Shown here in pieces: positions 1 to 64,000 of a stretch of DNA of 64,000 nucleotides; positions within the stretch are counted from its first letter, which is position 1; each line of letters begins with the position of its first letter. Below the pieces are notes generated by a model. That model was not told the origin of the DNA and made no database searches. It saw only the letters and a list, made by a program, of their open reading frames with translations. Source of the DNA: Antedon mediterranea (Eukaryota > Animalia > Echinodermata); contig NC_092673.1 in the NCBI RefSeq assembly GCF_964355755.1, forward strand, positions 3,162,001 through 3,226,000, written 5' to 3'. Made by a program: the position numbers and the translations under genes.

Positions 1-3000
1 GTCAGTGTCTGGATCTGTTGCGTAACAACACTAAAGTTGAACAACTTTATCACATCATTGCTCAGAATGGTAAGTATTGCGCAACTTGTGGCGAAAGACT
101 GGAAAAAAGTTTTATATATAACACTGCCAACTTGTGTCTCTATGTGGCTACTTCATATATCATAATGATCTTCTAAAACTGGTGTCAAGGATTGTCCAGC
201 ACATGCCTTGCATTGACATTATGTCATTGACACAGTCGCTTACCCATCTACCACATATATACATCCACAATGGAAATCTCAAAATTATAGAATGCGTTTT
301 ACAAAAAAGTCAAAATGTATACAAAGAAAACATAAATTGTTTTATTATTTCTGATATTCGTTCCTTTTATAGCCTTCAAGTTCTGTGCTAAATATACCAG
401 AAAGACTGAATTTCGCAAACTTTGTGACAACGTAAGTAAAACATTTCATATATTAACAATTATCATATTATTATCTTGTAATATTGCTTCACATTTAGTG
501 AGTATGTATTATTAATTTTTATGTTATTTTCTCAAAAATAGTTGCGCTCTCATTTGGGGTTGGTACAGAAGCACCACAACCAACAGACTGCAATCAATTT
601 GAACAATGAAACGAGCCAACAGCTCAACATGGAGACCAGGCTAATGCAACTGGAGACGGCCATCAGCATGGAACTCTGGCAGGTAAGTCATTGATGCCAT
701 TTATGAGGTTTTTGATTTGCGACAACTTATCTATGCATTGTCCTGGGCCTAAAAATCACCGAAATCGAGTGAAGAATATCCTAATGCATACAATGAATTG
801 AAATCAAATCACATCTTTATTTGTTCTATATATAAAAAAGTGTGCATGAAAAAATTGTTTTCCTCAACAGAAATATGGTAAAACAAACAAAACATTCACA
901 AATACATTTGATGAAATTACAATTTATAAAAATAAGAATAATTAAAACATGCATCAATAATCCCATAAAAAAGTACTGTATTGTATTTAGGTTAAAATTA
1001 TATTCCAATTTCAAAACTTTAAAATTTATATATTGGCTGTGCGCTATTATGATCTAACAATCTTTGAGTTAAAAATATGCATGGAATTTGGCAGAAATGA
1101 CAGCCGGTTTCTTGACGTATCAACTCTAGAAGCCCTAACTTCTATCTAGATCAAAAAGATACAGATTAACATAATGATAAAACTCTAGACTGGCTGACAC
1201 GTCATTGATTGCAGCCATCCTGTTTAACATATGCGAGTGTAGACACTGGTGGTCTCAACAGTCACCTAACTGTCTCCATTAGAAGAGATATAGAATAGAT
1301 AAAATATGATGATTGTGCACCTGGAATAATCACACGCTATTATTTTATTGCCATTTTAATAATTTACATAATAAAGTATATACATAGAAATTGTGTTGCT
1401 CTCAGTCCGTACACAAAACAAAACGGTGCAAAACCAAGACAAAAATGAAGTGATCTCGGGCTATTATTTCATTCTCATTTGCATAACTTGCATACTAAAT
1501 ATAATTATATACATAGAAAATTGTGTTGCTCTCAGACCGTAAACAACGGTTCAAAACAAGACAAAACTGGAATAATCTTGGGCCATTATTTCATTTCCAT
1601 TTGTTATATGCAGAGCGTAGATCATTATAGTAATAATATATATATATATATATTTTATCTGTATTTTATTGTTAACCGTTTTTGATGTTGTATTGTTTTA
1701 TGTTTCAAACCTGTTAGTGGCGGTATTTATCGCTGTTGGTTTTGATTGAATAAAATAAAAATAAAATAAAAATAAAATAAAATATATATCCTTAGAAAGA
1801 AGAAGGGGGCGAGGGGGTTGTGCGGGTGACAAAAACAATATTTAATATGGCAGTTGCATTGTTTGATGGAAAATTTTGACCCCCACATCACATCACCAAG
1901 TTATTTTTAGGCCTTTCAATAACTTATAATTGTATTGCTTAACTCTACTGTTGTTGACATGTGTCACTGTTGAATACTGATAAATTAAAATAAAAATTAT
2001 TCTAAATTTAAATTATCATAACCCATTATTTATGCCTACAGGAAGCATACAAAGCAGTTGAAGATATTCACAGCCTGATGGGTTTATCTAAGAAACCTCC
2101 AAAACCCCAGATGATGGCTAATTACTACCAGAAACTTGGTCTTGTATTCTGGAAATCTGGAAATGCGCTTTTCCATGCGTGCGCTTTACATCGTCTACTC
2201 CAGTTGTCTAGGGACCAGCGCAAGAATCTTACTCCAGAAGAAACTCAGAGGTAGATTATTAATGTGTTATTTATTTCATGACTATGTTGCTTGGCAAAAT
2301 AGAATTTAGCCAAGTATGGTACTTGTGTGTTTGTTAGCACGATAGCGCCCACACTTTTAAATTCTGAAATTTAGAATGTAAATAGGTACCATATACTTAC
2401 AGAACATGAAATTCACGAAACTCTGTTCATTATTAACTTAAGAAATAAAAAAAGAAATAAAATGTGTATTCTTTTAACATGGACTGAAATATCGTCATGC
2501 GCCCTCTGTGGTAATACTTCGCTCAGTTTCTGAGTGCTTTCATTTTAGATATTGCCATTATTGAATCTATCTGAGTCTGATATTGAGTCTATGCCCGGGC
2601 AGAACAAATAAATCATGAGTCTGCCATTGTTCTCCTTCACATAGATATAGTAGTAAATGGAAGGGTCTTGTTACAGTATTTGAATTAGTGTTTTGTATAC
2701 AGCTTGCACAGATGTTATCTAAAATTTAATTGTAACAAAAATGAGTAATATTTCTTATTTTTTATTTCTTTAGAATGGCGTCCCGTGTCCTATTAGCAAC
2801 ATTAACTATCCCAATTTCTCCGCCACGTAATGATATCGGTAACATGTTGGACATGGGTAATACCGCAATTGAAAATCAACGTAAATTAGCCAACTTGTTA
2901 GGACTTCAAAATCCACCAACCAGAATACAATTGATTAAGGATTTGGTAAGTATGACCAGGGATTTTTGCTTTGTATAGAAATTGTACAAAGGTAAAGGTC

Positions 3001-6000
3001 TTTCACTATCAAACTAAAGTGTGATGTGCCCAAACATGATAGTGATATGCCCAAATATGGTAGTGATATAACATCATGTCCATATATGGGCACATCACAT
3101 TTTGTTGTCACATAAAATTTGATAGTGTAGACAGAGATTTATAGTATAGATAAACAAATTAAAATGTATTTTATTCTGTGATGAACACCTAAGCCAGAGA
3201 TATGATCAAAGCTTTGACTTAGGATTTGATTATCTTTCATGTTTAATGTACAAAACACTAATTCAAAGTAAAACGACCTGTAGGAAGACCAAGAAATAAC
3301 TGGATGAATCAAATAAAGAAAGACTTGCAAGGACTAGTAGTAGGGATAACGATGTAAAATTAAAAGTTAATATTTTGCAAACAAATTATACATTGCCTGT
3401 TAGTATTTTGTATCAATATTATAATAAAGAAAGAATTATGAAAATATGACTTGTAGTTTTCGAAATATAGGGTTTAAAACATCGCCGAAGAATTTCAATG
3501 CATTATTTTCCCGTGTAATTGGACAGGCCTGACACCATGTGACTTCACGGCACTTGCGAGAAAATTATTCCGCTGTGTATTGATTCGCGTCAACCAATCA
3601 AAGGGCGAGAATCCAAAATCGTTCAACCGTGAGACATGAGGAGCGGTCGAATGCGAAGGTTTGATTGGCTTGCAATGACATCATACCATAAAATGGCGTT
3701 TTTGTAGTTGAGCCTCTCGGAATTTTCCAAAAATTATTTTTAAAATGGACAAAACAGCTATTTTTCATGGTATATGGGCTGTTACTATGAAATATTCGAA
3801 TTATATAGACCTCATATCGGGATAAAACTGTTTTTTTAGCACTTAAAATTAATATTTTTCTTAGTAACAAGCACATGGTATGTGGAACTATATTATCTTG
3901 GTGTAGGAATAAAATACATTTTGAGGTCATAAGAGGCTCAACTACAAAAATAAGGTTGAAAATGGTAGGTCATTGAGCCTTCCGAGGGTTTCGTAGTAAA
4001 CAAAAGCTATACGCGCTAGGCGATAACGATCTTTTAACCACTATATTAACATTTTTGGTTGAATGAAATGAAAATAAAAAATACTTGATCTTATAGAATA
4101 ATAGGTAAATGAATATTTACTCAAAAGGACATTTTCATAATTAATTTATTTTCAGAATAATTACCTAATAAAAAGTGTTTACCAAAGTAAAAAAATACCG
4201 CGTCAATGACATTGCGCGCATAGTAACGTGCGCGCTGTTTAATCGTGGTAATGAAAATGGAGTCAGCTCTCGGTATCCCTACTAGTAGACACTAACACAA
4301 TAACAAACCATCCTGCCATAAACAGAAAAAAATGGAAACAAATTGTGGAAAGCGTAATGTCGGAAGACGGAAAACGTTAGCAACAACAATCATGTTCTGA
4401 GAGAATCCTATCATCTGTCCAGTATTATAGGCAAATTCTCAAATACAGTGTCACACATATCACATGTGATGCCTGTAACATAATACAGGTGCCACAAGTT
4501 ATCAGTTTATTTCTCATACAGGTTAAATACAACGTAGTGCAGTTTGTACACCCACAACTGGCAAATCTTTTCAACTACATGGAGGTTCAGTTTCACCCCC
4601 TGAAGCTTTGTAAACGCTTGGTTGAGGTTTTCGACTACCTACGCGAGGGAAACGAGTTGGATTACTCGCAGTATGTTCCGTCCCTTGAGAAGAACACCAT
4701 CATTCGCCTTCTGAAGCAAGTGTGTCAGGTTTACCAGACTATACAATTTAAGCGCTTATGCGAGTTGGTGCCGTTTGCCACGCCGTTTCAACTGGAAAAG
4801 ATTATCGTAGACACTGCTCGGAACGGAGATGTTTCTGTAAGTTTATATGAAAAATAGTAGTCAAGTTGTTATTGTTGTATATGATTATTCATAGCTGAAT
4901 AGAATATGTTGCCAAGTAATTACTGTAGTTTACCAATATTACCCTGGAAGTCATTCCTGCCCCGTCCTGGGATTAATATAACAATTCTGAAAATTATATT
5001 TATAAACTGTATATCTCCTGGTATAATCCCACCCAGGTGGTCAATGCTTAAAGTAATTTTTACTTGTTTTGATCTCCTTTCACACATTGTTTTCTTTTTT
5101 CTTTTCTTATTGTTCATATTTCTGTTCCTTTTGTTCAATGTGTGGAAAATAAATAAATGAAACAAACAAAACAAAACCCACCTAGAACACAAAATTTGGC
5201 CGATTTTGGGTGAGTGGGACTATACCCAGGGAAACCCTTATTCATTAAATAAATGATTGGCAAGCATTTCTTGAAAAACTCTTCTGAAGTTGATAGAGAG
5301 AGGCCTACATCCAGACAAAAGGGGATATGTCTTTCTGTGAAATCGGACATAAAGTAGGTGGTGGGATTAGACCCGAAGTGGGATTATACCGGAGGATATA
5401 TGGTATATATTATTATATTTCTATTGAACCTTTCTCCTCTAAACTCTAGAATAAAAAAAGGTGCAATTTAAACAATTTTAACTTTAATTTTCAACATTAA
5501 AGGTAAGAATGGATCATGGAACTCAATCGTTGAGCTTTGGAAAGGACATGTCTGTGTCCACTACCGAATCAACTGAAGGACCAAAGCTTCAGCCAATGCC
5601 TGCTGAACAGATTCGTAACCAGCTTACTGAGATGTCATCGGCTCTCCACAAATCACTTCAGTTGATAAAACATCAAGATATCAAGGTAATTTTATATACT
5701 TTCAACATATTTTAATACATGTGTGGTTTCTTGCAATATATACGATTGTGGATAATAATGTAGCTATATCAATGTTTCACTTGCAAATTGAATTTCTACA
5801 TACCACATGATAGAGTGAGTTGAGTTAGACAGTGGAACCGTAGTTATGTAGCCATAACATCGGCAAGGGTTCAAGGCTCATTCGTTCCATGGTTCTGGTG
5901 GTAGAACAATTCTTCTCGAATAAAGACTATAAACTGTAGGTCCAGTGTACACATCTAGCTCCTGTGCACTTCAAAGAACCTAGTACATCTTTTGAGACGA

Positions 6001-9000
6001 GTAGGGGTTACCCCAGTGTACTAGTACACACACAGCCTTGTTTCGCTTTTGTATTCACGAAAGTTATCTTTATTTTTTTAATATTGGTAGTAAAAATTGG
6101 TATTGTCTTGTTATATTTCAGGCTGACCTGATTGACCAGAAGCAGAAGATAATTCGGAACTATCTTCGTACCGCCCGTAAAGAACACGATCTTATCTTGG
6201 CCCGTCGTCATATCATTGAGGAGCGCAAAGAGAAGCTGGAGAGTATTAGCACCCAGAGAGTAAGTCATTTCCACGCTATTGTATAGAAACTAAAGTAGTC
6301 TGTCTAAACTATCAAACTAGTTTGACAAAAAGTGTGAAGTATGGTAGTGATATGCCTAAATATGGTAGTGATATGCCCAAATATGGTAGTGATATGACAT
6401 GTCCATATATGGGCACACATTTTTTTGTCGCACATAAATTTTGATAGTGTAGACAGAGCTTTAGGATATTAGAATTACGTTTTTATTCTGTGATGAACAC
6501 CTAAGCCAGAGATATGACCAAAGCCTTGACTTTGGATATGATTATCTTTCATGTTCTGAGAGAATCGTATCATCTGTCCAGTAGCAAATTCCTATCAATA
6601 AACAACAAGAAAATAATTATCGTGACTAATTAATATTAACTGTTACATTTAGGAAAAAGAGGAACAGGAAGAACAAGAGAAGCAGCAAAGATTACAGCGT
6701 ACTGCGGAAGAACAAAGGTTGAAACGAGAAGCAGAAGAACGCAAGAAGAAGAAGAAAGAGGATGAACTGAAGGAGATTCAGAAGAAACAAGCTCAACAAC
6801 GTTTGGATAACCTGAAGCAATCGGCTTTGGGAAAGAAAGTTATTGAGAAACTTAACAAAGAGGTATGTCACTTGTTATTAGAGAGCTTAGCATATAAAAT
6901 AAGGGGTTAGATCATTGTTGATATTAAATTTAAAATGATTAAAGACACGTTCGTGTTTTTCACAAACTGCATTTTATATACAATCAAATATTATATGAGC
7001 CTATCGTGATAATTTATTTTGTCTATAAGCGGTAAAAATGTGAAATATTAAGGAGATTTTAATGTATTGTATGTATTGATCAATCGATTGTGAAGGAAAT
7101 AATAACTTTTCAGCGAAAATACCGGGATTTCCTCAATTTGTATTAACGGATTCTGTCAAAAACAGAAAGATAATGAATGCAGCAACTACACATCAGGTTA
7201 GGCCTTTAGCTATCGTACGATGTTTGTATGTTAAGCAGTTTACCAGCTTGGCTTACAAACCTTAGCCTAGCTAGAATAGGCCTTAATACTGTCCATGTGA
7301 GGACATTCAACGCGAGCTACTTAGGTAGTGCATTGTTTCCCTCTCTTTATCATATTTAACCATACGTTAAACAAGCTAGCAAGGTTAATACAATGTACTT
7401 TATTTTGCTTTTCAGGAGCTTGAATCTCTAGATGTCGATGATATCTATGCAAAGCAGATTGAACAGCTGGAAGCAGAAAAGAAAGAATTACAGAATAGAC
7501 TGAAGACACAGGAAAAGAAGGCAAGTCACAGAAATGCATAAACATGCCCAGTTACCACTAGTAGTAGTTCTAGCCGTTTTAAGTTCAAACTAGAATCACT
7601 TTTACTAAAATTTTGTGTTCATGTTAGCCGTGATTGGACACAATCAATATTCAACAATCTAATAGTTTAGTGAAATATTTAACTTGTTATCTTGTTTATA
7701 GGTTGATTACTTTGAACGTGCGAAACGCGAGTTTGAGATACCACTGTTGAAAGAACAGTACGAACACGATAAGGTTGATGTCCGCGAGACGTGGGAAAAA
7801 CAAGAAGATGAGAGGGTATGTTACCAAAAGTTGTTCAGAAATAGTCCCTCATTTAAGTATGTAAAGGTATATGGTAAATAGGAAATTAGAAAAAGGATTA
7901 CGTTTTTCCACAAAATATTGTCATTTAAACTTCTTTTAGATAACATTGATCAAAGAAGAGCAGGCTCAAGCAGAAAGTAGTTGGAAAAGACTCTCCCGAA
8001 TGGCTAAGGATCGTGATGACTTCCTGGACAAGCTTAAACAAGCCCGTGGCTCTGTCTATAAAGTAAGTATTATTTCTTTAATTTATTGTTATCCCTTAAT
8101 AGCCGTATTCAACGTTCACACTAAGGGAAATACTTGCCATTAAAATTGAAAAATTCTTAATTTAGAATTTATTTTTTTAATGTTTTTTCTATCTAAATCC
8201 TTAAAGATTTATTGTCCCTTGAAACACAAAAAATGAAGGTCAAAATATTCTAAATTTAAATTGGCCATATCAAATAATATTAAAGTTATTCACTTTAAGT
8301 CGAAAATTCGAGCCAAAAACAACAAGTTTACGTAATTAACAGGTAAATTAATTTGATTACATTTCGTCTGGAAAATGTCGCGAGCGAAAGTAAACAAAAG
8401 ATTTCAAACCATGAGTATGCATTATGCATGATGCTAATTAGGATTGTTTACAACTCGTCACGGTTGAGAAGGTGTTTTCACACAGATCGCGAAGAAATTT
8501 TGTGATTATGCATACAGAGTAGCCAAACAAGCACGTTGCATTATAAGATATGTTTTGATCGAAAACTTTGACTGGAAGTCAAAGTAAATTTTTGAACAAA
8601 AAAATGTCTTTTTTTTTTTACATTTTTTTAGAATTAGTCAAAGGGACAATGCATCTTTAATTTATTATTGACTGTATGTATATATTTTATATGTAAGGGA
8701 AATATATTTAAGTGTTATTAGTTAATATGCCACTTTAATTTGTTTAACTTAAGAATTTGAGAGCCACTTAAAAACACCATACTACTAAATAGCATTACAT
8801 AAAAGATCGCTACTTCCAAAATGTCCATTATGTCAAATTATTTCAGAATTCTTTAGAGGTTTGCATGGCAAATAAACGCTAGTAAAGTTAGGTTTGCCGT
8901 ACACCATGTGATTTTAAAAAAAAAAAGTTTTGTTTGGCTCGATGTTTCAGTTGTTGTGCTACAACCGCGTTCTCAGTTGAGATTACCCTTTGTTTACCAG

Positions 9001-10711
9001 TACTTTGTTTTCACAATTTGTAGGAAAAGCTCAAGAAATTTGAGGAACTGGTTGCGGATGAACGCAAATTGCGCTTGATGGAACGGAAACAACAGCGCAA
9101 AGAGGAGCGTCGTGCTAAGTGGTTAAAAGATAAAGAAGAGGAGGAACAACGTATTCGTGATGAAGAAGCTAAAAGACGTGTGTAGATAATTTACTATTTT
9201 GATCATATTCGGTCTTAGAATTGATTCGCTGTATAAGTTATATTTACTTAAAATAAATGTTATTTACCAAAATTGATAATTACAATTTTTTTCCAGAGCG
9301 AGAATTGGAACGTGAACAGCAAGAGAAGGAGGAGGAAGAGTATCGACAGAAAGTTGCGAAACTCCAGGAGCAAGAAGCGAAGCGACGCGCAAAGTAAGTT
9401 ATTATTTTTTATTTCTCGTTTTATATTACCATAGTCCTAATTCTTTGATTGAATACCATGCTTACTGCTAGCTCATCTTTGTTCATACAATTTTGATATT
9501 TTAAGGCAAGTTCTATGCTATTCAATTGATGCAAATCCAAACAAGTAAACATTTTATTTTCAGGGAGAAAGAGATTGAAGAAAGACTGGAGAAGGAGAGA
9601 ATGTCTGGAGGAAATAGACGTTTCGAAGCACCTTCCCGGGAAGAGAATAGAGACTGGAAACGTGGCGAATCTGAAGTTGAAAATACTGATAGGTAAGAAA
9701 CTAGTTGAAGAAATATTATTAGTTGCATTCACCGCTGTTAACAATTCTCTGCCTATCATTATTATTATCATTATTATTATCATTATTATTATCATTATTC
9801 GTCAAATGTAAATTGCTGTTTACTTGATTTGCCATTTTATTTATAGTAGTGACGGACCATGGCGACCTAAAGGAAGAGAAGGTGGAGGTTGGCGAGAAAG
9901 AGTTAAAGCGAAAGAAGATAGTTGGAAAGGAGAAAATTATGAAGATTCTAAAAGTAGCTGGCGTGGTGATAATGATGATCGTCGGAGGGACGAAGAACCA
10001 CCAAGAAGAGACGATTACGAACGTGAAGGCGGTCGAGAAGAACGTGGTGGACGTAGAGTTGACGATGATGGAGGAAGTTGGAGAAGCGGTCAACCAGATG
10101 ACGGACCTCGTCGAGGTGGTGAAGGTGCGTGGAGAGGTAGTGAAAGACAAAGAGACTTTGGTTCACGAGGAGGTGACCGTTACGAGGATCGTGGTCCACG
10201 AGGTGGTGACCGTTACGAGGATCGTGGTCCACGAGGTGGTGACCGTTACGAGGATCGTGGTCCACGAGGTGGTGACCGGTACGAAGATAGAGGGCCAAGA
10301 GGTGGTGACCGGTACGAAGATAAGGAACCTCACCGTGTACCAATGCGTGATAATAGAGGACCAGATGAACGTGATGGTTGGCGTAGTAGTAGGGATGATG
10401 GGCCACCCAGAGGTGATTGGGGCAGAAGTAATCGTGGACCACCTAGAGATGAGCGTCCACCACCATCCGAAGATCGTTGGACAAGAAGTAGTGACCGTGA
10501 CAGGCCACGTGACGGTGGATGGGGACGAGACCGAGATGAACCACCTTCTGATCGAGGCGCATGGAGAAGAGGCGGGGGACGTGAAGCACAAGAGTCGAAA
10601 GAGTCTTCGAGCTGGAGGGGGAGAAACGACGGTCCAGCACGCGAAGAGAAGAAATCTGTCGAAACCCAGCCTAGGCAGGATGATGATGGCTGGACAACAG
10701 TATCACGTTAA
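1..10711 (+). CDS. EIF3A: Eukaryotic translation initiation factor 3 subunit A (5' part lies outside the window)
   Basis: Spliced exons 1-69, 373-431, 542-682, 2042-2250, 2774-2945, 4522-4836, 5503-5685, 6122-6259, 6653-6862, 7416-7520, 7702-7815, 7940-8062, 9024-9177, 9297-9393, 9564-9692, 9847-10711 join in frame. Motifs: [70 protein letters not shown], an RG/D-rich repeat tail and C-terminal [10 protein letters not shown]. Confidence 0.97.
3002..3137. mobile_element. MITE family A (PIF/Harbinger-like termini), copy with degenerate left end
   Basis: CACTATCAAA...TTTGATAGTGTAGACAGAG with internal 20-bp repeats CAAATATGGTAGTGATATGC; same family as 6297, 38582, 45432 and 49716. Confidence 0.75.
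3244..4389 (+). mobile_element. 5'-truncated LINE 3' end (RTE-like), itself split by a DNA transposon
   Basis: The rejoined halves encode [19 protein letters not shown]...[13 protein letters not shown]...EDGKR*, then a (CAA)n tail. 7-bp TSD TCATGTT. An uninterrupted copy lies at ~45170-45400 (-). Confidence 0.75.
3341..4281. mobile_element. Non-autonomous DNA transposon, ~940 bp
   Basis: TIRs TAGGGATAACGA / TCGGTATCCCTA, flanked by duplicated (A)CTAGTAG (7-8 bp, boundary ambiguous). The empty site is visible in the LINE copy near 45275. Confidence 0.8.
5005..5404. mobile_element. Degenerate MITE (Tc1/pogo-like ends)
   Basis: Imperfect inverted repeats TATATCTCCTGGTATAATCCCAC / GTGGGATTATACCGGAGGATATATGGTA. 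Confidence 0.5.
5812..6035 (+). mobile_element. tRNA-derived SINE with Deu-like core
   Basis: Degenerate tRNA head, then core ...AAAGAACCTAGTACATCTTTTGAGACGAGTAGGGGTTACCCCAGTGTACTAG; homologous to copies at 48700, 58835 and 59450. Confidence 0.75.
6297..6460. mobile_element. MITE family A copy
   Basis: TCTGTCTAAACTATCAAA...TTTGATAGTGTAGACAGAGCT with three internal ~20-bp repeats. Confidence 0.8.
6485..6565 (+). ncRNA. Intronic box C/D snoRNA in eIF3a
   Basis: Terminal stem ATTCT/AGAAT, C box GTGATGA (6490-6496), D box CTGA (6556-6559), internal hairpin CCAAAG/CTTTGG. Lies ~90 nt upstream of the 3' splice site and is conserved in a second intron. Confidence 0.8.
8205..8656. mobile_element. 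Non-autonomous Kolobok-like DNA transposon
   Basis: TTAA on both sides (8201-8204, 8657-8660), AG...CT termini, TIRs AGATTTATTGTCCCTT / AAGGGACAATGCATCT; related ends near 43730 and 48290. Confidence 0.7.
9754..9799. repeat. (ATT/ATC)n microsatellite
   Basis: ATCATTATTATT repeated in the last eIF3a intron. Confidence 0.9.
10163..10325 (+). repeat. Coding 33-bp tandem repeat ([11 protein letters not shown] x5) in the eIF3a tail
   Basis: Unit CACGAGGTGGTGACCGTTACGAGGATCGTGGTC, near-identical copies. Confidence 0.92.
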
Positions 10712-12236
10712 AACAAAATTGAATGCAAATTAAATTTACACAAAATAATGAATAGTTAAATACAATAAAATTTACGACATTATTTTGAATATGCTATATA
10801 TTGGTTAAGTTTTGTGAGAGCAGCTTTTTACACTTTTACCGATTTTCTCATCTCCACCTTTATGCTTTATTTTTTCTAAATTAATGAATACGATTATAAA
10901 ATGAAATGTGCGGAGGGGGTTGATTATGTGATTGGTAGTGACTAACGCCTAAAATTAGAAAGAAATAAGGTGGCACAATGATAATAATTATTTGAACTGC
11001 AATTTTATAATTTGTTGGAATCATTTTTAAAGATTTTCTGCCATAGATATTATGATAAAGAATGCCTGCCAATGTATTGGATATGTACACCAGTGTATGT
11101 AAAATCATTTAGACCAGAATAGTCTTTTCCATCAATTGCATTTCCTAACATAATTGAAACAAATCGTATATTTTATTTGCACATCTTATAACCTATATAT
11201 TTAGTATCTATATTATACTTACATAAGTTGCATGTTTATATAGCCATTTTTTAAAAAGGGGTGCTTGATGATTTAATTGTCTGAAATTGGAAATTTAAAA
11301 AAATACCATGGATTGTATACATTGTTGCCATCATCATACCCATAATAAGTAATCTCTGGATAATTACAATTCCTACTAAATGTTACTGCCTGGCCCCTTG
11401 TTTTTTTTAAATTGCAAAACAAGCAAATCTGAGGTGTATTGCATATCAAGTGATGGTCATGTGTACTATTAAATTACGTGATGGAAACATTAATTTTGTT
11501 TGTATCTGTTCAAAGTGAGATAAATGTCCACCTTCTGTGACCACAGATAAAATGTGTGCCAATGCTGTATAGGTGGTTGTTTTCTGTATTATATTGTAAG
11601 TATAGATGCTTATTGATTTTTTTTCTTTGAATATTTACATACTGTAGTAGTAGTAGTATTATTTGTGGAGTACAACAAATGTTGGTTATAATGATATACA
11701 AATAATGTTTATATTATGTGGAATGGTAAAACTAATTTCATGAGGTGAAAGATGAAAATATATAAATATATTATCCTCGACATTGGATACTGTACACGAT
11801 TTAAAAAAAAAAAGAAACTTATCTCAGAATTACACCAATATATAGACCATAATTGTTTATTTTTAAATACAAGGTACACTATACAGCAGTATTACATGTA
11901 AACAGCACTTTCTGTGTAGGCCTATACTGTTGACATTACTGTATTCATGATTAACCCAATGGCAACTGTGCTTTTTAGTTTATATATATTTCAAAATTTG
12001 TTTTATTCTTTCAGGGTTTATGCAGGCAAACACCATCCAGAAACAAAAAATATTGTACTTCTATATACCGTAAATTTGTAAGTTATAATTGTTTTAAAAA
12101 AAATTCTCATTGATTCGCAAAAAATAATGTTGCATTATTACAAAGAAATGTATCTTGTACTATAGAGCCCGAATCTGGTCCCACATGCTTTTATTTGTCT
12201 AGGTCAGTGTGCACCTGATAGTAGATATACTATATA

Positions 12237-13606
12237 TCATGGTGCCTTTGCTACACCCACAAGTGCAGGGCGTATTGTTCTATTGTGAAGTTTGTAGCCA
12301 ACTTTGGTTACCACAGCTACGGTGCCTGGTTCTTTTCCCTCGACAACCGATTCAAATAAAGCTTCATGTTGATTTGGGTCAAACTTCTCTCCTAGAGGAT
12401 CTATTTTTAAGAGGTGGTTTCTAGTGAAGACCTGAAAGATTAAACATGTTCAACTGTTAACGAACACCATTACGGTACTTCAATTTATTAGGATATACTG
12501 TAAGTAGTTTATTATTATTCTACCTTTTGTAATTGTGTTTCTGTCATCGTAACACCATTGAATAAGTCTTTTAGGTGGCTGTTAGAATTCAACTCGGTTT
12601 CTGGTACACTCTCCGTTGCTTTTGACAGAATGTCGGCAACCTCTAATAAGTCTTTACAAAAGTCTTGAATGGCAAAACGTCTGCTATCTTCCAGCTGTTT
12701 TTGATACCTTGTGCGGGTGTTTTCAACTTCTGCAAGAGCCCTCCGATATTTATCCTGAAAATAGAATTGTAATGAGTCGTATAATTTTAAAAGAACCTCA
12801 TCACATAATAAAATTCATTATAAAGTAGCAATATATTTGTTTTTATATATTATTATTTAGGTATTTGGTAGCAGTAGATCTAACCGATGTTTCCTTCAGT
12901 TCATTTTCAAGTTTAGTCTTTTCTTCCGCTAACTTCTTTCCATTCTCACTTAACTCCTGTGTTTTGCTAGTGCTATCTTTTTGTTCTGCTTCTGAAGGTT
13001 TGTGTTCTTGAGCTTCTGATGATAAACTCGGTATCCTGTTGAGAATAAATAAGAATAGGGTCAAAGTCTTTCTGATCATTCTCTCCTCACCCCACATATA
13101 ATTACTTCATTGTATTTATTATCCTGTGCTGTATGACAGTGTATGTTATTGTTATATTATTGTGGAAATAAATTAAATTAAAAATAGCCTGGATGTTACT
13201 AAAGACTTATTTTAAAGAATAATTATCAAGTATATAATAGTAAACCTGGTCATCTAAGTTCATTTCTATGATGATTGATCTTACGCCCCCAGCTAGGCCT
13301 GGTTTCCACGGATAACCGTTTCCACCACGGCGGGTCACCAACAAGCCCGTCTACTGCTGCATGCTTTACACTCTGTACTACCTAGTTTATAGTAGTAGGC
13401 TAGCCTACTAGCTGACTGATTGCGTAAGATCGGTTTCATAAGATTTTATTTCGTAAGGTATGACACAAAGTTTACAGAAACATGGTAAATGATATAAATA
13501 TAAAGTGTGCTTACCTATATGTATTTAAATTACTAAGAGGAATACGGTAAAATCTAGAAAAACGTAAACATTTGGAAATTACGTGCGTGTTCATGGTAGT
13601 CGCCAT
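12237..13606 (-). CDS. GRPEL1: Mitochondrial GrpE nucleotide-exchange factor (GRPEL1/2 orthologue), 222 aa
   Basis: Exons 13606-13515, 13035-12885, 12754-12524, 12431-12237 (669 nt, GT-AG, in frame). Arg-rich, acid-free presequence MATTMNTHVISKCLRFSRFYRIP; DKYRRALAEVENTR, FCKDLLEVADIL, FDPNQHEALF, GYKLHNRTIRPALVGV. Confidence 0.95.
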
Positions 13607-13787
13607 CTTTAGTATCCCAGCAATCACCGGCGTGAAGTTGGTTACTTATTCCTTATTCGATATTCAATTTTTTTTGTGAAGTTGGATCCTTATTCGACAT
13701 TCACATTCACATGTATGGGGCGCAATATGTGTAATATTTTAATTAAATGATTTTATACTTACGGCTTAGATTAACTAGGGCTATGAT

Positions 13788-16700
13788 TTATAGGGCTATA
13801 ACTTCGTTATAAACAGCATGGACCGGGATGACGATACATGGGTTGGGGCTAGTAGGGTCCAGTCGTTTCAGAAAAATACCACTTGCCCCGGTCCATGCCG
13901 TCTAGCTGTCATTTTACGCCATTTTAAAACCTTACTACAATTTAATGTTTTTTAAAATAAAAAATGCAATATACCGGATGATTTATAGGGCTATAATTAC
14001 GTGATAAACGGCATGGACCGGGATGACGATACATGGATTGGGGCGAGTAGGATCTAGTCATTTCAGAAAAATACCACTTGCCCCGGTCCATGCCGTCTAG
14101 CTGCCATTTTACGCCATTTTAAAAGGTTACCACAATTTAAGTTTTTTTTTTTATAAAAAATGCAATATAACCGTATGATTTATAGGGCTATAATTACGTT
14201 ATAAACGGCATGGACCGGGATGACGATACATGGGTTGGGGCTAGTAGGGTCCTGTCGTTTCAGAAAAATACCACTTGCCCCGGTCCATGCCGTCTAACTG
14301 CCATTTTACGCCATTTTAAAACGTTACTACAATTTAAGTTTTTTTTAAATGAAAAATGTAATATTACCGGATGATTTATAGGGCTATAATTACGTTATAA
14401 ACGGCATGGACCGGGATGACGATACATGGGTTGGGGCTAGTAGGGTCCTGTCGTTTCAGAAAAATACCACTTGCCCCGGTCCATGCCGTCTAGCTGCCAT
14501 TTTACGCCATTTTAAAACGTTACTACAATTTAAGTTTTTTTTAAATGAAAAATGTAATATTACCGTATGATATATAGGGCTATAATTACGTTATAAACGG
14601 CATGGACCGGGATGACGATACATGGGTTGGGGCGAGTAGGGTCCAGTCATTTCAGAAAAATACCACTTGCCCCGGTCCATGCCGTCTAGCTAGCATTTTA
14701 CGCCATTTTAAAACGTTACCACAATTTAACGTTTTTTTTTATAAAAAATGAAATATAACCGAATGATTTATAGGGCTATAATTACGTTATGAACGGCATG
14801 GACCGGGATGACGATACATGGGTTGGGGCTAGTAGGGTCCAGTCGTTTCAGAAAAATACCACTTGCCCCGGTCCATGCCGTCTAGCTGTCATTTTACGCC
14901 CTTTTAAAACGTTACTACAATTTAACGTTTTTTAAAATAAAAATTGCAATATAACCGGATGAAATATAGGGCTATAATTACGTGATAAACGGCATGGACC
15001 GGGATGACGATACATGGATTGGGGCGAGTAGGATCTAGTCATTTCAGAAAAATACCACTTGCCCCGGTCCATGCCGTCTAGCTGCCATTTTACGCCATTT
15101 TAAAACGTTACCACAATTTAAGTTTTTTTTTTTTATAAAAAATGCAATATAACCGTATGATTTATAGGGCTATAATTACGTTATAAACGGCATGGATCGG
15201 GATGACGATACATGGGTTGGGGCTAGTAGGGTCCTGTCGTTTCAGAAAAATACCACTTGCCCCGGTCCATGCCGTCTAGCTGCCATTTTACGCCATTTTA
15301 AAACGTCACTACAATTTAAGTTTTTTTTAAAGGAAAAATGTAATATTACCGGATGATATATAGGGCTATAATTACGTTATAAACGGCATGGACCGGGATG
15401 ACGATACATGGGTTGGGGCGAGTAGGGTCCAGTCATTTCAGAAAAATACCACTTGCCCCGGTCCATGCCGTCTAGCTAGCATTTTACGCCATTTTAAAAC
15501 GTTACCACAATTTAACGTTTTTTTTAATAAAAAAATGAAATATAACCGAATGATTTATAGGGCTATAATTACGTTATGAACGGCATGGACCGGGATGACG
15601 ATACATGGGTTGGGGCTAGTAGGGTCCAGTCGTTTCAGAAAAATACCACTTGTCCCGGTCCATGCCGTCTAGCTGTCATTTTACGCCATTTTAAAACGTT
15701 ACTACAATTTAACGTTTTTTTAAATAAAAATTGCAATATAACCGGATGAAATATAGGGCTATAATTACGTGATAAACGGCATGGACCGGGATGACGATAC
15801 ATGGATTGGGGCGAGTAGGATCTAGTCATTTCAGAAAAATACCACTTGCCCCGGTCCATGCCGTCTAGCTGCAATTTTACGCCATTTTAAAACGTTACCA
15901 CAATTTAAGTTTTTTTTTATAAAAAATGCAATATAACCGTATGATTTATAGGGCTATAATTACGTTATAAACGGCATGGACCGGGATGACGATACATGGG
16001 TTGGGGCTAGTAGGGTCCTGTCGTTTCAGAAAAATACCACTTGCCGCGGTCCATGCTGTCTAGCTGCCATTTTACGCCATTTTAAAACGTTACTACAATT
16101 TAAGTTTTTTTTAAATGAAAAATGTAATATTACCGGATGATATATAGGGCTATATTTACGTTATAAACGGCATGGACCGGGATGACAATACATGGGTTGG
16201 GGCGAGTAGGGTCCAGTCATTTCAGAAAAATACCACTTGCCCCGGTCCATGCCGTCTAGCTGTCATTTTACGCCATTTTAAAACCTTACTACAATTTAAT
16301 GTTTTTTTAAAAAAAAAATGCAATATACCGGATGATTTATAGGGCTATAATTACGTGATAAACGGCATGGACCGGGATGACGATACATGGATTGGGGCGA
16401 GTAGGATCTAGTCATTTCAGAAAAATACCACTTGCCCCGGTCCATGCCGTCTAGCTGCCATTTTACGCCATTTTAAAACGTTACCACAATTTAAGTTTTT
16501 TTTTAATAAAAAATGCAATATAACCGTATGATTTATAGGGCTAAAATTACGTTATAAACGGCATGGACCGGGATGACGATACATGGGTTGGGGCTAGTAG
16601 GGTCCTGTCGTTTCAGAAAAATACCACTTGCCCCGGTCCATGCCGTCTAGCTGCCATTTTACGCCATTTTAAAACGTTACTACAATTTAAGTTTTTTTTA

Positions 16701-19700
16701 AATGAAAAATGTAATATTACCGGATGATATATAGGGCTATAATTACGTTATAAACGGCATGGACCGGGATGACGATACATGGGTTGGGGCGAGTAGGGTC
16801 CAGTCATTTCAGAAAAATACCACTTGCCCCGGTCCATGCCGTCTAGCTAGCATTTTACGCCATTTTAAAACGTTACCACAATTTAACGTTTTTTTTTATA
16901 AAAAAATGAAATATAACCGAATGATTTATAGGGCTATAATTACGTTATGAACGGCATGGACCGGGATGACGATACATGGGTTGGGGCTAGTAGGGTCCAG
17001 TCGTTTCAGAAAAATACCACTTGTCCCGGTCCATGCCGTCTAGCTGTCATTTTACGCCATTTTAAAACGTTACTACAATTTAACGTTTTTTTAAATAAAA
17101 ATTGCAATATAACCGGATGAAATATAGGGCTATAATTACGTGATAAACGGCATGGACCGGGATGACGATACATGGATTGGGGCGAGTAGGATCTAGTCAT
17201 TTCAGAAAAATACCACTTGCCCCGGTCCATGCCGTCTAGCTGCAATTTTACGCCATTTTAAAACGTTACCACAATTTAAGTTTTTTTTTATAAAAAATGC
17301 AATATAACCGTATGATTTATAGGGCTATAATTACGTTATAAACGGCATGGACCGGGATGACGATACATGGGTTGGGGCTAGTAGGGTCCTGTCGTTTCAG
17401 AAAAATACCACTTGCCGCGGTCCATGCTGTCTAGCTGCCATTTTACGCCATTTTAAAACGTTACTACAATTTAAGTTTTTTTTAAATGAAAAATGTAATA
17501 TTACCGGATGATATATAGGGCTATATTTACGTTATAAACGGCATGGACCGGGATGACAATACATGGGTTGGGGCGAGTAGGGTCCAGTCATTTCAGAAAA
17601 ATACCACTTGCCCCGGTCCATGCCGTCTAGCTGTCATTTTACGCCATTTTAAAACCTTACTACAATTTAATGTTTTTTTAAAAAAAAAATGCAATATACC
17701 GGATGATTTATAGGGCTATAATTACGTGATAAACGGCATGGACCGGGATGACGATACATGGATTGGGGCGAGTAGGATCTAGTCATTTCAGAAAAATACC
17801 ACTTGCCCCGGTCCATGCCGTCTAGCTGCCATTTTACGCCATTTTAAAACGTTACCACAATTTAAGTTTTTTTTTAATAAAAAATGCAATATAACCGTAT
17901 GATTTATAGGGCTAAAATTACGTTATAAACGGCATGGACCGGGATGACGATACATGGGTTGGGGCTAGTAGGGTCCTGTCGTTTCAGAAAAATACCACTT
18001 GCCCCGGTCCATGCCGTCTAGCTGCCATTTTACGCCATTTTAAAACGTTACTACAATTTAAGTTTTTTTTAAATGAAAAATGTAATATTACCGGATGATA
18101 TATAGGGCTATAATTACGTTATAAACGGCATGGACCGGGATGACGATACATGGGTTGGGGCGAGTAGGGTCCAGTCATTTCAGAAAAATACCACTTGCCC
18201 CGGTCCATGCCGTCTAGCTAGCATTTTACGCCATTTTAAAACGTTACCACAATTTAACGTTTTTTTTTATAAAAAAATGAAATATAACCGAATGATTTAT
18301 AGGGCTATAATTACGTTATGAACGGCATGGACCGGGATGACGATACATGGGTTGGGGCTAGTAGGGTCCAGTCGTTTCAGAAAAATACCACTTGCCCCGG
18401 TCCATGCCGTCTAGCTGTCATTTTACGCCATTTTAAAACGTTACTACAATTTAACGTTTTTTTAAATAAAAATTGCAATATAACCGGATGAAATATAGGG
18501 CTATAATTACGTGATAAACGGCATGGACCGGGATAACGATACATGGATTGGGGCGAGTAGGATCTAGTCATTTCAGAAAAATACCACTTGCCCCGGTCCA
18601 TGCCGTCTAGCTGCCATTTGACGCCATTTTAAAACGTTACCACAATTTAAGTTTTTTTTTTATAAAAAATGCAATATAACCGTATGATTTATAGGGCTAT
18701 AATTACGTTATAAACGGCATGGACCGGGATGACGATACATGGGTTGGGGCTAGTAGGGTCCTGTCGTTTCAGAAAAATACCACTTGCCGCGGTCCATGCC
18801 GTCTAGCTGCCATTTTACGCCATTTTAAAACGTTACTACAATTTAAGTTTTTTTTAAATGAAAAATGTAATATTACCGGATGATATATAGGGCTATAATT
18901 ACGTTATAAACGGCATGGACCGGGATGACGATACATGGGTTGGGGCGAGTAGGGTCCAGTCATTTCAGAAAAATACCACTTGCCCCGGTCCATGCCGTCT
19001 AGCTAGCATTTTACGCCATTTTAAAACGTTACCACAATTTAACGTTTTTTTTTATAAAAAAATGAAATATAACCGAATGATTTACAGGGCTATAATTACG
19101 TTATGAACGGCATGGACCGGGATGACGATACATGGGTTGGGGCTAGTAGGGTCCAGTCATTTCAGAAAAATACCACTTGCCCCGGTCCATGCCGTCTAGC
19201 TGTCATTTTACGCCATTTTAAAACCTTACTACAATTTAATGTTTTTTTTAAAAAAAAATGCAATATACCGGATGATTTATAGGGCTATAATTACGTGATA
19301 AACGGCATGGACCGGGATGACGATACATGGATTGGGGCGAGTAGGATCTAGTCATTTCAGAAAAATACCACTTGCCCCGGTCCATGCCGTCTAGCTGCCA
19401 TTTTACGCCATTTTAAAATGTTACTACAATTTAAGTTTTTTTTAAATGAAAAATGTAATATTACCGGATGATATATAGGGCTATAATTACGTTATAAACG
19501 GCATGGACCGGGATGACGATACATGGGTTGGGGCGAGTAGGGTCCAGTCATTTCAGAAAAATACCACTTGCCCCGGTCCATGCCGTCTAGCTAGCATTTT
19601 ACGCCATTTTAAAACGTTACCACAATTTAACGTTTTTTTTTATAAAAAAATGAAATATAACCGAATGATTTACAGGGCTATAATTACGTTATGAACGGCA

Positions 19701-20894
19701 TGGACCGGGATGACGATACATGGGTTGGGGCTAGTAGGGTCCAGTCATTTCAGAAAAATACCACTTGCCCCGGTCCATGCCGTCTAGCTGTCATTTTACG
19801 CCATTTTAAAACCTTACTACAATTTAATGTTTTTTTAAAAAAAAAATGCAATATACCGGATGATTTATAGGGCTATAATTACGTGATAAACGGCATGGAC
19901 CGGGATGACGATACATGGATTGGGGCGAGTAGGATCTAGTCATTTCAGAAAAATACCACTTGCCCCGGTCCATGCCGTCTATCTGCCATTTTACGCCATT
20001 TTAAAATGTTACTACAATTTAAGTTTTTTTTAAATGAAAAATGTAATATTACCGGATGATATATAGGGCTATAATTACGTTATAAACGGCATGGACCGGG
20101 ATGACGATACATGGGTTGGGGCGAGTAGGGTCCAGTCATTTCAGAAAAATACCACTTGCCCCGGTCCATGCCGTCTAGCTAGCATTTTACGCCATTTTAA
20201 AACGTTACCACAATTTAAGGTTTTTTTTTTATAAAAAAATGAAATATAACCGAATGATTTATAGGGCTATAATTACGTTATGAACGGCATGGACCGGGAT
20301 GACGATACATGGGTTGGGGCTAGTAGGGTCCAGTCGTTTCAGAAAAATACCACTTGCCCCGGTCCATGCCGTCTAGCTGTCATTTTACGCCATTTTAAAA
20401 CGTTACTACAATTTAACGTTTTTTTAAATAAAAATTGCAATATAACCGGATGAAATATAGGGCTATAATTACGTGATAAACGGCATGGACCGGGATGACG
20501 ATACATGGATTGGGGCGAGTAGGATCTAGTCATTTCAGAAAAATACCACTTGCCCCGGTCCATGCCGTCTAGCTGCCATTTTACGCCATTTTAAAATGTT
20601 ACTACAATTTAATTTTTTTTTATAAAAAATGCAATATAACCGGAAGATATATAGGGCTATAATTACGTTATAAACGGCATGGACCAGGATGACGATACAT
20701 GGGTTGGGGCCAGTAGCGTCCAGTCATTTCAGAAAAATACCACTTGCCCTGGTCCATGTCGTCTAGCTGTCATTTTACGCCATTTTAAAACGTTACTACA
20801 ATTGAACTTTAAAAAAAAATGCAATATAAACGCATGATTTATAGGGCTATAATTACGTTATAAACGGCATGGACCGGGATGACGATACGTGGGT
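13788..20894 (+). repeat. ~196-bp satellite array, left arm (~36 monomers)
   Basis: Monomer ...ATAGGGCTATAATTACGTTATAAACGGCATGGACCGGGATGACGATAC... Higher-order periods of 1371 bp (15388/16759/18130) and 588 bp (18915/19503). Confidence 0.97.
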
Positions 20895-23800
20895 GAAATG
20901 ACTGGACCCTACTTGCCCCAATCAATGTATCGTCATCCCGGTCCATGCCGTTTATAACGTAATTATAGCCCTATAAATCATGCGTTTATATTGCATTTTT
21001 TATTTAAAAAAAAGTTAAATTGTAGTAACATTTTAAAATGGCGTAAAATGGCAGCTAGACGGCATAGACCGGGGCAAGTGGTATTTTTATAAAATCACTC
21101 GAACATACTCGCCTCAACCTATGTATCGTCATCCCGGTCCATGCCGTTTATAACGTAATTATAGCTCTATTATATCATGCATATATATTGCATTTTTTAT
21201 TTTTAAAAACGTAAAATTGTAGTAACGTTTTAAAATGGCGTAAAATGACAGCTAGACGGCATGGACCGGGGCAAGTGGTATTTTTCCAAAATGACTAGAC
21301 ACTACTCGTCCAAACCCATGCATCGTCATCCCGGTCCATGTCGTTTATAACGTAATTATAGCCCTATAAATCATACGTTTATAGTGCATTTTTTATTTTT
21401 AAAAACGTTAAATTGTAGTAACGTTTTAAAATGGCGTAAAATGACAGCTAGACGGCATGGACCGGGGCAAGTGGTACTTTTCTATAATGACTAGACCCTA
21501 CTCGCACCAACCCATGTATCGTCATCCCGGTCCATGACGTTTATAACGTAATTATAGCCCTATATATCATCCGGTTATATTGCATTTTTTATAAAAAAAA
21601 GTTAAATTGTAGTAACGTTTTAAAATGGCGTGAAATGGCCGCTAGACGGCATGGACCGGGTCAAGTGGTATTTTTCTGAAACGACTGGACCCTACTAGCC
21701 CAACCCATGTATCGTCATCCCGGTCCATAGCGTTTATAACGTAATTATAGCCCTATAAATCATACGTTTACATTGCATTTTTTATGAAAACCTTAAATTG
21801 TAATAACGTTTTAAAATGGCGTAAAATGACAGCTAGACGGCATGGACCGGGGCAAGTTGTATTTTTCTGAAATGACTGGACCCTACTCGCCCCAACCCAT
21901 GTATCGTTATCCCGGTCCATGCCGTTTATAACGTAATTATAGCCCTATACATCATACGTTTACATTGCATTTTTTATGAAAACCTTAAATTGTAGTAACG
22001 TTTTAAAATGGCGTAAAATGACAGCTAGACGGCATGGATCGGGGTAAGAGGTATATTTCTGAAATGACTGGACCCTACTCGCCCCAACCCATGTATCGTC
22101 ATCCCGGTCCATGCCGTTTATAACGTAATTATAGCCCTATATATCATCCGGTTATATTGCATTTTTTATAAAAACGTTAAATTGTAGTAAGGTTTTAAAA
22201 TGGCGTGAAATGGCAGCTAGACGGCATGGACTGGGGCAAGTGGTATATTTCTGAAACGACTGGACCCTACTAGCCCTAACCCATGTATCGTCATCCCGGT
22301 CCATGCCGTTTATAACGTAATTATAGCCCTATAATCATTCGGTTATATTGTATTTTTTATATAAAAAAAACGTTAAATTGTAGTAACGTTTTAAAATGGC
22401 GTAAAATGATAGCTAGACGGCATGGACCGTGGCAAGTGGTATTTTTCTGAATTGACTGGACCCTACTTGCCCCAACCCATGTATCGTTATCTCGGTCCAT
22501 GCCGTTTATAACGTAATTATAGCCCTATATTTCATCCGGTTATATTGAATTTTTTATAAAAACGTTAAATTGTAGTAACGTTTTAAAATGGCGTGAAATG
22601 GCAGCTAGACGGCATGGACCGGGTCAAGTGGTATTTTTCTGAAACTACTGGACCCTACTAGCCCCAAACCATGTATCGTCATCCCGGTCCATACCGTTTA
22701 TAACGTCATTATAATAGCCCTATAAATCATTCGGTTATATTGCATTTTGTATTTAAAAAAAAAAATTGTAGTACCGGTAACGTTTTAAAATGGCTTAAAA
22801 TGACAGCTAGACGGCATGGACCGGGGCAAGTGGTATTTTTCTGAAATGACTGGACCCTACTAGCCCCAACCCATGTATCGTCATCCCGGTCCATGCCGTT
22901 TATAACGTAATTATAGCCCTATAAATCATTCGGTTAAATTGCATTTTTTATTTAAAAAAATTAAATTGTAGTACCGGTAACGTTTTAAAATGGCGTAAAA
23001 TGACAGCTAGACGGCATGGACCGAGACAAGTGGTATTTTTATGCAATGACTGGACACTACTCGCCCCAACCCATGTATCGTCATCCCGGTCCAGGCCGTT
23101 TATAACGTCATTATAGCCCTATATATCATCCTGTTATATTGCATTTTTTATTTTAAAAAACGTTATATTGTAGTAACGTTTTAAAATGGCATAAAATGAT
23201 AGCTAGACGGCATGGACCGGGGCAAGTGGTATTTTTCTGAATTTACTGGACCCTACTTGCCCCAACCCATGTATCGTCATCCCGGTCCATGCCGTTTGTA
23301 ACGTAATTATAGCCCTATAAATCATACGTTTACATTGCATTTTTTATGAAAACCTTAAATTGTACTAACGTTTTAAAATGGCGTAAAATGACAGCTAGAC
23401 GGCATGGACCGGGGTAAGAGGTATTTTTCTGAAATGACTGGACCCTACTCGCCCCAACCCATGTATCGTCATCCCGGTCCATGTCGTTTATAACGTAATT
23501 ATAGCCCTATATTTCATCCGGTTATATTGCAATTTTTATAAAAACGTTAATTTGTAGTAAGGTTTTAAAATGGCGTGAAATGGCAGCTAGACGTCATGGA
23601 CCGGGTCAAGTGGTATTTTTCTGAAACTACTGGACCCTACTAGCCCCAACCCATGTATCGTCATCCCGGTCCATGCCGTTTATAACGTAATTATAGCCCT
23701 ACAAATCATTCGGTTATATTGCATTTTTTATTTAAAAAAATTAAATTGTAGTACCGGTAACGTTTTAAAATGGTGTAAAATTACAGCTAGACGGCATGGA

Positions 23801-26800
23801 CCGGGGCAAGTGGTATTTTTCTGAAATGACTGGACCCTACTCGCCCCAACCCATGTATCGTCATCCCGGTCTATGCCGTTTATAACGTAATTATAGCCCT
23901 ATATATCATCCTGTTATATTGCATTTTTTATTTAAAAAAACGTTAAATTGTAGTAACGTTTTAAAATGGCGTAAAATGACAGCTAAACGGCATGGACCGG
24001 GGCAAGTGGTATTTTTCAGAAACGACTGGACCCTACTAGCTTAACCCATGTATCGTCATCCCGGTCCATGCCGTTTATAACGTAATTATAGCCCTATAAA
24101 TCATTCGGTTATATTTCATTTTTTTTATAAAAAAAAAACGTTAAATTGTGGTAACGTTTTAAAATGGCGTAAAATGCTAGCTAGACGGCATGGACCGGGG
24201 CAAGTGGTATTTTTCTGAAATGACTGGACCCAACTCGCCCGAAACTATGTATCGTAATCCCGGTCCATGCCGTTTATAACGTAATTATAGCCCTATATAT
24301 CATCCGGTAATATTACATTTTTCATTTAAAAAAAACTTAAATTGTAGTAATGTTTTAAAATGGCGTAAAATGGCAGCTAGACGGCATGGACCGGGGCAAG
24401 TGGTATTTTTCTGAAACGACAGGACCCTACTAGCCCCAACCCATGTATCGTCATCGCGGTCCATGCCGTTTATAACGTAATTGTAGCCCTATAAATCATA
24501 CGGTTATATTGCATTTTTTATAAAAAAAAACTTAAATTGTAGTAACGTTTTAAAATGGCGTAAAATGACAGCTAGACGGCATGGACCGGGGTAAGAGGTA
24601 TTTTTCTGAAATGACTGGACCCTCCTCGCCCCAACCCATGTATCGTCATCCCGGTCCATGTCGTTTATAACGTAATTATAGCCCTATATTTCATCCGGTT
24701 ACATTGCAATTTTTATAAAAACGTTAATTTGTAGTAAGGTTTTAAAATGGCGTGAAATGGCAGCTAGACGGCATGGACCGGGTCAAGTGGTATTTTTCTG
24801 AAACTACTGGACCTTACTAGCCCCAACCCATGTATCGTCATCCCGGTCCATGCCGTTTATAACGTAATTATAGCCCTATAAATCATTCGGTTATATTGCA
24901 TTTTTTATTAAAAAAAACGTTAAATTGTAGTAACCTTTTAAAATGGCGTAAAATGATAGCTAGACGGCATGGACCGGGGCAAGTGGTATTTTTATGAATT
25001 AACTGGACCCTACTTGCCCCAACCCATGTATCGTCATCCCGGTCCATGCCGTTTATGACGTAATTATAGCCCTATAAATCATTCGGTTATATTGCATTTT
25101 GTATTTTAAAAAATTACAATGTAGTACCGGTAACGTTTTAAAATGGCTTAAAATGACAGCTAGACGGCATGGACCGGGGCAAGTTGTACTTTTCTGAAAT
25201 GACTGGACCCTACTCGCCACAACCCATGTATCGTTATCCCGGTCCATGCCGTTTATAACGTAATTATAGCCCTATACATCATACGTTTACATTGCATTTT
25301 TTATGAAAACCTTAAATTGTAGTAACGTTTTAAAATGGCGTAAAATGACAGCTAGACGGCATGGACCGAGACAAGTGGTATTTTTATGCAATGACTGGAC
25401 ACTACTCGCCCCAACCCATGTATCGTCATCCCGGTCCAGGCCGTTTATAACGTCATTATAGCCCTATATATCATCCTGTTATATTGCATTTTTTATTTTA
25501 AAAAACGTTATATTGTAGTAACGTTTTAAAATGGCATAAAATGATAGCTAGACGGCATGGACCGGGGCAAGTGGTATTTTTCTGAATTGACTGGACCCTA
25601 CTTGCCCCAACCCATGTATCGTCATCCCGGTCCATGCCGTTTGTAACGTAATTATAGCCCTATAAATCATACGTTTACATTGCATTTTTTATGAAAACCT
25701 TAAATTGTAGTAACGTTTTAAAATGGCGTAAAATGACAGCTAGACGGCATGGACCGGGGTAAGAGGTATTTTTCTGAAATGACTGGACCCTACTCGCCCC
25801 AACCCATGTATCGTCATCCCGGTCCATGTCGTTTATAACGTAATTATAGCCCTATATTTCATCCGGTTATATTGCAATTTTTATAAAAACGTTAATTTGT
25901 AGTAAGGTTTTAAAATGGTGTGAAATGGCAGCTAGACGTCATGGACCGGGTCAAGTGGTATTTTTCTGAAACTACTGGACCCTACTAGCCCCAACCCATG
26001 TATCGTCATCCCGGTCCATGCCGTTTATAACGTAATTATAGCCCTACAAATCATTCGGTTATATTGCATTTTTTATTTAAAAAAATTAAATTGTAGTACC
26101 GGTAACGTTTTAAAATGGTGTAAAATTACAGCTAGACGGCATGGACCGGGGCAAGTGGTATTTTTCTGAAATGACTGGACCCTACTCGCCCCAACCCATG
26201 TATCGTCATCCCGGTCTATGCCGTTTATAACGTAATTATAGCCCTATATATCATCCTGTTATATTGCATTTTTTATTTAAAAAAACGTTAAATTGTAGTA
26301 ACGTTTTAAAATGGCGTAAAATGACAGCTAAACGGCATGGACCGGGGCAAGTGGTATTTTTCAGAAACGACTGGACCCTACTAGCTTAACCCATGTATCG
26401 TCATGCCGGTCCATGCCGTTTATAACGTAATTATAGCCCTATAAATCATTCGGTTATATTTCATTTTTTTTATTAAAAAAAACCGTTAAATTGTGGTAAC
26501 GTTTTAAAATGGCGTAAAATGCTAGCTAGACGGCATGGACCGGGGCAAGTGGTATTTTTCTGAAATGACTGGACCCAACTCGCCCGAAACTATGTATCGT
26601 AATCCCGGTCCATGCCGTTTATAACGTAATTATAGCCCTATATATCATCCGGTAATATTACATTTTTCATTTAAAAAAAACTTAAATTGTAGTAATGTTT
26701 TAAAATGGCGTAAAATGGCAGCTAGACGGCATGGACCGGGGCAAGTGGTATTTTTCTGAAACGACAGGACCCTACTAGCCCCAACCCATGTATCGTCATC

Positions 26801-29800
26801 GCGGTCCATGCCGTTTATAACGTAATTGTAGCCCTATAAATCATACGGTTATATTGCATTTTTTATAAAAAAAAACTTAAATTGTAGTAACGTTTTAAAA
26901 TGGCGTAAAATGACAGCTAGACGGCATGGACCGGGGTAAGAGGTATTTTTCTGAAATGACTGGACCCTCCTCGCCCCAACCCATGTATCGTCATCCCGAT
27001 CCATGTCGTTTATAACGTAATTATAGCCCTATATTTCATCCGGTTACATTGCAATTTTTATAAAAACGTTAATTTGTAGTAAGGTTTTAAAATGGCGTGA
27101 AATGGCAGCTAGACGGCATGGACCGGGTCAAGTGGTATTTTTCTGAAACTACTGGACCTTACTAGCCCCAACCCATGTATCGTCATCCCGGTCCATGCCG
27201 TTTATAACGTAATTATAGCCCTATAAATCATTCGGTTATATTGCATTTTTTATTAAAAAAAACGTTAAATTGTAGTAACCTTTTAAAATGGCGTAAAATG
27301 ATAGCTAGACGGCATGGACCGGGGCAAGTGGTATTTTTATGAATTAACTGGACCCTACTTGCCCCAACCCATGTATCGTCATCCCGGTCCATGCCGTTTA
27401 TGACGTAATTATAGCCCTATAAATCATTCGGTTATATTGCATTTTGTATTTTAAAAAATTACAATGTAGTACCGGTAACGTTTTAAAATGGCTTAAAATG
27501 ACAGCTAGACGGCATGGACCGGGGCAAGTTGTACTTTTCTGAAATGACTGGACCCTACTCGCCACAACCCATGTATCGTTATCCCGGTCCATGCCGTTTA
27601 TAACGTAATTATAGCCCTATACATCATACGTTTACATTGCATTTTTTATGAAAACCTTAAATTGTAGTAACGTTTTAAAATGGCGTAAAATGACAGCTAG
27701 ACGACATGGATCGGGGTAAGAGGTATATTTCTGAAATGACTGGACCCTATTCGCCCCAACCCATGTATCGTCATCCCCGGTCTATGCCGTTTATAACGTA
27801 ATTATAGCCCTATATATCATCCGGTTATATTGCATTTTTTATAAAAACGTTAAATTGTAGTAAGGTTTTAAAATGGCGTGAAATGGCAGCTAGACGGCAT
27901 GGACCGGGCAAGTGGTATATTTCTGAAACGACTGGACCCTACTAGCCCTAACCCATGTATCGTCATCCCGGTCCATGCCGTTTATAACGTAATTATAGCC
28001 CTATAAATCATTCGGTTATATTGCATTTTTTATTTAAAAACATTAAATTGTAGTACCTGTAACGTTTTGAAATGGTGTAAAATTACAGCTAGACGGCATG
28101 GACCGGGGCAAGTGGTATTTTTCTGAAATGACTGGACCCTACTCGCCCCAACCCATGTATCGTCATCCCGGTCTATGCCGTTTATAACGTAATTATAGCC
28201 CTATATATCATCCTGTTATATTGCATTTTTTATTTAAAAAAAACGTTAATTTGTAGTAACGTTTTAAAATGGCATAAAATGATAGCTAGACGGCATGGAC
28301 CGGGGCAAGTGGTATTTTTCTGAATTGACTGGACCTTACTTGCCCCAACCCATGTATCGTCAGCCCGGTCCATGTCGTTTATAACGTAATTATAGCCCTA
28401 TATATCATCCGGTAATATTACATTTTTCATTTAAAAAAAACTTAAATTGTAGTAACGTTTTAAAATGGCGTAAAATGGCAGCTAGACGGCATGGACCGCG
28501 GCAAGTGGTATTTTTCTGAAACGACAGGACCCTACTAGCCCCAACCCATGTATCGTCATCCCGGTCCATGCCGTTTATAACGTAATTATAGCCCTATAAA
28601 TCATACGGTTATATTGCATTTTTTATAAAAAAAAAACTTAAATTGTGGTAACGTTTTAAAATGGCGTCAAATGGCAGCTAGACGGCATGGACCGGGGCAA
28701 GTGGTATTTTTCTGAAATGACTAGATCCTACTCGCCCCAATCCATGTATCGTTATCCCGGTCCATGCCGTTTATCACGTAATTATAGCCCTATATTTCAT
28801 CCGGTTATATTGCAATTTTTATTTAAAAAAACGTTAAATTGTAGTAACGTTTTAAAATGGCGTAAAATGACAGCTAGACGGCATGGACCGGGGCAAGTGG
28901 TATTTTTCTGAAACGACTGGACCCTACTAGCCCCAACCCATGTATCGTCATCCCGGTCCATGCCGTTCATAACGTAATTATAGCCCTATAAATCATTCGG
29001 TTATATTTCATTTTTTTATAAAAAAAAACGTTAAATTGTGGTAACGTTTTAAAATGGCGTAAAATGCTAGCTAGACGGCATGGACCGGGGCAAGTGGTAT
29101 TTTTCTGAAATGACTGGACCCTACTCGCCCCAACCCATGTATCGTCATCCCGGTCCATGCCGTTTATAACGTAATTATAGCCCTATACATCATCCGGTAA
29201 TATTACATTTTTCATTTAAAAAAAACTTAAATTGTAGTAACGTTTTAAAATGGCGTAAAATGGCAGCTAGACGGCATGGACCGGGGCAAGTGGTATTTTT
29301 CTGAAACGACAGGACCCTACTAGCCCCAACCCATGTATCGTCATCCCGGTCCATGCCGTTTATAACGTAATTATAGCCCTATAAATCATACGGTTATATT
29401 GCATTTTTTATTTAAAAAAAACTTAAATTGTGGTAACGTTTTAAAATGGCGTAAAATGGCAGCTAGACGGCATGGACCGGGGCAAGTGGTATTTTTCTGA
29501 AATGACTAGATCCTACTCGCCCCAATCCATGTATCGTCATCCCGGTCCATGCCGTTTATCACGTAATTATAGCCCTATAAATCATCCGGTATATTGCATT
29601 TTTTTTTTTAAAAAACATTAAATTGTAGTAAGGTTTTAAAATGGCGTAAAATGACAGCTAGACGGCATGGACCGGGGCAAGTGGTATTTTTCTGAAATGA
29701 CTGGACCCTACTCGCCCCAACCCATGTATTGTCATCCCGGTCCATGCCGTTTATAACGTAAATATAGCCCTATATATCATCCGGTAATATTACATTTTTC

Positions 29801-32520
29801 ATTTAAAAAAAACTTAAATTGTAGTAACGTTTTAAAATGGCGTAAAATGGCAGCTAGACAGCATGGACCGCGGCAAGTGGTATTTTTCTGAAACGACAGG
29901 ACCCTACTAGCCCCAACCCATGTATCGTCATCCCGGTCCATGCCGTTTATAACGTAATTATAGCCCTATAAATCATACGGTTATATTGCATTTTTTATAA
30001 AAAAAAACTTAAATTGTGGTAACGTTTTAAAATGGCGTAAAATTGCAGCTAGACGGCATGGACCGGGGCAAGTGGTATTTTTCTGAAATGACTAGATCCT
30101 ACTCGCCCCAATCCATGTATCGTCATCCCGGTCCATGCCGTTTATCACGTAATTATAGCCCTATATTTCATCCGGTTATATTGCAATTTTTATTTAAAAA
30201 AACGTTAAATTGTAGTAACGTTTTAAAATGGCGTAAAATGACAGCTAGACGGCATGGACCGGGGCAAGTGGTATTTTTCTGAAACGACTGGACCCTACTA
30301 GCCCCAACCCATGTATCGTCATCCCGGTCCATGCCGTTCATAACGTAATTATAGCCCTATAAATCATTCGGTTATATTTCATTTTTTTATTAAAAAAAAC
30401 GTTAAATTGTGGTAACGTTTTAAAATGGCGTAAAATGCTAGCTAGACGGCATGGACCGGGGCAAGTGGTATTTTTCTGAAATGACTGGACCCTACTCGCC
30501 CCAACCCATGTATCGTCATCCCGGTCCATGCCGTTTATAACGTAATTATAGCCCTATATATCATCCGGTAATATTACATTTTTCCTTTAAAAAAAACTTA
30601 AATTGTAGTAACGTTTTAAAATGGCGTAAAATGGCAGCTAGACGGCATGGACCGGGGGAAGTGGTATTTTTCTGAAACGACAGGACCCTACTAGCCCCAA
30701 CCCATGTATCGTCATCCCGGTCCATGCCGTTTATAACGTAATTATAGCCCTATAAATCATACGGTTATATTGCATTTTTTATAAAAAAAAAAACTTAAAT
30801 TGTGGTAACGTTTTAAAATGGCGTAAAATGGCAGCTAGACGGCATGGACCGGGGCAAGTGGTATTTTTCTGAAATGACTAGATCCTACTCGCCCCAATCC
30901 ATGTATCGTCATCCCGGTCCATGCCGTTTATCACGTAATTATAGCCCTATATTTCATCCGGTTATATTGCAATTTTTATTTAAAAAAACGTTAAATTGTA
31001 GTAACGTTTTAAAATGGCGTAAAATGACAGCTAGACGGCATGGACCGGGGCAAGTGGTATTTTTCTGAAACGACTGGACCCTACTAGCCCCAACCCATGT
31101 ATCGTCATCCCGGTCCATGCCGTTCATAACGTAATTATAGCCCTATAAATCATTCGGTTATATTTCATTTTTTATAAAAAAAAACGTTAAATTGTGGTAA
31201 CGTTTTAAAATGGCGTAAAATGCTAGCTAGACGGCATGGACCGGGGCAAGTGGTATTTTTCTGAAATGACTGGACCCTACTCGCCCCAACCCATGTATCG
31301 TCATCCCGGTCCATGCCGTTTATAACGTAATTATAGCCCTATATATCATACGGTAATATTACATTTTTCATTTAAAAAAAACTTAAATTGTAGTAACGTT
31401 TTAAAATGGCGTAAAATGGCAGCTAGACGGCATGGACCGGGGCAAGTGGTATTTTTCTGAAACGACAGGACCCTACTAGCCCCAACCCATGTATCGTCAT
31501 CCCGGTCCATGCCGTTTATCACGTAATTATAGCCCTATATTTCATCCGGTTATATTGCAATTTTTATTTAAAAAAACGTTAAATTGTAGTAACGTTTTAA
31601 AATGGCGTAAAATGACAGCTAGACGGCATGGACCGGGGCAAGTGGTATTTTTCTGAAACGACTGGACCCTACTAGCCCCAACCCATGTATCGTCATCCCG
31701 GTCCATGCCGTTCATAACGTAATTATAGCCCTATAAATCATTCGGTTATATTTCATTTTTTATAAAAAAAACCGTTAAATTGTGGTAACGTTTTAAAATG
31801 GCGTAAAATGCTAGCTAGACGGCATGGACCGGGGCAAGTGGTATTTTTCTGAAATGACTGGACCCTACTCGCCCCAACCCATGTATCGTCATCCCGGTCC
31901 ATGCCGTTTATAACGTAATTATAGCCCTATATATCATACGGTAATATTACATTTTTCATTTAAAAAAAACTTAAATTGTAGTAACGTTTTAAAATGGCGT
32001 AAAATGGCAGCTAGACGGCATGGACCGGGGCAAGTGGTATTTTTCTGAAACGACAGGACCCTACTAGCCCCAACCCATGTATCGTCATCCCGGTCCATGC
32101 CGTTTATAACGTAATTATAGCCCTATAAATCATACGGTTATATTGCATTTTTTTATTTAAAAAAAACTTAAATTGTGGTAACGTTTTAAAATGGCGTAAA
32201 ATGGCAGCTAGACGGCATGGACCGGGGCAAGTGGTATTTTTCTGAAATGACTAGATCCTACTCGCCCCAATCCATGTATCGTCATCCCGGTCCATGCCGT
32301 TTATCACGTAATTATAGCCCTATAAATCATCCGGTATATTGCATATTTTATTTAAAAAAACATTAAATTGTAGTAAGTTTTTAAAATGGCGTAAAATGAC
32401 AGCTAGACGGCATGGACCGGGGCAAGTGGTATTTTTCTGAAACGACTGGACCCTACTAGCCCCAACCCATGTATCGTCATCCCGGTCCATGCTGTTTATA
32501 ACGAAGTTATAGCCCTATAA
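20895..32520 (-). repeat. ~196-bp satellite array, right arm, inverted (~59 monomers)
   Basis: Reverse complement of the same monomer, with a 2345-bp internal duplication (23021/25366; 25053/27398). Confidence 0.97.
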
Positions 32521-32691
32521 ATCATAGCCCTAGTTAATCTAAGCCGTAAGTATAAAATCATTTAATTAAAATATTACACATATTGCGCCCCATACATGTG
32601 AATGTGAATGTCGAATAAGGATCCAACTTCACAAAAAAAATTGAATATCGAATAAGGAATAAGTAACCAACTTCACGCCGGTCCAGCAATC

Positions 32692-33031
32692 CTATTACTT
32701 CCGGGATTGCCCATTGATATCTATCATGGGTAATTTTACCACATTGCAAACTTTTATTTTCTAATTTATAGAGCACACTTCTCATTAAAAGTGCTGAATA
32801 TATATATAATTATATGAATTTATTTATTTGATGTTAGTTTGCACATTTTTTTTAGTACATTTGGTTAATTAATTGATGAACTATTATTTGTGTGCGGACG
32901 TAGTATTGAAGTTATGTGTCCTGGATACGGGATAAACAACAACTACAATTTCACCTCTCGTGGAACTTTGTTAAGGAAATTTTGAAATAAGTAGATGTAT
33001 AAAGGGGAAAGAGTAGACATAATTATTAATT
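32692..33031. promoter_or_regulatory. Remnant of the GrpE/CFAP58 divergent promoter
   Basis: ETS/GABP-type ACTTCCGG (~32697), RFX X-box-like GTGTCCTGGATAC (32916-32928) and adjacent forkhead site ATAAACAA (~32932). Motif matches only. Confidence 0.55.
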
Positions 33032-36000
33032 ATGACAGAGGTAAGATTATATCTATCTATGATAAACATGGTCTAGGCTAGGGCCTGACATATAACTGTT
33101 TTAAAGCAGAATAGACAAGGCTAGGCCTGGCCCTAGAGGCTAGGCTAGGCAGTTGTAGTAAGTAGGAGGCTAACCCTTTCGACTAGCCTAGCTAGGCCTA
33201 GCCTCCTATAAAAATATAGGATAGGAGACCGTTAAATACACTCCTAGTAGTAGTACTATAAAAGGATCGATTCCAGGCTAGAGGTAAAGTAGGTCCTAGC
33301 TAGAAACAGATCGTCATTATACTTCAATTAACTTAATTAATTTAATAATATTAATAAATATAACCGCTGATTTGTTTTTCTTTTTGTGCAGGAAAAAAAG
33401 AATGAAAGTCCTGCCAATAAAGGTGCCATTGAAGACAGTGCCTTTGAGGCACTGGAAAGAGATTTCCAAGACACCTTGAGTGAGTTGATGGGTGATCGTA
33501 GCTTGGAAAAGTTTCGCACTGAATATGAAAAGTTACACCGTGCTCTGAAAAAATCACACGAAAGTGAGAAACGTTTGATGACAAAATGCAGGGAATTGAA
33601 TGCAGAGATTGTAGCAAATTCAGCAAAAGTATCAACAGCTCTTAAGTTGTCCCAAGAAGACCAGACGACAATTTCATCCCTCAAAAAAGTAACTTTCTAT
33701 TCTGATCTCTGTATTTCACAATGCTGTCCATTAATAATAATATAGTGAAAATAACTTTTTTAATTGAATTGTTAAATTTATAATCTACTAATCACCATTT
33801 TTATTCTTATCTTTTCAGGAAATTGAGAAGGCATGGAAGATGGTGGATGCATCCCAAGAGAAGGAACAAAGAGCAAGGGAGACAATCCAATCCCTTAAGC
33901 TAGAAATCACTAATCTGAGCAAACTGGTAGAGCAAGGAGCCGGCTTAACTATGGGACAGGAACATAGGTAGCTATCAAAGTACTGCACATAATTTAAGCA
34001 AAAATATGTCACCAGATTTTGTAGACACTGTATATGATATATTTTATACTCTATAGGCCTATCTTTTTGAAGCTGCAAAAACTAGCCCATTCATCCATTG
34101 TGGCCATCATCAAGAGCTTAGAAACGTTGTATTAGGCACTATAAGACTATCATTATTATTATTATTATTATAAATGATGCTTTAGACACTAACCTTATAT
34201 TAAAGTCTTTTTACGGTCAGCTGACCTGAAACCTCATCCTAACCAGGAGGGTCATTTTAAAAGTCCAGATTTTGACAACATGGTCATTGTTGGAAAACCA
34301 GTTTTTCCAATTTGTATTAAGGGTTACTGAATTCTGTAGTTCAGTATTATAGTGTTAAACAAATATTTCTACTTGTTTGTTAGTGTTAATGAGTTACTGA
34401 AAGCAAAAGAGGAATTGTCAAAAGAACGAGATGATCAACTGGCAGAGATTGTCAAACTCAGGGAGCAGTTGACAGATTCTTCAAAGAAACAACAACAGGC
34501 AGAAGAGGACAAGTCTGATGCTGAAAACAAAATATCTGAAGTAAGTCTAGATTACTGGTATTAAGTTTTTTCTCTGTTCCGACGACCTAGGCCTTAAATT
34601 ATATAAATTATCCATTATGGTATATTTGTCTCAAGATTGTCCAGCTCTGTAAATTAAGTTTTTGTTTAAATTAACTACACACCAAAAAAAACATGTGCAT
34701 ACCTGATATAGTGGAATCCAAGGTTATCAAATGGACCTAGAATCAACCAAATTTGTGTCTGATGAAAAAAAATTGGCAGACCAAATATATGTGAATAGTA
34801 CTATAGTAGCTTTTTACAACTCCCTGCTTTGTATGACCTCATAAATCCTAGGTACTAGGTCACTGCAAAAACCAAAAGCTGTCTATTATCTATGATGCAC
34901 TTTTACCAGAAATCATCAAATCCAATGTTTTGTTTTTTTTTTGTTGCTTTTCTAGTTAACACAAGACATTCAGGTTCGTAGTAATGAAGCGCAACGAGAG
35001 ATGCGCCGCAAAGAAAAGCTTGATCGTGAATTCAAAGCTGCCAAGACAGATCTTGAAGCAAAAGCGGGTGAAATCAAAGCTATGCAACAACAAGTGGAAC
35101 GCTACAAGGGTGACATGGCAAAACTGGAAACACAGTCTAAAGACCAAAAGGTCAAAAACTCCTCAAATTCACTTTATTTTATAGTGTATTTCATAGAATA
35201 TGAAAATATATAAAACATTAGGTTAAAAGTATAAAAATATTTAGGAACACTATATATATATTACACATTTCATTAAAATATAAAAATAGTACACACAGAT
35301 AGAATTAAGATAAAGTCACAAATTATACGTCATTTGAAAGTCTGATGGAATACGGTACAAAGTAAAATATCTCTTATATCTCAGCAAGTTACGTCTTTTT
35401 GTAATTGATACATATTATATTAATAAGTAATTTTTAAAGATGTTCTGTAAAAGCTACCATGATTGTTTGAAATTATTTTACTTTGGTTGATTTTAAGTCA
35501 AAATATTTTCTGTCATAATAATTTGTTTATTTAATTTGTAGATATTGTACGAAAGGACTGTAAGAGACACTGAGGTTTTGAACACGCGTTTTACACGACT
35601 GCAACAGGATTACGAAACACAGTTGATAAACAATGATCAATTGACGCAAGAGAACAATGAAAGGGTTGTCGAATTAAAGGTAAGTTGTATAACAGCTGCG
35701 TAAAATAGTTATATCTCCGATGTAGACGTTTATTTATTACTATATACTAATATAGTTATACCAATTTTTATTACAGTATTTCATTATTAATCATTATTTT
35801 TAGGCAAAAGAAGATGACATCAGTAACTTAAAAATTGAGACTGTACGTTTGAGCAAAGTGCGAGAAGGTATTCAGCGTAAGCTGAGGACGGTAGAAGACA
35901 ATAAAGCGGAAGTGGAGCAGCAGAAGGAAACTCTTAAATCGCAGATCGTTGCTCTTGAAAGAGGTAAGGCCCAGTTACATTCCTTTATTATTACAACCAA

Positions 36001-39000
36001 GCCCTTGGCCACTTTCATTCCATATGAAATGACAGTCACTGGAGTTGCTGACAGTACACCAATTACTGTCACTGAAAATTGTATTCTTGGAAGTTTATGG
36101 CCAAGAAAAATGGCAGTAAGAGTAATAAATTTGAAACATTGTATTATGAACTTTTGTAATATTTTTTTAAGAAATTGACTCAAGTAAGAAACAATCGGAG
36201 ATGGATCGCAAAGCCATCGACGATTTGATCCGTGAACGAGACATCCTAAACAAGAACCTTCTGAAAGCAGCTGGTGCAACCCAAAAACAACTGAATTTGG
36301 TGAAGCTGCATGAACACTCCAAGAAGAATCTTGAACAAGAAATTCAAAATTACAAAGATGAAGCCCTGAAACAGAGGAAGATTATTTACCAGTTGGAGAA
36401 AGAACGAGATCGCTACATCAATGAAGCCAGTGACCTGACTCAAAAGGTTAGCTTCTTGTCAACTTTAGATGACAAAACACAAACGTTTCTAGTTATTAAC
36501 TATCATCACTTTTGTCAACTTTGATGTTCTGATTATCTAGTGTGTTTACTTTTTCTTTTCCCAGGTTCTGCAACATATGGAAGATGTCAAAGTTCGCGAG
36601 ATGCAAATATTTGACTACAAGAAAAAAATTGCTGAAGCAGAAACAAAGTTGAAGCAGCAGCAAAACTTGTACGAAGCCGTCCGTAGTGACCGCAACCTGT
36701 ACAGCAAGAACCTGATTGAATCTCAAGATGAGATCACAGAGATGAAGAGGAAGCTAAAGATAATGAATCATCAAATAGATCAGTTGAAAGAGGAGATTAC
36801 TGCCAAAGAAGCAGCTCTTGTCAAAGAGCATCTGGACCATCAAAGGTACCATACATTAGATTCTCAAGCTTCAACATGAATAATTAATTGTACACCTGAC
36901 ACTTTAATTTGTGTTATGAAACCCCAGATTTATGAAAATAATTATTTAATATTTTCAGAGTGGAAAAACAGAAAGAGGCTCTAAAGGCAGAGTTGCAGCG
37001 AATGAAACAACAGGCAACTGAGAGCAGGGCATACATAGAGGCACAAGAGGCAGAAGAACGCAAACTCCTTAAGATCATATCAGAGGCTGATGCAGAAAGA
37101 CTCAGACAGAAGAAAGAACTTGATCAGGTTTGGAGACATTACTAATACTCAATTTGAAATTTGACAAGTGTCCATTGCTTGTGCCCTGGAACATGAATTA
37201 TATGTTGCCACATTGTGTAGAATATGTACCATTTAGTATCAAAGAACATTATATATATTATTATTATTTCACTTGCACTGATGAAAGACTAGTGTTGCCC
37301 GAAAGCTCTGCTAATTTTTCTGGCTGTTTTACTTTATCTTTTTTATTTAGCTTTTTGCTTATTTTATTTTGTATCTCCTTTGAGATCCAGACACTGGTAC
37401 CCACATCATTGTCATTTTTTCAATAATTTGGATTTATTATTATTATTTCATTTATATTTTTTGATTTAAGGTGATCAGTGAACGAGATATTCTTGGAACA
37501 CAACTTGTACGCCGTAACGACGAGCTTGCTCTGTTGTATGAAAAGATTAAGATTCAGCAATCTACGCTAAACAAAGGAGAGATCCAGTACCGGCAGCGCT
37601 TGGAGGATATCAGACTCCTTAAACTGGAAATTAAGAAGCTACGCAGAGAGAAGAACATCTTGAATAAGAGTGTGGCTAACGTTGATGACTTGAGGTAATT
37701 GTTTATCGTGGAAAATAAATCATACAGCATCATCACTATTATCAACATCTGAATGTGTTATTATGTTGATGTATGTCGTACAAATTATGTAAAGGTATTT
37801 CACACACAAGTCTGGTGCCAGAAAATCAAATCAAACGTCCAGGCCAAACGTTTCGTTTTCACACGACTAAGAGCATATCAATTGACGCATAGTCACATGG
37901 AGAGTCATGAAAACCAAATACTGAAATTCAATTTGATTTGCAGGAACCGCAACCATGCTGGAACAGGTGTGAAAGACCCTTAAGTCAAGACTACTTGGCG
38001 AATACTTAATATTGATAATTTATTTGTTTGCAGACGTGAGGTGTACCACCTCCAGCGTGAACTGCTTCGTGAGCGTACACGATGCAAGGCACTCGAAGAA
38101 GAACTCGAAAACCCGATGAATATCCACCGTTGGCGCAAGCTGGAAGGAAGTGACCCCAGCACGTATGAGATGATCCAGAAAATTCAAACTCTCCAGAGAA
38201 GACTGATACAGAAGACGGAGGAAGTTGTTGAGAAGGAACTCTTGATTCAGGTATGGCAGACAATCATTGTTTTTTTACAAACGTTTTAAGCAGCATGGTA
38301 TAGACTAGTCTTCACTCCATTTTGACCACATGTGAATAGTACAGTAATACTGTCTTATCATTTTTTTTAGGAAAAAGAGAAGCTGTACGTTGAATTGAAG
38401 CATATACTTGCTCGTCAACCAGGACCAGAGGTTGCAGAACAGTTGCAGATTTATCAACAGACATTGAAAGAGAAAACAAAGCAACTAAAGGTAAGCATTC
38501 CATTACTGTATAACATAATTTTTGAGATTTAAATTCTGTCAAATTTCATACTATAGAACACTATTGGGACACCAATCTGTCCTCTGTCTACACTATCAAA
38601 CTAGTTTGACAAAAAAAGTGTGATGTGCCCAAATATGGTAGTGATATGCTCAAATATGGTAGTGATATGACATCATCATGTCTATATATGGGCACATTTT
38701 TTTGTAACAAAGATTGATAGTGTAGACAGAGGACTCTATTTTTTGGGAATTCAACGAATTGTTGTTTTACTTTCTTTAGGGAATGTCGTCTGAATTAAAC
38801 ATGTATGAATCGCAAGTGAGTGAATATAAGTACGAGATTGAAAGACTAGCCCGAGAACTACAAGACGTTAAGAAGAAATACTACATGCAGAAAAGAAAAG
38901 AACAGCAGGCCAAGTATGTACAATATATTGATTTGTGTTAATATTCAATAAAGATAGAAATTCATGTCATTGTCTAGTTATTTACAATTTTCGCGCCGCT

Positions 39001-39390
39001 CCTTTAGGCAGTTATATTCAAGAGAACGAAAGCATTAGGAAACAGTTGCCATGCGGGAGCTTTTAGTTTACTACGGCTGGAATAATGGGTATTTGGAAAC
39101 TCGGACTGGGCATTCGCACACCCCCAAAGTATCTGGGAAAAGAGAGTCTATGAAAACATTTGCTGATAAATATTGAGATGCATGACGGTAGTTATGCGTC
39201 AGATGAGCAGCATTTTTTGTAAAAAATATTTCTTATTATAATACTGTATATTTTTGTTTTTTATAGGGAACGTGATCGTGTGTTAGCCCAAGGTGGCGCC
39301 CCCACCATACAAGCACAGAGGTCAGATGGGCCACGGTTCACAGGAGGTGGTTTTAACCTAAAGCCACCAGCTCAAGTCAAAGCTTCCTAA
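33032..39390 (+). CDS. CFAP58: Cilia- and flagella-associated protein 58 (CCDC147)
   Basis: Micro first exon ATGACAGAG|gtaag (33032-33040), then ~14 exons from 33392. Motifs SLEKFRTEYEKLH, CRELNAEIVANSAKV, YEAVRSDRNLYSKNLIE, ERDILGTQLVRRNDEL, NPMNIHRWRKLEGSDP, PRFTGGGFNL; stop TAA at 39390. Confidence 0.96.
37275..37445 (+). mobile_element. Short dispersed repeat beginning with a hammerhead-like core (Penelope-like remnant)
   Basis: GCA-CTGATGA-AAGACTAGTGTTGCCC-GAAA-GCTC-TGC; second copy at 58188. Confidence 0.55.
38582..38731. mobile_element. MITE family A copy
   Basis: CTCTGTCTACACTATCAA ... TTGATAGTGTAGACAGAG. Confidence 0.85.
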
Positions 39391-39914
39391 CTATATCACC
39401 CTGCTAATAAATTAATTTACATATAATAAATGTATCACATTTAATGTTTAATATAAATAATAAATTCAATAAATGTTTCCATGAAGTTTTACTTGTATAC
39501 GTTTTAATTCAATAAATTACAATGTTTACAGTCTGAATAAATTATAAATGATTTATTTTATTGTTGTTTTGTACTAAATTGATGAATAGAGTAGACAGAC
39601 ACAATAGAGTTGAACACCAGTTATAGGACTAAATGGTAGCACTGTAAATTTCTCTCTTATCAATTATAACAGCTTTAAAAATGTAATATTTATTTAAAAA
39701 TTCAAGCAAGGTGGGATCGCATAACAAATGGCCAGTGGTGTTTTTTTCGTATTACTGCTTATTGACGTATTATAATCGGAAACGCGTTTTATGGATAGCG
39801 AAGAAACGGTGTGTGTAACAAGTTGTTGACGCATTTTAGTTTGAAACTGTTTTTCATCAAACCGCTAAGCAATGGCAATTTGTTGCCGTCTGATCGTAAA
39901 GTGGTTGCTGCTAA

Positions 39915-40072
39915 AGCTTGGTTCCCACTAGGACGTAACGCAAGGACGTAGACGAAACGCAAGTGAATTGACCAATCACAAGCGATGGCTTATTATAACT
40001 TCGCTTGTCATTGGATAAAACGCTTGCGTTGCGTTTACGTCCTTGCGTTACGTTCTAGGTGGGAACCAAGCT
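39915..40072. mobile_element. Palindromic Harbinger-like MITE
   Basis: Long TIRs AGCTTGGTTCCCACTAGGACGTAACGCAAGGACGTA / TACGTCCTTGCGTTACGTTCTAGGTGGGAACCAAGCT, flanked by TAA/TTA. Confidence 0.85.
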
Positions 40073-41220
40073 TTACAAAAATATAGAAAATGATCGTGTC
40101 TTCATTTTTTATATTTTTTAGGCCTATATTGACATATTACGATCGGGAACGGCGAATAGAACGCATTTTTTGTAATCGTCTGTAAGTTGCTGACGCATTT
40201 ATTCTATATAAAAAAAACCCTGAACATATTTAATTTCAAAAATTGATTCAATCTTTTATTTATAGTTACGTCGATGTTGTTTACTAGGTCTCAATAAGCC
40301 ATGTCCGAATCCCGTTTGCGTAATTTTTTTTTCCAGGACGAACGTGGGCAGAAATCATGAATAATTCATGAATAATTATGACATAATAGGAAACATTATC
40401 CCGTTTGACATGCTTACAATTATTGTTATGCATTCGTTCAGTGCGCATGCTGATTTACATATTTAGGTGTACGTCAAAAAGCTATTCCGTAGAATTTAAT
40501 GGCTACAGCTTTACAAAAGAATGTGTTCCTCGCGGCTCCACACCCAGAAAATGCAATGACCATTGTAAGTAGGCCTGATATTGTCTGTATTTATGATATT
40601 TTTAATGTGACATTATATTTGTAAGACGGTTGGTTGTTCAGTCCTCCTGCCGCGTGGTAATTCAGTCCTGCCGCGTAATAATTCAGTCCATTGCGTTGTT
40701 TTGGCAAAAGCTATAGGCCTAGGCCTACATTGAAGCGTGTTATATTAGCCTACATGAGGAAACAGTAAGACACTCGCATTAGTCGGCATCGCCAGTATGT
40801 TCTTGTAAATTAAGTCGTACTCGTAAAATAACCAAACCCAGATATACTTATTGTGATAATCAAAAGATTTATTTAAATTTCGTGGCATTTTATTTCAAAC
40901 AGCGAGTCAAAACCCGTAGAACAAACATGCATAAAAAAGCTAAAAAACAACTCAACAACAAATCGATTTTAAATCATATGGATATAACAACATTATTATT
41001 AAATTAATAATAAAATAGAAAGTGGCAGAAACAGTGTTTACTTAACTTTAAACCTCATTAGCAAAACATGTTACACACAAAAATAGCAACTCTACCAATA
41101 AATACTGTACAATATTTGGTATACCTAGCCTCTTTTTCAAATTTAAATTCATTTAAATTTGTCACAAGTCCGAAATTAATGTTTATTTACATTTGCAAGT
41201 TCTGTAATAGTTCTGTATAC

Positions 41221-41370
41221 TACCCCTTTCACACCAAAAGCAAAACTCCGGAGACACTCCGGAGTTGACGCCCCGCTGTTTTGGTGATCAAGCAGATCCG
41301 GTTGAACCGCTGAACATGATCCGGAGAGCGAACTGCGGGGACACCCCGGTGTTTTGGTGTGAAAGGGGTA
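41221..41370. mobile_element. MITE just downstream of the FoxI stop codon
   Basis: TIR TACCCCTTTCACACCAAAA / TTTTGGTGTGAAAGGGGTA, with TAC duplicated on both sides. Confidence 0.85.
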
Positions 41371-41409
41371 TACCATACCACGCAGGAAATGTCATTAATG
41401 TCGATGTGT

Positions 41410-42351
41410 TTATGTATCACCAATTATGCTCTGGACACTGAAACTCAACGCTGGCCTCTTTGTTGCTGACATTCTCTTTTTATCATCTTGTGAGAGTAAC
41501 TCATTTCCAGCGCTTCTTTGTATTCCTACGTCATATTTACGTAGAACCGATGTGAAGTTTGAATAATGACCAGCTATGCGATAAGAGGGGGGCGATTCCC
41601 CTTCATGTACGCTACCAGTAATGGAACTGGAATTAATAGGCCTATCAGTGGTCAATTCTGATGTCGACGACAGCAGCAGACGTTTAGAACCAGATAAGAC
41701 TACTGGATGTGGAATGGTGTTTGCAGCCGACGACGGAGAGGATGTTTCAGATGGCGTTGCAGCAGTGGAAGATGTCTGTTGTTCTGATCGACGTTTCCTC
41801 TTGCGACGGAAGTTGCCATTGTCAAACATTTTTTCACAATCTGGGTCTAGTGTCCAGTAATTTCCTTTCCCAGGGTCTCCATCATTCCGTGGAACTTTGA
41901 CGAAACAATCGTTTAGAGATAAATTGTGTCGTATTGAGTTTTGCCATCCAGTTTTACTTTTTTTGTAAAATGGAAAATGATCAGAAACAAATCTGTAAAT
42001 ACCACTAAGCGTGATTTTCTTGTCTTTAGCCGACTGAATCGACATCGCAATGAGAGCTGAGTAAGAATACGGCGGTCGTACAATTTTGTACAGATCATGA
42101 TGTGTTGCAGCGAATGGAAACCAAATGTCCGTGGGGTTTAAATAGGTCGAGCTGGGCAGAGGAATTCGGTGATAACTAGGTTGATGATGGCCTGGATAGT
42201 AGCCTGTTGAGTTATGGAAGTCTAGCCCTACTGTTGAAACGTAAGGCGATGTATGTGTCCCAAGTAATCCAGATGTGTCTGCTAGTCTCACTGGTGTTGG
42301 GTGCTGTATCGACGAATACTCCATTGTAGTTTCACCGTTGTAGTAATACAT
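41410..42351 (-). CDS. FOXI: Forkhead box I transcription factor, single coding exon, 313 aa
   Basis: Forkhead domain [13 protein letters not shown]...[16 protein letters not shown]...[30 protein letters not shown] is FoxI-typical; C-terminal eh1-like FSVQSII. Confidence 0.93.
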
Positions 42352-42459
42352 ATCGATAAAATATTAATTCCTGTAAATATGTGATTCTTACAGAGTTTTT
42401 TTCACAGGGTATTAGACATCCAGAACTTTAGCAAACGAGTCTATCTGCAACCGAAAAGT

Positions 42460-42535
42460 TGTATTTTATATAGGTACCCAATGCGCTGTAGAATTGAAAG
42501 TTTCTATGACGTCAGACTAACAAACAGCCAATCAC
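42460..42535 (-). promoter_or_regulatory. Putative FoxI core promoter
   Basis: TATATAAA on the minus strand (~42465-42472), perfect CRE TGACGTCA (42507-42514), forkhead site AACAAACA and CCAAT (~42528). Confidence 0.55.
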
Positions 42536-44963
42536 GAATACGTTTGTCGTTACGGTTATCAACTTTTTGAGTTTGCACTGCTAGTTGAACTGGAGTCATT
42601 TGATACGGTATTCTCTTTGAAGCTTGTCAGCTATATTTACCTTAGATTCAATTCTTGTTGCTATAAACAACAACTGATTAGATGCCATATTTATTAATAA
42701 TAATATTATCAAATTATATTTGTTTGGGTTTGTTAAATCGATACTGCTTCTTACTAGGCCTATATGGCTATAAGTTAAAGAAAGTGAAAATTGTAAAGAG
42801 TTGGGTGATTGAATACAACTGCATGATATTAATTTGTAGGAAAAAAGAAAGAAATGACGTGTCTGTTCTCCGCAACCGCCGCCCTAACATCCAAAATGAT
42901 ATATAGGTGATCCGCATGAAACGTATAACCTATTGTTCTTATTTATTGATATTAAAAACTGAAGCAGTGTTTTATACGTAGGCCCATCCTACACTTTCCA
43001 TGAAACTAGACATTGTAGGGTTTCTCTAACATTTCCAAACACGACTGTGTACATTGTAGCTTACGTACAAATCGCCTGAGGTAGGCCTGGCTGTCTTTTT
43101 GACTTTGTTGGTACACTTAAACAATCAACCTGGTGTAGGCCTAGATCCACACCACAACTTTTAAATTGTTTACGTCTGGAGTAATTTTGTTTATCGTGAA
43201 AATACAATTCATTATATAAACACACAGGTATTATTGGTTTTCTTCTTTCGGAATACTAACTCACTGGAACTGAACGTGTAAATGAATCTGGTAATTCCAC
43301 GAAAGGGGGACGATTTGATTGTCGTCGTGAACGGTTCCAATATATCTATTTCAACCAGAGTGTGTGAAAACAAACATTAATCGTATTCTTACTGAAAAGG
43401 AACGAAGAACAACGTCTCCTGAAAACGTAAACATAGGTGAATTGGTGAAAATTAAACTGTAACATAGCTCGGTCAAAAGTTAATTCGTGAGATCAGTATC
43501 AACTAATCAAAGAGTTGACAAACAAATATGCGAGTAAATTATACGGCTCAGTTTTCTTTGGTTGAAGTTCAGTGCCAATCTAACAGATTAATTACTTAAC
43601 ATTTAAGACGTAGACGACAAAGGCCCACGCCCGTCACACAATCACTACCCTGACATTTCGTATACTTTATTTTATTTAATGCAGTTATTGTAGATCAGTT
43701 ATTTTTTTCCCAACCGCTCTCTAATTGTTAAAGATGTTGGCATATTGTCCCCCTGAAAATAGCCATTGTTTGTTTATTATAAGAGTTTTAAAACAATGTT
43801 GAATATAATGTCACAAAAATAATTGAAAGCTGCCAACCAATGTGTTTTTGGTTGATTTTAACTATTTATTTTGTCATTTTATTATTATAAGTGAAAATAT
43901 AATGTTTTGGGGTGTTTTTTTCTACGGCAGTAATTAACTTGATTAAAATTAGAAAATAAACCTATAAAGTCTGATTTGCCTGCTTGTTTTTTTATTATTT
44001 TATTACTGTTTTTTTACTTTTAATTTGATTCCTTATTTGGTCTGTATCGTATATCGAATTTTGCATTTTCGCTTTGTTGAATAGGAAACAAACATTAATA
44101 ATATAGTAGGCCTAGTAGGCCTAAGTGATAAATATAATGCCCAAATCGGCGAAATTGCCGTTCCCAAGTTTTATTTTATCAATTTCGCGCATGATAGCGG
44201 ATATATCTCATAACACGATAAGTGTGTGAATTCAATCTGATACATTGCATTTTGTATCAGTGGAGTTATTGATATGAAGCAATTAAAATCGTGTTGAGCT
44301 GGCGTATCAGTGACCAGTGACCAAACCACAAACGTGAAAATGCTGATTGATGGTCGGTAGATTAAATGAGCATTATATTAGATTGACTCCATTATTAATT
44401 TGGATGTTTCTTGTTTAATAAAATTGTCCTTTTAAACGCCAAGAACAACAAGGCACTAAGAATTACAATCGTTATACAATAGTTAGGCCTATTTGAAAAA
44501 AAAATTGAAAGAAAAAAATAGGTTTAAATAAATGATTTATTTTATTCGTTTAATTATTACTTTTTAAAACAAATTTAGCATGGAATATTATTCCATTCTG
44601 CTTTATTATAATCCGGTATGTTATAATTATGAATTTTAATTAAATTTTTTTTAAATGAATTAAAAAAATTAAACAATAGTGACCTTATGTAAAAAATACT
44701 TTAAAAATATAATTAGATTTGAAATAAATTTAACTTCGTCATTTTCATTTCTAAAAAACGGATCTATAATATTATGGAGTTACTATTCTCTTTGTTATTA
44801 TATTTATGGGTACAATTTATTTATTCGGAATTACACCTTTAGTGCAGGGAGTAGCTCCTGAGTGTAAGTAAGTAAGTGTAATAGTATTGGCCCTCAACCA
44901 AACAAAAGGCTATTGCCCTACTTAGCCGAACAAAGACATTTCGAAGCCCGCCCACTACCAGTT

Positions 44964-45036
44964 GCCTCCTTGGCGCAGTCGGCAGCGCGTCAGTCTCATA
45001 ATCTGAAGGTCGTGAGTTCGAGCCTCACAGGGGGCA
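44964..45036 (+). tRNA. tRNA-Met(CAT), elongator type
   Basis: Cloverleaf GCCTCCT/AGGGGGC, D stem GCGC/GCGC, anticodon loop CTCATAA, T arm GTGAG-TTCGAGC-CTCAC. G1-C72 and TTC indicate an elongator; T7 Pol III terminator at ~45042. Confidence 0.96.
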
Positions 45037-45169
45037 CTTTATTTTTTTGATACATTTAAACTTATTAAACATTCTTTTAAATTCTGCATTATGAAGGAAA
45101 CAAATTTATATTTAGGGAAATTATCTTTTTAAAATAAATTTTACTTCCAAATTAAATTCATCAGAAGAA

Positions 45170-45400
45170 TGTTTTTGTTGTTTGTTAACGTTTTCCGTCT
45201 TCCGACATTATGCTTTCCACAATTTGTTTCCATTTTTTCTGTTTATGGCAGGATGGTTTGTTATTGTGTTAGTGTCTACTTGTCCTTGTAAGTCTTTCTT
45301 TATTTTGTTCATCCAGTTATTTCTTGGTCTTCCTACGGGTCGTTTTACTTTCCTTCATTGTTTGTTTGATTGGGGTATCATCCGGTAATCTAATTAAGAC
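45170..45400 (-). mobile_element. LINE 3'-end fragment (RTE-like), uninterrupted copy
   Basis: Encodes [55 protein letters not shown], followed by an AAC-rich tail. Confidence 0.75.
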
Positions 45401-45431
45401 TGTATCTATAAATTATATCCATATCTTTCTT

Positions 45432-45530
45432 AGCTATGTCTACACTATAAAACTAGTTAAACAAAAAGTGTGATGTGCCCAAATATGGTAGTGATATGAC
45501 ATCATGTTCATATATGGGCACATCACAAAT
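45432..45530. mobile_element. MITE family A, partial copy
   Basis: AGCTATGTCTACACTATAAAACTAG...CATATATGGGCACATCACA. Confidence 0.7.
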
Positions 45531-46294
45531 TTATTATTGATACCACTGTTGGCCGATTCTAATTAGAATAAAATATACTTCATACAAAATATACTTTTCA
45601 AATAAAAACGATTTATTAAACAACATCAGTACCATATTGTCAAACAAAGAAAACGTTCTTTTTACAGTTTAATGCAAATATCAAAATTATATAAATTGAC
45701 CTCCTAAAGAAAAAAATACTGTAGGCTACATTTTTACTAAATTAAGGTACACATTATACATAAAAAGATATTCTTTCTTTTTTCAGAGGCAAATTTGAAA
45801 AATAATGTGAAGGAATGTACTTGTGCTGGACGAAGGTGATAAAACATAGATCATGCAGCCGTTTGTCCATCCAGCTTTCTGTTGACACCCCCACCCATCT
45901 TCTAGATTGGTTAGGCCACACTGAATAGATTATTTCATCATTTTGTCATTTCCCCTTCAAATGACAGTATGTAATACAAAAATATATAAGAAATTTTGAA
46001 AAATTAAATGTTTGTCGATTTTAAAAGTTTTCATATCCCTTCACATGATTTTGTATGTTTAGATGTTTGAACTTTTTTTATTTACTGTACATGTGTTATT
46101 CTCAGACACAATCTTCCCAGTTTATACAATCCTTTCAAATAATCCCATTTGAAATTTGAACTTTCAGCAAGTCTTTCGTTTGTATTGTATCAGTACCATC
46201 AGTAGTTCATAGGTTTATATATATATACATACACAGGTCCTGTCCATTGTAGCCAAATCCTTGTAAATGTGTTATACCAGTAACTGTCCGTCTG

Positions 46295-47035
46295 TTATAT
46301 AACTCTCTCCAATGCTTCTAACAAGATGATACTGTTACCTCTAATAACCTAGAATAAAAAAATTAAAATTAAAATATTCAATTTCTTGATTTATTTCAGA
46401 TAGTGGATCCCAGATAGTTATTATTGGAACAAAGACAGGAATTAAATTTGCTCGACAACGGATACATACCACCATTCCGATTTCATGCTTTTCGTTGCCT
46501 CTTTCTTCAACTGCTTCATCGATTACCAGGTTCATAAATGGGTCGAATCCACGTAAAACACCAGTAACTTTTCTGTTGCCATTTACTTTCACTGAAATTA
46601 TAAATAAGTACAATTATTTTTTAGCCTCTAGCCTAGACTAGTCTTATTCGTATCGAGAATGTTTGTAAATAATATTATAATACAAATTGAATAACTTAAC
46701 ATTAACAGATGAATTACTTACATGCTAATCTTTTTTCCATGAATCTGAAACAAAAAATATACAAGTAAGTTTAAGAAAATAGATACTTATAGGTTAAGCT
46801 AGGCATAGCATACCTTCTACAGTAAGCTAGGCCTACTTACTTAGCCTAGCCTCCACGGTACACCGCTACTGGAGCCTCTCGGCTCTGCCCTGAAAACGAG
46901 ACGATGACGGCCTAAACTATCACGTTATTTATCTCAACTAATAGACAATATAACGCGTAATATACAATAAGGTGAACAGAAAAATACAAAAACTATAACT
47001 AACTTCTTTAACTCTGGTGGATGTGCTTTACTCAT
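46295..47035 (-). CDS. SNRPG: Small nuclear ribonucleoprotein G (SmG), 76 aa
   Basis: Exons 47035-47004, 46744-46722, 46591-46470, 46348-46295: [44 protein letters not shown]...[21 protein letters not shown]. Confidence 0.97.
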
Positions 47036-47321
47036 AGTTGATTATTTGGATAATATTATTATATTCAAAAACTTTTAAATCACACAACAACAAGACGCTC
47101 AACCACCGTTTTGATGAAGCGCCCTCTATCATAAAAAATATATTGATAAAAATTACATACAATTTATGAAATAGCCTGGCAACTAATGACGATTGCAAAA
47201 GAGTTGCGGAAGAAGATGTGTTATTTTTAACAATAAAACCTAGTTTTTTATCTATTAGAGATTAAATTAAATTACAAAATATACAATAATAGGGATTGAG
47301 TTTTCTGGTGAAGTTGTGGAC

Positions 47322-50300
47322 ATGCTTCCACGAAATAACGAGTTGCTTTGTGGTGTTGTTGAAGGTAAGGCCTCTCTCATCAGCTCAGTACTGCTAGCTA
47401 GTAGTAGGCCTAGCCTTTCCCAACCAACCATCATTAAAAAATAGTACAGCCCCCTCTGTCTGCTGGCTCTGCCTGAACTGAGCAGCCTCTTTATGTTGAT
47501 GTATTGTGGGCCCTATATAGTAAGATCTACTTCTACTGCTAGGGAGGAATACATTGATAGTTACAGTATAATTAAACGAGTCGGGAGAAGATTGCTTAGC
47601 TTATTTTTTATAATCTAGTCTTATTATATAGTCGTACTAAATCATTCGTTGTGTATTTATTTCAAGATACATACATCATGATTGATTTGCATAGAAAGAA
47701 TCGGTGGTGTATCACTGCCATGCATTCATTACGATAGTTCAAGAATTATAATAAACCTAAATATTGTTATCAAATAACATGCTATAACACAACAATATAA
47801 ATTCTTTGTTTTGTTCTTACAGGATTCTATGGCAGACCTTGGCGGACAGACCAAAGAAAGGATCTGTTTTGTTTGATGAAACGTCTGGGTCTTAACACTT
47901 ACATGTATGCACCCAAAGATGATGCTAAACATAGAGCGTATTGGAGAGAGTTGTATTCTGTTGAAGAAGCTGGTACAAATAAACATTATTATGACTTTAT
48001 CATAATCATACATATATCCACACAATACAACACAACAGTACAATAAAAACCCATCCTTTAACACATTAATTTGTCAACCAGTATTAAAATAAGAGGCAAA
48101 TATATTTGTTAACACTACAGCCAATCCTTATTCGGAGGACGTCCCTATTAAAAGTGAACACTTTGTTGGGACTACAGTATAAATTAAGCTACCAGTCAAA
48201 AGTGCTCAGAGGTTAAACCATACAGCTATAATGTTATAGCTCTATGATTAAACAGTAAACCCTCTGTGCTAGTTACTCAGTCTACTTTAAAGATGTATTG
48301 TCCCCTGAAAAAATTACTAATTTAACACAAAAAGTGGATAACTTAATTAATACTGCAAAATGGGCTATTAAAAGTCTGATTTTTTAAATCTTTATTGTTC
48401 ATGGTTTTTGAGGACAATACAATTAAATAAGTAATTAAATTAAACTGCATCAACTCAATAATAATCATTATCATTATACACAGATCATCTGACTGCATTA
48501 GTAACAGCTGCAAGGGAAAGTGATGTGCAATTTGTCTATGCTCTTTCCCCTGGCTTAGACATTACCTACTCAAGTCCTAAGGAACTGACTGCCTTAAAAC
48601 GCAAACTAGAACAGGTATTTCATTTTAATTTGTTATTTATTTATACTGGGTAACTGCTTCAGTCAAAGAATGGTCTCCCAGAGGGCCCAGTTATGATCGG
48701 AGGCTGTGTGTGTACTAGTACACCGGGGTAACCCCCTACTCGTCTTGAAAGATGTACTAGGTTCTTTAAAGTGCACATGAACTAGACACTGGACCTATGG
48801 TTTATAGTCCTTATCTGAAAAGACTTGTTCTACCACCAGAACCATGGAACGAGTGAGGCTCAAACCCTTGCCGATGTTTAAGGCTACGTAATTACGGTAC
48901 TACTGTCTTAACCGCTTGGCCACTCGCTCATTTGCTGAAGATATAGTTTGAAATGCCTTACATTTTTGTTTATACTATCATAGAACAGGTATTGATTGTT
49001 AAGTTTGTAAGGCATATGTATGTTCATGGATGCGAAGAAACATTAATTATTATTACTAGTATATTAGTGAATATTATGTTATTATTATGTTAATTTTCTA
49101 TTTTACAGGTGTCCCAGTTTGGTTGCAAGGCATTTGCTATTCTTTTTGATGACATTGATACTGACTTATGCCAAGCAGATAAAGATGGATTTCAGTCTTT
49201 AGCACATGCACAAGTTTCTGTCACTAATGAAGTATATGAACATCTCAATAGGCCATGCTTCTTGTTTTGTCCCACAGGTAAGTCTTATATTGTTTGTTGT
49301 AAATACCCTATTAATACAGAAACATGTATCTTGTAGCCTAAAGCGTCAACACTATCAAACTTTTGAGAAAAAATCCTGGCATTTAAATTTCAATTTATTT
49401 TCACAAGATACATCAACTGGTTGCATTTGAACCCATAACCCTGGCTGAGCTACAACCCCACTATCCAGGCTACCACTCCACTAAATATAATATTATTTTA
49501 GTATCTTAAACTATTTGTGTTGTTTTTTCTTCAGAATATTGCTCCACGAGAGCTACACCTAGCGTAGAGTCATCGGAATACCTGGCGATTACTGGTTCCA
49601 AACTTCACCCGGACATCCTATTTATGTGGACAGGTAAAATGGCCATGATGATCATGATAAAGAACCAATGTTAATGTTAATCAATATAATATAGTACTTA
49701 TTTTTCAATGTCTTAAGCTCTGTCTACACTATCAAACTAGTTTAACAAAAAAGTGCCCAATTATGGTAGGGATATGCTTAAATATGTCCATATATGGGTG
49801 CATCACATTTTTTTGTCACATAAAGTTTTATAGTGTAGACAGAGCTTTTGTTATAAACATTTGATAATTTGACAATTAAAACTGTGTTTTATTTATATCA
49901 AGGTCCAAAAGTGGTATCAAAGACAATCACCTGTGAATCAATTAAACAACTATCAAGCGTAATTAAAAGGAAGCCAGTGATATGGGACAACATTCATGCT
50001 AATGATTATGACCAGAAACGACTCTTTTTAGGTATTTTTTACTATTTTATATTTGAATATGTTCTCGTGAGACATATAGGAGCATTTAATTCATGCATTC
50101 TTAAATTACTTACATTGACATGCCAGTGAACGTATGACGTAAAAACCTTGGGATCTGATCTTGTAATCTCTATAGTAACACTTGTCTGTTGTGGAAGTGG
50201 AAGTACACAAGCTTTGCCCGGGCTTATGTCCGGCTAAGTGTGTAGCTTAGCCCCAGCCTAGATCCTAGCATGCCATAAAAATGATGTAATTACTAATAGT

Positions 50301-53300
50301 GTAGCAGTCGGCATAGTTGATGTGAAAATCTAAAAGTTCCTAATATAATCAACATATTTTTACAGGTCCATATGAAGGAAGGTCAACCGAGCTTATACCA
50401 TACTTAAGTGGTGTACTCACAAATCCCAACTGTGAGTTTGAGAGTAATTTCATAGCATTTCACACATTGGCTTCCTGGGCTAAGAGTGACTTGGAAGAAG
50501 ATAAACAAGATCTTGCAATGGGTAATTAATTTTCTTTTTTGTACATCCGTTTTTAAAAAATATACTAAAACATAAAGATTATTTTTTTGTGTATGGCTGT
50601 GTCATGAACTTATTTGAAAGCCTAAGTGTCAGTTTATATCTCGTCTGGTTAGACCAGATAGTCCTTAAGACTTATATCACCACCATAAACAAATCTAAGA
50701 ACAGATAGGAACGCGTAACAGTCCTTTGATCTTATGTCTGGCTGCGACAAATACCAACAGTACTGTACTATGTACATATTCTCTGCAAAGCGTGGAACTG
50801 ATCGTGACGCAGCCACATATAAACCCTTTGATCTTCAGAGCGCAGCATCCTGTTTATATTGCCTTGCTTAAACCATACTGAGCACATTTTTTTTTAAACA
50901 ATTTTTATTTCATATTTCATGGTGAACATTGTATATTTTTTGCTAATTTGTGGTTTTTACAAAAAATATTTAGGTGATATTTCAGACAATCCAACAATAG
51001 CAGCAGAAATCAAACTTGAAAGAGATGGAGACAACGAAACGCCACAAAGTCCAACGCCACATCATGGAAGGTACAACCCTCTGTCGGCTTTGAAGGCTGC
51101 CATAGTTGATTGGTTAGAAATCATCCAAGAACCAAGAACGGCTGAAGGTTTACGTACTGATCCATCTGGTCTTATAAACGCAAACTTGGTTGCAGCCTCG
51201 GTAAACGCTGCTCCTATCCCGAGCATAAACACATGTATGGCGGTAACGCAAACTACAAACTCAACGGTTACTCCGTTACCGCCCGAAGGAACAATAAGTA
51301 GTGGTATTGTGAAGAATAAAAACCTTATGGAAAACCTTGTTAATTCTGGTAGTAACTATACACCAATAATGAACCCTGTCAGTTCTCTAGTAACCAAAAC
51401 AACTGATGAAGTTTTAGAACCAATGGACTGTCTACCTGAAGTGGACACTTCAAAAGCTAATGTTGTACCGACAAAATTGAGCTCAGTTGTTTCAATATGT
51501 CCGTCCACTGTTTCTAAAAACTTTGACTCTGCAATGCAAGTGGACGATAGTTTAAACAAAGACATTAATAACAAAAGCGACACTTCTACGGATACTGAAA
51601 TGCAGATAGATATGGACCAAAATAGTAAACTTATCGAAGATTCAATTTCTGGGACATCAGTGACTGTACTGTCTGAAACGGTTAAACATGGAATTGATAA
51701 ACTAACTTTAGAAGATGTAGCCCTTTTAGTAGACCTATTCTATTTACCTTATGAACATGGAAAACAAGCAGTGCATTTACTAGAGGAATGCTTTTGGTTG
51801 AAATCAAATGCATATGCAGTAACAGAAGCTAAGAAGATTGGCAGTCCTTCTGATAAGGTATAGTTTTTGTTGTTGTCTAGTAATGTTTTTTTTTTCATCT
51901 TAATGCAGCTCTTGCATTCCTCAGACAACTCCTGCATCCTGCCGCCATGTCCTGCATCCAGCCGCCAACTCCCGCATCCTGCTTCACTTCTGCAACTCTT
52001 GCATCACTTTTTCTGCAGCTCTTGCATCACTTCTGCAGCTCTTGCATCACTTCTGCAGCTCTTGCATCTCTTGTTCCACAGAAAACTTTACCAGCTCTTT
52101 CATTCCTCTGATCAGTTGCACAGCATCCTGCTATTTGTCTCGTCTTACATAATTTATAATAATGTTCTTTTCTATTTATTTCAAGGCACTTGAGTGGTCA
52201 GATAGAGCAGCCCGATTTGTTGAAAATGGCAAACGGATGAAAATAATGTTCTCTCGGCTAATGAATATTCCGAACCGCTCACTCATGTACGAAATCTACA
52301 GCTATGTTTGGGATATCGAAGGTGTTATTTCGTTGTTGATGTCTTTTGTAAAGTGGCTGGGTAGGTATTCATACAAATGAAAATGATTAAAAACATACAC
52401 AAAAGTTTTAGTGTGTAATTTATCTAAACTAAAAATTAAATTAACTAAAATATACACTTTAAAAGAATTAAATTCATTAATCAGCCTGTAATAAAGTTTA
52501 CTATGACAATATGTAAACTTAAACTTTATTTCTGGCAATAATTACAATTAAAGTATAACAAATTTAAAACCAGGATTATTGTGATGCAATATTGAATAGG
52601 TAGCTTATAAGAAACCCTAAATGATCAACATGTCACTTAAAAGAACTATTTTATAGTATTTGAAGTTGTGAAGTGTCTAACAGTAACAATACTCACAAGA
52701 TTAATGAGAATATCAGAGAGAAATATAAATAACTGTAACCATAGTGATTATGTAATCATTGTTATGCTGTACATCCAAAATAAGCTTGGTTTTCACTTGT
52801 TTGAAAGAATTATTTATTATCAATCAGAATTATTTAGAATTAATTTATCATAAATTTTAATCTTTAATATATAAAGTAAATTATAAATTAAACTTCAAAT
52901 GTTTTTATGCATTATATATTTACGATGGATGTATTGATCAAGTGTACACAAACTTTATACCACATCTTTTTGAATATGATTGTTATGTTGGATTGATTGA
53001 AAACTAAGACACACCTTTTTTAATAAACAATTTTTCATTTACCTGTGAGGTATTAGCGTGTGATTTCTTAATCATGTGTCTGTGATACCATGCTGTTGTT
53101 TGGTATCATGGCAACCAATTAAGGGTTGATTACTTTTTTGGCAATATTAATAAGATTATGGGGGTTAAAATTTGTGACAGAACAATAAAAACACATGATT
53201 GTAAGATCACTTAGCTCCTCACATTTTAAAGAAATGTTTCAAAGATTGCGATGACTTGTTTAATGCTAATTTAGTTCCAGATTAATAATAATAATGTAAA

Positions 53301-56300
53301 AGTAACAATATTGGACTGTTTTCCCTGAAATTGATGTCATAAATAGTCAATAATAGATGAAAAATGAACTAAATCTTAAAACAAGTCTTTGAAAATTCTT
53401 ATGAATTCTATCACAAACAAACGATTGTTGAATTATTTCTTTATGTGGTCCTTTATATCATGCAGTATCGTTGTATACATTATGAATATATTGAAGGATT
53501 TTATTATGTTACTAATTTGTTTGTGGTGGATTTGTTTTATTTTCAAAACCTTTGAAACATTTCTATGTAGCGCTAATCCGGTTACTTTGTTTTCAGATGC
53601 AGCCTGCGTCATTCATCCTGTCATGAAACAGCTAAAATCTATTTATACTCTTTTTTATTGAATAAAAATAATTTAACAATACATATATTAATTACTTGTA
53701 TCTTAGATCAAGCTAATTTCTTGCATTTTAACTGTTTTCCCAATCTGCCATTATACAGACAATTTGTTTAGTATATTGTCATTTTGAACATTTTGAGGTC
53801 AGGATTCTGAATTTAAAATATGAATCATGATCCATATTTAAATTATGATAAATATAAATCAGAAAGAATAGTATAAATTATAATAACTGTAACATGACAT
53901 GGTGAAAGGATGCTTTTCTTCTTTAATCAGAGTTATGGATATTTTTCATATCCTTTCAAAAAATGTATGTTTTAGTTATTGTCAATCAACTGCAATCATT
54001 TTTCAAACAATTGTGATGACATTTTAAGTGTTATAAAATACAGAAAAAAATGTATTCTTTCATTCCAAGTGAAATTTATGCTTTTCCACATTTTCCAAAA
54101 CTGTATTGATGCACAAAATGACACTTTTGGTATTAATATGTGAACCATAATAAAATGATATGACCTATGACCTATGCCCCTGTGGTGCCTACAGTGCTTC
54201 CATTTTACAATTTCTGAATTCTGCCCTTCCCTTTCCCTTTATTTCAAAATCGTAGATCAAATATTAAATTTTCCTTGCTTGTCACAGATAGATAGATAAT
54301 AATACACCAGAAAAAGAACAACACATGCTAAATAATCTCGTTATCAATATTTTTCAATGAATCCTTACTATCAACATTTCTGGGGGATGTAGACTTCTCA
54401 GATGTGGGCGTAATCATATGCTGTAGATGGTTAACATTCTTACAACCTAGCTGCCTCATTACTCTCTTTCATGGCTAATTGGCTCTGTTCCCTCAAATCA
54501 TCATATTAAACAAAGTAATTTGCGTACATCAATTTGTTTTGAAAGATGACATAAATGACATTTTCCCTTAATCTACTTAATCTGTTTGTTTTCTTTTTCT
54601 TATTTTATGCAGCCCATGGCCTGATACGACAGATGCACTCGCATATCTTGCACAGTTACTATTCATGTACGCAATCGTTTCTGATATTTTTACCCCTTAC
54701 TACCTAAGCTGTGTTGCATATATATAGATCTACTGTAGCAATATGCTGTAGCAGCCGTGAGAGATGAAAAAAAACGCCCTTTCCTTTGCTGCATGTAAAA
54801 TGCCTGTGTATTGCGGTAAGGTAATATTATGCTATGGCTTCCTGTGGCGTGCATATCATGTGATCAGAGTATCATGTGATCTTCAGCATATCATGTGATC
54901 ATCAGCATATCATGTGGTCAGGTTTGTTTTATCCGCTGCACTAATGCATATCTTCTCTTCACCTTAGAATTCCTGGAGTGAAAGTTACCGTAATCAAAAT
55001 CATCAGTACACTCTTTACTTTGTGTTTCTGTTTTATTTTCATCAAGTTTATTGCTTTTATTTATACAGGATTTTATGTTATATAGATTTTTTTGTTCTCC
55101 CAGTGCTTGAACTTTGACATTTGACGCTTTTAGATTTTGACATCTAAGCCACTTTGTGATTCCCTAAACGAAAGTTTTTTTTTCCTTTTTGGCGCCTTGC
55201 ATTTCTTTCAAACCAAAAACCTTTTAATATGCAAAGAATATAAGGGTTTTTTGGTTTTTAAAAATTCTGATAAAATATAAAAATATATTACAAAGTGGCA
55301 TCATTGTTGTCATATTTAATAAGTAAATACATTAGTTATTTGATTACATAGTGTTACTTCAAGCATTAAATTCATGCATTCTTAAATTACTTACTAACGT
55401 CAATTTGATTGAATCATTTACAGGGGGTAACCACACACACAGAGAAGCATTTATGAGCGGCGATCTAGAACCATGGGTTTTTCGTGGAGGACTGACCGGT
55501 GAATTACAAGTACGGATATTATCAAAAATAAACTTTCTTTTTAGAAACAAGAGTTGCCATAGTAACAGAATGCCATTTGCATCTTAAACTATTAGCAAGG
55601 ACACGTTTTTAGAAATTATTTATAAATAACTTACTGTATTATTTCAGAAATTATTGCGCTATTATTATAGTCGTGGTGAGTTCATCGTGCAAAGCAAATG
55701 CTGCAGTGCGCCGTGTTAACGCCCTATACGTCGCCATTCGTTATTCTGCGCATTTATATTTTAACAGCGAAGCGTGGCGCTTGCTTTCTGAAGGCAAGAT
55801 CTATTTGTTTTTACAGAAAGTGTGAATTAATATTGAAAATTGTTATTTTTCTTTTATTTTCAGATAAATAACATCATTTAATGAGAATCACAAACAATGG
55901 TTTATTTTATGTCACAAGTTATAATCTTTGATTTAATATTCGCCCACAACAAAATTTTTATTTTTATTTATTAATCATTATATATCTATTCTGATATAGA
56001 ATTTTTATAGAATTTGTCCATCATTGTGAAGATTATTTGTACAAAATAAACCATTTGATCCAGTGATTGTCATTAAATTTCATTAATAGCGCAGCATTGC
56101 TGCTGTCATATGCCAACACTCGTGCCAAAATCAGATCGTGCGCTGCGGCGCCAACGAAATGCGCTCCACCTTTTGCTGTGTTTTAAATTTATTTCTCCAA
56201 AGATATAGTGTAGATGCCATTTTTAAAATGTATTTGAGGTCTGAGCATAGTAAAAAACTAAATTGTGTATTTTGTATATTAAACTATCTATCTCTGTTCC

Positions 56301-59300
56301 TGTTGAATTTATTTATATTTAAAGAAAATTGTTTAGCAGTATGTGAGGTCCTTTGTGGGAAGAAAGGGGTATGGGGCTAGGGTCTTCTTCATTGAGGTAT
56401 TGACTAGAGGGTGGACTCTTGACTGGTATGGGGCTGGGGTCTTCACATTAAGGTATTGACTAGAGGGTGGACTCCTGACTGGTATGGGGCTAGGGTCTTC
56501 ACATTGAGGTATTGACTAGAGCAGGGAAATAGAGGGTGGACTCCTGACTGGTATGGAGCTGGGGTCTTCCCATTTAGGTATTGACTAGAGGGTGCACTCC
56601 TGACTGGTATGAGGCTGGGGTCTTCCCATTTAGGTATTGACTAGAGGGTGCACTCCTGACTGGTATGGGGCTGGGGTCTTCCCATTGAGGTATTGACTAG
56701 AGGGTGCACTCCTGACTGGTATGGGGCTGGGGTCTTCCCATTTAGGTATTGACTAGAGGGTGCACTCCTGACTGGTATGGGGCTGGGGTCTTCCCGTTGA
56801 GGTATTGACTAGAGGGTGCACTCCTGACTGGTATGGGGCTGGGGTCTTCACATTAAGGTATTGGCTAGAGGGTGCACTCCTGACTTGTATGGGCTGGGGT
56901 CTTCCCGTTGAGGTATTGACTAGAGGGTGCACTCCGGACTGGTATGGGGCTGGGGTCTTCCCGTTGAGGTATTGGCTAGAGGGTGCACTCCTGACTGGTA
57001 TGGGGCTGGGGTCTTCCCATTAAGGTATTGGCTAGAGGGTGCACTCCTGACTGGTATGGGGCTGGGGTCTTCCCATTGAGGTATTGACTAGAGGGTGCAC
57101 TCCTGACTGGTATGGGGCTGGGGTCTTCCCATTGAGGTATTGGCTAGAGGGTGCACTCCTGACTTGTATGGGGCTAGGGTCTTCCCATTGAGGTATTGAC
57201 TAGAGGGTGCACTCCTGACTGGTATGGGGCTGGGGTCTTCCCATTAAGGTATTGACTAGAGGGTGCACTCCTGACTGGTATGGGGCTGGGGTCTTCCCAT
57301 TAAGGTATTGGCTAGAGGGTGCACTCCTGACTGATATTGGGCTGAGGTCTTCCCATTAAGGTATTGGCTAGAGGGTGCACTCCTGACTGGTATTGGGCTG
57401 GGGTCTTCCCATTAAGGTATTGGCTAGAGGGTGCACTCCTGACTAGTATTGGGCTGGGGTCTTCCCGTTAAGGTATTGGCTAGAGGGTGCACTCCTGATT
57501 GGTATGGGGCTGGGGTCTTCCCATTGAGGTATTGACTAGAGGGTGCACTCCTGACTGGTATGGGGCTGGGGTCTTCCCATTAAGGTATTGACTAGAGGGT
57601 GCACTCCTGACTGGTATGGGGCACGTTTTTTAATTTTTTTATGTTTTATTGCAGCGTATGCTACCAATTGATGGGGCAAATGACTTATTCTACAAAGTTC
57701 CACCGAAACAAATATGCAATAAAATATACACCATTCGTCCATTTCGTAACTCTGATGAGGTAAACATGATTAATTTTGCAAATTTTGTTTGACTAGTAGG
57801 TTGAGATACAAACTGTAACTTATACTTATTTGGCAAGGTCAAGGTTTTTATCTGTGGTGCACACAGATCCGTGAAAGACCGTTGTTTATGAAAGGAATGT
57901 GTTGTTATCTGGATGAGGCATGCAATTCATCAAAGCAGATGATTCAAAATGCTTTCCATCCAACATCTTGTATTTAATACAGCTCTTACATCTTACGCTT
58001 CAGTTGCGTGGGATAGAACGTTATATTGTAATGCAAGAATATAATGTTGTAATTTCTATTATTACAGTTAGGAATATTTAGGCAGTGTCGTATGACTTAC
58101 CAAGATGGTAGAGATGCTACTGACTTGTTCTCTGAGCACCTTCGTCTACCAGGAAACAAGTAAGATATATTTATTTATTATTATTTTGCACTGATGACGG
58201 GCTAGTGTTGCCCGAAACCTCTGCTATTTTTTCTGGCTGTTTTACTTTACTGTTTTTGAGTTAGCTTTTTGCTTATTTGAGATCCAGCCACTGTTTTTTC
58301 AGTGCTTGTTTTATTTTGTATCTCCATTGAGGTCCAGCCACTGATACCCACAGCATTGTAATTTTTTTCTGTAATTTGCCTTTGGATTTATTATTATTTT
58401 ATATATATTATACTGTGAGTATATCAGACCCATGCCTCTTGGATGCTAGTAGGATATCTCTTATTATTACACCATGTTGCTCTCTCAAATTCTGGTGACA
58501 CCCAAGAGTAGAAGTTGGTGGTTTAATGTTGAGATTTTTCTTAATATAACAATTATATTCATTTTTAGAAAAGTAGGTGCTCTACTCACATTTAGTCCTG
58601 AATACTGTTTTGTTGCCGAGGAAGATGGTGAATTATGTGGTTATGCCCTGGCAACCCTCGACTCGATGGAATTCCAAAAGAAATGCGAACTGGCTTGGCT
58701 ACCGGAAATGTGTATGAAGTATCCTAAACCAGAGAAGACCGAAGGGCTAACACTTGCTGAGGTATTTAATACTTGCCTTTTTATTAAAAAATCTCTTCAG
58801 TCAAAGACTGGTCTGCCAGAGAGCCCAGTTGGTGATCAGTGGCTGTGATGTACTAATACACCGGGGTAACCCCCTACTCGTCTCGAAAGATGTACAAGGT
58901 TCTTTAAAGTGCACACAAGCTAGTTGTGTATACTGGACCTACAGTTTATAGTCCTTATCCAAAAAGACTCGTTCTACCACCAGAACCATGGAGTGAGTGA
59001 GTCTCGAATCCCTGCCGATGTTATGGCTACGTAATTACGGTTCCACTGTCTTAACCGCTCGGCCACTCACTCACTCACAGTAATTTTGTTTCATTATTTT
59101 GTTTTTTTCAGATGATCATTGTCAGCTTTCACAATCACAAGCCATTCAGACCTGTGAACATGTTTCAACGATTTCCATCATTATTAACAATGAGCGTGTT
59201 GTCAAGTGTTGAGGATCAAGGTGTGTTAAAGAATCTATTGGCATGTATACTGTCAGCTCTTAAGGCGAATGGTAAGTAATGTACATCCAATTAAAGATCT

Positions 59301-59902
59301 CTAATTGGAGACCACTCTTTTTTAGACTAGACCAGACTAGACTTACCATGGATACCAACAGAAAGCTTAAGGCTAGTCAAATGGCCAACCAGTTAAGGCA
59401 GGGGTGCCATTTATCATACATAAAAAGAGCTACTCAAGACCGACTTGCTCCTAGTTCTGGTGGTGGAACAAGTCTTATCGGATAAGGACTATAAACTGTA
59501 GGTCCAGTGTACACTGTTATCCAGTGCATGTTAAACAACCTAGTTCATCATTCGAGATAAGTAGGGGGTTACCACGATGGACTGGTTCACAAAGTATCCT
59601 CTGTATCGGGGGAAGGATTTAGACATTGGATATCAGTAATAGTGTCATATTTACATTCATACACAATGACAAGAATTGTGGATATAAAGTTTGCGGTGTA
59701 TTAGTTCTGAATATTATTAATATAAAACTTTATTCTAAATAAATTTATTTTTATATTTTACTAAGGATCCCACGGTGCTTATATTGAAGTATTGAAATCC
59801 GAGTGTTCTATGATTGACTTCTACAAGAAACTAGGCTTTTTTGATGTCCCATTAGCGGACAACCAAGAAGAAGATTTCGTCATCCTTGGTAGAACCATCT
59901 AG
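47322..59902 (+). CDS. OGA: Protein O-GlcNAcase (GH84 + stalk + pseudo-HAT domain)
   Basis: ~15 exons: LCGVVEG|[14 protein letters not shown], catalytic ILFDDID, FCPT|[41 protein letters not shown]|, [14 protein letters not shown]|[12 protein letters not shown] and a GNAT-like C-terminus; stop TAG at 59902. Start codon is tentative. Confidence 0.95.
48700..48929 (-). mobile_element. tRNA-derived Deu-like SINE
   Basis: Minus-strand head GAGCGAGTGGCCAAGCGGTTAAG (A box), GGTTTGAGCC (B-box-like) and the shared core. Confidence 0.8.
49716..49846. mobile_element. MITE family A copy
   Basis: TTA|AGCTCTGTCTACACTA ... TAGTGTAGACAGAGCT|TTT. Confidence 0.85.
51900..52135. repeat. Degenerate 20-bp tandem repeat
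   Basis: GCAGCTCTTGCATCACTTCT units in an OGA intron. Confidence 0.75.
56369..57621 (+). repeat. 56-bp G-rich minisatellite (~22 copies)
   Basis: Unit GAGGTATTGACTAGAGGGTGCACTCCTGACTGGTATGGGGCTGGGGTCTTCCCATT. Confidence 0.96.
58188..58400 (+). mobile_element. Second copy of the hammerhead-bearing short repeat
   Basis: GCA-CTGATGA-C-GGGC-TAGTGTT-GCCC-GAAA-CCTC-TGC, with a downstream body homologous to 37310-37445. Confidence 0.6.
58835..59072 (-). mobile_element. tRNA-derived Deu-like SINE
   Basis: Head GTGAGTGGCCGAGCGGTTAAG...GATTCGAGAC, core homologous to the other copies. A partial + strand copy lies at ~59450-59590. Confidence 0.82.
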
Positions 59903-60741
59903 AATTCTGGTGAAATACTTGTAGCGTTTCCTAACAGTCCCTGAATATGTATTACATTAGCCTGCACTCAAAATAGTACGTTCACATGTAATAGTAACCC
60001 CATGACAAGGCAATAATGATTTAAATATACAGGCACAAAGATGCACAAGGATAAAATGATGATTAAAATTATCCAAACCTTTTTAGTTATCAAATACAAT
60101 CATCGTCACAAGCAATTTAAACTAAATGCAAGTAAACTGTGATTTGTTTACTACTACAAAAAAAGGAAAGAAATATTGAATCTTTTTGAATTGTTATAAA
60201 TTACCCAATTACAATAGAAATATACATTAATTCTATTTATTTCTGAAATTGGATATAATGTGCACAAACAAAAATTAATTTGTGGTACATATAAAATAAT
60301 TTTAAAAAGTAGAAATTATGAAATTGTTAATTCAAAATTATAAGAACGTATAATATATTAAAGCCTAACAACAATTAATATTCGATGTTTTAAATTCACT
60401 CAAATAATTATAATTATCAAATGATTTTAGTGTATTTCACTACCCTGAATTAATATAAATTTTTTCTCAATTTTATTTAAAATTTATTATTAGATAATAA
60501 TAATTAATAATGTGTACTGTTATTATGTTTTAACCTGTTTAAATTCAATAGTAAAAAAGAATCTAAAATTTACATTTTTGTAACATCTGCATTATCGGTA
60601 ATTGTGTATTGGCCATAGTAATATAATTTTTTTTAAATTATCCTTTATGTTTTTCATTGTTTAATTAATATTCCTATATATATATTTTAAGAATAATCTC
60701 TGGAAGAAAAGAAATGTAATTATTCAATTTGTGGCATCCTG

Positions 60742-61084
60742 GATGCGATTTTTTTTTTCGTACATAAGTTGGGGACCCCATGTGAAAGATAGCCGAACTA
60801 CTTCCTAAATATAACTAAACCTAACCCTCCAAATAATCTCTCTCTCACTATAAAGTAAAAGAAGTAACTCATGGGAGTCGAACCCCATACATCGACATGT
60901 AAAGTCCATAGTCTTATCCACTCGACTACACAGACGGCTCGACAGAAATCGTTTGCATTAGCGAATTGTAGTTAGCTGAATTCTTACGTCACACCTTATG
61001 GATATGATTAATGAATATTCATGAATATTCTGTGACGTTTCACGAGGGGTCCCCAACTTATGTACGAAAAGAAATATCGCATCC
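60742..61084. mobile_element. MITE with ~38-bp TIRs and an internal tRNA-like segment
   Basis: GATGCGATTTTTTTTTTCGTACATAAGTTGGGGACCCC / GGGGTCCCCAACTTATGTACGAAAAGAAATATCGCATC; TCCTGGA present at both junctions. Confidence 0.85.
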
Positions 61085-61587
61085 TGGACATATGACGTTA
61101 ATTTTCCTGTATACGATTGGAAATTAAATTGTATTTAAAATTTTGAAATTTTAAAATAAGATAACTAATAGCATTATATACCATCAGATTCTGAATAGGA
61201 GCAGGAAATAATGAAATACATACCATGTTTAATTTGATTCAGCAAGATGGATGGTTTATATACATCAACAAAGGGAGTTTGGATCACAAGAATTAAAACA
61301 AAACTAGAATTTAAGTTTATTTAAGAAATCCTGATAATAATTGCTGAATTTATGTACAAATGCACATTTCAAATGAAGCAAGCTTGCGTTTAAGATAACA
61401 TCTGAGACCTGACTGTCAATAAAAAGAACCCTTGAAACTATGTATACATTGTGTTATTAGAGGGCGCTTTTGATTTGTGAGGTCCGATGACCAACCTATG
61501 TCACGTGTATCAATGTATTGCATATAATATTTTTGCATAATAATTCAATTTTGAAATGTCGATATAAAAAAATTCCTATACTGTACG

Positions 61588-64000
61588 CATTATTCGTCTC
61601 TGCGCATGTTTATTGTGCTATAGTAACCATTTATGTCAAAAAATAAAAGGGGCGAAAATCGGCCATTTTTCAAAAATTTCCCTGTACTATAGTACAGGGA
61701 TTTTTACCAAAAATGGCCAATTTCGACCTTTTTATTTTTCGATGCGCAGAACCCATTATTCGACTCTGCGCATGTTTATTGTGCTATAGTAACCATTTAT
61801 GTCAAAAAATAAGAGGGTCGAAAATCGGCCATTTTTCGAAAATTTCCCTGTACTATAGTACAGGAATTTTTTATTTTCGACCTTTTTATTTTTCGATAAA
61901 ACTGGTTACTATAGCACAATTGACATGCGCAGAACCCATTATTCGACTCTGCGCATGTTTATTATGCTATAGTAACCATTTATGTCAAAAAATAAAAGGG
62001 GCGAAAATCGGCCATTTTTCGAAAATTTCCCTGTACAGGGATTTTTTCCAAAAATGGCCAATTTCGACCTTTTTATTTTTCGATAAAACTGGTTAATATA
62101 GCACAATTGACAAGCGCAGAACCCATTATTCGACTCTGCGCATGTTTATTGTGCTATAGTAACCATTTATGTCAAAAAATAAAAGGGTCGAAAATCGGTT
62201 ATTTTTCGAAAATTTCCCTGTACTATAGTACAAGGATTTTTTCCAAAAATGGCCAATTTCGATCTTTTTATTTTTCAATAAAACTGGTTAATATAGCACA
62301 ATTGACAAGCGCAGAACCCATTATTCGACTCTGCGCATGTTTATTATGCTATAGTAACCATTTATGTCAAAAAATAAAAGGGGCGAAAATCGGCCATTTT
62401 TCGAAAATTTCCCTGTACAGGAATTTTTTCCAAAAATGGCCAATTTCGACCTTTTTATTTTTCGATAAAACTGGTTACTATAGCACAATTGACATGCGCA
62501 GAACCCATTATTCGACTCTGCGCATGTTTATTATGCTATAGTAACCATTTATGTCAAAAAATAAAAGGGGCGAAAATCGGCCATTTTTCAAAAATTTCCC
62601 TGTACAGGGATTTTTTCCAAAAATGGCCAATTTCGACCTTTTTATTTTTCGATAAAACTGGTTAATATAGCACAATTGACAAGCGCAGAACCCATTATTT
62701 GACTCTGCGCATGTTTATTGTGCTATAGTAACCATTTATGTCAAAAAATAAAAGGGTCGAAAATCGGTTATTTTTCGAAAATTTCCCTGTACTATAGTAC
62801 AGGGATTTTTTCCAAAAATGGCCAATTTCGATCTTTTTATTTTTCGATAAAACTGGTTACTATAGCACAATTGACATGCGCAGAACCCATTATTCGACTC
62901 TGCGCATGTTTATTATGCTATAGTAACCATTTATATCAAAAAATAAAAGGGGTGAAAATCGGCCATTTTTCGAAAATTTTCCCTGTACTATAGTACAGGG
63001 ATTTTTTCCAAAAATGGCCAATTTCGACCTTTTTATTTTTCGATAAAACTGGTTACTATAGCACAATTGACATGCGCAGAACCCATTATTCGACTCTGCG
63101 CATGTTTATTATGCTATAGTAACCATTTATGTCAAAAAATAAGAGGGTCGAAAATCGGCCATTTTTCGAAAATTTCCCTGTACTATAGTACAGGGATTTT
63201 TTCCAAATATGGCCAATTTCGACCTTTTTATTTTTCGATAAAACTGGTTACTATAGCACAATTGACATGCGCAGAACCCATTATTCGACTCTGCGCATGT
63301 TTTTTGTGCTATAGTAACCATTTATGTCAAAAAATAAAAGGGTCGAAAATCGGTTATTTTTCGAAAATTTCCCTGTACTATAGTACAGGAATTTTTTCAA
63401 AAAATTGCCAATTTTCGATCTTTTTATTTTTCGATAAAACTGGTTAATATAGCACAATTGACAAGCGCAGAACCCATTATTCGACTCTGCGCATGTTTAT
63501 TATGCTATAGTAACCATTTATGTCAAAAAATAAAAGGGGCGAAAATCGGCCATTTTTCGAAAATTTCCCTGTACTATAGTACAGGGATTTTTTCCAAAAA
63601 TGGCCAATTTCGACCTTTTTATTTTTCGATAAAACTGGTTACTATAGCACAATTGACATGCGCAGAACCCATTATTCGACTCTGCGCATGTTTATTGTGC
63701 TATAGTAACCATTTATGTCAAAAAATAAGAGGGTCGAAAATCGGCCATTTTTCGAAAATTTCCCTGTACTATAGTACAGGAATTTTTTATTTTCGATATT
63801 TTTATTTTTCGATAAAACTGGTTACTATAGCACAATTGACATGCGCAGAACCCATTATTCGACTCTGCGCATGTTTATTATGCTATAGTAACCATTTATG
63901 TCAAAAAATAAGAGGGTCGAAAATCGGCAATTTTTCGAAAATTTCCCTGTACAGGTATTTTTTCAGAAAATGGCCAATTTTCGACCTTTTTATTTTTCGA
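61588..64000. repeat. ~195-bp palindromic satellite array, runs off the window end (~12 monomers visible)
   Basis: GCGCAGAACCCATT recurs at 61927, 62114, 62309, 62496, 62683, 62878, 63074, 63269 (periods 187/195/196). Confidence 0.96.

Follow-up and report, generated by a model that had tools for sequence, protein, structure and literature searches.

The 64,000-nucleotide stretch analysed here, referred to as the window (Antedon mediterranea, contig NC_092673.1, positions 3,162,001 to 3,226,000), raises the question of how a 19-kb block consisting almost entirely of satellite DNA came to lie between the start codons of two genes, and whether it arrived there as a mobile unit. These genes, GrpE and CFAP58, are divergently transcribed, and the insertion falls within their common promoter of roughly 0.3 kb, with its target-site duplication (TSD) 10 bp upstream of the GrpE ATG. 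Both genes are covered by spliced contigs of run X5, which is presumably RNA. The features of the insertion site are, in window positions:

12237-13606, minus strand: GrpE, four coding exons (Pfam GrpE, E values 3.5e-19 and 8.9e-13; spliced contig in X5)
13617-13625, plus strand: left copy of the TSD, 9 bp, CCAGCAATC, present as a single copy in empty-site contigs
32683-32691, plus strand: right copy of the TSD, 9 bp, CCAGCAATC, present as a single copy in empty-site contigs
32697-32704, minus strand: motif CCGGAAGT, presumably ETS-like, the only copy in the window
32941-33040, plus strand: first exon of CFAP58, with its ATG at 33032 (spliced contig in X5; Pfam CFAP58_CC, E value 9.8e-43, in a later exon)

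Elsewhere in the window, a gene at 50.9-58.8 kb has two exons without a Pfam match.

The element occupies positions 13626-32682 (19,057 bp) and is bounded by the exact 9-bp direct repeat that an earlier note on this DNA had described. CCAGCAATC occurs twice in the whole window, both times abutting an element end. Two matches of the bare 9-mer are unremarkable (this number was reached in 4 of 100 shuffles), and the repeat is significant because of its placement directly outside both ends, nine matches at these fixed places having a chance of about 9e-6 given the base composition of the flanks. The length of 9 bp is fixed by the empty allele, in which the sequence is single, and lies within the 8-10 bp range of foldback elements. 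Junctions and empty site were looked for in read-derived contigs of runs X1, X4, X5, X6 and X9, the last of which yielded no contig here and carries no weight either way. The assembly may itself derive from sample S1, which counts against the independence of this evidence. X1 holds both junctions and the empty site, at depths of 14.5 for the right junction, 13.3 for the empty site with its single 9-mer and 28.1 for the flank, and therefore the insertion is likely heterozygous, being present on one of two chromosome copies. X1 and X4 both contain the left junction, and the contig of the flank ends exactly at 13625, as at a fork; however, the left-junction depths (23.3 and 26.1) are higher than that of the right junction, which counts against this simple reading. 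The junction contigs of X1 and X4 (57 bp) and the empty-site contig of X1 (51 bp) fall below the bridging criterion of 31 letters a side. In related organism B, a 593-bp contig spans the empty site, reaching 219 letters to one side and 374 to the other, and the 9-mer is single in the empty-site contigs of both X1 and X6. The empty site that the earlier note proposed to look for is thus seen both in this sample and in organism B, and its claim of a recent insertion is borne out by the polymorphism, filled and empty alleles occurring in one sample.

At its ends, the element is perfectly symmetrical, its last 304 bp repeating the first 304 bp exactly in inverted orientation. The outermost part of each end lies outside the satellite array:

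13626-13782, plus strand: left non-array terminus, 157 bp, with a doubled GTGAAGTTGG...CCTTATTCGA motif (candidate transposase site); multi-copy in reads, joining other flanks at 13626
32526-32682, minus strand: right counterpart of this terminus, its exact reverse complement

The mirror-image unique termini proposed earlier are hence real, but their size is 157 bp each and not ~165 bp, and the doubled motif attributed to them was found at both ends (GTGAAGTTGG at 13632 and 13676, CCTTATTCGA at 13651 and 13688 on the left, with mirror-image counterparts on the right). Copies of the termini were also expected elsewhere in the genome, and indeed other flanks join the same boundary, 13626, in X1, X4 and X5, in two organisms. 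The depth of the terminus (745-833) exceeds that of the flank (31-35) more than 20-fold, which suggests that near-identical ends number some tens genome-wide. Among the joined flanks no second copy with both flanks was seen, so the TSD pair is known from one insertion. In the window outside the element, terminus and monomer gave only AT-rich chance matches, and the exact 27-bp end had no match in metagenome_contigs and none in genome_contigs, as expected for animal DNA. An apparent resemblance of the monomer to the inner part of the terminus was rejected, since shuffles scored as well in 900 of 1000 cases and genomic windows in 164 of 245.

The element is 98% one 196-bp repeat, arranged in two opposed arrays with about 96 monomers, in line with the approximately 95 inverted copies previously noted. 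TRF finds 36.3 copies at 13783-20894 and 59.4 at 20894-32525, and anchor counts give 37 and 60 monomers. The arrays are organised as follows:

13783-18916, plus strand: outer left array, comprising monomers L1-L26 in mirror order to the outer right one, with a 7-monomer duplication (1,497 bp exact repeat, 15527/16898)
18917-20894, plus strand: inner left array, L27-L36 and a truncated monomer, without a colinear partner on the right side
20814-21001, no strand: centre, a perfect 75-bp mirror with a 38-bp loop of two truncated monomers abutting at 20894/20895
20895-28371, minus strand: inner right array, R22-R59 and a truncated monomer, older class with 8.5% mean pairwise divergence, with a 12-monomer duplication of period 2,345 bp
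28372-32525, minus strand: outer right array, R1-R21, mirroring L1-L26, with 13 substitutions in 21 paired monomers

The description of the whole as a palindrome holds for the outer arms but not throughout, since just 21 right-arm monomers mirror the left arm, and the 38 inner ones belong to an older, more diverged class. The true inverted arms, which are the mirror-ordered monomers, measure 4.3 and 5.3 kb and are 0.35% apart, whereas random monomers are ~5% apart; the mirror order scores 70.5 against 5.7 ± 6.7 (maximum 31.5) in 200 shuffles. Four recent block duplications (a 7-mer, a 12-mer and two 3-mers) amount to ~5 kb in all, and ~14 kb of the element is left without them. A middle domain between the arms is absent, the truncated monomers meeting directly at 20894/20895, and from its sequence this middle-less centre is read as that of a deletion derivative. 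The monomer itself contains a perfect 15-bp inverted repeat, the halves of which occur in 82 and 72 exact copies; folding of the whole monomer is weak (z -1.88, with 9 of 200 shuffles as good), and the central inversion falls outside this inverted repeat. The longest stop-free stretch of the element in six frames is 83 codons, in agreement with the reported lack of a transposase ORF. Thirteen Rfam matches, all to microRNA hairpin models and far under gathering scores, were rejected.

We favour, with good confidence, the following explanation. The insertion carries no gene, is filled with satellite, has long inverted arms and a 9-bp TSD, and lies beside its empty allele in one individual. It is likely a non-autonomous foldback DNA transposon, moved by cut and paste through a transposase whose gene lies elsewhere and which probably belongs to the MULE/Rehavkus group. 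The missing long ORF, the mirrored arms, the TSD and the dispersed ends all agree with the non-autonomous foldback type proposed in the earlier note. In the model, the transposase would bind both identical ends, possibly at the doubled motif, excise the unit and join it at a 9-bp staggered cut. Copying between the arms would keep them alike, whole monomers would be gained and lost by unequal exchange or slippage, and a deletion between the monomers nearest the centre may have removed the middle domain of the ancestor. The bulk of the satellite would have arrived with the element and not grown on site, because a monomer diversity of 5-8.5% is too old for a polymorphic insertion.

The Rehavkus transposase is a DDE enzyme with a PHD finger, and no transposase ties the present element to this group. 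Echinoderms harbour foldback elements in the TU family of Strongylocentrotus purpuratus, with modular long terminal inverted repeats (TIRs) as here; as described, TU elements are a few kb long, with short repeats and an 8-bp TSD. Of the general foldback traits, long modular TIRs with an outer domain and tandem repeats are found here (the 157-bp termini and the 4.3- and 5.3-kb arms), as are dispersed copies with common ends (the other flanks in X1, X4 and X5), while a variable middle domain is lacking. Two MULE/Rehavkus features are likewise present, namely a TSD of 9 bp (range 8-11) and subterminal tandem repeats within long TIRs. PMC6446971 gives 9 bp as the TSD length of Rehavkus and of most MULEs, and Rehavkus-3_TC is 18,501 bp long with a 9-bp TSD. 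The arms of Rehavkus-like, TfSat06-bearing elements of Tribolium exceed 11 kb (bioRxiv 10.1101/2024.12.02.626372), and next to these sizes the label 'unusually large' of the earlier note was overstated. Rehavkus elements also resemble the present one in their long inverted termini, which contain varying numbers of satellite monomers (as many as 50 per terminus), in a total length of up to 18,501 bp and in the spread of satellites by transposition proposed there. In contrast, they have a central part between the arms, whereas here there is none and 98% is satellite. Rehavkus is listed from arthropods and annelids only in PMC6446971, and the available part of a review (PMC12628747) contains nothing further on it. 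Tetris of Drosophila virilis (PMC4079207) is also non-autonomous, has a flanking domain followed by ~200-bp tandem repeats in both TIRs and 8-10 bp TSDs, and was assigned to Mutator by TSD length alone; it differs in having TIRs of up to 1,735 bp and a middle domain, against mirrored arms of 4.3 and 5.3 kb here, and in the 37 bp shared by its flanking domain and repeat, while the similarity of terminus and monomer is not significant here. Muta1 of Aedes aegypti, an active MULE classed as type 2 foldback, shares 8-9 bp TSDs, subterminal TIR repeats, many non-autonomous derivatives and a genic-site bias, but is 3.2 kb long, has 145-bp TIRs with 12-bp repeats and encodes a transposase (PMC5225508).

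An unlikely alternative is that the element is a foldback-shaped derivative of the P/Galileo-like, hAT or Merlin superfamily and not a MULE. No transposase is at hand, and P elements also target transcription starts, but the duplication is exactly 9 bp, as set by the empty allele. P, Galileo and hAT duplications are 7-8 bp, and the P/Galileo superfamily in particular, whose transposase has a THAP domain, does not fit the 9 bp found here. Foldback structure has arisen more than once (PMC4079207), while the Rehavkus entries in PMC6446971 give 9 bp in five of six rows, the sixth being NA. It is quite improbable that a much smaller foldback element inserted and that its arrays grew later, by unequal exchange or gap repair copying satellite from another locus, so that the 19 kb never moved whole. 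The recent block duplications show that length does change in place, and the old inner block is without a partner in the left arm; however, these duplications explain only their ~5 kb, the rest being distinct monomers 5-8.5% apart, a diversity of greater age than an insertion that is still polymorphic and intact in TSD and ends, and both arms have the same long variant order.

We hold it decidedly unlikely that the ends and the insertion are real but the interior is an assembly mosaic, with a switch into another family member, e.g., at 28376, and hence a wrong length and asymmetry. Some tens of near-identical ends are suggested genome-wide by depth, the centre and interior are known from the assembly and not from reads, and the mirror homology ends abruptly at 28376, where old monomers take over from young ones in the right arm, immediately following an 812-bp stretch in which the arms match perfectly. 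Nevertheless, the longest exact direct repeat inside the element, 1,497 bp, is short compared with long reads, and the copies of the 12-monomer duplication differ at nine sites and are hence no assembly echo. Moreover, the innermost monomers L36 and R59 have a common variant present in only 3 of 95 monomers, which together with the 75-bp perfect mirror ties both arms at the centre. An artefact of a fold-back read or of assembly as the source of the entire structure is practically inconceivable: long inverted repeats are a known artefact shape, but the flanks are different genes and no mirror image, the arms differ by substitutions and whole monomers, and both junctions and the empty site occur in read-derived contigs, which refutes an artefact for the ends.

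The position of the insertion bears on the neighbouring genes. Mu and P elements target transcription starts (PMC7337890); here, the distance to the start codon is seen for one insertion only. On the empty allele, CCGGAAGT lies ~25 bp upstream of the GrpE ATG, and on the filled allele it is 19 kb away, and the filled allele is predicted to lower GrpE expression, as is likely unless an element end supplies a promoter. Such an effect is not assured, because most maize Mu insertions near genes did not abolish expression (it was reduced in 11 of 33 and abolished in 2). A bolder proposal, which we regard as quite doubtful, is that an active crinoid family of middle-less, 14-19 kb satellite palindromes aims at the transcription starts of housekeeping genes, and that the outward-facing end replaces the displaced promoter, GrpE still being expressed beside 19 kb of CpG-rich satellite. 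If true, this would be a low-cost route by which large satellite blocks are seeded at the promoters of genes.

In all, the element is likely a member of the foldback kind already described from insects, and its site lends itself unusually well to testing. In the literature covered, which included few subscription papers and not Repbase, no report of elements of this type in crinoids was found. The idea of satellite DNA as transposon cargo has been published for insects, where it comes mostly from assemblies that lack an empty allele, and the present locus offers a clean case, with both alleles in one animal, an exact TSD and a monomer diversity older than the insertion. It is also a natural experiment in which a 19-kb satellite block parts GrpE from the promoter region that it has in common with CFAP58. 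As the haplotypes of the individual differ by SNPs, allele-specific expression and methylation could show directly the effect of a fresh satellite block on its neighbours.

The element lies at 13626–32682, and the 9-mer CCAGCAATC that flanks it as a target-site duplication (TSD) occurs at only two sites in the window, 13617–13625 and 32683–32691, which leaves 19,057 bp between the copies. The outermost 304 bp on the left are the reverse complement of the 304 bp at the right end. TRF resolves two oppositely oriented arrays of a 196-bp unit, with 36.3 and 59.4 copies, that meet at 20894, so that arrays occupy 98% of the element and the non-array part amounts to 157 bp per end (the terminus). A doubled terminal motif is found at each end, and the longest open stretch in a six-frame check of the element for coding sequence is 83 codons. 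All the structural features described in an earlier note (inverted satellite arrays, mirrored ends, exact 9-bp TSD, doubled motif and no coding sequence) are thus seen in the sequence.

The left flank is present in nine sequencing runs from three studies and two organisms, and the read-derived contigs of five of these nine runs were examined. In run X1, the right junction has a depth of 14.5 and the empty site of 13.3, compared with 28.1 for the flank. This is therefore the pattern of a heterozygous insertion, and the element is likely present on one chromosome copy of an animal that may itself be the source of the assembly. The X1 empty-site contig contains a single copy of the 9-mer joined to the 21 bases preceding the left TSD; it and the junction contigs are only 51–57 bp long, under the bridging threshold. 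The left junction is seen in contigs of X1 and of a further run, X4, at depths of 23.3 and 26.1, above that of the right junction, and the flank contig stops exactly at 13625. In organism B, a related organism (run X6), one 593-bp contig reads through the empty site and extends 219 and 374 letters to its two sides, which suggests that the empty site is likely the ancestral state. The empty site that the earlier note had proposed to look for thus exists both in the X1 sample and in organism B.

The insertion lies between two of the following genes:

4381–10711, plus strand, eIF3A-like gene (putative name) with a PCI domain, tail to tail with GrpE
left of the element, ATG at 13606, minus strand, GrpE (Pfam E-values 3.5e-19 and 8.9e-13)
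right of the element, plus strand, CFAP58 (Pfam E-value 9.8e-43)
41410–42363, minus strand, FoxI, single exon, next after CFAP58

One spliced contig of X5, an RNA-like run from another sample, contains three GrpE exons and starts at 13612, and a second one starts at 32941 and is spliced at 33040 to the next CFAP58 exon. On the empty allele the GrpE ATG is separated from this CFAP58 contig start by about 270 bp and from the CFAP58 ATG by about 360 bp; a short divergent promoter is therefore split by the element, a point absent from the earlier note. The TSD is 10 bp from the GrpE ATG, and 19 native bases remain upstream of GrpE on the filled allele. A word that we take to be ETS-like, the sole copy in the window, is separated from GrpE on this allele and lies on the far side of the element. 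Organism B differs from the window over 370 bp by 26 substitutions and 11 gaps, and none of the differences listed, which are all but 5, falls within the 46 target bp at 32683–32728, a sparing that would be in keeping with a constrained promoter. The CpG observed/expected ratio is 1.33 in the element versus 0.74 in its flanks, and a CpG-rich element could bring methylation to the GrpE/CFAP58 promoter. Silencing of GrpE on the filled allele would not be assured: of 33 gene-proximal Mu insertions in maize, 11 lowered expression and 2 abolished it (PMC7337890).

Alignment of the 36 left (L1–L36) and 59 right (R1–R59) full monomers, numbered from the outside inwards and compared over 176 columns each with a slippage-prone T/A run masked, shows a few recurrent variant types in fixed order. 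Read inwards, R1–R21 match 21 of L1–L26, and 13 substitutions separate the pairs over 21 x 176 columns (0.35%), whereas random monomers of either arm diverge by about 5%; the mirror-order score is 70.5 against 5.7 +/- 6.7 in 200 shuffles. The true terminal inverted repeats thus measure about 5.3 and 4.3 kb and differ by whole monomers. R22–R59, with 8.5% pairwise divergence and 40 private changes in 38 monomers (versus 2 in the 21 monomers R1–R21), are an older monomer class, and contain a 12-monomer duplication whose two copies differ at 9 sites. The centre consists of two truncated monomers in direct contact, with no middle domain between the arms, and they form a perfect 75-bp mirror that flanks 38 bp; one variant is common to L36 and R59 and present in 3 of the 95 monomers overall. 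The differences between the arms (substitutions, whole monomers and the R22–R59 class) exclude a fold-back read artefact. The interior as assembled could nevertheless be a mosaic, since mirror homology stops abruptly at 28376. When the four recent block duplications are set aside, some 14 kb of distinct monomers remain, with a diversity too great to postdate a polymorphic insertion, and the element therefore likely brought the bulk of its satellite with it.

The terminus also occurs elsewhere. Its depth is 745–833 in X1 and X4, and among the joins listed for X1, X4 and X5 it is attached to other flanks at the same boundary, as the earlier note had predicted. Taking about 14 as one-haplotype depth, a rough estimate gives about 55 ends and 25–30 copies per diploid genome, depth not being equal to copy number. 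Organism B also carries the end, its inner part being more diverged, and the family thus likely predates the split of the two organisms and has been active since. In X5, terminus sequence 13626–13790 forms a 209-bp contig at depth 66, reflecting either transcription or DNA carry-over. Among the rows listed for X1, whose k-mers overlap, the end k-mer followed by C has a depth of 430, about half that of the core terminus, whereas C makes up 16.5% of flank bases; the C after the end (32683) is a hint of target preference, not a firm one.

These empty sites and dispersed ends support the foldback-type, non-autonomous interpretation of the earlier note. Most likely, the element moves in trans by cut-and-paste and would be excised and pasted by a transposase supplied from elsewhere. 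Its 9-bp duplication points to the MULE group (PMC6446971), and insertion at a gene start would fit the behaviour of maize Mu and likewise of P (PMC7337890). The element behaves like Rehavkus/foldback elements, and its MULE membership is putative. By analogy with the subterminal repeats of Muta1 (PMC5225508) and Galileo (cited in PMC4079207), the doubled motif is a candidate transposase-binding site. In favour of this role, contigs of both organisms share only the outer 34 bp (13632–13665), with other sequence on both sides, and in one X5 contig a variant motif is tandemly repeated. One family member with a 41-bp deletion (depth 26–27) is without the second motif copy, which argues against a strict need for two. 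The shared 34 bp also point to a sister family whose ends differ, which might lead to the autonomous partner.

The window contains further repeats. A second, unrelated satellite (61590–64000, extending past the window edge) has a 195-bp unit, a 391-bp dimer and a mostly palindromic monomer like a tandemised MITE; it includes 11 copies of the octamer TTATTCGA from the terminal motif of the foldback, and no terminus resembling that of the foldback was found ahead of it. A 56-bp minisatellite (56368–57622, 22 copies) lies between exons of a plus-strand gene, presumably O-GlcNAcase-like, two exons of which gave no Pfam match. MITE-like inverted-repeat pairs are located at 58849–59589 (arms of 61–66 bp, 79–92%) and 60737–61088 (51-bp arms, 90%), and one and the same 21-bp tandem unit is present at 3021–3069, 6340–6396 and 38620–38669, all of them intronic. 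Among the 7,948 candidates scored, the best match of FoxI is from Anneissia japonica, a crinoid (57%, with 98% of the query covered), and the other nearly full-length matches are much weaker, which makes the host probably a feather star.

Neither the design nor the size of the element is new. Tetris has the same design on a smaller scale (PMC4079207), and Tribolium Rehavkus has up to 50 monomers per terminus, with Rehavkus-like elements that have arms >11 kb and a proposed role in satellite spread (bioRxiv 10.1101/2024.12.02.626372). Rehavkus-3_TC shares the 9-bp TSD and measures 18,501 bp versus 19,057 bp here (PMC6446971, supplement rows); together with the Tribolium arms, it shows the earlier description of the element as unusually large to be overstated. 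The parts of the literature available to our search contained nothing relevant on such elements in crinoids or echinoderms. The value of this element lies in the presence of filled and empty alleles together in one animal, the absence of a middle domain, and its position in the GrpE/CFAP58 promoter, where what a new satellite block does to its neighbours can be tested directly.
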